The translations under genes and the position numbers were made by a program. The notes below the pieces were generated by a model, which was not told where the DNA came from, searched no databases, and saw only the letters and a list, made by a program, of their open reading frames with translations. From contig CAWGMQ010000003.1 of assembly GCA_963823665.1 (NCBI GenBank), forward strand, positions 1,632,001 through 1,696,000: 64,000 nt of DNA. The letters run 5' to 3'. Every line of letters starts with the position of its first letter. Position 1 is the stretch's first letter. Shown piece by piece: positions 1 through 64,000 of the stretch. The DNA comes from an uncultured Planctomycetota bacterium (GTDB taxonomy: Bacteria > Planctomycetota > Planctomycetia > Isosphaerales > Isosphaeraceae).

Positions 1-2007
1 GACGAACATGGGAAGCTCAAGGTCTCGAGCCTGACGGCGCGCTATCAGACCGACTTCGTGAGCGTGACGGTCGACCAGATCGAATACATGGACATTTCTC
101 CCAAGCAGATGGTGGGCGTCTCGGCGGGGCTGATTCCGTTCCTGGAGCACGACGACGCCAACCGTGCGCTGATGGGCTCGAACATGCAGCGGCAGGCGGT
201 GCCGCTTCTGGTCTCCGAGCCGCCGATTGTGGCCACGGGGCTCGAGCGGTCGGTCGCGATCAACTCGGGCATGATCGTCAAGGCCGGCCAGGACGGCACG
301 ATCACCTACGTCGACTCGAACAAAATCATCATCGACCAGAACCACATCTACAAGCTGCGGAAGTATGTGGGACTGAACGAGCGAACCTGCTTGAACCAGA
401 AGCCGGTGGTGCAGGTCGGGCAGAAGGTGAAGCAGGGCGAGATCCTGGCGGACGGTGCGTCGACCTACAAGGGAGAGCTTGCGCTGGGCCGGAATGTGCT
501 GGTGGCGTTCATGGCGTGGGACGGCTACAACTTCGAGGATGCGATCATCATCAGCGAGAAGCTGGTGCGCGACGACGTGTATACCTCGATCCACATCGAG
601 GAATTCGAGATCGAGATTCGCGAGACAAAGCTGGGCCGGGAAGAGTTCACCCGCGACATCCCCAACGTCTCCGAGAAGGCGCTGCGCAACCTGGACGACA
701 ACGGCGTGGTGCAGATCGGCACCTACGTCAAGCCGGGTGACGTGCTGGTGGGCAAGGTCGCCCCCAAGAGCAAGAGCGAGCTGACGCCCGAAGAGAAACT
801 GCTGCACGCGATCTTCGGCCGCGCCGGCGAGGACGTCAAGAACGACTCGCTCGAGGTGCCGTCGGGGGTCGAGGGAATCGTGATCAACACCCAGCGGTTC
901 AGCCGCCGCATGAGCTTGAGCGAAGAGGAGCGCAAGGCGTTCGAGAAGGAGCTCAAGGACACGGAAGCGGCCGAAAACGTGCGTATCGCCGACGAATACA
1001 AGCAGATGATCAAGGCGCTCGAGGAGCTCTTAGACGGGCCGGTACCCGATCCCTCGACCGGCAAGGCGCTGGGCCGCGCCAAGGACGCCAAGGACCTGAT
1101 CGAAGAGGCCGATCGCTTCAAGCTCGAGGCACTGGACCTGCGGAGCCCGAGCGCGCTCAACAAGGCGCGCGAGGTCGTGCGGAAGCACGCGCCTCTGATC
1201 GAGGCGCTCAAGGATGAAAAAGAGCGGCGGATCAACAGCCTGAAGCGCGGCGACGAGCTGCCCTCGGGCGTGCTGCAGATGGTGAAGGTGTACATCGCCA
1301 CCAAGCGGGTGATCTCGGTCGGCGACAAGATGGCGGGCCGGCACGGCAACAAGGGCGTCATCGCCAAGATCCTTCCCGAAGAGGACATGCCGTTCCTGGA
1401 AGACGGCACGGGCGTCGAGATCCTGCTGAACCCGCTGGGCGTGCCCAGCCGGATGAACGTGGGCCAGATTCTCGAGACGCACCTGGGCTGGGCGGCCGCC
1501 AAGCTCGGGTTTCAGGCGATCTGCCCGGTCTTCGACGGGGCGAGCGAGGACACGATCCGCAAGTGCCTGAAAGATGCGGGCTTGCCGGAGAACGGCAAGG
1601 CCGTGCTCTATGACGGCCGAACCGGCGATAAATTCGACCAGCGCGTGACCGTAGGCTATATTTACATGCTCAAGCTCCATCACCTGGTCGACGACAAGAT
1701 CCATGCCCGAGCGACCGGCCCGTACTCGCTGATCACGCAGCAGCCGCTGGGCGGCAAGGCCCGGTTCGGCGGTCAGAGATTCGGTGAGATGGAAGTGTGG
1801 GCGCTCGAGGCTTATGGCGCCGCCTACATCCTGCAGGAGCTCTTGACGGTGAAATCGGACGATGTCGAGGGGCGCACCAAGATTTACGAGAGCATGGTGA
1901 AGGGTGAAAACACGCTTGAAGCGGGAACACCCGCCAGCTTCGACGTGCTCACGAACGAGATCCGCGGACTGGGGCTGAACATGCAGCTCGAGAAGAAGCG
2001 GGTCTGA
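1..2007 (+). CDS. rpoB: DNA-directed RNA polymerase beta subunit (5' truncated by window)
   Basis: Motifs [48 protein letters not shown]. Confidence 0.99.
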
Positions 2008-2033
2008 TTCACTCCCCTCGCTGGAACCCCCTT

Positions 2034-3461
2034 GTGAAGCAGTGCTCTACCGAGCGCACCAGGCGCTCCATCGAACGCTGGATTGCACGCGGCATGAGCC
2101 GCGTGTGGGTGGTCGCGGTCTCTGGAGGGGGCGACAGCGTCGGGCTCCTGCGCGTGCTTTGCGAGCTGGCGGAGCCGCTCTCGCTCTCTCTATCCGTCGC
2201 GCACCTGGACCACGGGGTGCGCGGCGATGCCGCGCGGGCGGACGCGCTCTTCGTTGCAGAGCTGGCGCAGTCGTTGGGTCTCCCGGTTGACCTGGCTCGG
2301 TGGCGGCCCGATCGAGCCGGGCACTTCGAAGCGGACGCGCGTCGCGCCCGCTATGACTGGCTCACGCAGGTCGCTCGAGGCCGAGGAGCCGGCGCGGTGG
2401 CGGTGGGCCACACGCGCGACGACCAAGCCGAGACGATTCTGCACCGCATACTGCGCGGGACGGGTCCGCGTGGGCTGGCGGGCATCCCCTCACGGCGGTC
2501 GCTGGCGAAGGACCCCGGGCTCTTCCTGGTCCGGCCGCTCTTGCAAGTGTGGCGGCGTGAGATCCGGGAGTATCTGGCCGCGATCGGTCAACCCTTTCGG
2601 GAAGACGAGACCAACGCGGCGCTCACGGGCACACGGGGTCGCATCCGGAACGACCTGATGCCCAAGCTGGGCGCGGAATACAATCCGGCGGTGGGCGAGG
2701 CGCTCTTGCGCCTGGGCGAGCTTTCCGGCTCGCTTGCGCGGACGATCGAGCGTGAAGCCCTGGCAGCGGCGCGGAGCGCGACCGTCACGGCGGCGGAGCA
2801 CACGGTTGTGCTCAAGCGCGGGGTCTTGCGGGGGACGTCGGGGTTTATGCGGGCGGAAATCCTGCGACGCCTCTGGAGACAGGCGGGCTGGCCCGAACGG
2901 AGCATGTCGGCTGCGCGCTGGCGCCGGCTGGCCGCTTTGACGGGAAAAGAGGGTGAGATCGAACGCCGGGTGATTGGCGCCTCGGTGGAGGTGTGGAGCG
3001 ACGGCCTGTACGTCGTGCTTCGAAGATCGTCGCAAACGGAGGCGTCTGCGGTGGCGCACGCACGGCCCGGCGGCGAGATTCCGCTTGCGATTCCCGGACA
3101 AACGGATGTTTCGTGGGCGGGTTGCAGCGTTCACGCATCGACGGAGGGTTTCGCGGGTGACGGTCCCGTCGAGACGGTTGATTTCGACCGAGTTGCCGGA
3201 GGGCTGTTTATCCGGGCGCCTCTTGCCGGCGATCGGTTCGACCCGCTGGGGATGGGGGGCAAGACGATGGCTCTGGCCGACTTTTTCCGGGGCCGTCGGG
3301 TCGCGCGAGAGAGGCGGGTGCATACGCCGCTCCTGTGCGATCAGGCTGGGATTATCTGGGTTGGCGGGCATCGAATCGCCGAGCGGGTGAAGGCGACGGA
3401 GCGGACGGAGCATGTGCTGACGTTGCGTTTAACGTCGTGTGACGGCGTTTCAGGAGGGTGA
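2034..3461 (+). CDS. tilS: tRNA(Ile)-lysidine synthetase
   Basis: PP-loop VAVSGGGDS, HLDHGVRG, GHTRDDQAET, RPLL, TilS C-terminal-like domain; exact start uncertain. Confidence 0.93.
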   Translation: MKQCSTERTRRSIERWIARGMSRVWVVAVSGGGDSVGLLRVLCELAEPLSLSLSVAHLDHGVRGDAARADALFVAELAQSLGLPVDLARWRPDRAGHFEADARRARYDWLTQVARGRGAGAVAVGHTRDDQAETILHRILRGTGPRGLAGIPSRRSLAKDPGLFLVRPLLQVWRREIREYLAAIGQPFREDETNAALTGTRGRIRNDLMPKLGAEYNPAVGEALLRLGELSGSLARTIEREALAAARSATVTAAEHTVVLKRGVLRGTSGFMRAEILRRLWRQAGWPERSMSAARWRRLAALTGKEGEIERRVIGASVEVWSDGLYVVLRRSSQTEASAVAHARPGGEIPLAIPGQTDVSWAGCSVHASTEGFAGDGPVETVDFDRVAGGLFIRAPLAGDRFDPLGMGGKTMALADFFRGRRVARERRVHTPLLCDQAGIIWVGGHRIAERVKATERTEHVLTLRLTSCDGVSGG

Positions 3462-3576
3462 TCGGGATTCTTCGGCGAAACCGAAGATGATGTTTTCGCA
3501 GGGCGACGGAAATTGCACAGGCGTATAGTTAGAAGTGAGATCCGCAGAAAAGTTTTGTGAAAAAATGAGATTTTTC

Positions 3577-3605
3577 TTGGAATTGGTTCGAGTCTTGCGT
3601 AGGAT
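3577..3605 (+). promoter_or_regulatory. Putative sigma70 promoter for rpoC
   Basis: TTGGAA-17 nt-TAGGAT preceded by an A/T-rich UP-like tract in a GC-rich genome. Confidence 0.5.
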
Positions 3606-4004
3606 GACTGGATGCGACTCCATCGGCAGCCGAATGCGGCACGGCTCGGGCGGTGTTCTCGCCTGCGACGTCAAGGATTCGGGACGGGAGGTTGGAGTCA
3701 CTCATCGAGCCCGGTCGAGGAGGGTACCGGTTGGGTGTTATTCGTCAAGACGACGGTATTGCCGCGACGGTCTTCGAGGCTTTCGCCTGGGGGTTGATCG
3801 CGGATATTTTTGTTTCCATCGATCGAGCCGACTTGGGAATGAATCCGGTAACAACCGTTTCGTGCGGAATGAGTCTTGGCTGAATCGAGCTGAACGAACA
3901 CCCTGGTGGTCTTTCCGTGTCCGAAGGAAGGGCGAGACCGCCGCTTTCACCCACCAACAGAGCCGGCACTCGTGCAACCGGGGGCGGGCAGAGGAGAGTG
4001 TCTC

Positions 4005-8279
<4,275 letters not shown>

Positions 8280-8372
8280 CTTTCAAAGCTGACGTTCGAT
8301 GCGTCGCCTCAATCAGCCCGGTCGCTCGACCCCCTCGAGCGTTCGCGGGCTGTTAGCGGCGCCGCCCTACCC

Positions 8373-9554
8373 TCACGTTCGCCCACGCCCAGCCTCGAGC
8401 GCTTGAACCAAAAGGTCGTTCGCCGCTTGCCAGTTGTATGCTCCAGCGATCGACCGGCCCAGCAGGGCGCGTCGGGAACGCTCCTGGCTATCATCGAGGA
8501 GGCGGCGCAGCGTGGCAGTGATGGAATCCTCGTCATTCGGGTTGAAGTACCACCCGGCCTCGCCGCCGATTTCGGGCAGGGCCGTCGAGTCGGCCAGCGC
8601 GACCGGGGTTCCTTGAGCCATCGCCTCGACTGCGGGAATGCCGAAGCTCTCACACAGCGAGGGAAAAACGAGGGCGGTTGCCTCCGCATAGGCGGCTCGC
8701 AGGGCATTGCCCTGGCGGTAACCGGGCATGCAGATCAGCGCTCGCCGGCCCGCCGCGGCGGCCGCGTCACGCAGTGAATTCGCCTCCTCGGGGGCGCCTG
8801 CGCCGATCAGCACAAGCCCGAGCTCGCCAGAAGCGATCTCGGTGATGCGTGCGGCTGCCCGAACCAGTCGCAAGAGGTTCTTCCGCGGTTGAAAATTGGC
8901 CACGGAAAGGACGTACGGGACTTTGGGAGGAAGGCCGAGATCGGCGCGGATCCGCGAGCGTTCGTGGTCAGGGGCGGTCTGAAAGAACAGGTCTTCCGCG
9001 CCGTTGGGAACATAAGCCACGCGATCGTCGGGTATCGAGAAAGCACCGTGCAGTTGCTCGGTATTGTAGTGCGACACGGACAGGATGAGATCGGAGCGGG
9101 CAAGAATTCGGCCCAGCAGCTCGCGCTTCCTGGCGGGCTCGAATCTCAGGGTTTGCAAAACGTCGTGGGTAGTCACAGCGAGCTTGGCGCTCCGGGTCGG
9201 GACGAAGTATTCGGCCGGGCAATAGACCCATTCGCTGGGCCCGGTCCACCAATCGATCGGCGGCCAGGGGTTTACCCGCCACCAGCGCAGGATGTTGCGC
9301 GTGCGGATCGCAAGTTCGCGGCGTTTCTGGTCGCCTAGACTTTCCCAGAACGCCCGGCCGTCGGGATGAATCATCCGCCCGGTGATGACGCTGAGCTCCA
9401 CGTCCGGCCGCTGCGCCAGCCGCTCGAGCTGTGCAAGCGCGTGCCGGGTGACGCCGGTCGGGCCGTGACAGCCGTCCAAGTCATAAAACAGGGCGACGCG
9501 CAGCGGGGCGGCGAGCGCTGTGGTGCTCGGTGGCTTGGATCCCCGTTCTGTCAC
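8373..9554 (-). CDS. Glycosyltransferase family 4 (GT-B)
   Basis: RKNLLRLV and FPSLCESFGIPAVEAMAQG motifs; start inferred. Confidence 0.9.
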   Translation of the reverse strand: MTERGSKPPSTTALAAPLRVALFYDLDGCHGPTGVTRHALAQLERLAQRPDVELSVITGRMIHPDGRAFWESLGDQKRRELAIRTRNILRWWRVNPWPPIDWWTGPSEWVYCPAEYFVPTRSAKLAVTTHDVLQTLRFEPARKRELLGRILARSDLILSVSHYNTEQLHGAFSIPDDRVAYVPNGAEDLFFQTAPDHERSRIRADLGLPPKVPYVLSVANFQPRKNLLRLVRAAARITEIASGELGLVLIGAGAPEEANSLRDAAAAAGRRALICMPGYRQGNALRAAYAEATALVFPSLCESFGIPAVEAMAQGTPVALADSTALPEIGGEAGWYFNPNDEDSITATLRRLLDDSQERSRRALLGRSIAGAYNWQAANDLLVQALEAGRGRT

Positions 9555-9816
9555 GTATCCGTGTCCAGTCAATGAACGCTCGATCCTCAAGTCGAAGACC
9601 AGATGGAGGTGTCCGGGTGGATCGTAGGTGAGTCTCGTTCGCGTGTCAATTCCGCGGGCTTGACCTTCCGCGAGCTGCTGGTTGCATGCCTGCTGGTCTT
9701 GATTCTGGAACGCAACCGGCAAAGAATGGACGAAGATGGATCGTGGACGTGATTGATGCCACGGGGGCTGCGGCTTCGACACCGTGGCCCGATCGTGAAG
9801 CCGAAGGAGGCCCCTG

Positions 9817-10563
9817 ATGCGCGATACCCCGCACTTTGAAGGTTCTGTCGCCCCGCGCGCGCTTTCCACCGCGCCGGTGTTTCCCGGACGACATGCCCTG
9901 CGCGAGCAGGAAGCCGTCTGGTCCGAGTTCCTCGCGATGGGTGAGGCCGTCGTCGACTCACTCGATAAGAGCGTGACTGCACTTCGCGAAGGCCGGATCG
10001 ACATCGTTGCGGAGGTGAAGGAGCTCGAGCGAAGCTCCGATCGTGAAGAAGTCCGGATCGAGCAGAGCTGCCTCCGGATACTTGCTCTGTTCGAGCCGGT
10101 CGCCTCGGATCTGCGGCGGATGGCGACGATCCTCAAGGTCAGCCGTGACTGGGAGCGGATCGCCGACCTGGCCGCGCGGATTGCACGGCGGGCTCGCAAG
10201 CTGGTCCGTGGCTGGGAAGGGGCGGTCACGGTTCCAGGCTCTTTGAAAAAGCTCGGCAGCGATGTCCTCGATCAGACCCGCGCCAGCTACGAGGCCCTGG
10301 CAAGGCGGGACTCCGCATCCGCGCGGGCGCTCATCGCGGACGATCGCGAGATTGATCGCGGGTATCGCCGGTTCCGCCGTGAGATGAAAGACTCGCTCCG
10401 CCGCGATCCCGCACAGCTTGACGCCTGGCTCCAGTTGATGAGTATCGGGCGCCATCTTGAACGAATTTCCGACCACGCCACCGCTATCGCGCAGACGGTC
10501 GTCTACCTTGAGGAGGGCGTGATCGTTCGACATAACACGGAGACACCGCCTCAGACGGATTGA
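9817..10563 (+). CDS. phoU: Phosphate signalling complex protein PhoU
   Basis: EPVASDLR, ERIADLA and LERISDHA repeats typical of PhoU. Confidence 0.88.
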   Translation: MRDTPHFEGSVAPRALSTAPVFPGRHALREQEAVWSEFLAMGEAVVDSLDKSVTALREGRIDIVAEVKELERSSDREEVRIEQSCLRILALFEPVASDLRRMATILKVSRDWERIADLAARIARRARKLVRGWEGAVTVPGSLKKLGSDVLDQTRASYEALARRDSASARALIADDREIDRGYRRFRREMKDSLRRDPAQLDAWLQLMSIGRHLERISDHATAIAQTVVYLEEGVIVRHNTETPPQTD

Positions 10564-10773
10564 TCCTGCTTTTGTGTGGCAGACCCTTGTGCCTGACACC
10601 GCCCTCCATTAGATTCGAGTTTTGGCAGCCAGAGCGGCTGTCCCGCCACGTTTGTCGATCCCGCCACCTTTTCGCGTGCGTCAACAACCAGCAGTCGGGT
10701 GGCGCCGGCCGCGATTGAGTCCATCCCGCGTCGACTTGAGTTTCTTGAGTCCATTCACGACGGAGACAAAACC

Positions 10774-12101
10774 ATGTCTCGAACCGGACCACGTGCGAAG
10801 AAGCTGAACCGGCGGCAATGCCTGAAACAAACCGCAGCCGCGGCGGGCGCGTTTTGCCTGGCGCCGACCGTCATCCCCGCCAGCGCTTTAGGCCGCGATG
10901 GCGCGACGGCCCCCAGCGAGCGCATCGTGATGGGTGCGATTGGAATCGGTAGCCGCGGCGAGTTCGATCTGAAGTGGATGCTCCGCGAAAAGGACGTCCA
11001 GTTCGTGGCGATCTGTGACGCCCGGAAGGTACGTCGCGAGGCGGTCAAGCAGATCATCGACAAAAACTACGGGTTTTCCGACTGCCAGATGTATCCCGAA
11101 ATGGGCGAATTCCTCGCGACCCGGGATGATATCGACGGCGTGCTGATCGCCACCGGCGATCGCTGGCACTCGCTGGCGGCCTGCCTGGCGATGCGCAGCG
11201 GCAAGGATGTGTATTCCGAGAAGCCATCCTCGATGACAATCGCCGAAGGACGGACGGTTGTCGACACCGCGCGGCGGTACGGCCGCATCTACCAGACCGG
11301 AGTTCAGCGGCTCAGCGAAGGCCCCTTCCTCACGGCGATCGAGCTGGCGCGGTCCGGTCGGCTGGGACAGATTCAAGCCGTCCAGGCGCACATCGCACCG
11401 TGGGACGCCGCCGAGATGAGCCACGCCTGGCTGCCCGAGGAACCGCAGCCGTCCAAGGAGGAGGTCGATTGGGATGCCTGGCTCGGACCTTGCCCATGGC
11501 GGCCTTATAACTCGACATACGTTCGCGGCGGATGGCGCGGGCATTACGATTTCCACACGAGCTGCATCGGCGAGTGGGTGCGCACACTTTCGCACAGTCG
11601 CAGGCCGGCATCGGCGCGCTAACGACCTCGGCCGTCGAATACCATTACGTCAAGAACTCCAGCGGGGACGGCATGGTTACGAAGTTCGGCAACGGAATTC
11701 CGATGATCCTCTCGCGCGGCGACAAGTACTGGCATGGATCATGTGGGATGCGGTTCGAAGGAACCGAAGGCTGGGTCGCGTGCGCCGATGGTTACAAGGA
11801 ACCCGAGGCGTCCTCGTCTGGTTTGCTACAGGACGGCGCCAAGTTGCTGGCCGATTACATGGATCGCACCGGGCGGCCTTTGAACCACGTGCGGAACTTC
11901 TTCGATTGCGTCAGGTCGCGTGAAACGACCGTGGCCAATCCCGATGTGATGCACCGCACCATGAGCACCGTCCACGCAGCCAACATCTGCATGTGGCTCA
12001 AACGCGACCTCAAATACGACCCTGTCAACGAGAAATTTGTCGACGATCCAGAAGCCAATCGCTTCCTTACCCGCGCACAGCGAGAGCCGTGGATCTATTG
12101 A
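10774..12101 (+). CDS. Gfo/Idh/MocA oxidoreductase with Tat signal (frameshift ~11578)
   Basis: NRRQCL Tat-like motif, IGIGSRG, ATGDRWH, KDVYSEKP; C-terminal half in ORF 11532-12101. Confidence 0.88.
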
Positions 12102-12135
12102 AGCCCCCATATATACCGTTCCTGGAGACCTCCCC

Positions 12136-12837
12136 ATGATCCGATCGATCCATCGCCTCGGTTGCCTGGCCGCGATTGGGCTCGCGCTGGTCTGCATTTC
12201 TGCCGCCGCGGCCGCGGCCCCACTGTCGGATAAGGAACAAGAGGCCAAGCTGATCGCGGTGCTGACGAAGTCGGACGCATCGCTCAAGGACAAGGCCGAC
12301 GCCTGCCGCGTGCTCTCGCTGATCGGCACCAAGGAGTGTATCGCACCGCTGGCAGGGCTCTTGGGTGACGAGAAGCTCTCGCATCTGGCCCGATACGCGC
12401 TCGAACCAAACCCCGATCCAGGCGTTGACGAGGCACTCCGCGCCGCCCTGAAGACGCTCAAAGGCCGGCCGCTCGTTGGCGTCATCGGCAGCCTGGGTGT
12501 CCGGCGTGATCAGAAAGCGGTTGAACCGATTTCTGCGCTCCTCAAGGATGCCGATCCCGCAATTGCCAAGGCAGCGGCGCGATCGCTTGGCCGTATCGGG
12601 GTCGCACCTGCCGCCGAGGCGTTGCAGAAGAACGTGGACGTTTCCTCACCCGCCCTGCGACTCGCTGTCTCGGAAGGCTTGTTCCGTTGTGCCGAGCACC
12701 TGGTTGCAGACGGCAAGACTGCGGAGGCCCTCGCGATTTACGACAGGTTAGATCGGCCCAATTCGCCCGTTCAGGTGCGCACGAGCGCGGTGCGAAAAGC
12801 TCGCGCCCTGCGTCAAGTGGCCGCAGCCGGCCTGTAG
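12136..12837 (+). CDS. HEAT-repeat exported protein
   Basis: Signal peptide then HEAT-like repeats (ACRVLSLIG, AARSLGRIG). Confidence 0.8.
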   Translation: MIRSIHRLGCLAAIGLALVCISAAAAAAPLSDKEQEAKLIAVLTKSDASLKDKADACRVLSLIGTKECIAPLAGLLGDEKLSHLARYALEPNPDPGVDEALRAALKTLKGRPLVGVIGSLGVRRDQKAVEPISALLKDADPAIAKAAARSLGRIGVAPAAEALQKNVDVSSPALRLAVSEGLFRCAEHLVADGKTAEALAIYDRLDRPNSPVQVRTSAVRKARALRQVAAAGL

Positions 12838-12864
12838 TGGAAGGTCTTTCCGAGGAGCCTGATT

Positions 12865-13959
12865 GTGCCCGCGACAAGACGAGACGTACTCCGAATGGGA
12901 CTTGCAGCCGCCGGCCTCGGCCTGCAGGCAAGTCCCATCGCTCGCGGCTCGAATGCCCCCAAGACCTTGCCCGACGCGACTCCCAAACACTTGCCCCGGT
13001 GGCGTGGCTTCAACCTCCTCAACAAATTCATGGCCGACAGCCAGAAGCCGTTCGAGGAGCGCGACTTCGCCGACATCGCCGAGCTCGGCTTCGATTTCGT
13101 GCGCCTGCCGCTCGATTACCGATGCTGGACCGAGCCCAAGGATGTCAACTTTCTCAAACCGGCCATGCTCAAGGAGATCGACCAAGCGGTCGAATTCGGC
13201 AAGAAGCACTCCATTCACGTTCAGATCAATTTCCACCGGGCTCCCGGGTTCACCGTAGCCAAACCCGCCGAGCCGAAATCGATCTGGAGTGATTCCGAGA
13301 TCCTGGGTGTCTGCGCCGCCCACTGGTCGGCCTTCGCCGATCGGTATAAGGGACGGCCGAATAACGAGCTGAGCTTCAATCTGCTGAACGAGCCCGATGA
13401 CAAGGTCAAGCCGGAAGAACACCGGCACGTCATCGAGCGACTGGCGACCGCGATTCGCGACCGCGACCCGACGCGATTGATTGTCTGCGACGGCCGCGCG
13501 TGGGCGACCCAGCCACCGACGGAGTTACTAGGCCTGGATGTTGCGGCCTCGCTGCATGACTACAACCCGATGCCCCTCACCCACTACAAGGCTTCCTGGG
13601 TCAATTGGGATGAGAGCTGGCCCGAGCCGATCTGGCCGCTCAAGCTCAACACGGGCAAGTATGTCGTGCGGGCGACGATCGAGCGTGAGCTGATCAAACC
13701 GTTTCAGGAACTCGAGGCCAAAGGCGTTGGCGTGATGGTCGGCGAATTCGGCTGTCACAATCAGACGCCGCATCGTTACGTCTTGTCGTGGATCAACGAC
13801 ACTCTGGCCGCCTTCAAGAAAGCCGGCTTCGGCTGGGCGCTCTGGAATTTCACCGGCAGCTTCGGCGTCTGCGACAGCGGCCGGTTTGACGTCGCCTACG
13901 AGGATTGGCACAGCCGCAAGCTCGACCGGGCGATGCTGGAGCTGCTGCAGGCTGGTTAA
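12865..13959 (+). CDS. Glycoside hydrolase family 5 with Tat signal
   Basis: TRRDVL, GFDFVRLP, NLLNEP acid/base, VGEFG nucleophile. Confidence 0.88.
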   Translation: MPATRRDVLRMGLAAAGLGLQASPIARGSNAPKTLPDATPKHLPRWRGFNLLNKFMADSQKPFEERDFADIAELGFDFVRLPLDYRCWTEPKDVNFLKPAMLKEIDQAVEFGKKHSIHVQINFHRAPGFTVAKPAEPKSIWSDSEILGVCAAHWSAFADRYKGRPNNELSFNLLNEPDDKVKPEEHRHVIERLATAIRDRDPTRLIVCDGRAWATQPPTELLGLDVAASLHDYNPMPLTHYKASWVNWDESWPEPIWPLKLNTGKYVVRATIERELIKPFQELEAKGVGVMVGEFGCHNQTPHRYVLSWINDTLAAFKKAGFGWALWNFTGSFGVCDSGRFDVAYEDWHSRKLDRAMLELLQAG

Positions 13960-13994
13960 CGATTCCGTGGGTCCGGCACTCTTGTCAGTCTGAA

Positions 13995-14414
13995 TCATTC
14001 AATGTGCACGACTTCCCAAGCTCGCGTCTCGACCAGAAACTCAGCGATAACCTCGCGGTGGCACTCCGAAACGCGTTTCTCCGCGCACATCAGGCAGAAC
14101 GGCGCAACGAGCTCGGCCAACCGGCCAACGAGCAACTCGCCGGATTGCTTGAACAGGGCCCGATAAGGGCCGTGCCAATCATCCAGGTCGCGAAACAGAT
14201 TGCCGAGCTCGAGGAACGACCGATACGCGATTCCGCGCTCGGAAAGTAGCCTTTCGATGCCCTTCTCCGCCGTCCGCGCCTTGACGAAAGCGCCCATACT
14301 GGCACGGTCCGGCCGAATCCGCACGTCGGCGACCGAGCGAATGCCATGCGCAATCAGCAGGCCGGCAAACTCATCAGGCAACCGGCCGCCATAACCGATG
14401 GTGTAAAACTTCAT
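13995..14414 (-). CDS. DUF488 family protein
   Basis: FYTIGY, ADVR..P, LMCAE..CHR motifs. Confidence 0.8.
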   Translation of the reverse strand: MKFYTIGYGGRLPDEFAGLLIAHGIRSVADVRIRPDRASMGAFVKARTAEKGIERLLSERGIAYRSFLELGNLFRDLDDWHGPYRALFKQSGELLVGRLAELVAPFCLMCAEKRVSECHREVIAEFLVETRAWEVVHIE

Positions 14415-14466
14415 GCTGTCGCTCGAGCGACTCGCGATCCGTCTGAGGACCCTTCGATCACTCCGC

Positions 14467-15654
14467 TCACTTTCCCGCCTCGCTGAACTGTGCCTCGACC
14501 GCCCGCTGAAACGCCGCTCGGCTCCGATCCCCGTCCCGTGGAAAGCCCGCATGCTGCACCATGAACACGGTGATCAGCCCCCTCCTCGGGTCGATCGTCA
14601 TGTTCGTCGCATAGGCTCCGCCGTGTCCGAACTGTCCACCGCCGGTCGACCAGCCCAGGCCGTAACCGTCCTTGAGATGGTCGCCTGTTTGCTTGCTCGT
14701 CATTTGCTCGACCGCGGCTTCCGAAAGATAACGCCGCCCCTCCAGCTCACCGCGTCCGAGGATCATCTGGCAAAATCGCCCGACATCCCGGGCCGTCGAA
14801 AACAGGCCGCCGGCAGGCATCGGTTGCCGTTTATGGTCGTCCAGGGGATACCGAAGCTGAGTGACAGTCGTGGCCTCGAGATCAGACTTCGCCGCGTTCG
14901 GCTTGTACGACTTGGCGAGGCGCACGAGCTGCTCGTTGTCGGGCCAGAATGTCGTGTCCTTCATGCCCAGGGGTTCAAACAGACGCTTCTGCATGAACTC
15001 TGCATAATCGATACCACTCACGACCTCGATAATGCGGCCCGCCGTGTTGATGCCGGCGTTGGAATACTGATATTTGGTCCCCGGCTCGAACTCAAGCGGC
15101 GTCATCGCGTAGCTTCGCACCGCATCTCGTAATGGCAGCAGGTCGAGCGTCGGCTCTTCCATCGCCGACTTGAACGGCATACCGCTCGTATGGCTGAGTA
15201 CCTCGCGGACCGTGATCGCGTGCTTCGGCCTCCTGAGCAGCACGTGGTCCTCATCCCTTTCCACCGCCAGCCACTGACCTCTGAACTCGGGCAGAAACTT
15301 CGCAACCGGATCGTCCAGACGCACCTTGCCTTCATCCACAAGCATCATCAAGGCCGTCGCGGTCATCGGCTTGGATTGCGATGCAATCCAGAAGATGGAT
15401 TCGGGGTTCATCAATTTGCTTGCCGCGACGTCCGCGAACCCAACCGCTTCGAGGCTCAGGATCTTCTCTTTGTCGGCGACCAGTGTGACCGCGCCGGCGA
15501 GCGCGTGCCTGTCGACGAAAGGCTGCAATGCGGCGGCGATCTTCCCGGCGGCACCAGTCGACGCATCCTGCGCGGGGCATCTCAGCGGGATCGCCGTGAG
15601 AGCGACGACAAAGAGCGAAACCAGTGAAAGAGAGTAGCGATTTCGTGCAATCAT
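14467..15654 (-). CDS. Serine hydrolase, beta-lactamase-related family
   Basis: SxxK (SQSK), LSHTSG, YSN, GHGG; signal peptide. Confidence 0.88.
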   Translation of the reverse strand: MIARNRYSLSLVSLFVVALTAIPLRCPAQDASTGAAGKIAAALQPFVDRHALAGAVTLVADKEKILSLEAVGFADVAASKLMNPESIFWIASQSKPMTATALMMLVDEGKVRLDDPVAKFLPEFRGQWLAVERDEDHVLLRRPKHAITVREVLSHTSGMPFKSAMEEPTLDLLPLRDAVRSYAMTPLEFEPGTKYQYSNAGINTAGRIIEVVSGIDYAEFMQKRLFEPLGMKDTTFWPDNEQLVRLAKSYKPNAAKSDLEATTVTQLRYPLDDHKRQPMPAGGLFSTARDVGRFCQMILGRGELEGRRYLSEAAVEQMTSKQTGDHLKDGYGLGWSTGGGQFGHGGAYATNMTIDPRRGLITVFMVQHAGFPRDGDRSRAAFQRAVEAQFSEAGK

Positions 15655-16054
15655 GAGGGGGCCTTCATTTTTCAGCTCGGCGTCACACGCGATGAGGCAG
15701 ATCGACGATCTCTTGAATATCGAGCCACCGATGAACCGTCAAGGGTTGGGTGGTTCACCACAGGAAACCGACAACCGTCGTCATTTGACGAACGTTCGGA
15801 GAAAGAGCGCAGTTGTACGTCGCGTCCAAATCGGTGACAATTCGGGAGCGAGCGGTCTTCGACGACGCATGGCTTTCGATGATTGACAAAAGCTCGCTTT
15901 GCAGGCACGACGACCCCGGCGGCTTCGTCCGCATCGAGATCCGGGCCGCCCCAGTCGTAATGTCAGAAACATCACACGGTCGTGACGGTCCGACAACCGG
16001 CTCGCGGCCTGGAGACGTTCGATCGGTAGGCAATTTGACGACCTGAGCGCCCGG

Positions 16055-17612
16055 TTGGAGCATCTGTCGGGCCAGTTCGACGAGCTCCGTGACTTAGTCG
16101 CAAAGGCGGTCCTACTTGCCGACAACGACACCGAGATGGCGCTGACCCGGATTCGGAAGGTGCTGGAATGGCTGATCAAAGATGCGTACCAACGGCTGGT
16201 CAAATCACCGCCCGGGACTCAACCCCTAGAGAATCTCCTCCAGCGTCTCCTCAAGGACGGTCACCTCCCTCTCCACTTGGCTCCATATACCACGTTTATC
16301 CGGGAGCTAGGCAATGCCGGAGCGCATCATCCGGAGGGCCAACACACGGTCCTGGATGTGAACGTTTCCCTGATTCAACTCAGAGCGATCCTCGATTGGT
16401 ACTTCCAGACGGTAAGGCCGGATGCAGCAGCTGTCTCCGAAACACCTGATCCATCGCGAGCCTCCGTTGAACTGCCGAAGCCAGTTGGGGGTGGCTCCCG
16501 GGTCGACCCGTTCGTCGGCTCGCGATTGACCGGCGACAAGCCCGCGAAAACGAAAGCGAATCCACAGTCCGAACTGCAAAGGGACCGCCTGCGCGAGTTC
16601 CAGGTGCCGGAAAGTCCGAAGGAAACCTTGCCGGATGTCGCTCGATCGCAGTAGCGTCCATGGATGTGGCCGCCGGTGATTCTCGCGGTGTCGATACTTG
16701 GGCTCCTTGGCGCGTGGCTGGGCGGCGTGTTTACGCGTGGCTTGTCCAGCGGTGCTGTGAGGGGCGCCGCCCGACCACTGATGGACGGACAAGCCGTCAG
16801 TGCCGTTCGCCTCGAGCTGGGACAATACTCGCCAGACGGCTCCTAAGCCCGTAGCTGCAGCGGATTCGATGGGCCCGCCGAAGCCGGTCACCAACTCGAT
16901 CGGGATGAAATTCGTGCTCGTCCCGGCCGGCGACTTCTTGATGGGGTCGCCCGATTCGGACAAGGACGCCGAGAAAGTCGAGAAGCCGCAACATCAAGTG
17001 CGGATCATGCGGCCGTTCTACCTGGGAGTGACCGAGGTCACACAGGGTCAGTACCGGAGCGTTGCCGGCGAGAACCCGAGCTTCTTCAAGGGGTCCGACG
17101 ACCTGCCAGTCGAGCAGGTCTTGTGGGAGGACGCGATCGCGTTCTGCAACAAGCTGAGCAAGCGCGAAGGGCTAACGCCGTATTACGTGTTCGGCGCCAG
17201 GGCCGCCCCGCTCGTCCAGTCGGGTAGTGTCGGTTATCGGTTGCCGACGCAAACGGAGTGGGAGTATGCGTGTCGGGCGGGCACGTCGACCCGTTACAGC
17301 TTCGGGGACGACGAAGCGAGCCTGGGTGAGTATGCATGGATCGGAGGCAACTCGAGCGGTAAGACCCACCCGGTGGGCCAGAAGCGTCAGAACACGATCG
17401 GGCTGTTCGACATGCACGGCAACGTGTCGGAGTGGTGCTGGGACGGTACCGACAAGAACTTTTACAGCCGTGGCCAGGGTCGGGTCAACCGCGGCGGCGG
17501 CTGGTGCAGCGGGCGCCCCTCCACCCGGTCCGCGGCCCGCTACGACCTCGGCCCGGGCGGCCAGAGCTACGACGTCGGCTTTCGCCTGGCTCGAGACCAG
17601 TCCGGAAGTTGA
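16055..17612 (+). pseudogene. DUF4145-like + TM + formylglycine-generating-enzyme (FGE-sulfatase) domain gene, interrupted
   Basis: RKVLE..RELGNAGAH (DUF4145-like); in-frame TAG 16652; TM segment 16664-16846; FGE motifs NSIGMKFV, RLPT..EWEYACRAG, DMHGNVSEW, GFRLAR in a shifted frame. Confidence 0.75.
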
Positions 17613-17784
17613 AGCCAGGGAACACTTGCGGAGCGCAGCTTGGTGCGGCGGGAGAAGGCGGAGCCACCGCCTCGATGGCCCGACGAAGGGCGCAGCGCCG
17701 GCGCCAACCGACTGTTCTCTTGGGCGGCCTGGATTCAGGGCGCCGCATCATTTCGCTTCCACCTTGGGCGCCTAACAAGCATTA

Positions 17785-19023
17785 TCAATTGATTAACATG
17801 TCGTGCCCCCGCGCCGCTCCCGTCGGAAGCTTGTTCAGATCAACGTTGAAAAACGGATCAACCTTCATCCCGTCCGGCCCGATGTGCACCAGCCGTACGC
17901 AAAACCGCCCCGAGTGGTCCAGCGTCGAGAGCAACGAGTTCGACACATACATCCGCTTGCCGTCCCCGGTCACGTGCATCATGTTGGGTTGTACGCAAGG
18001 CGAAACCGTGCTCGTGAGCTTCAGGTGTTCGGGGTCGGAAACATCCCACTGCTGAATCAGGTTGTCACCAAAGCAGCTCACGTAAAGGTACCTGTCATCC
18101 GGGCTTTGCCGCAGGTCCGCCGGCAGTGCACCGGTGTCGGCAACCTTCTTGAACGAGTAGTTGCCCTCACCGCCATCGCCCCCCTTGAACAACCAGATCG
18201 AATTATCGAGGGCACAGTTGGTGAACCCGTAGTTCTTCTCGGGTTTCAGGCTCCAGCGCACCTCCAGAGGCGCCAGGCCCGCCTTCCCCACTTGCAGCGG
18301 CTGGCGATTCTTGTAGTCCCAGACGACCAGCTCGCTGCCGAAGTCCTTGAGGTCCATCTGAGCCAGCGGCTTCTGATAGTTGCGCAGCGGCGTGAAGCTC
18401 GAAGTGACCATCCGGTTCAGCCCCGGCTTCACGGCGACGTCGTACCCGTAAGGCGCTTCGCTCGGGTGCTCGATCCGCCGGATGAACTTGCCGTCATTCG
18501 TGAACTCCGCCATGCCGGCCGGCAACCCTCCGGCTGCCGACCCGAGAAACGTGATCAACATCCGGCCCGGCAGTGCGTAATAGCTGTGCGGCCCGGAAAG
18601 ACCGGAAACTTCCTTGATGTGATCCAGCGTCTTCTCGACGCGCGGCTTGGCCGGGTCGGTGGCTACGTCGATGATCCAGATCCGGCTCGAAAACAACCCG
18701 CCGGCCCAGATCCGTCGCCGATCGTCCGTGTAGCCGAAGTGATGAGTCTCGTTCCCCTTGGTCCCCAGGTCGAGCGTATTGATGATCGTTCCGAAAGCCG
18801 CGCTGTCCGGGTTCACATCAATCACGGCCAGGAAGTCGTTGTCCTTGCCATCGACATCGACGCAGAACAGGTAGAGGACCTTCTCCGGGCGATCGAGCCG
18901 CTTCACGAATGGCGAGAGACATGTCTCGGAGTGCACCGCAGGCAACATCAAAAAGGCCAGTCCCGCTCCGATGAGTGAACAGGCCAGCGCTACTCCAGAA
19001 CGCGCCGAACGTGTCAGGCCCAT
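17785..19023 (-). CDS. Selenium-binding protein 56 / methanethiol oxidase-like beta-propeller
   Basis: DFLAVIDV, NETHHFG, GPHSY, YGYDV, APLEVR, YVSNSLLS; N-terminal signal. Confidence 0.8.
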   Translation of the reverse strand: MGLTRSARSGVALACSLIGAGLAFLMLPAVHSETCLSPFVKRLDRPEKVLYLFCVDVDGKDNDFLAVIDVNPDSAAFGTIINTLDLGTKGNETHHFGYTDDRRRIWAGGLFSSRIWIIDVATDPAKPRVEKTLDHIKEVSGLSGPHSYYALPGRMLITFLGSAAGGLPAGMAEFTNDGKFIRRIEHPSEAPYGYDVAVKPGLNRMVTSSFTPLRNYQKPLAQMDLKDFGSELVVWDYKNRQPLQVGKAGLAPLEVRWSLKPEKNYGFTNCALDNSIWLFKGGDGGEGNYSFKKVADTGALPADLRQSPDDRYLYVSCFGDNLIQQWDVSDPEHLKLTSTVSPCVQPNMMHVTGDGKRMYVSNSLLSTLDHSGRFCVRLVHIGPDGMKVDPFFNVDLNKLPTGAARGHDMLIN

Positions 19024-19099
19024 GATCTTCTCTCCAATGATTTGCGGAAGTGCGTCCATCCTGAGATCGCGGTAGCGTAGCCGGTTGAGCCGATCTCCG

Positions 19100-19501
19100 C
19101 TAGACGGTCGGACGACGCAGCGCGTCCTGTTTCCAACGAGGCGGCGCCAAGACAAACGCAGCCAGGACCGCCAGACCGACTGCCGTGTAGAGCACCGGCA
19201 AGACCCAGGGCGCCGGATCGTAGAAAAGCAGGCGGTGAGTCCAGTACCCGATGAAGTCACCAGGGTAGGCGACCTGCCCGGCCGCTTCGCGGAGCTGCCG
19301 TTCCCACGCCGTGAGCGGGCAGGGAATCCCGGCAAGGGTTTCGCCTACCACGATTCCGATCATGGCAACGTGGATCGACCGGAACCAGCGATTCCGGACC
19401 CACCTCCAGCGCAAGGCAATGCCCACCAGGATCGCGACCAACCCCAGAACAATGAAGCTGGCATACGCCGCGTGCACCACAACGATCAGATCCGCCACCA
19501 T
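19100..19501 (-). CDS. DUF2784-like membrane protein
   Basis: H..Y..FIVLG, CPLT.WE..LR motifs. Confidence 0.8.
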   Translation of the reverse strand: MVADLIVVVHAAYASFIVLGLVAILVGIALRWRWVRNRWFRSIHVAMIGIVVGETLAGIPCPLTAWERQLREAAGQVAYPGDFIGYWTHRLLFYDPAPWVLPVLYTAVGLAVLAAFVLAPPRWKQDALRRPTV

Positions 19502-19712
19502 GCCACGCCAGACCATCGGTCATCTCCGCTCGATCAAATGCGTTGCCGAACATCTGCCACCCATCATACCGTCCTCGCGAAGTTTGGTGCAGAAATCATC
19601 GCGTTTCTCTCTGGGCCGTTGCTCCGAGACCCTTGACGTGGTTTACTGATGCTCGGTTTCTGCGTGTGAATTTGCATTTAAGTCTCCAAGCGATCAAAGG
19701 GAGATCGCCACC

Positions 19713-20450
19713 ATGTCTGAGCCCGGCTCTGTCGGACCCGAAAAAACCGTTCCAGCGAAAAAACCGATTTCGCCCGCGCGAAGAATCGTTAGCCTCATCC
19801 TCCTCGCCGGCGTGATCGGATTCGGTTGCGTCGAAGTCATACCGAAATGGGGCTACAACGCCGCGATCGCCAAGCTCGAAGCTCGAACTGCAGAAGAAAA
19901 CAAAGACCTGATGACCATGCAGGAAGCCGAAGCACTCATGGGCAAGGCAGCGGATGGCGACGCGGTCGATTTCAGACAGAACAATTATGACTTTTCGAAG
20001 AAGACCTACACCTGGAACGGATTGATCTGGCACTACACGGTGACTGCGTTCTACACGAAGGAGAAGACGACTCCTCACTTACATCACTACGCCACCGAAG
20101 GCAAAGAGAACGAGATTGAGCTGCCGAAGCTCGAGAGCGCCACTGTGCCTGAGCCAAAATCCCGCGGCGGGCGAGGCGGTTCCACAGCCAAAGGAGCATC
20201 CGGCAAACAGGGCGGTACCGGAAGCGGCTCGACCCCGCCGTCGAAGGCTGCCACCGACGGCAAGAGTCCGCCGTCAGCGCCGAGCGACAAGCCCGCCGAA
20301 ACCAAACCCGAGCCGAGCGACAAGTCCGCTACGCCCAAGCCCAATCCGCCCGCCGATGGAGCGCCCAAGGAAAAACCCGCTTCGCCTGGCGGTGACGCAA
20401 GCCCATCCAAGCCGGCCGCCGACACGCCTGCCACAAAGCCTTCACAGTGA
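19713..20450 (+). CDS. Hypothetical membrane-anchored protein with Pro/Ser/Lys-rich tail
   Basis: GGAG RBS, one TM segment, low-complexity C-terminus. Confidence 0.7.
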   Translation: MSEPGSVGPEKTVPAKKPISPARRIVSLILLAGVIGFGCVEVIPKWGYNAAIAKLEARTAEENKDLMTMQEAEALMGKAADGDAVDFRQNNYDFSKKTYTWNGLIWHYTVTAFYTKEKTTPHLHHYATEGKENEIELPKLESATVPEPKSRGGRGGSTAKGASGKQGGTGSGSTPPSKAATDGKSPPSAPSDKPAETKPEPSDKSATPKPNPPADGAPKEKPASPGGDASPSKPAADTPATKPSQ

Positions 20451-20472
20451 GATCCGGAAACTACGCACAGCC

Positions 20473-21716
20473 TCAGGGCTCGCCTGGCGCAAGCCGGCGT
20501 GCAAACGCACCGACCGCGGCGTGACAGACGTGGATCTCCGGCTCGATCCCCGCTCGCTCGCGGTAGCCTCTGGCCACGGCCCGCGAAAACGCATCCGCGC
20601 ACTGGGCTTTCACCAGGTTCACCGTGCATCCCGCCCAGCCTGCCCCCGAGAGCTTTCCTCCCAGAAAGCCGGGGGCTCGCGCGGCAATCTCGATCAGAGC
20701 GTCCAGCGCCTCCGAGCTATTCTCAAAGTCATCGCGGCTCGAAGCGTGGGATGCCGACATCAAGCGGCCAAACGCGATGGCGTCGCCGGATCGGAGCGCC
20801 ACCGCGCCTTGGCGCACGCGTTCATTCTCGCTCAAAACATGGCGGGCGCGCTTGCGCCCGACAGGGTCGAGCTCGTCCCATCTCGACTCGAGCTGCGTCA
20901 GGCTCAGACGTGAAAGCTGGCCATCGCCGCCGTCGGGAAGAAGCGAATCTCGAAACGCGCTCCCCACCGCCTCGCACTCCGCGCGCGGCGATCGTACATC
21001 CCGTCCGCCAGCCGGCGCGAGGTCCTGGAATCGCAGACAACAATCGCCGGGCCAGGGTCTCCCAGAGGCAGCCGGTCGAAGTCGAGCGTGCTGCAATCGA
21101 GAAAAAGCGCGCAGCCTTCGCGTCCAAACAGACTCGAAAACTGATCGAGCAAACCCGAGCCCACACCCACGAACTCATTCTCCGATCGCCTGAGCACCTG
21201 GGCCAGTTCCAATCGGAGCGCATCCCCGCGTTCCATCTCGAAGTCCGAACTCGACCGCCCCGGCACCGCACCGAGCTCGATCAGGAACATCGCGCACGCA
21301 GCCTGAAGGCTCGCCGAGCTCGACAGCCCGGCCCCGAGCGGAACGTCTCCCGCAACCACCGAGTCAAACCCGCACTCAAGCGGCCCGCGCCAGCCACTGA
21401 GTGCCCAGCACACGCCTCGGATGTAGCGCGTCCACGCGCCGGGTCTCGGTCGGCTGGATGTCATCGAGCGAAAACGAATCCAGCTCGTTGAACTGAACCG
21501 AGGCAACCCTCGCCTCGCGCCCCGCACGCGCCGGCCGACGAACGCAGTCCTGCGATCGATCGCAGCGGCAACGACGAGACCGCCGTTGTAATCAGTGTGG
21601 TTGCCGAGAAGCTCGACTCGTCCCGGCGCCGACGCCATCACCGCCGGCTCGCCCCCGAACCGTGCCGTGAATCCGGCCACCGCCAGATCCAGGGGACTCT
21701 TCGGTGCGGCGGTCAT
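20473..21716 (-). CDS. galK: Galactokinase (frameshifts ~21510-21440 and ~20990)
   Basis: APGRVELLGNHTDYN, PLGAGLSSSA, RARHVLSENERV, SGAGWAGC. Confidence 0.88.
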
Positions 21717-21832
21717 GCACGCCCCCAGAGCAGAGCCCCGACCGGGGCGACATCATGGAGCCCAGGGGTCGGCTGTTGAAAACTTGCGATCGACTTCGCG
21801 CTGATTTCCCACCGCGTACTTTGCGCCAAGCT

Positions 21833-21865
21833 TCCCCCCTTTAGAAGGGGGGGCCAGGGGGGGTG
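21833..21865. repeat. REP-like palindrome CCCCCCTT-N3-AAGGGGGG...AGGGGGG
   Basis: Short hairpin between metK and galK. Confidence 0.55.
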
Positions 21866-21885
21866 CCTTCCGGTCGCATCATCGT

Positions 21886-23079
21886 TCAAGCCAGCGTTGA
21901 AGGTGCAAACGTATTCGCCGACTCGCGGAGAAGATTGGCTTTATCCGTCTTCTCCCACGTGAACTCGGGCTCCGAGCGGCCGAAGTGGCCGCCGCTCGCG
22001 GTCTTGCGGTAAATCGGCCGTCGCAGATCGAGGTGCTTGATGATCCCGGACGGATTCAGTCGGAAGCTCCGGCGCACAACCTCCGCGATCAGCGAGTCGG
22101 GCATCGTGCCGGTCCCCTGAGTGTCCACGTGCACGCTCACCGGCTCGGAGACACCAATCGCATACGCCAGTTGAATCTCGCACCGTTCCGCAAGCCGCGA
22201 GGCGACAATGTTCTTGGCGACATAACGGGCCATGTAGGCAGCCGAACGGTCGACCTTGGTGGGGTCCTTCCCGCTGAACGCACCGCCGCCGTGGCGCCCC
22301 ATGCCGCCGTACGTGTCAACGATGATCTTGCGCCCGGTCACTCCGGAGTCACCGTGTGGCCCGCCGATCACGAACTTGCCCGTCGGATTAATGTGGTACG
22401 TGAGCGACGAGTCGACCAGATCCGGCGGCAGCACCGGCTCGATCACTTCCTTCTTGACGCGCTCCACGATCTCCGCATGGCTGACATCCGGATGGTGCTG
22501 CGTCGAGACGACCACCGTGTCGATCCGAATCGGTGTGAAACCCTCGTATTCCACCGTCACCTGGCTCTTCGAATCCGGTCGAAGCCACTTGATCGTCCCG
22601 TTTTTCCGCAAATCCGTGATGCGATTGATGATCCGGTGGGCCAGTGCAATGGGCAAAGGCATGAGTTCCGGCGTGTCGTTGCATGCGAAGCCGAACATCA
22701 TCCCCTGGTCGCCGGCGCCGATGTCCTTCCCTCGGGTGCTGTCTTCATCCACTCCTTGGGCGATGTCGGGCGATTGTTTGCCGAGTGCCACCATCACCGC
22801 GCATGTGCCCGCGTCAAATCCCATGTCGCTCGACGTGTACCCGATCTCGCGCACGATCTGCCGCACGATTGCCGGGTAGTCAACCTGGGCCTTGGTCGTG
22901 ATCTCGCCCGCCAGGCAGACGAGCCCGGTTGTGAGCAACGTCTCACATGCCACTCGCGCATGCGGATCCTGTGCCAGGATGGCGTCGAGTATGCCGTCGG
23001 AAATCTGGTCCGCCATCTTGTCCGGATGGCCCATGGACACGGATTCGCTCGTGAAAAGATAGCGATCGTTATCAGGCAC
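21886..23079 (-). CDS. metK: S-adenosylmethionine synthetase
   Basis: [26 protein letters not shown]. Confidence 0.98.
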
Positions 23080-23314
23080 GGAAGGGAATCTCCTAGCGGG
23101 TCGAGCGTCTGTTTGGAGCACGGCTGTTCCGGAAGACGGAAGCCGCCCAATTGTGGTTCGTCTACCTACCGAGGGGGAGGCATCGTGGTGGTGAAGTCTA
23201 ACAAAACGGAACGCCGCTGAAAAGAACCGTTTGGTCGTGTTGCGTGCCGGCATCGCCCGCAGCCGCGCGACGTTTCGCTCGCCCCACCACCGAGCGGCCA
23301 GACTTGTCGCAGCA

Positions 23315-24217
23315 CTATTCCTCGCCGGGCTCGATGTCCTCGTCGGTGTCGTCCGCTTCCGGCAGTTCGCGCTCGGAATCAACCGGATCGTCCCCGCCCG
23401 GCAGCGATGCTTGAGCCTCGCGGTCGCGGCTGTACCAGCTCCAGAGCAGCCGATGGGTCGCATACTCGAGCAGTGCGTGCGAGCTCGGGAATTCACAGTC
23501 GCCGGCCTCGGCCATCTTGAGGATCGCCCGAGTCGACGGCGTGATGTAGGCTACGTCCGCGCGGGCGCACAGATCCGCGAGGAACACCGGAAAGTTCTCG
23601 GCCGCAGAGTTGCTGAGCCGGTTGCCCAGGTACGCGTAGCTCATCTGATTCTCGACCACGCGGAACGCAATCCGTGGATCCCGGCGCACGACCAGCGCCT
23701 CGCCCACCGGGTCGCGCGGCACCCGCTGCGCCCGCGCATGCCGTCCCAGCGGCCGAGGTTTCATGAGCGCCAGAGCACGAATACCCGAGACGACCGTTGA
23801 GGGCCATCGCGCATTCGGGTCCTTCCGGTACTCATCCTCAGCAGAGATCCGGCCAGCACAGATCATCTCGACCCGGTCCCACGGCACCCAGTGCGTCGGC
23901 TCACCGCGCAGCCCCTCAATCCGAAATCCGTCGCTCAAGCACGCCGCCCGGTGCACAGTCCGCGCCGGACTCAGTTCGGGAAACTGGTCGGCCCGCCAGG
24001 CCTCGGCCGCCACGCCCGCTTCGTACAGGCCGTCCAGCAACTTGCGCACATCAGCTTCTTCGAGGTGCTTCGGCCAGACCCCGGGCGCCCGCGCCAGCCA
24101 CTGCACCGCGTCAGTCGGGTGCATCCCGGTCACGTCGCAAACGACTTCACGCAACTCTTGCGGATCATCGATCGCATCGAAGATCACCAGGCGGTAGTGC
24201 TTGGGCGTGTTAGGCAT
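23315..24217 (-). CDS. Conserved hypothetical protein
   Basis: 300 aa ORF, plausible composition, acidic tail, co-oriented with neighbours. Confidence 0.7.
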
Positions 24218-24261
24218 GATCGACGCAGGCTCCCGGCATCAAGCAGTCCGTGCAATTCTCC

Positions 24262-24996
24262 CTACCGACCGCGGCGCAGCCCGTTCGTCTTCTTGCCGGG
24301 CTGCGGCCCGTTCTTCTTCTCCCCGCCTTTGGCGGCCGGTCGCTGCGGTAGCTCAAACAGCTCCCCGACCACGACCGAGAAACCCGGCAGCACATCGCCG
24401 CCGTCAAGCCGCATCGAGGCCCTCAGCCGGGTATATTGGTCCGGCGCCGTGTATACGTCGACAACCCGGCTTTTCGGACGCACGAACCAGACCAGGCGCA
24501 CACCTTTCTCGAAGTATTCGCGGAGCTTTTCCTCCATCTCTTTGCGAGTGTTGCTCCGGCTGATGACCTCGACGGCAAGGTCCGGAACCAGTAAGGGAAC
24601 AGGCTCTTTGGGAACTCCACCACCCGGCAGCCGCTCCAATGAAATGAACAATGCGTCGGGAATCCGCACGAGGTTAAGATCGAGCTGGATCGTTCCTCCC
24701 TCACCGGCGACCATTCCCAGAGCCCGGGGACGCACGAAGTTATTGAGGAAGGTCACGATATTCCCAGCGATGAAGGAGTCCTCAAACCCCCCGGTCTTCT
24801 CCACCAAGATGCCGTCGACCAGCTCATAGAGCCGGTCTTCATGGTCATTGAGCCGGACAACATCGTCAACGGTCCCGCAGCCCGGTGGCGGGCTTTGGCG
24901 GATACGCTCAAACGGAATCGGGCCAAACCGCCGGTAAAGATCGGCGACGGTCCAGGTCTTTCTCGGCGCTTTTTCGATGGCGTTAATCGCAGCCAT
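24262..24996 (-). CDS. Uma2 family (DUF820) endonuclease-like protein, copy 1
   Basis: YELVDG.LVEK, RIPD, PDLAVEVISRSN, LPGF. Confidence 0.9.
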   Translation of the reverse strand: MAAINAIEKAPRKTWTVADLYRRFGPIPFERIRQSPPPGCGTVDDVVRLNDHEDRLYELVDGILVEKTGGFEDSFIAGNIVTFLNNFVRPRALGMVAGEGGTIQLDLNLVRIPDALFISLERLPGGGVPKEPVPLLVPDLAVEVISRSNTRKEMEEKLREYFEKGVRLVWFVRPKSRVVDVYTAPDQYTRLRASMRLDGGDVLPGFSVVVGELFELPQRPAAKGGEKKNGPQPGKKTNGLRRGR

Positions 24997-25032
24997 TGCT
25001 CATCTCACCGTGGTCAGCTACAAACGTAAAGA

Positions 25033-25764
25033 TCACCCCTTCCGCCGCCCATTCTTCTTGTTCCCAGGCTGCGGCCCGTTCTTCTTTTCCCCGCCTTTGG
25101 CGGCCGGTCGCTGCGGCACTTCAAACAGCTCCCCGACCATGACGGAGAAACCTGGCAGCACGTCGCCGCCGTCGAGCCGCATCGACGCGGTCAGCCGGGT
25201 AAATTGGTCCGGCGCTGTGTGTACGTCGACAACTCGACTCTTCGGACGCACGAACCAGACCAGGCGAACACCTTTCTCGAAGTATTCGCGGAGCTTTTCC
25301 TCCATCTCTTTGCGGGTGTTGCTCCGGCTGATGACCTCCACGGTCAAGTCGGGAACCAGTAGGGGAACGGGCTCTCTGGGAACCTCACCCCCGGGTAACC
25401 GCTCCCACGAGATGAACAACGCGTCGGGAATCCGAACGAGGTTGAGGGCGAGCTGGATCGTCCCATCGGCTCCGAGCACCACTCCCAGATTTCGCGGGTC
25501 GACAAAATTGCCGAGCAGCCGCCCGATCTTCATCCCGATTCGAGATTCCTCAAATCCCACGGTCTTCTCCACCAAGATGCTATCGACCAGCTCGTAAAGC
25601 CGGTCTTCGTGGTCGTTGAGCCGGACAACATCGTCGACCGTCCCGCACCCCGGCGGCGGGTTCTGGCGGATGCGCTCAAACGGAATCGGGCCGAACCGCC
25701 GGTAGAGATCGGCGACAGTCCAGACCTTTCGTTGCGGCAAAGCGCGAGTCCGGAGCGTGGTCAT
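25033..25764 (-). CDS. Uma2 family endonuclease-like protein, copy 2
   Basis: Highly similar tandem paralog of 24262-24996. Confidence 0.9.
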   Translation of the reverse strand: MTTLRTRALPQRKVWTVADLYRRFGPIPFERIRQNPPPGCGTVDDVVRLNDHEDRLYELVDSILVEKTVGFEESRIGMKIGRLLGNFVDPRNLGVVLGADGTIQLALNLVRIPDALFISWERLPGGEVPREPVPLLVPDLTVEVISRSNTRKEMEEKLREYFEKGVRLVWFVRPKSRVVDVHTAPDQFTRLTASMRLDGGDVLPGFSVMVGELFEVPQRPAAKGGEKKNGPQPGNKKNGRRKG

Positions 25765-26028
25765 GACGGGGTCTCATCGTGTGCCTGACAGAAGAGTTGG
25801 AATCATCGTATCATCCCTCTCACGGCAAGCCAATCGGCGGCGCCGCACAACAGAGGTTTCCATCCCCTGGCCAAAGCCAGACCGTCCGCTCGGGTGTGCC
25901 TCGCCCCTATCTTGTGGTACTCTGAAGCCCAAACCCGTGCGGTGGCGCGCCGGCGGAGCCCTCGCCGCCGGAGCCAATCTCGAGCCTTCACCGCCATCAA
26001 CCAACCAGCACTTGGAAGGGACCGCGCG

Positions 26029-26937
26029 GTGCGCCAGCTCGGAACACTGCCGAAAGAACTCGACCCCAAGGTCTTCGCCGACTACCTCCTGACCCTCGGT
26101 ATGAAGACGCGCGTCGACGAGCGGCCGGACGGCTGGGCGCTGTGGATCTACAACGAAGATCACCTCCCGCGAGCTCGCGAAGAGCTCAGCGGCTACCTGA
26201 GCGCCCCCGATGACCCGCGTTACCGAAGCGCAGTCGATTCGGCAAAAAGCATTCGTCGCGAGGAAAAGCAGCTCGACCAGAAGTTCCGCAAAAACTTCCG
26301 CGAAGCCGCGGATATCTGGGGCTATCCCAGCGTGCGCCGGCGCCCCGTGACGGTCCTGATCAGCGTGGCGTGTGTCGCCGTCTTCTTCCTGCTCGAAACC
26401 AAGAGCAACCGGCATAAAGTGCAAGACGCGCTTCGGTTCTCCACCAACTTCGTCGACGCCCAGGGCCAAGAGCGGAACAACGGCTTCAACGACGTCGTCC
26501 ACGGTGAAATGTGGCGGCTGGTGACCCCCATCTTCCTCCACTTTAGCATTCTGCACCTTCTACTCAACATGATGGCCTTCTCCGCGCTCGGCACTCTCAT
26601 CGAGATCCGCCGCGGCACGCTCCGGCTCGCCTTGATGATTCTCCTTCTTGCGGTCACGTCCAATATCGGCGAATTTCTTTACTGGGAGAGGATCGAGCCA
26701 GGCAAAGCTCACGACCTCTTCGGCGGAATCTCCGGAGTGGTCTGCGGCCTCTTCGGCTACATCTGGATGAAGGGACTCTATGAGCCCGAGCAGAGAATGA
26801 TCCTGCATCCCAACAGCGTCAGTTTCTTCCTCCTCTTGATCGTCCTCTGCATGACTGGCATCTTCGGTCCGATCGCCAACGCAGCCCACGTCGTCGGGCT
26901 CATCATGGGCGTTGCCCTGGGAGTCCTCCGCTACTGA
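26029..26937 (+). CDS. Rhomboid intramembrane serine protease (GlpG-like)
   Basis: [23 protein letters not shown]. Confidence 0.9.
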
Positions 26938-26987
26938 GCAGGCTCGTTTTCCCTTCACCATCCGTAGCGTCATGGGAGCCTTCGATC

Positions 26988-27905
26988 ATGAAACTGGGAT
27001 TCGTCTCGGCAATCCTGCCCGACTTTACGCTCGAGGATTTGCTGAGCTTCGCGCACCAAGAGGGATTCTCGAGCGTCGAGCTCATGTGCTGGCCGGCCGG
27101 CAAGTCCGATCGTCGCTATGCCGGTGTCACCCATCTCGACGTCTCGTCCATTTCGCCGGCCTCCGTCACGGCCGTCCGCCAGTTGCTCTCCGCCCACAAG
27201 ATCGAGATCTCCGGCCTTGGCTATTACCCCAATCCGCTATCGGCCGACCCCACGGAAGCCGAGCTGGCCGCATCGCACCTGAAGAAGGTGATTGATGCAG
27301 CGGCGGCGCTTGAAGTCGGCGTCGTGAACAGCTTCATCGGCCGCAACCCCGCCCTTTCCGTCGAGGCCAACTGGCCGTGCTTCCTCGATGTCTGGAAACC
27401 CCTGATCGCCCACGCCGAGGCCAAAGGCGTCAAGGTCGCCATCGAAAACTGCCCGATGCTCTTCAGCGCCGACGAATGGCCCGGCGGCAAGAACCTGGCA
27501 ACCACGCCCGCCATCTGGCGCCGGATGTTCAACGAGATCAAGAGCAAAAGCTTCGGCCTGAATCTCGACCCGTCTCACCTGGTCTGGCAGCAAGTCGACT
27601 ACGTCGCGCCTCTGGCCGAGTTCAAGGACCGGATCTTTCACGTCCACGCCAAGGACGCCCGCATCGAGCAGACCGCTCTCAACGAGTACGGCCTGCTGTC
27701 TTACCCCAAGCTCTGGCATACTCCCAAGATCCCCGGATTGGGCGACGTTCGCTGGGGAGCGTTCCTGGGCGCCTTGAGCGATATCGGCTATCAAGGCCAC
27801 GTCGCCATCGAAGTCGAAGATCGGGCCTTCGAGGGTTCAATCGAGGAACGACAGAATTCCCTGAGAATCAGCCGCCGGTTCTTGCTTCAGTATCTCGCTG
27901 GGTAG
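26988..27905 (+). CDS. Sugar phosphate isomerase/epimerase (AP endonuclease 2 fold)
   Basis: IENCPM, DPSH, HVHAKD, IEVED. Confidence 0.88.
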
Positions 27906-27945
27906 AATAACGCGGCGACGACGCTCCTCCAGAGACTTTGGTGAC

Positions 27946-29007
27946 GTGATCACACCCAAAATCCACTTATCAGTCCTGATCCCCGTGTTCAACGAGGTCG
28001 ACAACGTCGAGCCGCTCCACGAAGAGCTCGACGCCGTGCTTTCTCCGCGGCCATCGACCTACGAGCTCATCTTCGTCGACGACGGCTCGACCGACGGCAC
28101 CCGCGCCAGGCTCGAATCAATCAAACGCCGCCACCCCGCGCACGTCCGCCTCATCTGCCTCGCCCGCAACTGCGGTCAGACCGCGGCCCTCACCGCCGCC
28201 CTGGACCAGGCACGCGGCGAGATCCTGATCCCCATCGACGGCGACCGCCAGAACGATCCCGCCGACATCCCACGCCTGCTCGAGCAGATCGATGCCGGCT
28301 ACGACGTGGTTTCCGGCTGGCGAAAACAACGCCATGATTCCCTGTTCACTCGTAAGGTCCCTTCCTGGCTTGCCAACCGGCTGGTCGCCCGGCTCTCAGG
28401 CGTGCCGCTCCACGACTTCGGCTGCACGCTCAAGGCATACCGCCGCCGCGTGCTCCAGGGTGTCCGGCTATACGGCGAGATGCACCGATTCATCCCGATC
28501 TTCGCCGCCTGGCACGGCGCGAAGGTCATCGAGCTCGTCGTCAATCACCGCCCCAGAACCGCCGGCAAAACCAAGTACGGCCTGGGCCGTACCTTCAACG
28601 TCGTTCTCGACCTCATCCTGATCCGCTTCCTCCAGCGCTACTCGCAACGGCCGCTCCACTTCTTCGGCCGTTTCGGATTATGGTCGTTCGGACTGGGAAT
28701 CCTGTCGATCTTCGCCATGCTCTACTTCAAGTACATCTTCCCCTGGCCCGCCCTCTTCTGGCGCACCGACAAGCCTCCCAAGTCGTTTATCGCAACTCCA
28801 CTGCCCACGATAACAGCCATGTTCTTCCTGGGCGGCTTCTTCTGCATCCTCATGGGTATCCTGGCCGAAGTGGTCATGCGCACGTACTACGAATCCCAGG
28901 CAAAGACCACCTATCTGCTCAGCGAGACCCGCGACGAGACCGAACCCGAACCAAGCAAGGCCACATCCGAAGACGACAAGAGCGGGCACGGGAAAATGCA
29001 AGAATAG
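27946..29007 (+). CDS. Glycosyltransferase family 2 (ArnC/DPM-like)
   Basis: IPVFNE, VDDGSTD, DGDRQNDP, C-terminal TMs. Confidence 0.92.
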   Translation: MITPKIHLSVLIPVFNEVDNVEPLHEELDAVLSPRPSTYELIFVDDGSTDGTRARLESIKRRHPAHVRLICLARNCGQTAALTAALDQARGEILIPIDGDRQNDPADIPRLLEQIDAGYDVVSGWRKQRHDSLFTRKVPSWLANRLVARLSGVPLHDFGCTLKAYRRRVLQGVRLYGEMHRFIPIFAAWHGAKVIELVVNHRPRTAGKTKYGLGRTFNVVLDLILIRFLQRYSQRPLHFFGRFGLWSFGLGILSIFAMLYFKYIFPWPALFWRTDKPPKSFIATPLPTITAMFFLGGFFCILMGILAEVVMRTYYESQAKTTYLLSETRDETEPEPSKATSEDDKSGHGKMQE

Positions 29008-29078
29008 CCTGTACCAATCTCCACCCCGATCAGCCAGTTCGTTTTGTACATTCGTCGCGCGCCCTTACCGCATAAGGA

Positions 29079-29870
29079 TTACGGGAACGCACGCAGCCGG
29101 TCGGCGCGTTCGGCGCGGGCCTCGAACGGCGCCGCCCAATCCGCCGGCCGGTACCATTCGAGCCCACCCGGCAGCGCCTCAGCCGCATATTCAAGATGAA
29201 TCACCCGCCGGTGTCCCGCCGACACTCGCGATGCCGAGGCATGCAGCAAGAGCGGCCGCATGACCACCGCACCACCCGCATTCACACAGCAGTCGACCGC
29301 AAGCGCACCCGCGCGCCCCGCCCACTCCGCAACCGCCTGCGCATTCAGCCGCCCCTCACGATGCGACCCCGGCAGCACCCGTAGTGGTCCATCACCCGGC
29401 CCTGAGTCATCGAGATGCAGCCGAATCGTCACCATCCGCGCCAGCAGCTCGGCCGGGGCATGAGCGTGCGGAATGCCCGCCTTGCGAGTCCACGGACCGA
29501 ATCCGGGCGCATCGCGCCGCGACAAAACGGCAATCGTCAGATCTTGATGCCACGGAAGGTTCCAGTTCGTCTCCAGCGTCTTGTCGAAAAAAAGCCCGCG
29601 AACCGGAAAAGCCCTCGCACCCAGGATGCTCTGAGCCAGCGAAAGGATCTCTGGAGACCTCCCCAGACTGAATACCCGTGGCACACGCCACAACAGGTCC
29701 CGACCTCCATACACGAGGCCCCCCCGGTCAAGCACCCCTTCATGCCCGCCTGCCGAGTAGGCTCGCGTCGCCTCGAGCAACTCGTCGACCATCCCCGGCG
29801 ACAAGACGCGCTCGGTGATAACGAAGCCCGAATCCGCAAGTGAATCCAGCACAGAGCTGCCACCCCGCAT
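29079..29870 (-). CDS. Phytanoyl-CoA dioxygenase (PhyH) family protein
   Basis: WHQD, LHLDD, LRVLPGSH, LLHAS, RRVIH. Confidence 0.85.
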   Translation of the reverse strand: MRGGSSVLDSLADSGFVITERVLSPGMVDELLEATRAYSAGGHEGVLDRGGLVYGGRDLLWRVPRVFSLGRSPEILSLAQSILGARAFPVRGLFFDKTLETNWNLPWHQDLTIAVLSRRDAPGFGPWTRKAGIPHAHAPAELLARMVTIRLHLDDSGPGDGPLRVLPGSHREGRLNAQAVAEWAGRAGALAVDCCVNAGGAVVMRPLLLHASASRVSAGHRRVIHLEYAAEALPGGLEWYRPADWAAPFEARAERADRLRAFP

Positions 29871-30006
29871 ATAAACCGAATTAGGACAGTTACCTGGCGA
29901 TCGATCGCATACCCACATCCGGCCGCGATTATTCGTCGAATCGGTCCAGACCGCCAGACCAGATAGCGCCGCCAGTCCGCAAAAACAAATTCGCAGCCCT
30001 CGTTTC

Positions 30007-30131
30007 TGCGCCACATGCGCCACAGCCTTACAGGCCTTCGACTTACGTGTGGCGCAGGAATAATCGGGCGCGCACGGATTAGCCCGAAATCCTCGCTGCG
30101 TTTCTACTTCGGTGTGGCGCAGGAATAATCG
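30007..30131. repeat. Iteron-like cluster of TGTGGCGCA repeats
   Basis: Inverted copies 30007-30015 and 30016-30024; 20-bp direct repeat GTGTGGCGCAGGAATAATCG at 30047-30066 and 30112-30131. Confidence 0.75.
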
Positions 30132-31610
30132 TCACGCGAGTCCGCGCTGATCGTTACGAGGCGGCTGTTGCGGGCCCTGCCGAACGTGACGGATATTCCA
30201 CGCGTCCGAAGCTGCGGAGCAATCCGGCGCAGCTCGTCGCTGAATGCCCTGGCCGTTTTCGGCCAGCTCGCCGACGCCCGGATCCTGCGCGACACTTCCC
30301 TGCCCAATTCCTCGAGCATCTCCGTCGGCGACTGCGTCCAGTCCTGCCGGAACCCGCCGAGCTCCGCACTCTCCAAGAGCGCCTGGGCCACGGGTGAATC
30401 CTCGAGCGATGCGCTTGCAGCCTCGCCCCGGTTATCGTGGTAAATCGACAGAAACGTCTCCGCCGGCCAGCCCAGCCCCCGGCCAACCGCCTCTCCAAAT
30501 CGAGCAAAATCCGCCATTCGTGGGAGCTTCGAGGGCTTCACCGTGGGAAGCACCTTCAGCCCGCCCACGATCGCATCGAGCAGCCCTCCGAAGATCGCCG
30601 GATAGTCCGCTCGGAATGCCTGCCAGAATTCGGACTCCGCACGCCGGCTCGTCAGACCGATTGGCGGTGGCTTCAAAAACGCGCACCGGTCGGCCAGATC
30701 GTCCCGGCGGACAAACTCATCAACGCCATTTAATACGACTGCTCGCTCAGCATAGATCGTTCTCCGCTCGTCGTCGGAATAAAGGGCTCGCGCCGAGAAT
30801 CCCCCGCCCGTCGCCAGCCGGCACAAGCTATCCGAAAGCCAGTTGGCCAACACGCTGATGTTGTCATACACCAGCAGCCAGCCGCCAAAAGCCGTGACCA
30901 TCAGATCGCGCGTGCTGCTCGGCTGCGCCAGCAGCGGCGAGGCTTGTGGATCAACCAGCAGTCGAACGACTTTCGCCAGCGTGCTCTTCGCCGACCCCTG
31001 CTCACCGTGGATCGCCAGCACCGGATAGGGCCCTTCGGGCAATAGCGCCGCAGCCAGCCACCCAACCAGCAATCGGAAGTCTGCTTCGGTAAGGTTCACA
31101 TACGCTTGCAGCCGCTCGATCGAGCCCTCGCGGCTGGGCGCCGGCAGCTTCAACTGTCCGTCTGGACGCCGGAATCTCACCGTGGGCTTATCAACCACGA
31201 GCCATCCTCGCGCGTTGACCTTCACGGCCCGTCCGCTGTCATCTCCCAGGTCGATGTAGAAGTCCCCTGCTTTCTCGCCGCAGTCGCGGCCCACTCGCAC
31301 GTGCACGGCCGGCACGCTGCGGTCAAATCGCGCGCGGGCCTCGAGCGACGTGATCACGGTTTCGAACTGCTCCAGCCGGCGGCAGCTCTCCGCGCTCGCA
31401 CCGGTAGCTCTCGATCAGCCAGTCGCGAAACCCTGTCGACTTCAGCGCGTAAATCTCTTGCCGGTCGCCGACCGGCACTTGAGCATGCAGCCGTCCGTCC
31501 GCTGACCGGAAGAAACGCGCTGTCGCGGCGACCTTCAAGAGCGCCTCCACCACCACTGCGGACTTCTGCGGTTCATCCGCTCGCGGCTCCTCGATCGACT
31601 CGTTTGCCAT
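30104..31610 (-). CDS. Phage/plasmid-type P-loop ATPase (primase/helicase-associated), frameshift ~31360
   Basis: Walker A HGEQGSAKST, YDN, RALYSD, DLADR, PRMADF; N-terminus MANESIEE in ORF 31323-31823. Confidence 0.75.
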
Positions 31611-31627
31611 GGCATCGCTCCCTGCTT

Positions 31628-32326
31628 TCATCCAGCCCCGCCGGGCGTGAAAACCGGCCCACTCGCGGGAACCTGGAAATTCCGCCGCGGCACCGCGCCG
31701 CGCCTCCCGCTCCGGTCCGGTGGTACCGCCGTATCCGCCTCGTCGACACGCGTCGCGATATCGAGAATCGCCAGCGTCAGCTCGGAAAGCCCCGCGACAT
31801 CCGCCGGCATCACCCAGACCCACACATCACCATGCTGGCCGCTATATCGCGCCCCACGCGGAACCTCGTGTTTCGCCCCGACGTGCAGCCACAAGTGCGC
31901 AGGCTCCCGTCGCGCCGAGCCCGCAACCACTTGCTGATAAACCGCCTGCATCGCCCGGATCTTGTCCGGGCTGGTGACCGTCCCCAGGCTCAGAGTACCC
32001 GTCACGTTCCGCGACGCCCCGATGTTGACCCCGTAAGGCTTCGCCGAAAGCATCGGGATGGTCAGCCTCAGTGTGCTCGTCCCGTTATCCGTAACCTGGA
32101 TCGCCCCCTGGCCAACAACCGCCAGGAATGGAAGATTCGCGGGATTCGCCGCCACCGCCGCCAGATTATCCACCACCTGCTGATACTGCAGCTCGGGCAG
32201 CCTGCTGAGCGTCCGGTGGGCAGTGAACTCAAGCTGCCTGTGCAAACACCCCCCAGCGAACCCCAGCGCGAAAGCACTGTAAACCACTAAAGATAAAAGA
32301 CTTCGTCGTCCCATCCTGGAGATCAT
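31628..32326 (-). CDS. Hypothetical lipoprotein-like protein
   Basis: Signal-like segment with FAGGC lipobox; start uncertain. Confidence 0.6.
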   Translation of the reverse strand: MISRMGRRSLLSLVVYSAFALGFAGGCLHRQLEFTAHRTLSRLPELQYQQVVDNLAAVAANPANLPFLAVVGQGAIQVTDNGTSTLRLTIPMLSAKPYGVNIGASRNVTGTLSLGTVTSPDKIRAMQAVYQQVVAGSARREPAHLWLHVGAKHEVPRGARYSGQHGDVWVWVMPADVAGLSELTLAILDIATRVDEADTAVPPDRSGRRGAVPRRNFQVPASGPVFTPGGAG

Positions 32327-32585
32327 CGGCGACACTCCTTGTTCGGACACGGTCCTGGTAATCCGGGGCCGGACTCGCCGCACTGGCTGTGCCGCACTTA
32401 TTCATCGGACCTCAGAAGGGCTTTAATAAGCGTTTTAGTCGCCAAAATCGCAATTACCCAAAAACTCCGCGCCAACATCACGCTGGCGCGCTGGGAACTC
32501 GTACTTGCGATGTTGAATCGAGTTCTCCCCCCCGGGACGTTGTAATCGCGCGAGATAGACGTGGCACACCAGCGACGGCGTTCCC

Positions 32586-32606
32586 GTAGTGTGGGTGCAA
32601 CCCACC
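32586..32606 (+). repeat. GTAG-type REP-like hairpin
   Basis: GTAG-T-GTGGGT-GCA-ACCCAC. Confidence 0.5.
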
Positions 32607-32708
32607 GTCTTCACACAGCTTGCGGCAGGTCGCATCGGCTAAGTAGGCAACGAACCCGCGCTGGCCCCTGATGGCGTGCGATACGTTACCGATAGCAGAG
32701 TTTGATCG

Positions 32709-32885
32709 ATGACCGACCACAAATCCGAAGACAACGATCTTACTCCCGAGCAGTGGACGGCTGAAGTTAAGCAGTTCATCAGAGATTTGATCGTTCCTGG
32801 CTTTATCCAGCAGCACGAAGGCAAATGGGTTCATCGAACGGATCCCGATACTTGGTATGAGTTCGATCCCTCACTAACGAAATAA
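32709..32885 (+). CDS. Small hypothetical protein (58 aa, not in ORF track)
   Basis: Hand translation MTDHKSEDNDLTPEQWTAEVKQFIRDLIVPGFIQQHEGKWVHRTDPDTWYEFDPSLTK*; lower GC. Confidence 0.45.
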   Translation: MTDHKSEDNDLTPEQWTAEVKQFIRDLIVPGFIQQHEGKWVHRTDPDTWYEFDPSLTK

Positions 32886-33005
32886 CGATTTCAGCGAAAG
32901 CGCTTCGATAAACCGATTCACGCGCACGAATCCGCGGTGCCTCTCTCCGATCGATCAAAGCGGCTTCGAATCCCCGCTCGTCATCATCCGTTCGACTTCA
33001 AACCC

Positions 33006-33206
33006 ACATTCTTGAATTCTTCGCGCCTTCCCTTGGCGCCTTTGCGACTTTGCATGTGTATATCTTCATACAAACATTCTTGAATTCGTCGCGCCATGCC
33101 TTTGCGACTTTGCGTGAGCCCGTCTCCCCTTTTCCGTTCAATAACCCGGCCCAAATCGTCACTCCCATTCGCGTGAGCTTCTCCTCCCGTGATACCGCCC
33201 ACGCCC
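33006..33206 (+). repeat. Dispersed repeat copy A (internal tandem duplication)
   Basis: CTTGAATTC..CCTTTGCGACTTTGC twice, followed by a segment homologous to 46037-46175. Confidence 0.75.
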
Positions 33207-33269
33207 GCGTGTGCTCGGGCATTCCGGTAGGCGTAGCCTGCGATGGAAGACGCATTCTCACACTCGCGA

Positions 33270-33956
33270 TCAACTCTCGCCTGGAATCCTGCTCTTGCGA
33301 CCCGGTTTCTTCGCCTTCTTCACTCGCTTTTCATCCTCGATCGTATCAACATATTCATCGAGCCAGTCGACACCCCCGCGGAGGTTCATCATGAAACAGC
33401 GAACCTCGATGTCCCAGAGATGTTTCAGAGACTCGAGATCCGGGTTCTTCCCGTAGGAACGCTTGACGATCTCCCGGAATCTCCTGGAGATCGGATCCGT
33501 CTCGCCAGGAGGATACGGGTCGACTCGACGCTCGCGGCAATAGTTGTCGATATCAGCCTTGAGCAAGAACGCCTGGCGGCTGTGATCCTTATGCTCGGCC
33601 TCCAGGTCATAAATGTTGTGGCCGGCATCCGGGTCGTACTTCACGTACGACTGATCAAAAAACTCCGTGTAGGCACCGCAATCGCGGTGCTCGACAACGT
33701 ATACATATTTAATTTGATGGAGGCCCACGGCCAGGACCAGGTGATCGAAGAACGCCTTGTGCCAGGCAGGCATCTGCATGGCACCGGCCGCCGCTCCGGC
33801 CAGGATGAACTGGTCGAAGCGGTTTTCAAGGTTCTCGAAATTCATGAACTTCACCAGATTATCCAGCAACCTCAGGTCCATGCAGCTCAAAAGGAGCACG
33901 TTCTTGCGAGGGGAGGTGTGGGTCGTGCTCTGGTAATCGGCTTGGCTGACGTCCAT
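33270..33956 (-). CDS. Beta-class-like carbonic anhydrase
   Basis: Zn ligands SCMDLR and EHRDCGAY. Confidence 0.78.
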   Translation of the reverse strand: MDVSQADYQSTTHTSPRKNVLLLSCMDLRLLDNLVKFMNFENLENRFDQFILAGAAAGAMQMPAWHKAFFDHLVLAVGLHQIKYVYVVEHRDCGAYTEFFDQSYVKYDPDAGHNIYDLEAEHKDHSRQAFLLKADIDNYCRERRVDPYPPGETDPISRRFREIVKRSYGKNPDLESLKHLWDIEVRCFMMNLRGGVDWLDEYVDTIEDEKRVKKAKKPGRKSRIPGES

Positions 33957-34153
33957 AGATCGGTCCCTGATAGTTTCCCTGTTCTCGTTCACGATCCCCA
34001 CTGCCCGATTGTAAGATAATTTCAATTCGAGGACGGCGCCCGAGTCCTCTCGATTCGCTGTTGGGCGACTTCGAGTTCGTGGGTGGATATCCGGCCGGTA
34101 TTGTGTTGCGATGGGATGCGGTAAGGCTATCATCAACATTAGAATGTGTTCAT

Positions 34154-34213
34154 GCCTGACGAGGCGATCCAGCGGACCCGCCTGCGGCGGGCCGCTGAAC
34201 TTTCGCGTCAAAT
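34154..34213 (+). repeat. attC site (short type)
   Basis: GCCTGAC..CAGCGGACCCGCC/GGCGGGCCGCTG..GTCAAAT. Confidence 0.8.
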
Positions 34214-34231
34214 GGCTTCGGGGGAGCGAGC

Positions 34232-34483
34232 GTGAAAACTGTCGTCGTGGTGCCGATACGCGGCCAGGGCAACGCCTGGAAGGTGGCCGAGCCGTCGGAT
34301 CCGCCCGCCAGGGTGCAAGATCGCGTGGTCACGCTCGAGATCCAGGGCAACGCCGCAGAGGGTTACCACCTCGTGATGAGCCCGGCCGGCTGCTTCACCG
34401 CGGACACTTGGCACGCGAGCGTCGAGGATGCCAAGGCCACCGCCGCGAAACTGTTTGGTGTCCCTCCCCAAGAGTGGTCATAG
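34232..34483 (+). CDS. Cassette ORF, hypothetical
   Basis: GGGGAG RBS after attC; followed by GCCTAAC 34486-34492. Confidence 0.75.
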   Translation: MKTVVVVPIRGQGNAWKVAEPSDPPARVQDRVVTLEIQGNAAEGYHLVMSPAGCFTADTWHASVEDAKATAAKLFGVPPQEWS

Positions 34484-34599
34484 CCGCCTAACCATGACGG
34501 ATCGGAGTCCGCGAAGCCAGACCTCCAATCAATGTACAACAAGCCCGGCGATGACCGCGCAGAGCCCTGAGCATGGGAAACGCTCGGCGGCAGGGTCGA

Positions 34600-34737
34600 T
34601 CAACGATCGGTAAGCCCTGCCGTCTTTATCGCCTGAGGGTTCGCACCGCAGTCGCCACGCAGCACTCCTGGCTTCGCGTGCACCTGATCGAGCAGTCCGG
34701 GCGGCCTTGCATCACTCGTCGCGTGACCATTCGTCAT
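34600..34737 (-). pseudogene. Possible integron integrase relic
   Basis: 45-aa ORF divergent from downstream cassettes containing RPPGLLDQV and AIKTAGLT, resembling IntI segments; no catalytic motifs. Confidence 0.3.
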
Positions 34738-34921
34738 CTTTCTATGTTTTCGTTTGGAATCCCAATTCTGCGTCCGTAGGATCATTTGAAATCGAGGACA
34801 GTGCCTGACTGCTCGGCAGTGTTTCCTGCTCGACGTTGGGCAGCACGTCCGGCGGAATGAGAAAAAACGCGGTTTCTGTCGAATTCTTGTGAGCACACGT
34901 TCAAGCCACACTGATCCCAAG

Positions 34922-35372
34922 ATGAAGCGTCCACTTCGCATCGGCAGCTTGGCGCAGTACATCGAGGCGACGAACTCCGTACGCGACTCATGGATCGGGA
35001 AAGGCGCGTACTTCGACCCCTGGTTCCGTGGGCACACCGACGCCGACTGGGAACTTACTGCTTCTCTGATTCGGCTCGGCCTCGAAGATCACGAGGACGC
35101 GATTCGATCGGAGCTCATTTGATCCACCCCACATCGCTCGCCGCGTCGCGGTTCAGCAGAGCCGATTCACGATTCACGGGACCGCGGCGAACGGAATTGA
35201 GTTGTTAGGGCGGCGGCGGGGTTCGCGTTTACAGAAGTTGGTAATTGACCAGGAAGCAATTGTTAAGGTGCGCGTTGACCTGTACACTGCCGGCATCACG
35301 GACACCAGTGTCTTCCCCGACCTCCAGGGGCTCAGCCAGGAACTCACTCGCTACTTCACGGACGACTGGTAG
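34922..35372 (+). pseudogene. FRG-domain protein cassette with internal deletion
   Basis: N-part WFRGH..WEL..SL.R joined out of frame at ~35121 to C-part RVAVQQSRFTIHG..GIT..SVFPDL.GL; central QHYG/TRLLDW region absent. Confidence 0.72.
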
Positions 35373-35515
35373 CAGAACACGCTTTAAGCTTGCAGGACGC
35401 TCGACGGCAGGATCGCTCAACGATCATTCAGGCATGCGCCGCTGGTCGTGACTCGAGTATCGGGCCGCGGACGCCATATTGTCGGCGGCAGCCACTTTGC
35501 GGTAGTCTCCAAGGT

Positions 35516-35719
35516 ATGAGCGTAGAAGAACTCCAGGCCGCCGTCGCACAGCTCCCCGCTGAGGAGCTCGATCGCTTTTCGCACTGGTTCGAGGAGTTCC
35601 TGGCGGATCAATGGGATCGGCGAATCGAGGCCGATATCCTGGCCGGGCGCCTTGAAGCCGCGGGCCGCCGCGCCGACGAGGACTTCGAAGCCGGCCGCTG
35701 CACGCCGCTCTCGCCGTGA
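35516..35719 (+). CDS. Putative antitoxin
   Basis: 67 aa acidic protein (WDRRIEADI.AGRL) whose stop overlaps the toxin start (GTGA). Confidence 0.75.
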   Translation: MSVEELQAAVAQLPAEELDRFSHWFEEFLADQWDRRIEADILAGRLEAAGRRADEDFEAGRCTPLSP

Positions 35720-35973
35720 ACCACTTCGCCACCCCGGAGTTCTGGTTCCACTATCGCCGCCTACCGGCGGAAACCCGCGACCTGGCTGACCAATGCTTCG
35801 CGATGCTCCAAGCTGATCCGCGCCATCCGTCGCTGCGATTCAAGAAGGTCGGGGATTTCTGGTCTGCTCGTGTCGGTCTCCGCATCCGCGCGCTCGCGAG
35901 GCAGCGCCCCGAGGGCTTGGTCTGGTTCTGGATCGGTCCCCATGATCGCTACGAGCAACTGATCGCTCAATGA
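35716..35973 (+). CDS. RelE/ParE-superfamily toxin
   Basis: F..YRRLP..DPRHPSLRFKK..WSARVG..RAL..WFWIG.H..Y. Confidence 0.78.
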   Translation: MNHFATPEFWFHYRRLPAETRDLADQCFAMLQADPRHPSLRFKKVGDFWSARVGLRIRALARQRPEGLVWFWIGPHDRYEQLIAQ

Positions 35974-36034
35974 ACGACAAGCGGACCCGCCCCAGCGGAC
36001 CCGCTCCGCGGGCCGGCGGTCTGCGGCGTTAGCC
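35969..36034 (+). repeat. attC site, degenerate
   Basis: AATGAAC..AGCGGACCCGC (duplicated)..GCGGGCC..GTTAGCC. Confidence 0.6.
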
Positions 36035-36048
36035 TGCGGGAGGCGCGG

Positions 36049-36414
36049 ATGCTCGGGCTGCTCGAAGTTCTCTGGTGGCATCACTGGTCCTGTCCCCGAA
36101 CCATCGAGTCGGCCGCGCATGACTTCCTCAACGCTCGCAACCCGGAGCGAGTCAGGGCTGTCACGCACGTGGGATCGCGGGCCGCCTGGCCCATTCGCTG
36201 GCCCAACTGGAGGCTCAATCGACCGCGGTCGTAGCCGACACCGCGCGGCGGGCGATCCACGACGTGTGGCTGGCAATCGTCGACGATTACGAGAACGGTC
36301 GATCAAATCTGTCGAGCGCTTATCTCGCCAATGTTCATGCGAGGCTAGCGGCGGCTAGCTCGGGAGTACGCGAGACAGCAGGCGCCAGGCGGCGGCGCTC
36401 CGGGCATCGCATAA
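36049..36414 (+). pseudogene. Cassette ORF, interrupted hypothetical
   Basis: GGAGG RBS + ATG after attC; frame broken at 36234; TAA in next R''. Confidence 0.45.
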
Positions 36415-36506
36415 CCGTCGCTGCAACGGACCCGGCCCGCCGCGGCTTCGTGATACAATCCACGCTCGTGCTCGGTGGGCCGGGCCGCTGAGCTCATGCG
36501 TTAGGG
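36409..36506 (+). repeat. attC site (long type)
   Basis: GCATAAC..CAACGGACCCGGCCC/GGGCCGGGCCGCTG..GTTAGGG; TGATACAAT in the loop. Confidence 0.88.
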
Positions 36507-36523
36507 GGCGGGGGGTCCACAAG

Positions 36524-36775
36524 ATGGTGGATGCATGTCCCAGTTGCGGCGCGCCAGTCGGCCAGCTTCACGAGCCGTTCTGCAACCGGGAGCTGTGTCC
36601 CTTCTGCGGCGACTTCATCACCACTTGCGACTGCATCTTCGAGGTGCTGTCGCTCACGGCCGAGGAGTGTGAGCTCGTCGAGAAGTTCGAGGACGACTCA
36701 GTCCAGCCCCTCCGGGGTATCTGCGACCGCTGGAGCGAAGCAGTTGAAGCCAAGGGGCGGGTTCCGTACGCTTGA
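36524..36775 (+). CDS. Cassette ORF, Cys-rich small protein
   Basis: CxxC, H..C, CxxC, CxC; flanked by attC sites. Confidence 0.75.
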   Translation: MVDACPSCGAPVGQLHEPFCNRELCPFCGDFITTCDCIFEVLSLTAEECELVEKFEDDSVQPLRGICDRWSEAVEAKGRVPYA

Positions 36776-36812
36776 GTCACTGCTTAAGCATCGGCGGCCT
36801 CAGCCGTGACAA

Positions 36813-36872
36813 CCCCTACATTGCGATGCAGCGGACCCGCCTGCGGCGGGCCGCTGATCCTTGTCGTCAGGC
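36813..36872 (+). repeat. attC site (short type)
   Basis: CCCCTAC..CAGCGGACCCGCC/GGCGGGCCGCTG..GTCAGGC. Confidence 0.8.
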
Positions 36873-36891
36873 CTGCACGGACCACGGACAC

Positions 36892-37209
36892 ATGGCAACG
36901 TGGCAATACGAGCTTGTGGACCCGCCCTTCGAACCTCGGGCTCGCGAACTCTGGCTGCAGCACGCTGCAGGGTTCATCATCTTTCAGGATGTTTGTGACA
37001 AGGCGACGGAATGTGCATGGGCTATCACGGCTGGCTCGAAGGTGATTTTGGCAAACATCCAGTCGCGGTATCGCGACCCAGCGAGGGTGATGGCGAGGCC
37101 CAGCCCTGACGAATCGCCGCGTCAGCCCCGGCCCCCGGCGATGCTTTGTGTTAGATTCGTGGCTGCGCCCGGCCAGCCCCTCGCACGCCGGGCGCGGAAC
37201 GCCGCCTGA
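36892..37209 (+). pseudogene. Mosaic/truncated cassette ORF with embedded attC relic (~37104-37175)
   Basis: MATWQYEL..; CCCTGAC..TGTTAGATT relic inside the 3' part. Confidence 0.45.
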
Positions 37210-37307
37210 CCGGCGAGCCAGCAGACAAGCCAGTCGGCTGGCCGCTGTTCTTTAGTACAATCACGGCTCCGCCCGACGGTCGGTCCGCTAAGCTTTGGTC
37301 GTCAGGC
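37204..37307 (+). repeat. attC site (long type)
   Basis: Complementary cores GCCTGAC/GTCAGGC; TAGTACAAT in the loop. Confidence 0.75.
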
Positions 37308-37320
37308 ACCGAGGAAATCA

Positions 37321-37608
37321 ATGTCTCCAGTCGTCCCCGAAGCGTGGAAGCCGCGGCTGCGGCAGTATCTCCGCCAGCGGCGTGGCGAGGAGCGCGACCG
37401 CCTCTCGGCCGATGATTTCCCACCGGGGCTGTGCGTCCTCATCCGCTTCCCCGATGGTTCCCACGTCCTCTTTCGGTATGCGTTCGCCATCCTGGATGAG
37501 GCGGCCGGCGAGGTCATCGTCTTCACGGAGCACTGCGGGTACCATGTATTTCCGCTCGGTGATGCCGAGGTCGAAGAACTGCAATCGTCGGATTCACGGG
37601 TCCGCTGA
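37321..37608 (+). CDS. Cassette ORF, hypothetical
   Basis: GAGGA RBS; FTEHCGYH motif; attC on both sides. Confidence 0.78.
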   Translation: MSPVVPEAWKPRLRQYLRQRRGEERDRLSADDFPPGLCVLIRFPDGSHVLFRYAFAILDEAAGEVIVFTEHCGYHVFPLGDAEVEELQSSDSRVR

Positions 37609-37609
37609 T

Positions 37610-37669
37610 GTCTAATATTGCGATGCAGCAGACACCGCTGCGCGGGGCCGCTGATCCGCGTTGTTAGCC
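37610..37669 (+). repeat. attC site (short type)
   Basis: GTCTAAT..CAGCAGAC..GGCCGCTGAT..GTTAGCC. Confidence 0.78.
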
Positions 37670-37687
37670 GAGGGGGGAAGGTGGACC

Positions 37688-38126
37688 ATGTCGTTCTCCG
37701 AGAACATGGCCAAGGTCGTGGCCGACCAGCTCGCTCGCTTCGTCACCCTCAACACGCATCAACTCGCTGGCCATGTGGCCAACCTCGACTTCTGGGTCTC
37801 TCAGGCCCGGCACGCCTTGGAGGTCATCGACGGCTACGAGCCACGATTCCGCCAGCTCAAGGCGGCGCAAGATCAGTACGTGGCCGAGCACCGGACCGAG
37901 AACCTTTCTGCCCAGCGACCCTGATATCCACGGGTCACCGGACCCGCCACGGCGTGTCGCACATGCGGCTCTGCGTGAGGCCCGTCGCTCGGTTACGGAG
38001 CCGACTTACCGCTTCCTGGTGCGCTGCTGCAACGACGGTCTGATCGCGGAGTCGAAGTTGCGAGCCATCTGCTTTAACCTGGATACCGGCGTCGAGTCCG
38101 CAGACATTCGTCGAAGACGGGGCTAA
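37688..38126 (+). CDS. Cassette ORF, hypothetical (frameshift ~37900)
   Basis: HQLAGHVANLDFW; stop TAA inside R'' GGCTAAC. Confidence 0.7.
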
Positions 38127-38181
38127 CGTTGCGATCCAGCGGACCCGCCTCGCGGCGGGCCCCGGAACTGGAGCTTCAGGC
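38121..38181 (+). repeat. attC site (short type, mutated R')
   Basis: GGCTAAC..CAGCGGACCCGCC/GGCGGGCC..TTCAGGC. Confidence 0.75.
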
Positions 38182-38189
38182 GGCGCGAA

Positions 38190-38579
38190 ATACACCCTCA
38201 CGAGGCGGCGACAATTCGAGCATTTGTATCTCCGTCGCGTCGAGAGCGATGGCTCGGCCTCCTGGCATCGGCGAAGCGGCGTCGCTCGTTCCTCGGCCGA
38301 CTGAATCACTGCCGAGACATTGATGAACGATATGCCACGCCGGTTCCCTCGAGCGCCAACATCGCCGCAGTGCTCGGTTCTCATGGCGCACCGGAGACTT
38401 GCTACGTCCTCTCCGATATCCCGACGATAGACGGCCGGGAGTTACCCCTCGATGAGGCCATCGATCAGGTCGAGTTGGCCATGTGGGGAACACTCATCAG
38501 TTGCGTTCCCGGTCGCCTCGCGTACTACTATGATGAGTGTGGCGCTCGACGCTGGCTGCTACAGCGATCGACCGTTTGA
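38190..38579 (+). pseudogene. Duplicated cassette ORF copy 1 (start codon reads ATA)
   Basis: Collinear with 39812-40201; about 11 substitutions in 390 nt by hand count. Confidence 0.8.
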
Positions 38580-38672
38580 CCCGGTGCTGCAGCGGACCCG
38601 CACGCCGCGGCGGCTTCTGGTACAATCGACAGCGGCTCGGGCGGGCCGGTCCGCTGAGCTTCGCTCTTGGAA
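38574..38672 (+). repeat. attC site (long type)
   Basis: GTTTGAC..CAGCGGACC/GGTCCGCTGAG; TGGTACAAT in the loop; R' degenerate. Confidence 0.78.
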
Positions 38673-38834
38673 GGTGATAACTATGCATGCGTGGGCGAGG
38701 CGAAACCTCGACGTCACTTACTATGCTCGATGGCTCAATCCGTATGCCCAGCATCGGTGACTTGGTCAAGTCTATCGAGTGTCGTGGGCTGGGCCTTGGG
38801 TCTCCTCGAAGCCGGCGGATTCGAGCTGGGGCGA

Positions 38835-38892
38835 GCCTGACGAGGCGATGCAGCGGGCCCGCTCCGCGGACCGCTAAATTCCGTCGTTAGGT
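38835..38892 (+). repeat. attC site (short type)
   Basis: GCCTGAC..CAGCGGGCCCGC/GCGGACCGCTA..GTTAGGT. Confidence 0.8.
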
Positions 38893-38908
38893 TCAGCGGA
38901 GGTGAGCG

Positions 38909-39313
38909 GTGGCGCGACGCTGGAAGTTGTGGGTGATCGGGATCTCCGTCGCCGCTACCGCCGTCCTCCTGGGGTGGTGGGCGACCGGTAAGGTCCTAGC
39001 TCCTCCCCTGAGACCGGAGAACTTCAACCAATTGCGGACCGGGATGCCCCAGTCCGAAGTAGAAGAGTTGCTCGGCGGTCCGCCCGGCAACTACGGCCAC
39101 GGCGGTGAAGCGATGATGACGGACGAAGGGTTCCGCAGTCCGCCCGGGTCGGTCCAGCGGATCTGGTGCGATGACAAGAACAGGCTCGAGCTGTACTTCG
39201 ACACCCGGGCGCGATTGGTCGGGTACCACAAGCGGGCGGGCTATACCCAGTCCCCGCCCGACGGATTCTTGGCTCGTCCGTGGCAGTCGAGTCGACGATT
39301 CTTGGGGCTCTGA
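38909..39313 (+). CDS. Cassette ORF, membrane-anchored SmpA/OmlA-like domain
   Basis: GGAGGT RBS; TM then F..LR.GM...EVE.LLG.P. Confidence 0.72.
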   Translation: MARRWKLWVIGISVAATAVLLGWWATGKVLAPPLRPENFNQLRTGMPQSEVEELLGGPPGNYGHGGEAMMTDEGFRSPPGSVQRIWCDDKNRLELYFDTRARLVGYHKRAGYTQSPPDGFLARPWQSSRRFLGL

Positions 39314-39348
39314 CCAGAGCGACGTCGGGCCTGACCTTGGCGTTAGCC
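39308..39348 (+). repeat. Internally deleted attC
   Basis: CTCTGAC..GTTAGCC, only 41 bp. Confidence 0.55.
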
Positions 39349-39361
39349 CGCGAGGGCACCG

Positions 39362-39748
39362 GTGAGACGTTCTCGAAAGGATAGCCGACGCCGCATCACC
39401 ATCGATGGCGTGGTCTACCGCTATCGTGTCTCTCCCAACAATGGCTTCATCACACTCACCGCGAAACCGAAAGGTTTCCGCGGGCAATTGCTCTCGGTCA
39501 CCTACGGCTACCACGACGATTGGGTGCCAGTCGGCGGCGGGGCTTTTACCTCAGGCGGTCACCGCCTCATACTGCCGCGTGTGGTGCGCCAGGCGATACT
39601 CGAAGGGCTGCGTCGAGGCTGGGATCCGATGGCATCAAAGCCGGGTGTATTCCGGGTGCATGATGGCGACAGCTTGCCCCAGGAAGACGAATGGCCCCGC
39701 TTCACTTCAGACCGGTCAACCTCGAAGCCATCGGGTGGCGTGCGCTAA
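39362..39748 (+). CDS. Cassette ORF, hypothetical
   Basis: RRITIDG..YRYRV..ILPRVVRQAI..GWDP. Confidence 0.75.
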   Translation: MRRSRKDSRRRITIDGVVYRYRVSPNNGFITLTAKPKGFRGQLLSVTYGYHDDWVPVGGGAFTSGGHRLILPRVVRQAILEGLRRGWDPMASKPGVFRVHDGDSLPQEDEWPRFTSDRSTSKPSGGVR

Positions 39749-39803
39749 AACTGCGGTCTAGCGGACCCGCCTGGCGGCGGGCCCCTGATCTGGGACGTTC
39801 GGC
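39743..39803 (+). repeat. attC site (short type)
   Basis: CGCTAAA..AGCGGACCCGCC/GGCGGGCCCCTGAT..GTTCGGC. Confidence 0.72.
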
Positions 39804-39811
39804 GGCGGAAA

Positions 39812-40201
39812 ATGCACCCTCACGAGGAAGCGACAGTTCGAGCATTTGTATCTCCGTCGCGTCGAGAGCGATGGCTCGGCCTCCTGGCATCGGCGAAGCG
39901 CCGTCGCTCGTTCCTCGGCCGACCGAATCACTGCCGAGACATTGATGAGCGATATACCACGCCGGTTCCCTCGAGCGCCAACATCGCCGCACTGCTCCGT
40001 TCTCATGGCGCACCGGAGACTTGCTACGTCCTCTCCGATATCCCGACGATAGACGGCCGGGAGTTACCCCTCGATGAGGCCATCGATCAGGTCGAGTTGG
40101 CCATGTGGGGAACACTCATCAGTTGCGTACCCGGTCGCCTCGCGTACTACTATGATGAGTGTGGCGCTCGACGCTGGCTGCTACAGCGATCGACCGTTTG
40201 A
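39812..40201 (+). CDS. Duplicated cassette ORF copy 2, hypothetical
   Basis: 129 aa intact, GTLISCVPGRLAYY. Confidence 0.8.
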   Translation: MHPHEEATVRAFVSPSRRERWLGLLASAKRRRSFLGRPNHCRDIDERYTTPVPSSANIAALLRSHGAPETCYVLSDIPTIDGRELPLDEAIDQVELAMWGTLISCVPGRLAYYYDECGARRWLLQRSTV

Positions 40202-40294
40202 CCGTGTGCTCCAGCGGACCCGCCCGCCGCGGCGTTTCTGCTACAATCAAGGTTCCGCCCGGCGGACCGAACCGCTAAGCTTTGGTCGTTAGGT
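40196..40294 (+). repeat. attC site (long type)
   Basis: GTTTGAC..CAGCGGACC..ACCGCTAAG..GTTAGGT; TGCTACAAT in the loop. Confidence 0.8.
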
Positions 40295-40311
40295 GGCAGA
40301 GACTGCAGGCC

Positions 40312-40929
40312 ATGAGTGATCGAATCGGCGTCGCAACGATCTGCTTGCACAGTAGCTCTGCCATCTATTTGATCGCGGGCTTGGCCTTTCTCGGCTATTC
40401 GCGATTGCCAGCTCAGCCAACGAACCTGCCCTCGGAAGCAGGGTTGGTAGGCTGCATTACCTGCCTCACATTGGCTGCGGGCATCGAGCTGGTGGCTCGT
40501 GGCCTCCGGCGCCGAAGGTATTGGGCATGGGTCGCCGGCGTGTGCATCCTCACGCTCTACGTCCCAACTGTGTTCTTGCCCCTCGGGGCCCTAGGGCTCT
40601 GGGCCCTCCTGACGCCAGCAACAAGAGCCTTGTTCGGCGTCGGACCATTGACCTCGATATCCAGGCGTCCCGGATCGGTGTCCATGACAACCGTCGCGTT
40701 CCGCCTGCTCCTTCTAACAATCGCCTTGACCGGCGTCGCGGTCGCTTACGTCCATTTATCGGGCGTAGGCATGCCACCGTATTCGCCAGTGCCGGACCCT
40801 TCCGAACTCGAGCGGATTCACCGTCTCGTGGGCCTCGCCTTATTCGCGGTCGCTGCGCTCTCCGCCGCCTTATCGATCGCGGCTCTAGCCGCCGTTATAT
40901 TGGTCCGATATCGTCGTCGGCCCCCCTGA
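40312..40929 (+). CDS. Cassette ORF, multi-pass membrane protein
   Basis: Several hydrophobic segments; stop inside R''. Confidence 0.7.
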   Translation: MSDRIGVATICLHSSSAIYLIAGLAFLGYSRLPAQPTNLPSEAGLVGCITCLTLAAGIELVARGLRRRRYWAWVAGVCILTLYVPTVFLPLGALGLWALLTPATRALFGVGPLTSISRRPGSVSMTTVAFRLLLLTIALTGVAVAYVHLSGVGMPPYSPVPDPSELERIHRLVGLALFAVAALSAALSIAALAAVILVRYRRRPP

Positions 40930-40984
40930 CCCGGCGATCCAGCGGACACGTCTGTTGCCCGGCCGCTGATCTTTAGCGTTAGCC
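40924..40984 (+). repeat. attC site (short type)
   Basis: CCCTGAC..ATCCAGCGG/CCGCTGAT..GTTAGCC. Confidence 0.82.
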
Positions 40985-40987
40985 GCC

Positions 40988-41385
40988 ATGGGAGAACCCG
41001 TGCAAGGTTCGAGCGCTGTCGAGGTAGTAATTGAGTACTGGCGCCTCATGGGCACCAATGACTTTGCTGCCGTCGGTGCCGTGCTGGCGCCCGAGTTCGT
41101 CCTCGAGTGGCCGCTGTCGCGCGAGCGCATTCGCGGGGCAGAGCGTTTTGCCCGGATGAATGCGGAGTACCCTGCCCATGGCCGTTGGTCCTTCACGGTC
41201 AATCGCTTGGTTGGCGGTCAGTCGGAAGCGGTCTCCGACGTCACGGTCACCGACGGAGTGCAAACCGCAAGGGTCATATCGTTCTTCGAGGTCAGCGGCG
41301 ACAAGATCACGCGGCTGGTCGAGTTCTGGCCCGAGCCGTATGAACCGCCTGCCAATCGGCGCATCTCGTGGAGCGCATGCAATGA
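40988..41385 (+). CDS. SnoaL-like / NTF2 family protein (1-nt loss near 41360)
   Basis: WP.S.ERIRG..EYPA.GRW.F..EFWPEPY; the likely natural stop TGA lies in R'' CAATGAC. Confidence 0.82.
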
Positions 41386-41483
41386 CCCGCGCTGCAGCAG
41401 ATCCGAACCGCCGCCGAGCTTTGTGGTAAGATCGACGCGATGCGAGGCCCGGCCTGCCGGGCCGCTGAGCTCCGGCGTTACGC
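41380..41483 (+). repeat. attC site (long type)
   Basis: CAATGAC..CTGCAGCAG..GCCGCTGAGC..GTTACGC; TGGTAAGAT in the loop. Confidence 0.75.
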
Positions 41484-41498
41484 AGCAGGGTCTGGCTG

Positions 41499-41840
41499 AT
41501 GCAACGGTTCCTGTTTGAATACATCGAGTTGTTCTCCTTCATCGGCGCCGGCACTCCGGAGGAGCCTGGCGGGGACTTCACCATGTACTGCTGGATCTCG
41601 GCGCCGGACAAGGCGGCTGCACTGGCATGGGGGTACGTCCTGATCGGCGACTACTGCAAGGCGCGATACGCGCACTCGGCAGACGGCCATCGGCACGACG
41701 GATCGCCGATCGAGGAGGGAGAGATCGTCGAAGACCCCGGGGTACTTGCTGCTGCCGTGCATTGGGATATTCCTGCATGCCGCGTCGGTGAGGTCCCCGA
41801 ATGGCGCGAGCCGTGGCGGTTATCCAACACCGGGAGATAG
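41499..41840 (+). CDS. Cassette ORF, hypothetical
   Basis: 113 aa, starts 16 nt after R'. Confidence 0.65.
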   Translation: MQRFLFEYIELFSFIGAGTPEEPGGDFTMYCWISAPDKAAALAWGYVLIGDYCKARYAHSADGHRHDGSPIEEGEIVEDPGVLAAAVHWDIPACRVGEVPEWREPWRLSNTGR

Positions 41841-41845
41841 GCCAA

Positions 41846-42235
41846 GTGAAGCGCACGTGGACGATCATTGGGGTAGCCGATGTGGCCGGCAGCTTCAAAT
41901 GGTACCAGTCGCTCTTCGGCCAGCCGGAGATGCGTCCCGCCCATGACGACTTCGGGCAAATCCTCGACTCGGATGGCACGGTCTTGCTCTGCCTTCACGC
42001 GTGGGGTGCCCACGAGCATCCCTCCTTGATGAGCCCCGATCACGGGAAGCCTGGGAATGGCCTCCTCTTGTTCTTCCGTGTAGACGATTTCGACATGGCC
42101 CTGCCAAGGGCACGGGCTCTCGCCTCTCAGCTCGAAGCGGAGCCCCACGTGAACCCGAACACAGGAACCATGGAGTTCTCGCTCCGAGATCCAGACGGGT
42201 ATTATGTCACGATTAGTGCGCTCTCTGCGGCCTGA
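41846..42235 (+). CDS. VOC/glyoxalase family protein
   Basis: VADV..S..WY, LFFRVDDFD, EFSLRDPDGY; followed by half attC GCCTGAC 42230. Confidence 0.85.
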   Translation: MKRTWTIIGVADVAGSFKWYQSLFGQPEMRPAHDDFGQILDSDGTVLLCLHAWGAHEHPSLMSPDHGKPGNGLLLFFRVDDFDMALPRARALASQLEAEPHVNPNTGTMEFSLRDPDGYYVTISALSAA

Positions 42236-42275
42236 CCACTCGCTCAATCGCACCGGCGCATCCTGGTTCATTCAG

Positions 42276-42734
42276 ATGACACAGGTCCGTCCTTCTAGCC
42301 TGCTGCTGTTCACCTTGGCGATATGTGCCGCGGGGTGCCGGAGCGCACCGGACCCGGACCCCCTGCCCCATACCAGTAGCGTTCGAGGTATCAAGGCGAG
42401 GTACTTCGACCCGACGACGAAACAGAAGCTGGAATTCGACGTACCGCGTAGCCATTGGGTTCCGATCATCTCGGCGATGAGGCCGAACCGTTCCGACCCG
42501 CAGCCGGCGGACTGGATGGTCCTCGGCGAACTGCGGATTACCCAGTTGGATGGGAGTCCGTTTTTCGTGGGCATGTATTCCATCCGAAGCGGGGAGGGGG
42601 CGTTCTCGGCGGGCGCGAGCTTCGAGAAGCGGTTATACTACAGGGGCGGGAGTACGCCCGACCTCGTCCGCGCCCTGAACGCCGCCTATGCGCAGTTCAG
42701 CGGCAAGCGAGGCGATGCGACGGATGCGAAATAG
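42276..42734 (+). CDS. Cassette ORF, putative lipoprotein
   Basis: Lipobox AAGC after a hydrophobic stretch. Confidence 0.7.
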   Translation: MTQVRPSSLLLFTLAICAAGCRSAPDPDPLPHTSSVRGIKARYFDPTTKQKLEFDVPRSHWVPIISAMRPNRSDPQPADWMVLGELRITQLDGSPFFVGMYSIRSGEGAFSAGASFEKRLYYRGGSTPDLVRALNAAYAQFSGKRGDATDAK

Positions 42735-42738
42735 CCCA

Positions 42739-42789
42739 GTCTAACGAGACGCTGCAGCCGATCCGCCTGTCGGCGGGCGGTCGTTACCA
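42739..42789 (+). repeat. attC site, shortened
   Basis: GTCTAAC..CTGCAGCCGATCCGCC/GGCGGGCGG..GTTACCA. Confidence 0.7.
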
Positions 42790-42848
42790 GGCAGAGAGAG
42801 ATACGAGGAGCGCACGCAGTAACCCGCGCCACAGATGAGAGGGTTGAG

Positions 42849-43205
42849 ATGGCGAAACACTTGCACAAAGGCGACGAGACACGGCGTCGCTGGAAGATTA
42901 TCGATGCCTCGCGGTCTGGTGACGCGAGCCTGCTGCCGCAGCTCCTCGCCCGCCTCGACGGCGGCGAGACCTACGATAATAGGCGCCATATCGTCCGGGC
43001 ACTCGGCAACATCGGCGGACCGCGATCCGAGGCCAAACTTCTTGAGTTGCTCGGCAGCGAGCGCGGGCTTATCCTCGGTGATATCGCTCGGGCTCTCGGC
43101 GAAATCGGCTGTCATCGAGCCGCCAATCCGCTTGAGAGTTTGCGCACGCACGAATCCGAGTGGGTTCGCCAGAATGTCACATTTGCGCTTCGACGGCTCT
43201 CATAG
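42849..43205 (+). CDS. Cassette ORF, HEAT-repeat protein
   Basis: VRALGNIG, ARALGEIG, WVRQN..FAL. Confidence 0.8.
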   Translation: MAKHLHKGDETRRRWKIIDASRSGDASLLPQLLARLDGGETYDNRRHIVRALGNIGGPRSEAKLLELLGSERGLILGDIARALGEIGCHRAANPLESLRTHESEWVRQNVTFALRRLS

Positions 43206-43208
43206 CAT

Positions 43209-43240
43209 GGCTAACAATGCGATGTCGGAACTTGTCAGGC
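43209..43240 (+). repeat. Internally deleted attC
   Basis: GGCTAAC-AATGCGATG..GTCAGGC, 32 bp. Confidence 0.5.
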
Positions 43241-43302
43241 GTGGACGCGGCCCTCAAGCGCACGCCCAAGGGCCTTACAGGTGAAGGCCCAAACGGGAGC
43301 AG

Positions 43303-43854
43303 TTGATGGCGTTATCCGACGACGACCTCCGGCGTAGTTTCGAGGCCTTCGAGAACCGCAAACGATATCCAGTGCTCGCACCCAGCGTCTTCGCTGGCAT
43401 CGGCGACGAGTCGGTCGAGCAGGCGATCCTCGATTTCGTCGAGATGAAGGTTGGTCGCAACTCGAAGCGCCAGTACAAGATCGTGACGGCGCTCCCATTC
43501 GGCATTCAAGCCGTTTACACAACCTACTTCCTTGATGCCGAGGTCCGCAATGGCGGCTTCAACCAGTACTTCTGGAATTCCACCGGTCAATTTGCAATCG
43601 AGGCCTTGGACGGACTTCGCTTCTTCGGCGCTACTGATCACGCGAGACTCCTCGAGGGCGCAGTTCAGACTTACATGCGAGAGGCACCCATTCTCACGCG
43701 ATTCCGCATGCGCAACACACTCAAGGCTTTCAGCACGTCGTACAAAGCTACCAGTCTCACCGAATTCGACCAACCGTGGTACCGGTTTCCGTCAATTAGC
43801 CCGCTGCGCGTCAGCCGAATTCGCGCCGAGCCAAGCCTCTTCTCCGCAAGATAG
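43303..43854 (+). CDS. DUF4375 (DMP19-like) protein
   Basis: LDAEVRNGGFNQYFWNS motif. Confidence 0.82.
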   Translation: MMALSDDDLRRSFEAFENRKRYPVLAPSVFAGIGDESVEQAILDFVEMKVGRNSKRQYKIVTALPFGIQAVYTTYFLDAEVRNGGFNQYFWNSTGQFAIEALDGLRFFGATDHARLLEGAVQTYMREAPILTRFRMRNTLKAFSTSYKATSLTEFDQPWYRFPSISPLRVSRIRAEPSLFSAR

Positions 43855-43969
43855 CACTGCCCGCGGGCGTACAAAGCGCCGCCGCTAACATGCGGATATG
43901 CTGGAGTCGCGGGTCAAGCTAGTATGGGAGTTGTTCGCGGATGTGCCGCCGGACACCTTGCCCACGGAC

Positions 43970-44022
43970 GGCTAACGAGCCGATCCAGCGGACCCATGGG
44001 CCGCTGATCTGGGGCGCTACGG
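43970..44022 (+). repeat. attC site (short type)
   Basis: GGCTAAC..ATCCAGCGGACCC/GGGCCGCTGAT..GCTACGG. Confidence 0.72.
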
Positions 44023-44038
44023 GCGGGAGGTTCACCCT

Positions 44039-44464
44039 TTGCGGATCACGCTCACTCGCTTCACCTCCGGGCTGCTTCGCGTCCTGCTTACGCCGATCGT
44101 CCTACCGATCAAGTTGTTGAGCGCGGTGACGGGGCGGGGCAAGAAGCCGGCTTATGCGAGCACCATTGCCGGCGATCCGCTCGCGTACTCCGGCGACAGG
44201 CCCGTCCTCATCGCCGTCTGGGCATCATGGGCGGGGGTGTGGCGTGCAGCAACCGAGCAGGTCGTCGAGCAATTGCGCGGCGAGTTCGCCGGCAGTTGCG
44301 AGTTCGCGTATGTCGAGTGCGACAGCAGCACCATCAAAGACGCCTATCGTGCCGATGTCGTGCCGGTCCTGATCTTGCGGCATCGGGGTCACGAGTTGGC
44401 CCGCTTCGTCAACACGCTTGAGGCCGCTAGAGTACGGCAGGCGATCGCAGAAGTTGCCGCCTGA
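44039..44464 (+). CDS. Cassette ORF, thioredoxin-fold protein lacking CxxC
   Basis: PVLIAVWASWAGVW, VVPVLIL..G.E..RF; GGAGG RBS. Confidence 0.7.
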   Translation: MRITLTRFTSGLLRVLLTPIVLPIKLLSAVTGRGKKPAYASTIAGDPLAYSGDRPVLIAVWASWAGVWRAATEQVVEQLRGEFAGSCEFAYVECDSSTIKDAYRADVVPVLILRHRGHELARFVNTLEAARVRQAIAEVAA

Positions 44465-44557
44465 CCTGGCGCCGCACTGGCCCAGGCCCGCCGCGGCGAC
44501 TTTCGCGGTATCACGGCTTTGCTCCGCGGGCCTGGCCGCTGAGCTTGCTTGTTTGAC
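44459..44557 (+). repeat. attC site (long type)
   Basis: GCCTGAC..CCAGGCCCGC/GCGGGCCTGG.CCGCTGAGC..GTTTGAC. Confidence 0.78.
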
Positions 44558-44575
44558 AGCAGCGGGGCGAGTCAC

Positions 44576-45097
44576 ATGCGGATCCGGAAGGCGAGTGAGT
44601 CAGATGCGGAGGCGATCACGGCCGTACACATCGCTTCGATGCGGGAGGCGTATCGTACGCTCGTACCGCCCGAGGCGCTCGCGGGATTCGACGCGCAGGA
44701 CCGGACTCAGCGGTGGCGTGAGGTTCTCGCCGAGGGAACATCGACCACCCTGCTCGCGGAAGCCGGCGGCGAGCCCTTCGGCTTCGCCAGCTTCGGGAGG
44801 TGCCGGGATGAAGACATCTCGCCGGGGGCGGTCGGCGAGGTGATGGCCATCTACGTCCGCCCTGATGCCTGGGGCCAAGGCGTCGGTAGGGCGCTGCTGC
44901 GCGAGGCGCTCGATCGGCTGCGCAGTGACGGATTCGCCGAGGTGTCGCTATGGGTGATCGAGGCGAATCGGCAAGCGATCGAGTTTTACGAGCGGTTCGG
45001 GTTCCTCCGCGATGGCTCGCTTCGCCGCCATGAGATGCTCGGGACTCCTACGGTCATCATTCGGATGCGGTTGCGGTCGGGTATGGATACCGTCTAA
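44576..45097 (+). CDS. GNAT family N-acetyltransferase
   Basis: IYVRPDAWGQGVGRAL, N..AI.FYE..GF; stop inside GTCTAAC. Confidence 0.9.
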   Translation: MRIRKASESDAEAITAVHIASMREAYRTLVPPEALAGFDAQDRTQRWREVLAEGTSTTLLAEAGGEPFGFASFGRCRDEDISPGAVGEVMAIYVRPDAWGQGVGRALLREALDRLRSDGFAEVSLWVIEANRQAIEFYERFGFLRDGSLRRHEMLGTPTVIIRMRLRSGMDTV

Positions 45098-45099
45098 CA

Positions 45100-45467
45100 C
45101 TCTCGGATTGCTGGTTCTACTACTGGTCGTCGCCGCCCCAATAGCCTGGTTCGCCTCGGAGTTCCAGGATCGGCGCTGGCTGTGTCTCGCCTTGGGTACC
45201 TTGACCATCCTGCTCTCCTTCGGCGTCGCGGCCCTGGTCGGATCGCTGGAGCGGTTCAATTCCAACGCCTGGTTCGGTCGCGCCACGAAGGAACTGATCG
45301 ACGCCGCGGTCACTGAACTGGAGGCAGGCAACCCGGCTCGGGTTCTGCGCTCGCTCAAAGACTTGCAGGGGCAATACACGCCCACCTACGAGAACCGAGC
45401 GCGATACGATATGCTGGTGCAGGAAGCGGTGAAGGAGATGCGATCGCCGGAGGGAAAGGCCCACTGA
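45100..45467 (+). pseudogene. Membrane protein cassette lacking its start (fused to the previous R'')
   Basis: Coding-like TM segment begins directly after GTCTAAC; stop inside CACTGAC. Confidence 0.55.
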
Positions 45468-45612
45468 CATCGCGATTCGACAAAGCTCACCCTCCCGGCC
45501 ACCACGAGTTGATCGGGGTCGGGCACTCTTGCTTCGGTGTCGGCGATCAGGCGGCGATCGTGGACAACCTGTTCGCCAATATCCAGAGCGTTCGGCACCG
45601 AGCGAGCAGACA

Positions 45613-46011
45613 ATGAAAATCTGGCAGCTAGCCATCACGCTGATCGTCTTGATCGTCTTGCGTGAGGTGTCCGGAAACCTCCTGATGCGACTTACGGGGT
45701 TGGCTGTGCTGGCCAATTTCGGGGGGCTGGCCATCGGCTCGTTCTTCTCCGGATGGCTGGCCGGTGCAATCAGCGAGCTCGGTCCTTCCCGTGGCCAGCT
45801 CTGGAGCTTGGCCGCGCTGGGTGTCATCGCAGCGATCGGGATTGGTTTCATCCAGGGTGCGAACTTTCTGGCGGTGGCCGTGGTATTCATGGTGCTGATC
45901 AACATACCACTGTCGTACGGTTGCCTACTCCTCGGTGCCCACGTCGCGGAGCCCCGCACAAAGATCCAGCCGCCGCCTCTAGAAGAGGATAGCCTCGGTT
46001 CGGACCCTTAG
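45613..46011 (+). CDS. Last cassette ORF, membrane protein
   Basis: About 4 TM segments; preceded by GTTCGGC 45590. Confidence 0.65.
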   Translation: MKIWQLAITLIVLIVLREVSGNLLMRLTGLAVLANFGGLAIGSFFSGWLAGAISELGPSRGQLWSLAALGVIAAIGIGFIQGANFLAVAVVFMVLINIPLSYGCLLLGAHVAEPRTKIQPPPLEEDSLGSDP

Positions 46012-46036
46012 GCTTCACATGCATCCGCCGAGCTCG

Positions 46037-46175
46037 CTTGAATTCTTCGCGCCCTCCCTTGGCGCCTTTGCGGCTTTGCGTGATCCCATCTTCCCTGTTT
46101 CGCTGTGCTTCATTCCGGCCCGCATCTTCACTCCGATTTGCCTGATCAACTCTTCGCGCGATACCGCCAAAGCCC
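46037..46175 (+). repeat. Dispersed repeat copy B
   Basis: 3 mismatches over 46 nt with 33011-33056 plus weaker homology with 33146-33206. Confidence 0.75.
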
Positions 46176-46178
46176 CGA

Positions 46179-47140
46179 TTACGCAAACTCGGGATCGGTC
46201 ACTCCATCTCGACAGGCCTTTGCGTCCACGCCCTTGCGGGCAAGTTCCACCACAGCCCGATACCCCGGCATCGTCGAGTCCAGCGAAATTGTCTGCCCGT
46301 CGATCGCATGAATCCGCGCTCGCTCGATCGACGGCCCATCCACGTCCTGGCCCCGTTTCACATCGATTGAGTCAACACTTGAGAATGGAATCGATCGCCT
46401 GAGAAAAATGCTCCATAGCGCCAGCCCGGTCGGGTTCACCGTCAACTTCCGCGAGATCAATTCCAGACTGAGCATCGCCAGAAGCGGCGACGCGGCCACC
46501 GCCAGCACGCTGAGGTACCACACCGCGGGCGAATCGTCTACACGGCCGCTACCGGCCAGGTTGAGCCCGGATAAACCCCCGACCAAGAAGATCGGAACCA
46601 TCGTCGCCATCATCATGAACCCGACCGTCCTGGTCGGCCGGAACGACCCTCCGTGCTTGGCCAGATCGCGCAGGCCCTCCTCGCGCAAGGCGGCAAGACG
46701 AGGCTCGAGTCGCGCACGCAACTTCGAGCCCTCGAGCAGGTAATGAAATCGAATCGGAAGCCGCGTGCCATCCCGTCCATACAAAAACATGCGCCCGAAC
46801 GTCTTCTCAATCCCTTTGAAGCCGGTTGGGCACGACTCTTCGAAGCGAACCAGATCACTCCAGGCGACGACGCTTCGCCACCCCGAGGCGTGCCGTGTGA
46901 TCCCCTGATCATCCAGTGTGAAGCTGCGCCTGCCTCACCGGCTGCCAAAACCAGGAAAATCGCGGCGGCCGTCAGGCCCCCCATCAGGAAAATCGCCGCC
47001 GCGCAAGTTACCAGGTCGAACGTATGGATTTGGGGAACGGCCAGGCTGATGATTAAACCAGCGAAACACAGCAGCAAGCCACCCGTCAGCGCAAAAACCG
47101 CCGCCACGCCCCTATCCCCCTCGTATCGCTCCACGTCCAT
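46179..47140 (-). CDS. Hypothetical membrane protein with PH-like segments (frameshifted)
   Basis: Two overlapping minus-strand ORFs with TM pairs. Confidence 0.55.
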
Positions 47141-47215
47141 CGCTCCCCTGCCGGTCAGCTCGAATTCCGCGCAAATCTATTCGCTGCCAAACACCACCTA
47201 TTTCGCAACTCCCGC

Positions 47216-47262
47216 CGCCCCAACGGGGCGAAGGTCAATAGCCAGGGGCTTCCAGCCCCTGG
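47216..47262. repeat. REP-like double hairpin
   Basis: CGCCCC-AAC-GGGGCG and CCAGGGGCT-TCC-AGCCCCTGG. Confidence 0.6.
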
Positions 47263-47296
47263 TATCCTGATACGATACCCCAGGAGGACTCTTTTT

Positions 47297-50194
47297 ATGG
47301 CTTACGGCACGTTGCTCTGGATCGCGGCTATTATCGCACTCCCTCAAGACCTGCCTGCAAAAAAGGCCGCGGACGCGCCACCATCGGCGACGACTAACCA
47401 ATCAGACCGCCTCAAAGAAGCGCGCCATCTCTTGCGCAACGGCCGATACGCCGAAGCCGAGGAAAAACTCAACGATCTCCGCGACCAGTCGAAAAAGACG
47501 CCCGACGGTCTGACTCCGGTATTACGCGTATCTCTCGCCCTCGACCTCGCCGAATGCCAGGCCAGCCAGGGCGAATATGCCAAGGCGATCGATGGCCTCA
47601 AGGCGGCTGAGCTCGAGAATGTCAAGAACGCCGACATCCCCGCGCGACTCGCCGATCTGCATCTCTGGCGCGGCGATTGGGAAGCGGCAGCAGCATCAGC
47701 AGCCCGTGCCGTCACCCGAGACCCCAATCACTTGCAGGCCCGCTTCGTTCAGGCACGGCTGCTCGAGTTGAAGGGCGATCTCGAGAAATCCGTCGACGCC
47801 TTCAAATGGTTCGTCGATCGCTACAACGAGAAGCAGGCCGAAATTGTTACATCGGCCGAGGCTCTGGTCCTGGTCGGTCAAGCCTCCGAACGCTACTACC
47901 GCGCCCGTGCCCTCGGCGAGGAGCTTGCCGACTCCTTGAATGCCGTGATCAACGATATCTATGAGGCGGCCGCTCGCGTCGACCCCAATTGCTGGCAGGC
48001 GCCCCTGCTCGAAGCGCGGCTTTTTCTCTCAGGCTACAACGAGCGGGCGGCCGTCAAGGAGCTCGCCCGCGCTCAGCAGATCAACCCGCTTTCACCCGAA
48101 GTCCTGGTCACGCTCGGCAATGCCGATCTCCAGGGCTACCGGTTGGCGGCGGGGCGCACCAAAGCCGAACGGGCGCTCGCCACCAACCCTCACTTTGCAC
48201 CGGCATTTGTGCTCCTGGCCGACCTCAATATCTCGGACGAGCGATTCCTCGACGCCAAGGCCGCCGCGCAGAAGGCCGTCGCCGAAAACCCGCGCGACGA
48301 AGACGCCCTGGCTCGGCTCGCGGCCTCATGTCGCTTACTCGTCGATCCCGTGGGCGCCGCCGCCGCCGAGGCTCGGGCGCTGACAAACAACCCTCGCCCG
48401 GCCACCTTCTACGCCGCCCTCGGCGAGCGCCTGGCCGATCGCCGCAAATACCCCTCCGCCGAACGGGCCTTCATCCTGGCCACGGCCGCTGACCCGTTGC
48501 GTGCCGACGCCCCCATCGGACTCGGCATGCTCTACATGCAGATCGGCCGCGAGGCCGAGGCCAAAAGCCTCTTCGACACCGCCTTCGCCGCCGACCCGTT
48601 CAACGTCCGCGCCTTGAACATGATCCGTGTGCTCAAACACATGGCCTCTTATTCCAGCATCGATTCCGCACACTTCAGCGTCGTGATCGATCCCACCCAG
48701 GATGAGCTCCTCGGCCGATACATGTCGAAATATCTCGAATCGGCCTACCCGAAGCTCACCAGCCGCTTCGGCTATGCACCGCCGGGAAAGACCAAGATCG
48801 AGATCCTCAAGGACCACCAGTGGTTCAGCGGCCGCACCCTCGGCCAGCGGTTCATCCCCACCGTCGGCGCCTGCACCGGCAAAGTCGTCGCGCTTGCGAG
48901 CCCGCGTGCAACCCGGGTACCGTTCAACTGGGCCAGAGTGCTCGCCCACGAAGTCGTCCACGTCATCACGTTGCAGCAAACCGAGTTCAATATCCCTCAC
49001 TGGTATACCGAGGCCCTCGCCGTCGAAAGCGAGGGCTTTCCCCGCCCCCAGGATTGGAACCGCCTCCTGCTCGAGCGAGTTCCCAAGCGAAACAAGCTCT
49101 TGAATCTCGATACGATCAACCTGGGGTTCATCCGCCCCAACGAGCCCGACGACCGGCAAATGGCCTACTGCCAGGCCCAGCTCTATGCCCGATACATGCT
49201 CAAACGATTCGGCTCTGACGCCCTCATCAAGATGCTCATGGCCTACCGCCGCGGGCTCTCCACCGACCTCGCCATCGCCGACAGCTTCCAAGTCGATAAG
49301 GCCGACTTCGAAAAAGGCTACCTGGCTTATCTGGACGACGTGATCAAGACGATTCGCACCCGCGTGAGCGAAGAGCCGGTGAAGTTCTCCGAGCTCGAGC
49401 GCAAGCTCAAAGAGAAACCGGAAGACCCCGACTTGAATGCCCAGATGGCCTACGAGCACTGGGCCCGTCGCGATCTCAAAGAGGCCCGCCCTTTCGCAGA
49501 TAAGGCTCTCGAGCTCAAACCGCACCACCCCCTGGCCAGCTACGTCAAGGCCCAGCTCTTGGTCACCATCGGCGACGAAGACGCGGCCCTGCAAATCCTC
49601 GAGCCGGCGCTCGACCCTCTTCACCCGAACGAGCGCGTGATCGACCTGCTCGGCGAGCTCTTGATGAAGGCCGGCCGCCTGGACGAATCCGAAAAACTCT
49701 ACGAAATCGCTCGCAAGGACGACCCGTTCCGCACCAAGTGGATCTCCTGGCTTGCGAGAATCCACCTCCGCCAGAAGAAGACAGAGCAGTTCCTTGCCGA
49801 TCTGGTCATGATCGCGTCGTTCGACGCCGACAACATCGACATCCGCCGCGAGCTGGCCGTCCGCTACCTCGCCGAGAACGACGGCGTCTCGGCCGAGAAG
49901 TGGGCCGGCGAGTGTCTGTACATCAACGTCTATGACGCCACGGTCCACGTCCTTCTGGCCGATGCGCAATGTATGCTCAAGAAATTCCCCCAGGCGGCCG
50001 AAGAGTACCAGACCGCGCTGACCTTGAAGCCCAAGCGGCCCGACGACATCAAGGTCAAGCTCGCCCGCGCCCTCTTGGGCTCCGGCCACAAAGACCAGGC
50101 CAGGGCAACCCTCGAAGAGGTCTTGAAGACAGACCCGGACCATCCCGAGGGCAAGGCGCTCAAGTCGGAGATGGAGCAAACCAAGAACGGGTAG
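47297..50194 (+). CDS. TPR-repeat protein with zincin (peptidase MA-like) domain
   Basis: Signal peptide, many TPRs, HEVVH..P.WY.E. Confidence 0.85.
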   Translation: MAYGTLLWIAAIIALPQDLPAKKAADAPPSATTNQSDRLKEARHLLRNGRYAEAEEKLNDLRDQSKKTPDGLTPVLRVSLALDLAECQASQGEYAKAIDGLKAAELENVKNADIPARLADLHLWRGDWEAAAASAARAVTRDPNHLQARFVQARLLELKGDLEKSVDAFKWFVDRYNEKQAEIVTSAEALVLVGQASERYYRARALGEELADSLNAVINDIYEAAARVDPNCWQAPLLEARLFLSGYNERAAVKELARAQQINPLSPEVLVTLGNADLQGYRLAAGRTKAERALATNPHFAPAFVLLADLNISDERFLDAKAAAQKAVAENPRDEDALARLAASCRLLVDPVGAAAAEARALTNNPRPATFYAALGERLADRRKYPSAERAFILATAADPLRADAPIGLGMLYMQIGREAEAKSLFDTAFAADPFNVRALNMIRVLKHMASYSSIDSAHFSVVIDPTQDELLGRYMSKYLESAYPKLTSRFGYAPPGKTKIEILKDHQWFSGRTLGQRFIPTVGACTGKVVALASPRATRVPFNWARVLAHEVVHVITLQQTEFNIPHWYTEALAVESEGFPRPQDWNRLLLERVPKRNKLLNLDTINLGFIRPNEPDDRQMAYCQAQLYARYMLKRFGSDALIKMLMAYRRGLSTDLAIADSFQVDKADFEKGYLAYLDDVIKTIRTRVSEEPVKFSELERKLKEKPEDPDLNAQMAYEHWARRDLKEARPFADKALELKPHHPLASYVKAQLLVTIGDEDAALQILEPALDPLHPNERVIDLLGELLMKAGRLDESEKLYEIARKDDPFRTKWISWLARIHLRQKKTEQFLADLVMIASFDADNIDIRRELAVRYLAENDGVSAEKWAGECLYINVYDATVHVLLADAQCMLKKFPQAAEEYQTALTLKPKRPDDIKVKLARALLGSGHKDQARATLEEVLKTDPDHPEGKALKSEMEQTKNG

Positions 50195-50207
50195 ACGGAA
50201 CAAGTAT

Positions 50208-51534
50208 ATGTCCGCGGCCTTCACCGTCCTCTCGATCGGATCGTGCCTCTGCCTCGCTCCCGATTCCAATGCAGCGCCACCAGGGCCGTGCTCCCAACGT
50301 CGTGCTGGTGATCGCCGACGATATGGGCTACCGCGACTATGGTTTTATGGGCCACCGCCAGGTCCAGACGCCCCGGCTCGACCGCCTCGCGCGCGAGAGC
50401 CTGACCTTTCGCCGCGGTTACGTCACCAGCAGTCTCTGCTCTCCCAGCCTGGCGAGCATCCTGACCGGGCGCTATCCCCACCAGCATAAGATCACCAGCA
50501 ATGACCCTCCCCTGCCCCCCGGAGTTCCCGCCGCCGCCGCCGCGCAGCATCCGGCGTTCCTCGCTTCGCGGCGCGAGATGATCCGTCCGTTTGACGATCT
50601 GCCGGCCCTGCCGCGAATTCTTGCCTCATCCGGCTACTTGAGCTTCCAGGCCGGCAAGTGGTGGGGCGGCTCATACTCACGCGGCGGGTTCACGCACGGA
50701 ATGACGCACGGAGACCCGGCTCGCGGCGGACGCCACGGTGACCTCGGCCTCGCCATCGGCCGGCAGGGCATGCAGCCGGTCTTCGACTTCATTCGCATGG
50801 CCCAGGAGCGCCGGGCGCCGTTCTTCCTCTGGTACGCGCCCATGATGCCGCACTCGCCCCACAATCCGCCGCAGCGGTTCCTCGACAAGTACCGCGGCAC
50901 CGCACCCACGCTCGAAGTCGCCAGGTACTGGGCGATGTGCGAGTGGTTCGACGAGACCTGCGGACAGTTGCTCGACTTCCTCGACGACCGAAAAATAGCC
51001 GGCAACACCATCGTGGTCTTCCTCGCGGACAACGGTTGGATTCAGGACCCTGCCGCCGATCGCTATGCACCGCGGTCGAAGCAATCTCCCTACGACGGCG
51101 GCCTGCGAACCCCGATCTTGATTCGATGGCCCTCCAGGGTCGCGCCGCGGAATTGTGAAGATCTGGCGAGCGCATTCGACATCGCCCCGACCATTTTGAA
51201 GGCAGTGGGCCTGGAACCCGCAAGCGACTTGCAGGGTGTCAACTTGCTCGACCCACAGGCCCTCGCCGCCCGCACCGCCATCTTCGGCGAGATCTTCACG
51301 CATAACGCCGTCAACCTGGGCGATCCCGCCAGGAGCCTGCGCTACCGTTGGATCGTCTCCGGCGACTGGAAGCTGATCGTCCCTGAACGCAGAAACGAGC
51401 CAACCGAAACCGTCGAGCTCTTCGACATCGCCCACGACCCGGACGAGAAACGAAACCTGGCTCGGGAGCACCCGCAAAGAGTGATGGAGCTCTCGGCCCG
51501 ACTCGAAAAGTGGTGGCCGGCCCAAGAGCACTGA
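50208..51534 (+). CDS. Sulfatase (frameshift near the 5' end)
   Basis: PNVVLVIADDMG, LCSPSLASILTG, DNG, ELFD...DPDE..NL. Confidence 0.88.
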
Positions 51535-51541
51535 TTCTCAC

Positions 51542-52102
51542 TTACGCCGGCAATCCCGCTTTGCCAAACAGATCTTTCACCGAGAGTCGAAATCCAGGCA
51601 GGATCGGCCCTCCATCGACCTCGTCCGCCTGCCCGAGCACTCTGACAGCCGTCGGCGAATCATAAACGTAAACTTTGTACTGGCGAGGATAAATGACCCA
51701 GACCTGCCGCACTCCGGCCGTGAAGTACTCTTCTAACTTTTCGGCCACTCCGTCCGCGCTGTTCGTAAGACTGATAATCTCCACCGCCAGGTCTGGAATG
51801 ACCGCCCATGAACGTGTCTGGGGTATGCCCCGGTCCTGCCCCCACCGCTGGAATGAAACAAATGCGACGTCCGGCCGGCGCTCCCGGTCGACATGAGGCC
51901 GGAGGTCAAAGATCATTTCCTGAACGACCCGACCACACGGATTGGTCTGGTTAAACGGGTCCAAAGATCCGAAGAGCACAGAGGCGAGCCAGCACTCGTA
52001 TGCACCCATCTGCTTCTCCACGATGCGGCCGGCCACGACTTCGTATGGACCTTCTGGCTCGTTTTGATCCGTAAGGCTCTCGATTAAATCAACCGTCGAC
52101 AT
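51542..52102 (-). CDS. Uma2 family endonuclease-like protein
   Basis: RRPDVAF, PDLAVEIIS, LPGF. Confidence 0.88.
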   Translation of the reverse strand: MSTVDLIESLTDQNEPEGPYEVVAGRIVEKQMGAYECWLASVLFGSLDPFNQTNPCGRVVQEMIFDLRPHVDRERRPDVAFVSFQRWGQDRGIPQTRSWAVIPDLAVEIISLTNSADGVAEKLEEYFTAGVRQVWVIYPRQYKVYVYDSPTAVRVLGQADEVDGGPILPGFRLSVKDLFGKAGLPA

Positions 52103-52508
52103 GGCATAGCCTCACGCGAGGAGAGACATGACCGCCTTTCGGCATGATTATACCTCGAAAGATCGTACGATTCACGTGAGATCGCGCCGTTCGCGGAGAC
52201 TACCCCCAGAAATGTCACGTTCCAGCGGTTCAGCAACAGGTCCGGAGACCCCCGTCCGCGCCGATTATGGTCGCACGCCAATCGGGTAACGTGATAAGAT
52301 GATTCCACGAACCACCAGCCCCGGTCCGCCGTAACCTTGACAGCTTTCACCGCTCACCGGATGATCTTACAAATGTACGGTGAGATCGAACTGGGGATCG
52401 CCGGCCCGGGCCGCCGCCGGCAGCGCGATCAATATCGGTCAAGCCCGCGCGAATAACCGCCATCGAGCCTGGGGCGAGAATGTCCAAGAAGAGGGATCGG
52501 CAATCACC

Positions 52509-54840
52509 ATGAAAGTCCAACGGGATCCCAGCATGAAGACCGCGAACACGTCCGGTTTCTTGCGTCGGTGGCCGATCCTTTGGCTCGCCTTGCTTGCGGC
52601 GATTGGCCCTGCCGGCGCGTTCGCCGCCGCACCGGCCAAGATCGAGGTCGAGAACATCCGGGTCGGCTTCGACGTGCCCGGGAAAGGGTCAAACACATTC
52701 AAGATCGGCACCTGGACGCCGGTGTGGGTACAGCTTCGGGCAGGCCCGGAGCGTTTCAGCGGGTTCATGGAAGTTCTGGTCCACGACGATGACGGCACAC
52801 CCGTGGCCTATCGCATGCCGGTCGAAGTAGGAGCAAACAAGAGCGAGCGTTTCACCGCGTACGTGCGCCCGGGCGCGCGCGAGCCCGAAATCTCGATCAA
52901 CCTGTTCGACTCAAACGGCAGGCGCGCCGGCGGTGCTTCCCAGGACGCCGCGATGCCGCAGGGTCCCGAAGCGATCATGCCGAGTGAAAACCTGATCCTC
53001 ACCTTCGGCCGTCCCCAGGGTGTCGAAACCATGGTCGACCTGCCCGGGTTCAAGGTCGCCACCAGGGGCCCGAACAACGCCAGCGTCGAAGAGATTATCA
53101 CCGCAAGGATTGATGCACAATCCGGCTTGCTCCCCGGCCGATGGTACGGGTATGACGCGGCCCGAGCCATCGTCCTCGACACCAATGACCGCCAGGTCCT
53201 CTCGGCACTCGATGCTCTGCGCGGCCGTCCGCTGGTCGATTGGGTCGAGCGCGGCGGGCACCTGGTCATTGCCGTCGGTGCCAACTGGCAGATCGTGCGC
53301 GACAGCGTGCTGGCACCGATCCTTCCCGGCCTGCCGAGCGGCCAGGAGCGGGTGACATCGCTCGAGGCGCTCGATCACTTCGCAGGCTCGACCAAGCAGA
53401 TCACACCACCCGGCACCGGCTCCGCCCCGGTGATGGTAACCAGGCTCGAGGAGGTGAAAGAGCGAGGAGGCACGGTCCTGGCGGCCGTGACGTCGAGCCT
53501 GCCTCTGGTCGTCCGCGGCTCGCATGGCTTCGGCCGCGTGACCCTGATCACGATCGACGTCGACCAGAAGCCTTTCTCCGACTGGCCCGACCGCTCGCTC
53601 TTCTGGATCAAGGCCCTGGACCTCAGGCGCCCGCCGGTCGACACCACCGGTGGCGGCGGCCCGCCCACGCCTGGGCGCTGGTGGGGCGTTTCCGACCTCT
53701 CCAGTCAGCTCCGCGCCGCGCTCGAGCAGTTTCCCGGAGTGAAGCTCATTCCCTTCGGATGGGTTGCCTTCTTCATCTTTCTCTACATCCTCTTGATCGG
53801 CCCGGGCGATTACTTCTTCTTGAAGAAAGTGCTCAAGCGGATGGAGCTCACGTGGATCACGTTCCCGACAATCGTGCTGACTGTGAGCCTCGTGGCCTAT
53901 TACGCCGCCTACGTCCTCAAGGGAAACGACCTGCTGGTCAACAAGGTCGATCTGGTCGACATCGACCAGGAAGCGGGTTTCGCCCGCGGCAACACCTGGA
54001 TCAGCCTTTTCAGCCCTCAGAATCGTGACTACACCATCCACGCGATCCCGACTCCCCTGAATTCGGAAGATTCAGGCGCGACGGCAGCTTCCAGCGGCGA
54101 AACACCCCGCGCACCGGCCGGCACCGAAGTCGTGATGAGCTGGTTCAGCTCCCCCGAAGATTCGATTCGGCGCCATGGGAAACTCGAGCCGCCGGTTCAG
54201 CTTCAGCGGCAGCGGCTATGCGTACGAACCCCCCGGAGGAGTCGAATTCCTGGAAAACGTGCGCATCCCGATCTGGAGCACAAAATGCATCACCGCCCAG
54301 TGGTTCGGTCCCGCCGCGCCCCTGGTCGAATCGGACTTGCAGCCAGGCCGGAACCGACCGCGTCGAGGGCACCGTCACGAACCGTCAGACCATTCCGCTT
54401 GAAGATGCCGTGCTCGCCTACGGCAAAGACGGTCTACGTCCTGGGTAACTTGAGCCCCGGAAGCTTCGGTGCGCGTTGAGCTGGCCACCCAGCGGAATCT
54501 GTCGGGCCACCTCAAGGCCAAGGCCCACAGTTACACGTCTGAACAGCAGTGGAACCGCGACAGCTTCAAGATCGACCGCTCCGAGCTGCTTGCAGGCGAT
54601 GATGTTCCACGACAGCGAGGTCGCACCGACTAACGAGCGCGTGCTGGGCAACGGCCCGCTGCACCGTCTCGACCTCTCCGGTCAACTCGCCCTGGAGCCG
54701 CCCGATGCTGGTCGCCCGCATCAATCGCCACCGGGGCTCGTCTCGTGCTCGAAAAGGCTCCCTCGCCGCCCAGAGATCGATCAATTGACGTTGGTCCGAC
54801 TCATTCTTCCGCATCAAGAAATCTCAAGGCACACCGCGAT
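52509..54840 (+). CDS. Large exported/membrane protein associated with an ABC transporter (several frameshifts after 54170)
   Basis: Signal peptide, LVDWVERGGHL, TM pair F..LY..IGP.DY..WITFP; 3' end approximate. Confidence 0.7.
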
Positions 54841-55767
54841 GATCGAAACCCACGACCTGACGAAGATGTACGGTGAGCTTTACGCTCTCAACCGGCTGAA
54901 CCTCACCCTGCAGCAAGGCGATGTCTACGGATTCATCGGCCCCAACGGCGCGGGCAAGACCACGACGATGCGCATTCTGGCCACGCTCTTGAACCCCTCC
55001 TGGGGCGAGGCCACCGTCTGCGGCTATTCGATCTACACCGGGTCGAAGGAGATCCGCCGCGTCATCGGTTACATGCCCGACTTCTTCGGCGTCTACGACG
55101 ATATGAAGGTCGTCGAATATCTCGAGTTCTTCGCCTCCGCCTATCGCATCAAGGGGGCCGCCCGCGAGAAGATCTGCGAGGAGGTTCTCGAGCTCGTCGA
55201 CCTCACCTACAAGCGCGATGCGCTCGTCACCAGCCTCTCCCGCGGCATGACCCAGCGACTGGGCCTGGCCCGCACCCTCCTGCACGATCCCCAGGTCCTG
55301 CTCCTGGACGAGCCCGCCTCCGGGCTTGATCCCGCGCGCACGAATCGAAATGCGTGCGTTGCTCAAAGAGCTGCGGAACATGGGCAAGACGATCCTGGTC
55401 TCCAGCCACATCCTCCCCGAGCTGGCGGATATCTGCAACAAGATCGGCATCATCGAGCAGGGCTGCCTGCTCGTCAATGGCGAGGTGAGCGAGGTCATGA
55501 AGCAGGTCCGCACCGACATCGTCTTGAACGTCGCCGTCGCCGAACGCCTCACCGACGCCGCCGGCATGCTCGAAAACCAGCCCGAGGTCGAGAGCGTTCA
55601 AGACAAGAACGGCGTCTTGATCGTCAAGCTCAACGAGGGCGTCTCCCAGTACGGCTTCCTGGCCAATCGCCTGGTCGAGCAAGGGCTACGAGCTCACCCT
55701 CTTCAAGGAAGACGAGATCAACCTCGAGACCGCGTTCATGCACCTGACCAAGGGAATCACGAGTTGA
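54839..55767 (+). CDS. ABC transporter ATP-binding protein (frameshifts ~55340 and ~55685)
   Basis: GPNGAGKTT, LSRGM, LLLDEP, SSH. Confidence 0.9.
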
Positions 55768-56236
55768 CTCGTGAAACGCCGGCGACGTCACATCATTCAA
55801 TCATAATATATGATCCGTGCGTCCGTAGAATCGCTACAGTCGAGCGAATGCGATTCTTCGGAACGTCGGAAGTTCCCACCGAGCTACCGGTCCGAGAGTG
55901 GCGCGGCTAAGATGAACCGGAAGGGTCTCCTCGACTTGAGTCACCTCGCCTTCGTCACGCCCTTCCATTCAAATTGATCCGTTTCTCGGCCCGATCTCCA
56001 CGAGAAAGGCGCCGCGATGGTCTAGACTGCCGGATAATTCATGCACACAATGATGTGCGATTTCGTGACTGCATCTTGAGCCCGTTTTTGGCCTGGGTCG
56101 CTCTTGAACTGTGGGACCTCGCCGGCAAGCCGGCATCAGGTGCCCGAAGGATCGAGAAGTCTTGTAGTGAGATATAACAGGGTGAATTGATCGGTCCCTG
56201 GTGTCGGCGTCAGGGCTCAACTGGAGGGGTAAGTCG

Positions 56237-58837
56237 ATGCTCGAATTCTCGCAGCGCGCGTCAACGAACCGGGAGAAGGATCATCGCCGCGGGCTCCGCC
56301 GGCGGCACAGGTCTGCCATGAGGGGCCGGCGAGCGCACCTTCCTGGTCTCGAGGCGTTGGAAGTCCGAATCACACCGTCAACGGCAACCTGGACGGGTGC
56401 GGGAAGCAACTCGAACTGGATGACCGGCGCGAACTGGTCCTCCGGCATGGCGCCGCAAATCGATGATGCTCTTAACTTTCCGGCCGGCGCGACCAGCCTC
56501 AATTCGGTCGACGATTTCCCGGCGGGCACCAGCTTTGCTTCGATCGCGTTGGGCGCGCCTGGTTACACGTTGTCGGGCAACGCCGTGGATCTCACGGGGG
56601 GGATCAGTGCGACTTATTCGTCGGGCTCGTCGACGAGTATGATCCCGACGGAGCTCGGCGGCGGGACTGTATCGATCGCGACAGGCGGCCAGCTCAACCT
56701 TGACGGCGTGATCTCCGGTTCTGCCGGCCTGGCAGCCTCGGGTGGCGGCACGCTCGACCTCGAGGTTGCCAACACCTACACCGGTTTGACGACCATCAGC
56801 GGATCCGGGACGACCGTCTTGGTCGACGGCACGATCGGCGCGGTGCAGGTCAATGCAGGTAGCGTGCTGGGCGGCATCGGCACGGTCGGCGACGTGACCA
56901 GCAACGGAGGGACCATCAGCCCAGGCGACAGTCCGGGAGTTTTGAATTCGGGTAGCCTGACTCTCGACAGTAATTCGACGTTCCTGGCCGAGCTTGACGG
57001 CACCACACCCGGCAACGGGACCACGGGATACGACCAGGTGGTCGCCAGCGGAGCGATCAACCTGGGCGGGGCCAATTTGAGTGCGTCGCTCGGCGGCGGC
57101 TACACGCCGACGCTCGGCGACCAGTTGACGATTATCCAGAACACGAGCGGTTCGGCCATCACCGGCGCGTTCGCCCTGCTTCCCGAGGGGAGCGCCGTCA
57201 CGATCTCCGGGTCTCTGTTCCGGATCACATACCAGGGAGGTTTCAGCCAGCAAGATGTGGTCCTGACCTCCGTGGCGGCGACCACGTCGACCACGATCAT
57301 GGCCTCCGTGCCGACCTCAGTCTACGGCCAGCCGGTCACGTTCACGGCCCAGGTCACGGGCTCTCAGGCGACCCCGACTGGCACCGTGGCATTTTACGAC
57401 GGGACCCCGGCCGCCGGAGGAACCGTTATCGCCAGCCAACCGCTCGACGGGCAAGGCATGGCCTCCATCACGACGTCGGCGATCGGGGTCGCAGGCTCGC
57501 CGCATCAGATCTATGCGGTGTATATCCCGGAAGCCTCGAGCACATACGCCGGCAGCACATCGCGGCCCGCTACGTTGACAATCACTCCGGTCACCATCAG
57601 CGTCACGGACGTTGCTGCGGAGAACAAGATCTACGACAGCACGGCGATCGGCACACTCGATCTCGGCTCGGCAGTCCTCTCCGGCGTGATAAACGGCGAC
57701 CAGGTCACCCTGAACCCATTGGGGTATACTGCCAACTTCAACAATCCGAACGCCGGTAGTGGCAAGCCGGTCACGGTAACCGGCCTATCGCTCTTGGGCA
57801 GCGGTGCAACCAACTATGTCCTCGCACAGCCGACCGGCCTCACGGCGACGATTGCCCCGGCACCGCTGACCTTGCAAGCGAACAACCTCGCGATGAACAG
57901 CGGCCAGCCGGTACCCACCCTTACCTTCTCCGCCTCAGGCCTGGTCGGTTCCGACACAACGACGACCGCCTTCACGACGCCGCCAACCTTGACAACCACG
58001 GCGACGTCAACAAGTCCCGCGGGCGTGTATCCGATCAATATCAGCGGCGGCGTCGCGCCTAACTATACGATCACCCAGTACATACCGGGCACGCTGACCG
58101 TCAGCGTCTCGGACGCCACCACAACGACCTTGACCAGCTCGGTTAACCCCGCCGTGGGTGGTCAGCCGGTGACATTCATCGCAACCGTCTCGCCAGCCAG
58201 TCCCGCTGCGGGCACTCCCACCGGCCTGGTCATCTTCACCGCCAATGGTACCCCGATAGGCGAAGCCACGGTCGATCCCTCGACCGGCTTGGCGTCGATC
58301 ACGACCTCGACACTCCCCTTGGGCGCCTCGACCATCATCGCGGCCTACTCGGGCGACTCCGTGTTCCAGCCCAGTCAATCCGCCCCCGGCACGCAGTTCG
58401 TTACCACCGCAGGCACGCAGCCGATCGTGACGGCCGTTGCCGTCCGGAACCGGCTTGGCCGGCTCATCGCCGTGGACCTGGTGGCGCAGGTCGTGGTCTC
58501 GGCGCCGGGCGGCGGCGTGCCTATCGGCACGGTGACTTTTTTCCTTGGCACGTCCAACTATAAGTCGGTCTTGCTCAAGAACGGCACGGCCGTCTTGAAA
58601 CGCGCACCGTCGCAGGTGTTCGGGCATTTCGTTTTCGCGCGATACAATGGTGATCCCACCCACCAGTCGAGCTTTTCGAACAGCCAGGTCATCACGAGAC
58701 GGAGTTTGGCGAAGTCGACCCGGGTGGTAACCGCGGTTTCGTTGAATGGTCACGACCGGACGGAGTCGCCCCGCGGTCACTCTTTGCTCGCGCGAATCGC
58801 AGCAGCCGTAAGCCGGCCTCATCGACAGCAATCGTGA
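56237..58837 (+). CDS. Planctomycete surface protein: LEPR-XLL-like signal, autotransporter beta-strand repeat, Ig-like (Big_3), YDG and MBG domains
   Basis: LEALEVR, NTYTG.T.I, YGQPVTFTA.V, KIYD..GKPVTV, YSGDS.F. Confidence 0.8.
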   Translation: MLEFSQRASTNREKDHRRGLRRRHRSAMRGRRAHLPGLEALEVRITPSTATWTGAGSNSNWMTGANWSSGMAPQIDDALNFPAGATSLNSVDDFPAGTSFASIALGAPGYTLSGNAVDLTGGISATYSSGSSTSMIPTELGGGTVSIATGGQLNLDGVISGSAGLAASGGGTLDLEVANTYTGLTTISGSGTTVLVDGTIGAVQVNAGSVLGGIGTVGDVTSNGGTISPGDSPGVLNSGSLTLDSNSTFLAELDGTTPGNGTTGYDQVVASGAINLGGANLSASLGGGYTPTLGDQLTIIQNTSGSAITGAFALLPEGSAVTISGSLFRITYQGGFSQQDVVLTSVAATTSTTIMASVPTSVYGQPVTFTAQVTGSQATPTGTVAFYDGTPAAGGTVIASQPLDGQGMASITTSAIGVAGSPHQIYAVYIPEASSTYAGSTSRPATLTITPVTISVTDVAAENKIYDSTAIGTLDLGSAVLSGVINGDQVTLNPLGYTANFNNPNAGSGKPVTVTGLSLLGSGATNYVLAQPTGLTATIAPAPLTLQANNLAMNSGQPVPTLTFSASGLVGSDTTTTAFTTPPTLTTTATSTSPAGVYPINISGGVAPNYTITQYIPGTLTVSVSDATTTTLTSSVNPAVGGQPVTFIATVSPASPAAGTPTGLVIFTANGTPIGEATVDPSTGLASITTSTLPLGASTIIAAYSGDSVFQPSQSAPGTQFVTTAGTQPIVTAVAVRNRLGRLIAVDLVAQVVVSAPGGGVPIGTVTFFLGTSNYKSVLLKNGTAVLKRAPSQVFGHFVFARYNGDPTHQSSFSNSQVITRRSLAKSTRVVTAVSLNGHDRTESPRGHSLLARIAAAVSRPHRQQS

Positions 58838-59070
58838 GATCCCGGCAGGAAGGCACGCGATCTTTGGTCGGCGCAGGCCTGATGCCAGACAGAAACGACA
58901 CCGCACGCCGCCGGGATGCCGGAGCGTGCGGTGCTGGCTGCGTTTTCAGCATTCCTGAGATCATGTTCTGATCGAGCGCTGCCGCTTGTGCCGAGGATCT
59001 CTTGCCCACGCTCGATCGTTTGTCGATCAGGGGCGAGGCCCTCGCCACCAGCATTCGGGAATCGCACGAC

Positions 59071-60320
59071 TCACGGGGTTATCCCGCCCAGGGCGACGAC
59101 AAGGTTGTCTGCGATCGCCGCGGATGGCGGCAAGGCGGTCAGGAACTTCGGTGATATGCCGGGAGCGGTGCCCGTGTTAACCAGCAGTCGCGACGCCCCG
59201 CTTATGTTGCCTTCCACGTACATCGGGTTGACGATGTTCGCGGCGACCAGGAACTCGCTGCCAGGGTTAATGACGACATTGCCCTGGATGAAGGTACCGA
59301 TCGCGCTTGGAGTGTTAACGGAAGTGATCGTGTTCTGGAGTTGGTTGAAGTTCAGCAGCAAGACGTTGCTGCCGGTCCCCGTTCCCTTGGGCGGCTGGTT
59401 GACCAATCCGAGGTTTCGGCCGATCGAGAACTGAGCGCCGCCCGAAAGCGTCAGGCTGCCGCCGACGTTGAGCAGGTTGAGGTCGCGACCGACGAAAATG
59501 CCCGTTCCGGCGCCGCTCAGGCTGGCGCTGTTGAGCACATCAAGCGTGTTCACGTCTCCTCCGGTCGTGATCGATGCACCAGGGAGAATGTTTGCGAAGG
59601 CAATCCGGTCGATCGCGCCGGTGCCCGGCGAAACCAAGGGCCCGGAGAGCGAAGCGTCCTGGAAGCCCAGAATCGCGCCGATCTCGCCGCTGTTGATCGT
59701 GATCTGCCCGACGTTCAGCACGTGGCCCCGGTTTGACTCGCCGTACGCGAAACTGTGCGCAAAGCCCTTCTTCTGGGGCAGACCGAGCGGGTTGATCGCG
59801 AGCTCCGTGTTCAGGGTCGAGCCGTCCACGATGATTCCGACGCGCCCGCCCGACATCGGATAAGCTCGAACGGTGCCGATCGGCTGCGGGTACCGGGCGT
59901 TCTGCTGGCTGACTTGCTCGGACGAGGTCTCGGGCTCGTTGAAGCTCCGCCTTGCCCGTTGGTGCCCTCCGCGATGTTCGTCGCCAAGGTGTTCGAGCTG
60001 TAATCCAATGTGATCATGTAATGCGAGCCGTCGGTCGCCGTCACCTCGACGTTCTGGCCGCCGCGTGCCGTCTGTATACCGACCGCATCAATCTTCTTGA
60101 AGCCCCGTCCGCGATTGAAGTAAGGAGCATCCCCGGCGAGGAACGGAGGCTGATTGACGTTATAGGCCGCACGCGGCTTGGTGTGCTTCAGCAAGCCATG
60201 CGCCACCTTGATCAATTTCACCGTGCGCGTCAGCAGAACACGCTCTTCCAGCCGGCCGTCCAGGGTCGGACGAAATGTGCGCGAAGTTGCCCGCCGGGCG
60301 CTCGTGCGCGAATCCTTCAT
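59071..60320 (-). CDS. Planctomycete extracellular protein (LEERVLL motif), frameshifted ~59870-59930
   Basis: FRPTLDGRLEERVLL N-terminus; Gly/Asn-rich beta-type C-terminus. Confidence 0.65.
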
Positions 60321-60650
60321 CTGACGATCCTCCTGATCGAAGACAACCGCGATGCCCGCGTATTCCGCCTGATTCCGACCGACCGCTATCCTGACGCGGA
60401 ACGTCGAAATCCGCCGCGGCCCCTCGCCTGCGCCGGGTGCTCTCCGTCGTCCAAGACGCGTCACTCCCGGTCAACTCCGGTTGCGTGGCCTTCCTCGCTG
60501 AATTTATCGGCGGCCGGAGCGGTCGGGCCGCGTCCTATCGAGACGTTCAATATGCCTCGAGTTCCTGGCTCGCGGCTTGTGGCGGATCGCGCGGCGGTGC
60601 AGATCGCGCCGGTAGGACCGGTTGTCCGGATTGCGCTGCCGCTGCGCCAA

Positions 60651-60989
60651 TCATCTGGGCGCCGTTCTGCGCGTTTTCGCAGACCACCCCGACAGCACCC
60701 ACACGTTTCGGAGTTGCTGGCGGCACTGCGCCGGCATGCTGTCTGAAAACTCAAGCGCGATGCGGCCGTCCTTCACAACGCCCCGCACCCAACCATCCTC
60801 GACCCCGTGACGCACGCAGACCTCGCGCGCCTCCTGGAGGAAAGCCGGCGTGACCGTTCCCTGCCCCACGCGCGGCTCGCCGTGAGCAATCTTGAGCACA
60901 AACGCCGCGCGACCACGAGACGCCGACCACAAGGCCCACAGTATCGCGGCGGCTAGCGCAAGTAAAAGTACACTCGGGAGCATGAACAT
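60651..60989 (-). CDS. DUF3634-like protein
   Basis: N-terminal TM, F.L.I..G, LEFS..P..RQQLRNVW. Confidence 0.7.
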   Translation of the reverse strand: MFMLPSVLLLALAAAILWALWSASRGRAAFVLKIAHGEPRVGQGTVTPAFLQEAREVCVRHGVEDGWVRGVVKDGRIALEFSDSMPAQCRQQLRNVWVLSGWSAKTRRTAPR

Positions 60990-61006
60990 CGCTTTCGGCC
61001 TGACCG

Positions 61007-62264
61007 TCAGAACAGGGCTCGGACGGCCTTTCCCCCGTCGACGATCCGGATCGGCCTGCCGATCGGAGACATCATCTCCTTCGAGCTGTCCACCTTAAGC
61101 GTATGACAGATCGAAGCGAGCAGGTCGGGAACGCTGACCGGGTGGTCTTTCACGTCGGTGCCATCCGCGTTGGACTCCCCGATAACCTGCCCCCCCTTGA
61201 CGCCGCCGCCGGCCAGGGCCACGTTGAACACCTTCGGGAAATGATCGCGGCCCGCATTCGGGTTGATCTTGGGGGTGCGGCCGAACTCACCCATCCAGAT
61301 GACCAGCGTGCTCTCGAGCATGCCGCGTTGCTTCAAGATCGGCGACCAGGGCCGCGAATGCCGGATCGACCTGCCGGGCGAGCTCGCCGACTTTCTCGTG
61401 GTTCTGTTGATGGGTGTCCCACCCGTTCGACCGCACCTCCACGAACGTCACGCCGGCCTGGACCAACCGCCGCGCAAGCAGGCAGCCTTGCCCGAACGGG
61501 CTGCGACCATACGCGTCGCGAAGCGGATCGGGCTCGTCATCGAGACTGAAGGCCCTCATGTTCGGCGAAAGGATCATCTTGGCGGTCTGATGATAGAGTG
61601 CCCGGTGGTCCTTCACTCGGTCGGCCCCGCCGGTGCGCTCGAAACCCGCGGCTTCCAGGCGATCGAGCAGGCCGATGCGACGCCGGAATCGATCGCCGCC
61701 GACTTTCGGCTCGGTATTCTCGGGCGGTCGCTCGGAATTCTGTACGACGAACGGCTCGAGAGCAGCTCCCAGGAAACCCGCTCCAATCGTGCCGCCGCCG
61801 ATGCTCACGATGTGCGGCAGCTCGAACTTGCTCTCGCCCAGCTCGCTGACGATCGAGCAGCCGATGTGCGGATGCTTGATCGTGGCAGAGGGCACGTAAC
61901 CCGTATGGAGCTGGTAGGTCGCGCGTTGGTGGTTGCCCTCTTTGTTGGTCATCGAGCGCACGAGCGCGATGTCCTTCATCGTCTTGGCGGTCTGGTCCCA
62001 GCCCTCGGCGATCGAAACACCCGGAATGGCCGTGGAGATGGCACGCGTCTCGCCCCCGTGCTGCGTGCCGGGCTTGGGATCAAACGTCTCGAGCTGGCTC
62101 GGGCCCCCAGCCATCCAGAGCAGGATGCACGCCCTCTGCTGTTTTCTCAGATCGTCGGCGTGAAGCGCCATCCAATCGGTGAAACTGACCGGGATTCCGG
62201 CCGAGATCGCCACGCCCGCCGTCCCCAGGCCGATCGTCTGCAGGAAATGCCGGCGACCGATCAC
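61007..62264 (-). CDS. DUF1501 family protein (frameshift ~61335; start uncertain)
   Basis: WMAGGPSQLETFDPKP, LLARRLV..GV, GWDTH, GEFGRTP. Confidence 0.9.
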
Positions 62265-62331
62265 GCCAGCACCAGATCATCGCCACGTGCACCATCTCTT
62301 TTTCCAGGGCCATGTCCGTTCCCCCTCTGGG

Positions 62332-64000
62332 CTAGCGCCGGGTCAGGAACTCGGTCGAGTTGATCAGGCTCCAGTAGATGTCTTCAAACGCTTCCGCAGG
62401 ATTTCCGACCGCCATCAGATACTTGCTACACACTTCAACTTCCTGAGTGGTGGGCTGGCGCGACAGCACCCGCATGTACAGCACGCTCAAGGCCGCGCGC
62501 GGGTTCGGCGCCACGCTCATGATCTCTGCCAGCACCGTGCCGGGCCGGGCCTGAATGTGGCCGCTCACCACCGGGCCGTTCATGAGCCACAGCGCCTGCG
62601 GGATCGTGCCCACGACGTCTTCATTGGGAACCGACGGATCGAGCCCGAAGAGTCGATCAAACAGCAGCCGCTGGCCGCCTGGGCGCTTGGCGACGGCAGG
62701 CTTCTTGCCGGTCTGGGAAGCGAGTCCCAGTGCCTCGGCCGTCTTCTTCGCGTTCCCCTTGGTCACTCCCTGCGCTGCCAGTCTCCTGGGATCGGCCCCG
62801 CCAGGAAAGCCTCCACCCTTGAGACTGGCCTGCGCGACCCGCACCTGGGCGTTCGGGCCCGCTCGACCTCGGCCGCCGTTGCCGCCGCCCGGTGCCAGAT
62901 TGCCGTTGGCATCCAAGGATAACGCCAGGGCATGGACCAGCGCGTCAAACACCTGATCGGCACGATACCGGCTCGCGCAGCTCGAAGCAAACGGCGTTTT
63001 GCCTGCCGCGTTGTACGTTGAGCGCACCCGGCGCTGATAGGCGTCCGTGTTGAGAATCGTCCGGAACAGCCACCGGATGTCGTATCCCCCCTTCTGCCAT
63101 TGCGTGGCCAGCGGCTCGAGCACCTCGGGCGCCCTGCGCCGTGCGCTCGGGCCCGATGTCGTCAATCGGCTCGTAGAAAGCCTCTCCCATGAGCACATAC
63201 CAGACCCGGTTGATGTAGGCCTTTGCAAACCACGGATTGTCCTGGCCCGTGATGTACGAGGCCGCCAGCGCTCGCCGCTCTTTCACCGCGAGCCCCTCCG
63301 GCAGGGCCGGTGTCGCCCCCGCTTTCGAGCTCGCCAGGAAGAACTTGGGCGCGATCGGAATCTGTTTCTGAGGATTGTCGAGCTCCGGCATCGTGTACCG
63401 CCGCTGGCCGCCGGCAACGACGATCTCGAAAACAGCCTGCTCGCCCGGGCTCGCCTTCACTGCTTGATTCTGTTTTGTACCGGCGAAAAAGGCTGCGAAT
63501 TCATGGAACTGACGCCGTTTCCACGCGTCGGTCTTGTGGTCATGACACTGCGCACACTGGATCTGAACCCCCATGAAAATCCGGGAAGCCTCACCCGCCA
63601 TCTCCACCGGACCGCGCCTCGTGCGCCAGCGAGAACGCCACCGCTCCGTTCTCGTCGTTCCGCCCGGTCGCGGTGATCATGCCCGCCACGATCGTGTCCC
63701 AGGGCGTGTTCGCCTGGAACCTCTTGGCCAGCCAGTCTTCAAGTGCGTCGAACCGAACCCGGTCCAGATTCTCGTTGGTCGCGTGAAAACTGATCACGTC
63801 GCGCCAGTAGTTCGCCCAGTTGCGGGCGTACTCCGCGCTCGCGAGCAACCCATCGATGAGCCGGGCGCGCTTGTCTTTTGTATGGTCGTGAAGAAACGCC
63901 TCAACCTGAACCGGCGTGGGTGGGTGCCCGATCACGTCGAAATAGATCCGGCGCACGAACTCGATGTCCGTGGTCGGGGTCGCCGGCTCGACCTTGGGCG
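62332..64000 (-). CDS. DUF1549/DUF1553 (PSD) planctomycete protein, 5' truncated, frameshifted
   Basis: RRIYFDVIG.PPT, CAQCHDH, NPWFAK..NRVW, PQAL.LMN, LINSTEF. Confidence 0.88.

Follow-up and report, generated by a model that had tools for sequence, protein, structure and literature searches.

Clusters of attC sites lacking a neighbouring integrase (CALINs) are common: 279 elements were reported initially and 2961 later, some in genomes without any intI, and the available text of these studies describes co-oriented attC clusters with small cassettes and no neighbouring intI, the same layout as at the locus reported here (Cury et al. 2016, PMC4889954; Neron et al. 2022, PMC9024848). The expression of CALIN genes and the origin of CALINs are left open by Cury et al. 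in that text (PMC4889954). Chromosomal attC sites of Planctomycetes have likewise been published as a taxon-conserved, covariance-modelled family, to which ours is likened by description; promoter or decay analysis was not found in the accessible portion of those papers (Ghaly et al. 2021, PMC8352920; PMC9176274). An earlier note on this DNA took planctomycete integrons to be little characterised, but integrons and attC models from this group are in print, as the available text documents (PMC8352920, PMC4889954). Both the CALIN element and planctomycete attC sites being already known, the array alone is an ordinary kind of element.

The window, a 64-kb stretch from an Isosphaeraceae-like planctomycete, contains a genuine integron cassette array, which we hold with high confidence to be a CALIN relic. 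Our preferred reading, which we consider probable, is a chromosomal CALIN in decay, likely assembled by an integron integrase since lost from the genus, in which most long attC sites probably continue to act as promoters for the next cassette. Between 34154 and 44557 lie 14 full-length attC-like sites in one orientation, a short class of about 60 bp (eight sites of 53–61 bp) and a long class of about 100 bp (six of 98–104 bp). Remnants and sites of other classes add about 12, for a total of about 26; the earlier note had recognised roughly 17 sites and the same two size classes. They alternate with small genes to form a row of about 25 cassettes, set out below for the host genome (G000) with reference to the one congener compared (G001) and other numbered relatives.

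33012–33118, +: dispersed short repeat, two tandem copies; a third copy flanks the array's far end
33270–33956, −: carbonic-anhydrase-like gene, likely the first cassette in inverted orientation (Pfam PF20393, E 5e-5, under the cut-off); 93% to G001, where it lies within the array
34106–34133, +: match to a sigma70-like consensus ahead of the first attC, no more than chance would give (1 found against 2.4 expected)
34154–34213, +: short attC, cores GAC/GTC
34232–34483, +: cassette ORF, 83 aa, no family
34486–34616, +: third-class site, about 130 bp, its ends resembling R boxes; homologous sites occur in further arrays of G000, G001 and G021
34803–34895, +: site with R''-like start and attI-like 3' end; homologue in G008
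34922–35373, +: broken cassette (pieces 34922–35122 and 35245–35373), presumably FRG-domain-like; weak PADLOC PDC-S15 match, E 1.4e-5
35126–35210, +: non-canonical hairpin site, 3' end like relatives' attI ends; pattern found once in G000
35372–35433, +: third-class site remnant, 3' half
35516–35973, +: probable toxin–antitoxin pair, small acidic ORF and ParE-like ORF (PF24732, E 0.0014, below cut-off); common to G001
35969–36034, +: rearranged short attC remnant
36409–36506, +: long attC, the best kept of the array, AAC/GTT intact, extended −10-like box (TG at 36451, TACAAT at 36454)
36524–36775, +: cassette ORF, 83 aa, Cys-rich, no family
36813–36872, +: short attC, R' GTC
37204–37307, +: long attC, cores GAC/GTC; TACAAT at 37256 without TG extension
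37321–37608, +: cassette ORF, 95 aa; common to G001, at a different rank
37610–37669, +: short attC, R'' AAT
37688–38126, +: cassette ORF in two frames; the frameshift may be an assembly error
38121–38181, +: short attC, crossover G lost
38175–38666, +: first copy of a duplicated cassette, missing its start codon; the gene body is almost the same as in copy 2, the attC divergent
38574–38672, +: long attC, R'' GAC, R' destroyed, extended −10-like box (TACAAT at 38621)
38835–38892, +: short attC, R'' GAC
38909–39313, +: cassette ORF, 134 aa, weak BamE-like match
39308–39348, +: collapsed attC remnant
39342–39797, +: cassette (ORF 39362–39748), end-to-end homologue of the second cassette of an intact integron (G021:C3)
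39743–39803, +: short attC, decayed relative to its G021 homologue
39797–40288, +: duplicated cassette, copy 2 (ORF 39812–40201)
40196–40294, +: long attC, R'' GAC, extended −10-like box (TACAAT at 40242)
40312–40929, +: membrane-protein cassette ORF, 205 aa
40924–40984, +: short attC, R'' GAC
40988–41386, +: SnoaL-like cassette (PF12680, E 2.6e-11); common to G001
41380–41483, +: long attC, R'' GAC, extended −10-like box (TAAGAT at 41427)
41499–41840, +: cassette ORF, 113 aa, own attC deleted
41846–42235, +: glyoxalase/VOC cassette (PF00903, E 1.1e-7); common to G001
42230–42270, +: truncated long attC; G001 homologue whole
42739–42789, +: attC remnant, right arm deleted
42849–43205, +: HEAT-repeat cassette (PF13646, E 4e-13); common to G001
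43209–43240, +: collapsed attC, 32 bp; collapsed in G001 too
43303–43854, +: DMP19-like cassette (PF14300, E 1e-19)
43883–43939, +: doubtful attC-like remnant, no homologue found
43970–44022, +: short attC, R' GCT
44039–44464, +: thioredoxin-like cassette, matches below cut-offs
44459–44557, +: long attC, R'' GAC; box TATCAC at 44509, without the final T
44576–45097, +: GNAT acetyltransferase cassette, below every resistance-family cut-off
45092–45098, +: single R'' box fused directly to the following gene after deletion of the attC
45099–45467, +: membrane-protein cassette, start lost by fusion; common to G001
45613–46011, +: last cassette ORF, membrane protein; common to G001
46038–46085, +: dispersed short repeat at the array's 3' flank

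Most attC sites overlap or follow a stop codon and lie about 10–27 nt upstream of a start. The earlier note had claimed this for every site; the exceptions are the first attC, which follows an inverted gene, the site at 43970, which follows no gene, and that at 38121, whose following cassette has no ATG. A scan of the window outside 34–46 kb with our attC models yielded a best score of only 11.7 bits (E 0.51). Because these models were trained on the 14 window sites themselves, independent support comes from the match to intI-adjacent arrays in relatives and from covariation. Across 148 aligned matches to the attC family (an alignment fitted to the model and including a few opposite-strand duplicates) there are 157 double changes against 64 in shuffled alignments, a value reached in none of 500 shuffles. 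In the bottom-strand fold, with R''/R' and L''/L' inverted repeats, unpaired spacers and extrahelical bases, the eight short window sites have 88% of the inner stem and 66% of the R box paired, as expected of attC sites, although individual sites gain only modestly in folding over shuffles (z from −3.3 to +0.2). With 14 full-length same-strand sites clustered over 10.4 kb, the array exceeds the two that define a CALIN.

The lack of an integrase, originally noted for the 64 kb, extends to the whole assembly and to the congener. No IntI-like match below E 0.1 occurs in the window, and the genome-wide search for intI that had been proposed found none in the host assembly, which is 91.9% complete (that of G001 is 84% complete); an intI could thus be unassembled. 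The best IntI profile match in the host (TIGR02249) scores 112.6 bits against a cut-off of 265, and a relative's IntI used as query gives only partial matches (30–57%) in G000 and G001, with the IntI-specific middle missing. IntI scores above cut-off in 21 of the 61 genomes searched, neither of these two among them. The array head has attI-like ends only, and not the intI, attI and Pc of a complete sedentary chromosomal integron; the locus is nevertheless fixed with variable cassette content, G001 (the one congener) having other content in another order at the same place.

Beyond the attC anatomy, cassettes and sites of this array are the same as ones in intact integrons of relatives. The same attC family adjoins intI in G021, G010, G014, G003, G011 and G033, and it is not specific to this lineage, as had been suggested, being found in 28 of 37 genomes of the family and in other Planctomycetota. 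Cassette 39342–39797 matches the second cassette of the G021 integron from crossover to crossover at 85% identity, and the G021 attC is intact. Three further G021 arrays are headed by broken intI, indicating that in-place intI loss occurs in this family, and the G001 array at the same locus begins with the 13-mer that ends the G026 attI. The G000 and G001 arrays share eight blocks in changed order, so the comparison proposed in the earlier note shows a cassette order that is not invariant. Four-fold sites differ at 73 of 459 positions in the shared blocks versus 264 of 887 in flanking genes, and third codon positions in these blocks are more diverged than first or second. Many of the G001 shared-block junctions lie at microhomologies, not at G|TT, so deletion, and not the integrase, accounts for some of the reordering. 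We infer that IntI inserted and reshuffled cassettes until after the last sharing of array DNA with the congener's lineage, and that intI was lost after that period.

The claim that cassette 5' ends match their own downstream inverse cores finds no support across this array. All four core pairs originally quoted are present (6, 4, 4 and 5 of 6 bases match), but over the 18 scoreable cassettes the agreement is at chance (66 of 108 bases versus 63.0 by permutation, p = 0.23). This test has power, because it detects the effect in the fresher G021 arrays (281 versus 262; 0 of 20000 permutations) and in G001 (p = 0.02).

Since the presumed loss of intI, sites have collapsed by deletion and the GTT triplet has become GTC on both arms, almost only before AGG. 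The AAC and GTT triplets are both intact in 2 of the 14 window sites, and in 11 of 50 sites on the integrase-less side, compared with 77 of 95 family sites in IntI-bearing genomes, a set that owes 78 of its sites to one genome and in which related genomes do not count as independent. Among the well-conserved core positions, position 3 has changed most, and it has done so on both arms. As in very-short-patch repair, the directional T-to-C change is all but confined to a TWGG context: boxes in an AGG context carry C in 24 of 31 cases, those in other AG contexts in 3 of 34, and those of IntI-bearing genomes in 2 of 167. Eight held-out G001 sites repeat the context effect (6/8 versus 0/5), as does G008 (3/3). 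Erosion is absent with IntI, slight in genomes with intI remnants (2/18 and 0/14) and strong where no trace of intI is left. CTAG, TAGG and TTGG are under-represented in these genomes, and CCAG is over-represented. Vsr is also active on sites without the first C. The available text on very-short-patch repair (Vsr/Dcm; PMC2715241, PMC12907096) describes the same T-to-C change in a TAGG context. In contrast to that system, Pfam Vsr (PF03852) was found in neither G000 nor G001 (0/2), being present in three IntI-bearing relatives, and the proposed link is drawn from sequence context only; Vsr-like DUF559 proteins number three in G000 and two in G001. A family-wide bias of this type, left unpurged once selection for recombination ended, is a candidate cause to which we give nearly even weight.

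With IntI1, GTC on both partners lowers recombination 150-fold, whereas GTC on one partner alone leaves it at wild-type level (PMC2811028). Single eroded sites therefore need not be dead, but as most joints have drifted at the integrase-critical base the row is likely to be frozen, and adjacent eroded sites would be poor substrates for excision even were an integrase to return.

That the erosion is real mutation we regard as highly likely. The window rpoC is split into two ORFs, making indel errors likely in the assembly, and the GTC/GAC cores and frameshifts might by extension be base-calling artefacts, for example at a methylated motif. This is improbable: the ratio of GTTAGG to its reversed word (0.079 in G000, 0.087 in G001) shows no special depletion against 0.062–0.215 over 12 genomes, the change recurs in G008, G015 and 2 of 73 metagenome sites, and 15 of 19 TGA-type R'' boxes are in-frame stops. 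The two core changes are complementary and frequent, as would fit a variant integrase preferring GTC cores with which the sites co-evolved; this we find barely credible, given that position 3 shows no covariation within resident sites (p = 0.51) or within own cassettes (p = 0.69) and that the change depends on the following bases. An integrase still serving the array, encoded in the unassembled 8% or transiently on mobile DNA, would agree with the incomplete assemblies, the differing order in G001 and the lower divergence of shared cassettes than of flanks. We think it improbable too, because both congeners lack intI, the array is internal to its contig with housekeeping flanks on both sides, and both triplets are intact in only two of the 14 window sites, with roughly 12 sites collapsed. 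The locus may alternatively never have had intI, the array having grown at a secondary site from an integrase elsewhere or been split off by rearrangement, routes that Cury et al. list in the available text (PMC4889954). This origin is favoured by several scattered small clusters in G000 and by array heads that show no vestige of intI in either G000 or G001, but the attI-like end at the G001 array head and the intI-fragment-headed arrays in G021, G015 and G018 make it unlikely.

Five of the six long window loops contain a −10-like hexamer in sense towards the next gene, four of them as the full extended motif (TGn plus TAnnAT). A stem-anchored, loop-blind scan found TGnTAnnAT in 31 of 68 distinct loops and once on the other strand, against a mean of 0.2 and a maximum of 2 in shuffles. 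A(−11) and T(−7) co-occur (32/36 versus 3/32), and the two middle bases vary. Residues that contact the −10 and extended −10 elements are conserved in the host RpoD, which aligns to E. coli Q437, T440, R441, H455 and E458, for the last two of which we assume a contact role. Array decay, the direction of core erosion and this box are all absent from the earlier note.

The loop box is a candidate promoter, a function towards which we lean narrowly on the strength of the motif. Transcription from such a box would begin about 33 nt ahead of the crossover and beyond the left arm; the mRNA would then not contain the full hairpin, and downstream genes would be readable without Pc. It is quite possible, alternatively, that the motif has been passed down within one attC lineage, or has a role in folding or strand choice, and has no promoter activity. 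The motif is limited to one long subfamily; it is absent from 37 of 68 and 27 of 42 long sites elsewhere and from most of a second long subfamily; the sigma70-like consensus scan found no −35 box at these sites; enrichment upstream of host genes amounts to 3 versus 1 matches; and there are two alternative loop states, for which linked inheritance alone could yield the co-occurrence of A and T. Against this, similarity over the rest of the loop is no higher within the motif class (0.51) than across classes (0.48), the fixed bases are only those important to sigma70, the motif is strand-specific, and 9 of 11 loop-blind sites in the genus without an integrase retain it, against 21 of 52 (p = 0.02, from sites that are not independent).

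The locus thus bears on CALIN expression, through a candidate promoter inside the recombination site, and on CALIN origin, through measurable, context-specific erosion tracking time since intI loss. More speculatively, the lineage's arrays might have passed after integrase loss from a shuffling device to fixed, self-expressing gene islands, in which repair bias rewrites both attC core triplets, locks the cassettes and acts as a clock since the loss, while loop promoters are preferentially kept and express cassettes without Pc. Where attC finders and PCR primers rely on AAC/GTT, some of the old arrays of high-GC hosts may escape the count. Distal cassettes are expressed without Pc in DAT722 (PMC2945992), from gene-less promoter cassettes (PMC11014356) and from the Pout of group IIC-attC introns (review PMC8876359). 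Those are single cases or involve cassette bodies or introns, whereas the candidate promoter box described here recurs at one set position within the attC loop in roughly half of a site subfamily.

The element at 34154-46011 is a genuine CALIN, a cluster of attC sites without a neighbouring integrase gene, in a planctomycete, as the earlier note had proposed, though it is a decayed one. It contains 14 full-length attC sites, eight short (~60 bp) and six long (~100 bp). Their bottom strands, whose folding had been left to be checked, have canonical anatomy, with R boxes, unpaired spacers of 5-6 nt, L boxes and two extrahelical bases; the spacer is 4 nt in three long sites. A further 12 or so have collapsed, are truncated or belong to other classes. 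Since a strict rule-based scan recovered only 2 of the window sites, we defined sites by anchors and covariance models. These models, themselves built from the window sites, give at most 11.7 bits in the rest of the window, reveal other clusters in the host assembly (contigs C7, C11, C10, C4 and C6) and have matches in 28 of 37 genomes of the family. The eight short window sites on their own show no significant covariation; 148 family matches do, in an alignment fitted to the model and with a few opposite-strand duplicates. No Rfam family reached its gathering score in 32000-47500.

Several other site types were seen. A third class of ~130 bp, which escaped both models (window 34486-34616; L067:10887-11021 and L087:11452-11581 in compared stretches), is common to arrays of the host, its one congener (G001), the family genome G021 and one metagenome contig. 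Internal sites 34803-34895 and 35126-35210, and L280:6196-6286, start like attC and end like the relatives' attI; they may be attC/attI hybrids or represent a different class. In a record titled Acidobacteriota, arrays are built of a related 125-bp type of attC (L121-L123, L153, L154 and L182-L184). Some long attCs are interrupted at the R' box, in each case by one and the same foreign sequence (L081:7046-7146 and 12155-12252; L144), which is probably an insertion element targeting attC sites.

The array is contig-internal with ordinary genes on both sides, in an assembly of 16.46 Mb that is 91.9% complete and has planctomycete gene content (DUF1501 and PSD1 genes). Its neighbours in the protein atlas are for the most part Planctomycetota, and the three MetK relatives (84-86%) that bear a name, among at least 120 listed rows, are assigned to Isosphaeraceae or Isosphaerales. 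Neither a family model nor a relative's protein detects IntI in this assembly or in G001, so that the absence of an integrase, claimed for the window, extends to both assemblies; the family-model cut-off is passed by 21 of 61 genomes. The same attC family adjoins intI in six relatives; the layout is divergent in four of them and tandem in the other two. Cassette 39342-39797 is also the second cassette of an intact G021 integron, the match spanning crossover to crossover, and its attC is canonical in G021 and degraded in the window. A broken intI heads three further G021 arrays, and intI fragments occur in two other genomes (G015 and G018).

G021 holds ~94 short attCs across several arrays (L077 and L094-L099), and the attI and Pc-like regions at the heads with one intact and three broken intI are near-identical. 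In G014 (L083, C17) and G003 (L101, C14), intI is co-oriented with the cassettes and the attI-like end lies 3' of the gene, in contrast to the divergent intI of other family members.

Direct copies of a dispersed short repeat bracket the array (33012-33118 and 46038-46085); within the host its longer form occurs only there, and it is absent from the G001 locus. The repeats are not specific to the array, since their core word matches 31 times in the host and 9 times in G001. Three Uma2-family putative endonuclease genes, two of them near-tandem, lie at 24262-25764 and 51542-52102. Because rpoC is split into two ORFs (3906-8279, with tilS between rpoB and rpoC), frameshifts in the window may be assembly errors and were kept out of the evidence for decay.

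At this locus G001 also has an array, which begins with an attI-like end. Besides a carbonic-anhydrase-like gene, the two arrays have eight blocks of at least 100 bp in common, of which five are collinear (TA, SnoaL, glyoxalase, HEAT and the last gene) and three displaced; gene order thus differs between the host and its congener. Many junctions between the arrays fall at microhomologies, so that deletion accounts for much of the reshaping. Shared array genes differ at 73/459 four-fold sites and flanking genes at 264/887, in a pool that left out the opposite-frame ORF 31106-32290; that the array genes are half as diverged implies that they were exchanged, or drawn from a common supply, once the species had split. 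In all eight shared genes, third positions differ more than first and second, a pattern that fits purifying selection on the cassette proteins. Between array and right flank, G001 has about 16 kb of genes that are not cassettes and that the host lacks (L088:3000-20000, contig C9).

A duplicated cassette (38175-38666 and 39797-40288) has near-identical gene bodies and long attCs with different 3' halves, that of the second copy resembling the 3' half of site 37204, a pattern suggestive of exchange at the loop between attC sites. PADLOC gave weak matches for 3 of 22 ORFs, which does not demonstrate a defence island. The earlier note had also reported that cassette 5' ends match the inverse core of their own downstream attC. 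Over 18 window cassettes this match is 66 versus 63.0 (p=0.23), and we dropped it as evidence here. Applied to other genomes, the test gives a strong signal for the 56 cassettes of G021, a weak one for the 13 of G001 and a flat result for the 11 pooled from G010, G014 and G003.

The decay has a direction. Both core triplets (AAC and GTT) are intact in 2/14 window sites, 5/16 other host sites and 4/20 G001 sites, compared with 77/95 in IntI-bearing genomes (78 of these 95 sites being from G021). Of the core positions, the third loses most conservation, going from 0.93 to 0.56 in one arm and from 0.94 to 0.61 in the other; the majority of stem positions stay over 0.8. The change, GTT to GTC, depends on a following AGG (18/23 with, 3/29 without), a dependence reproduced in held-out G001 sites (6/8 versus 0/5) and in G008 (3/3). 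It is rare where intI remnants persist (2/18 and 0/14) and in IntI-bearing genomes (2/167).

An integrase specific for GTC was considered and rejected, since position 3 does not covary between the arms; the changes therefore point to mutation and not to a new specificity. An assembly artefact is argued against by the hexamer GTTAGG, whose scarcity extends to all 12 genomes in which it was counted and is not special in the host or G001. This shared scarcity argues instead for erosion by a family-wide bias, unmasked once selection was lost. Very-short-patch repair has a relaxed context, and Vsr also acts at sites without the first C. The context of the erosion resembles that of this repair (excerpts of PMC2715241). 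Speaking against such repair, Pfam Vsr was found in three IntI-bearing relatives and not in the host or G001; both of the latter have DUF559 proteins, described as Vsr-like in part of PMC12907096.

Most long attC loops in the window carry a promoter-like box. TAnnAT lies ~45 nt before the crossover in 5/6 long window sites, four with a TG extension. In a scan anchored on the stems alone (76 matches, 68 distinct loops), TGnTAnnAT occurs in 31/68 distinct loops, once on the opposite strand and at most twice in shuffles. The fixed bases are those that sigma70 reads, the two middle bases vary, and the remaining loop sequence is no more alike inside the motif class; the host RpoD keeps the contact residues (PMC8407463, in part). 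We found no -35 box with the motif, and consensus promoter and terminator scans gave no excess over shuffles. A second long attC subfamily mostly lacks the box, and among loop-blind long sites from other genomes of the family the hexamer is in register in only 15/42. Retention in 9/11 sites of the integrase-less genus versus 21/52 is no more than suggestive of preferential keeping there.

Within a literature of main texts, few of them from subscription journals, we found no description of a promoter at a constant place in the loops of an attC subfamily, of context-specific attC core erosion or a link to very-short-patch repair, or, among planctomycete promoter studies, of an attC loop box. The earlier view that planctomycete integrons are little characterised is overstated, as integrons and attC models are in print (parts of PMC8352920 and PMC9176274). 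Intra-array promoters are known (sections of PMC8876359 and PMC11014356), among them one that spans an attC in Vibrio (PMC2945992, in part). With IntI1, recombination drops 150-fold when both partners carry GTC and shows no such loss when only one does (PMC2811028, in part); by analogy with IntI1, cassette locking in planctomycetes would therefore be expected mainly between two eroded sites. CALINs are common (PMC4889954 and PMC9024848, in part), and as an element type this one is ordinary, with two testable twists: core erosion and the loop box.

Follow-up and report, generated by a model that had tools for sequence, protein, structure and literature searches.

The loops of long attC sites in a decaying cassette array, and of related sites in other genomes, carry a recurrent word, G-n-TAnnnT (usually TG-n-TAnnAT), which is probably a -35-less sigma70 promoter for the next cassette. 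In the standard integron model, attC serves as a substrate for recombination with no constraint on its loop sequence, and cassettes in distal positions are mostly silent. The promoter-like evolution of the motif and its orientation toward the next gene suggest that long attCs likely switch on the cassette that follows. If so, attC-loop promoters, recurring in three families that span two phyla, would provide a general route of expression that is independent of Pc. The question of expression in CALINs would become testable at single-base resolution, and natural motif-bearing and motif-less sites lie side by side in cultured strains.

A decaying cassette array and its attC sites

The array lies within the 64-kb stretch of DNA that we analyzed (the window). 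It is a decaying CALIN, with more than one attC site but no intI close by, and so fits the definition under which CALIN elements were described (Cury et al. 2016, PMC4889954); the expression of CALIN genes was stated there as unknown. Neither intI nor an intI remnant was found within the window, where tblastn with a relative's IntI gave no match at E ≤ 1, and a TIGR02249 profile search gave no match over the cut-off in the host genome (G000, 92% complete). Among relatives, this profile matched over the cut-off in 18 of 61 genomes carrying the long-attC family, and intI is divergent from the long-attC arrays in G026:C5 and G019:C110. The attC model gave 15 plus-strand matches in the array (two weak matches inside ORFs were left out). 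These attC-type sites lie between co-oriented small ORFs, which include SnoaL, glyoxalase, HEAT-repeat, DMP19, thioredoxin-like, and GNAT genes. An Rfam scan of positions 32000-48000 returned nothing relevant.

Table 1. Features of the cassette array (window coordinates; single numbers are start positions)
Feature	Position	Strand	Details
Cassette array (CALIN)	34154..46011	+	co-oriented small ORFs
First short attC, about 60 nt	34154..34213	+	without loop motif
Short attC, weak match	35985
Further short attCs	36813, 37610, 38121, 38835, 39744, 40924, 43970
Short attC, truncated	42739
Long attC, AAC/GTT cores	36409..36506	+	62 bits; TGA-TACAAT at 36451-36459; predicted start about 36466
Cys-rich cassette ORF, 83 aa	36524..36775	+	downstream of the 36409 attC; no Pfam match
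Relic long attC, arms decayed, inside ORF end	37105..37209	+	15.6 bits, partial; TGT-TAGATT at 37149-37157
Chimeric attC, short-type left and long right half	37204..37307	+	TACAAT at 37256-37261, without G-14
Cassette ORF, 95 aa	37321..37608	+	after the chimeric attC; GAGGA 5' of ATG; no Pfam match
Long attC, R' core lost	38574..38672	+	TGG-TACAAT at 38618-38626; predicted start about 38633
Long attC	40196..40294	+	TGC-TACAAT at 40239-40247; predicted start about 40254
Hydrophobic cassette ORF, 205 aa	40312..40929	+	downstream of the 40196 attC; no Pfam match
Long attC	41380..41483	+	TGG-TAAGAT at 41424-41432; predicted start about 41439
Cassette ORF, 113 aa	41499..41840	+	downstream of the 41380 attC; no Pfam match
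Long attC, mutated L'' box	44459..44557	+	broken motif CGG-TATCAC at 44506-44514
GNAT acetyltransferase cassette, intact	44576..45097	+	after the broken-motif attC; PF00583, E 1.6e-22

A preliminary description had placed an extended -10 motif, TGnTAnnnT, in the loop of long attCs of about 100 bp. We recovered its seven 9-mers exactly, within attC-type sites of about 98 to 105 nt. The full motif is present at 36451, 38618, 40239, and 41424 and in the relic at 37149, but not at 37253, which reads TAG-TACAAT and has no G at -14, nor at 44506, where CGG-TATCAC, previously called degenerate, lacks both T-15 and T-7. Thus, TAnnnT occurs in 6/7 long sites of the window and TG at -15/-14 in 5/7. Both strands of the window hold 27 matches to TG.TA...T, five of them within the seven long loops, which exceeds chance, although these loops are related copies. 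The word at 37253 had also been assigned to a long site of the usual kind. The left part of this site agrees with the short attC at 40925 in 42/52 columns and its right half with the long attC at 40197 in 44/53 columns, so the site is a short/long chimera, fused at the motif.

Flanking sequences diverge, as had been claimed: identity is 75/100 positions between the attC at 38574 and that at 40196, but 376/387 between the duplicated genes preceding them. The reported distance of about 55 to 70 nt to the next start codon also held, with the hexamer ending 64, 59, 56, 64, 66, and 61 nt before the first ATG past the attC in the six complete sites. The hexamer lies 37 to 41 nt before the crossover in 100/110 motif-bearing sites of the family, and this fixed spacing together with short cassette leaders means that the constant distance is not independent evidence. 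Bottom-strand folds of the sites at 36409, 38574, and 40196 pair along the L arms, those at 37204, 41380, and 44459 and the relic misfold, and the folding z-scores of the window attCs are weak (-1.7 to +0.2).

Conservation of the motif among related long attCs

Long attCs of relatives were found by arm-only patterns, so that loop content was not selected for. Among 154 unique long loops, 65 had TG.TA...T on the top strand and none had it on the bottom strand (loop shuffles, mean 3.7 and maximum 12), and an independent metagenome set of 144 gave 32 on the top strand versus 1 on the bottom (shuffle mean, 4.1); owing to kinship among sites, such counts and shuffle tests overstate significance. 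Integron attC sites have the cores R'' (RYYYAAC) and R' (GTTRRRY) and form an imperfect hairpin, R'' with R' and L'' with L', that leaves the central spacer and the terminal loop unpaired. In the family, TAAC and GTT were present in 247/274 reference sites, a figure partly forced by the search pattern, and the hairpin is of the attC type, with a consensus fold of 16 pairs, 3 of them with compensatory changes. Both cores were found in 4/22 sites of G000 and G001, and among the long sites of the window only at 36409; we read this core loss as decay. As a trait of the long attC, the motif does recur in relatives, but in 110/275 family sites and not in the remaining 165. Within arrays, long sites with the motif alternate with long sites that lack it. 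In the cultured Tautonia sp. JC769 the two kinds are neighbors, and Aquisphaera insulae JC669 is another carrier of the family. The offset of the motif differs between the arm-defined subfamilies A, B, and C, and subfamily D is nearly always without it, with similar but nonmatching words at the equivalent place. TG at -15/-14 was present in 94/110 motif-bearing sites and TTG at 16 to 18 nt (the -35 position) in 0/110, as one would expect were the extension to substitute for the -35 element.

In subfamily A, whose loops align without gaps over 54 nt, TA-bearing loops have G-14 in 36/36 and T-7 in 34/36, and non-TA loops have T-7 in 4/13; a replicate of this contrast gave 13/13 versus 3/15. When the motif columns were left out of tree building, the minimum number of changes among 49 TA-bearing loops was 1 at -14, 2 at -13, 2 at -7, 5 at -8, 12 at -9, and 21 at -10, and 17 of 19 flanking columns needed 6 to 18 changes, the other two being conserved like the motif. 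The comparison set beforehand, hexamer against adjacent loop bases, therefore came out in favor of the hexamer among TA-bearing sites. With all 77 A-type loops included, the site rate was 0.73 to 0.93 at -14, -12, -11, -8, and -7 and about 2.5 at -15, -10, and -9. A-11 required 22 changes across these 77 loops, no fewer than flanking columns. Tree-aware pairs for TA with T-7 were few (4 same, 0 opposite, 3 uninformative; P = 0.125). In sigma70 -10 elements, positions -12, -11, and -7 are important. Conservation of T at -7 is described in PMC8407463. By these counts the attC motif varies as a sigma70 -10 element does, with G-14, T-12, A-11, and T-7 slow and -10 and -9 fast.

Other attC families and the promoter form of the host

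Two further families, with different loops, share the core of the motif. In the second, mostly from Thermoanaerobaculia records, TAnnnT was found in 24/24 loops on the top strand and in 5 on the bottom (shuffle mean 7, maximum 14), comprising ten different hexamers; the TG extension was present in 10/24. The third comes from seven genomes of other families of the host's phylum and has loops of 73% GC, with TAnnnT in 32/33 on the top strand and 0 on the bottom, and G-14 in 30/33. By eye, third-family loops showed neither T-15 nor a -35-like TTG. Accordingly, of the full TGnTAnnnT proposed earlier, G(-14)-n-TAnnnT is constant across families but the TG extension is not (1/33 in the third). The motif is off-centre in the loops of both families, and its presence in different loops speaks against common descent as the sole cause. 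Most long attCs from other taxa lacked the motif, with TG.TA...T in 6/63 (shuffle maximum, 7), a tally that includes two loops from the unpublished genome G062. Viral contigs gave nine stretches, and the loops inspected from these were of another type and without the motif.

Upstream of leading tRNAs of the host, TT[GC]-16..18-TAnnnT was found in 15/27 (antisense, 1; shuffle mean, 2.0), and these 15 promoters had G-14 in 11/15 and T-15 in 2/15. In sequence, the attC motif matches this tRNA-promoter form. Support from the tRNA promoters of third-family hosts was weak, with 4 of 33 in sense and 3 in antisense orientation. Outside the window, host copies of TGSTAHMAT were intergenic in 21/27 cases versus 11/30 for the reversed control; 11/27 versus 5/30 lay upstream of sense gene starts, a difference that was not significant (P = 0.075). 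Genome-wide, TGSTAHMAT was not enriched (247 versus 243 reversed). A standard -35/-10 scan found 2 sites versus 2.8 expected and none of the attC motifs, as is to be expected of motifs with no -35.

Proposed function, alternatives, and precedents

Under the promoter reading, holoenzyme would bind double-stranded attC and begin transcription some 7 nt past the hexamer and about 30 nt before the crossover, reading into the next cassette. The transcript would hold the right arm only and so could not form the attC hairpin. An attC is mobilized together with the gene that precedes it, so the promoter would be carried along by one cassette while acting on the cassette downstream. We give roughly even chances to the broader proposal that attC serves as a promoter in several lineages, in "on" and "off" versions, such that shuffling of the alternating sites rewires expression combinatorially rather than by distance from Pc, and that CALINs, lacking an integrase, stay expressed without Pc. 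Counting against the promoter reading are the 165 motif-less family sites and the lack of any difference in context between the two classes of site; moreover, among clinical cassettes, the 12 that were tested lost most of their expression when Pc was deleted (PMC11511950).

One potential explanation for the same data is that sigma70 recognizes the motif but that the selected role is recombination, in which RNA polymerase would melt or supercoil the long loop and so aid cruciform extrusion, or would make a short primer RNA. We consider this unlikely. It accounts just as well for the -10-like conservation; long loops are reported to disfavor cruciform extrusion, and loop sequence to affect recombination (PMC5027507). 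It also fits the lack of any difference downstream, where a good ORF followed 63/96 motif-bearing and 87/149 motif-less sites (P = 0.28); nor did the two classes differ in solo, first, or last position or in cassette length. However, the motif always lies on the top strand, pointing downstream, and is off-centre in the second and third families. It also persists in 16/23 long sites of two genomes without detectable intI and with eroded cores. There, core A/T bases had changed in 28/92 cases versus 7/69 for the hexamer, a contrast that hangs on one position, which holds 17 of the 28 core changes (without it, 11 versus 7 of 69; P = 0.45).

Poorer still are the prospects of two other explanations. 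We assign little chance to holoenzyme binding whose transcription is weak or needs an activator and matters little for the next gene, or to another protein with -10-like specificity. The missing -35, the GC-rich upstream arm, the -35-type box at 15/27 of the host's leading tRNAs, and the lack of a context signal agree with weak activity, and starts inside attC of a Vibrio fischeri cassette were read as possibly spurious (10.1101/2023.11.21.568050). Weak, inconsequential activity, on the other hand, would leave unexplained why G-14 and T-7 are so tightly conserved, and although TTG at the -35 distance was seen in only 2/30 inspected host TGSTAHMAT sites, most of these sites are intergenic. Least probable, in our estimate, is a functionless ancestral stretch of loop kept by common descent and attC homogenization. 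Related sites do inflate the significance of counts and shuffles, and the nonmatching words of subfamily D, the two equally conserved flanking columns, and the nonsignificant independent-pairs test are in keeping with inheritance. Against it, the number of changes varies some tenfold between adjacent columns, in a -10-like order (21 at -10, 2 at -7); three families that differ in arms, loops, offsets, and hexamer interiors have arrived at TAnnnT on the same strand; and A/T bases are kept in the GC-rich loops of the third.

Other readings of the loop were rejected. Coding constraint was dismissed, as the upstream ORF reads through the loop in 5/200 sites, and so was a sub-hairpin presenting the hexamer, with no consensus loop pairs and CA after the hexamer in only 20/36. 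Compared by eye with consensus sequences, IHF, sigma54, and secondary IntI sites (GNT) did not explain T-7. Also against the promoter reading, within the window the cassette after the 38574..38672 attC has no convincing ORF despite the perfect motif at 38618, and the broken motif at 44506 precedes the intact GNAT gene.

For a promoter at attC, we found only one-off precedents in the literature; the search turned up no planctomycete transcription-start maps, and the available parts of the aac(6')-Im (PMC11215538) and attG (10.1101/2022.09.11.507474) papers contained no attC-internal promoter. Going by the accessible portions of the sources that follow, gene-less promoter cassettes (Blanco et al. 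and Tansirichaiya et al.; 10.1101/2023.11.21.568050 and 10.1101/427781) likewise give mobile, Pc-independent downstream expression, and one start was mapped inside attC; however, they are ORF-less with the promoter in the cassette body, whereas here cassettes bear genes and the motif is in attC. Promoters in cassette 5' untranslated regions (cmlA, qacE, qnrVC1, and toxin-antitoxin; PMC8876359) also allow Pc-independent expression of arrays but precede and drive their own gene, whereas the attC motif lies after its own gene and would act on the neighboring one. Group IIC-attC introns, to judge from the title of PMC3001079, associate an attC position with a promoter aimed at downstream cassettes, but that promoter belongs to the intron, and the sites of about 100 nt here have no intron-sized insertion. 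In DAT722, the next cassette is driven from a promoter located at an attC junction, with an approximately 40-fold step in transcript (Michael and Labbate 2010, PMC2945992); as described there, it is a single promoter that bridges one junction and adjoins the Shine-Dalgarno sequence of the downstream cassette. Unlike it, the motif of the long attCs is contained entirely within the loop, 5' of the crossover, lacks a -35, and recurs as a family trait.

Motif-bearing attC sites in the window

The preliminary description had placed seven 9-mers in the long (~100-nt) attC sites, and every one lies at the coordinates claimed. It had read them as TGnTAnnnT, an extended -10-like loop motif (T-15 to T-7, with TAnnnT as hexamer) whose top strand points at the next cassette; of the six complete sites four fit this reading, as does the relic, but at 44506, which the description had itself called degenerate, T-15 and T-7 are gone. 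Two details of its site descriptions needed correction, and the feature itself is real. The distance from motif to start codon that it reported was recovered as 56 to 66 nt, measured to the first ATG past the attC, but this spacing is a by-product, because the motif has a fixed place within the attC. The sites were searched with a covariance model trained on relatives' long sites (n = 60, of which 32 carry the motif).

attC sites of the window's array
Feature	Position	Strand	Basis
Long attC	36409	+	covariance model match
Long attC	38574	+	covariance model match
Long attC	40196	+	covariance model match
Long attC	41380	+	covariance model match
Long attC	44459	+	covariance model match
Weaker attC site	37204	+	covariance model match
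Partial relic of long attC	near 37125	+	covariance model match
Short attC sites	34154, 36813, 37610, 38121, 38835, 39744, 40924, 43970	+	covariance model matches

The ORF that follows one intact motif is doubtful, and the broken motif is followed by an intact GNAT gene. The 37204 site takes its left part from a short attC and its right half from a long one, fused at the hexamer. Long/short chimeras fused at or near the hexamer are present in both CALINs (attC clusters without nearby intI) of the host genome, G000: that at 37204-37307 retains the long site's right half, and that of locus L527 (contig C7, 273865-273990) joins the left half and hexamer to a short site. A cassette gene is duplicated at 38121-38672 and 39744-40294 (376/387 identical; the first copy has ATA where ATG is expected), and the attCs flanking it are far more diverged (48/62 upstream, 75/100 downstream). 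The sequences of these flanking sites suggest exchange, or decay faster than that of genes.

Conservation of the motif

The motif-bearing attC extends beyond the window. We gathered family sites by arm-only patterns, in collections of at least 150 and at least 135 stretches that are samples, and took out sequence duplicates and the window's own sites. TG.TA...T occurred on the top strand of 65 of the 154 loops listed and on the bottom strand of none (shuffle mean 3.7, maximum 12), and 144 further metagenome loops listed gave 32 on the top strand and 1 on the bottom; these counts are not independent because the sites are kin. Subfamily A, an arm-defined group with gapless 54-nt loops, has G-14 in 36/36 and T-7 in 34/36 of the loops listed with TA at -12/-11, and all four bases occur at -10; T-7 is found in 4 of the 13 loops listed without TA. 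The metagenome replicate gave T-7 in 13/13 TA-bearing loops listed versus 3/15 without TA.

Changes were counted on a tree from which the nine motif columns were left out, an omission that inflates motif-column counts relative to the flanks. The 49 TA-bearing loops required one change at -14 and two each at -13 and -7; there were 21 at -10, 12 at -9, and 6 to 18 in 17 of the 19 flanking columns. The hexamer might, as had been cautioned, be no more conserved than adjacent loop bases; positions -14 and -7 argue otherwise for TA-bearing loops, but A-11 does not, with 22 changes over all 77 loops because 28 of them lack TA. Unconditioned site rates, from a tree including the motif columns, had the same shape, and an independent-pairs test gave 4:0:3 (p 0.125).

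The motif is absent from 165 of the 275 family sites listed (23 loops of other types having been removed beforehand), and motif-bearing and motif-less sites alternate along arrays; among the family sites listed, the two have similar positions, cassette lengths and downstream ORFs, so that their context lends the promoter reading no support. Many motif-less loops of relatives' long attCs (e.g., loci L206, L208, L264 and L377) have a second word class at the hexamer's place (GGTCATGCA, GGTGATGCA, GGGAGTGCG, GGTCAGTC), possibly the site of another sigma factor or merely a second loop lineage. Of the 226 long attCs listed, 200 measure 95-104 nt, though the search pattern allowed a 30-nt range, and the clustering persists where the motif position shifts within the loop.

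Two other attC families have different loops. Family 2, from mostly Thermoanaerobaculia records and one gammaproteobacterial record, also differs in its arms and has TAnnnT in 24/24 loops (shuffle mean 7, maximum 14; 6 loops of unpublished genomes left out), which occupies two offsets and comprises ten distinct hexamers. Family 3, from 7 genomes that share the host's phylum but belong to other families, has a 73% GC loop with TAnnnT in 32/33, G-14 in 30/33 and none on the bottom strand. Since family 3 has G-14 but TG in only one of 33 loops, the core common to the three families reads, from the loop sequences, as G(-14)-n-TAnnnT. The motif is not universal: long loops from other taxa, a set that has members in common with family 2 and contains two loops of the unpublished genome G062, have TG.TA...T in 6/63, inside the shuffle range. 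A Chthoniobacterales genome gave 11 matches, with the motif visible by eye in one. In an Anaerolineales-type long attC family (L089, L257, L291, L303, L314, L348, L374), TATTAT is retained in the loop and G-14 is absent.

A candidate promoter and its main rival

The host's own promoters were sampled at 30 of 77 tRNA loci, giving 27 leading tRNAs, of which 15 have TT[GC]-16..18-TAnnnT (antisense 1, shuffle mean 2.0). G-14 is present in 11 of these 15 and T-15 in 2; one, TGC-TATCAT-CAAG, is near the commonest attC loop. Among 110 attC motifs from the sites listed, T-15 occurs in 94 and a TTG -35 in none. The tRNAs of family-2 hosts have a similar promoter grammar (15/31), and those of family-3 hosts give little signal (4 sense versus 3 antisense of 33). 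TGSTAHMAT is not enriched genome-wide in the host (247 matches versus 243 for the reversed pattern). Among the first 30 of the 247, less 3 window matches, 21/27 are intergenic versus 11/30 reversed (p 0.003), and a sense gene start lies within 300 nt in 11/27 versus 5/30 (p 0.075), under a home-made gene model.

The loop motif is likely functional. We consider it probable that the double-stranded long attC acts as a -35-less sigma70 promoter that starts inside the attC and transcribes the next cassette. Sigma70 polymerase would bind without needing a -35, and transcription would start ~7 nt past the hexamer, before the crossover. The promoter would thus travel with the upstream gene, and the leader of the next cassette's transcript would contain the right arm only. 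The main rival, in which polymerase recognition of the motif serves folding or recombination of the long-looped attC, seems to us unlikely. Among 23 of the long model matches in G000 and its congener G001, in which no intI was detected, the motif is kept in 16, versus 76/149 sites listed (p 0.12); base changes after integrase loss contrasted between core and hexamer at p 0.002, a difference that was lost when a single position was dropped (p 0.45).

A promoter acting from the loop would have few precedents. In the literature searched (few subscription papers, main texts only), no account of a promoter motif conserved among attC loops came to light; the papers that came up included PMC5027507, PMC8876359, 10.1101/427781, PMC8407463, PMC11215538, 10.1101/2022.09.11.507474 and PMC3001079. 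A function-bearing loop motif could be novel, subject to promoter annotations in the papers' supplements. The available portions of other papers report one promoter bridging one attC, with a ~40-fold step (PMC2945992); start sites inside an attC, taken as possibly spurious (10.1101/2023.11.21.568050); a small role, in clinical cassettes, for additional promoters and for attCs (PMC11511950); and CALIN expression as unknown (PMC4889954).

The array and its surroundings

Small co-oriented ORFs lie between the attC sites (SnoaL, glyoxalase, HEAT, DMP19, thioredoxin-like, GNAT and unknowns). No match to the integrase profile TIGR02249 was over the cut-off in G000 (92% complete), and no IntI remnant was found in the window using a relative's IntI as query; therefore, the array is a CALIN. 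The arm pattern of its long-site family matched in 16 of 36 genomes of the host's family, and the named records among the matches listed are almost all Planctomycetota, which makes a planctomycete host probable. In relatives, this family is linked to an integrase, with intI divergent from its arrays in G026 and G019.

The attC cores of the array appear eroded. Among the matches listed, TAAC plus GTT cores are found in 4/22 sites of G000 and G001 versus 247/274 reference sites, a figure partly forced by the search pattern. Within the R'' AAC, the initial A is altered in 17/23 long sites of these two genomes, mostly TAAC to TGAC, which breaks the recombination core and retains a stop codon; R' GTT to GTC is likewise frequent. 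A second CALIN and further attC remnants lie elsewhere in G000 (L399/L526, C3 ~509.8 kb; L527, C7 272-284 kb; L551; L559), and the one on C3, though its left arm is gone, retains a perfect TGGTATCAT.

Directly before the first attC, a promoter-like TTGCGA-16-TATCAT (G at -14; 34106-34133) is aimed into the array and overlaps an inverted carbonic-anhydrase-like gene in its 5' region; this predicted site could be a Pc substitute. The spacer at 43855-43970, before a short attC, has no ORF and contains two G-n-TAnnAT words (TAACAT, TAGTAT) on the + strand. Two small overlapping ORFs at 35516-35973 are antitoxin-toxin-like by eye, with no Pfam match at E 0.001. The array is bracketed by related direct repeats ~13 kb apart, at 33011-33206 and 46037-46175 (86% over 57 nt, 77% over 61 nt).
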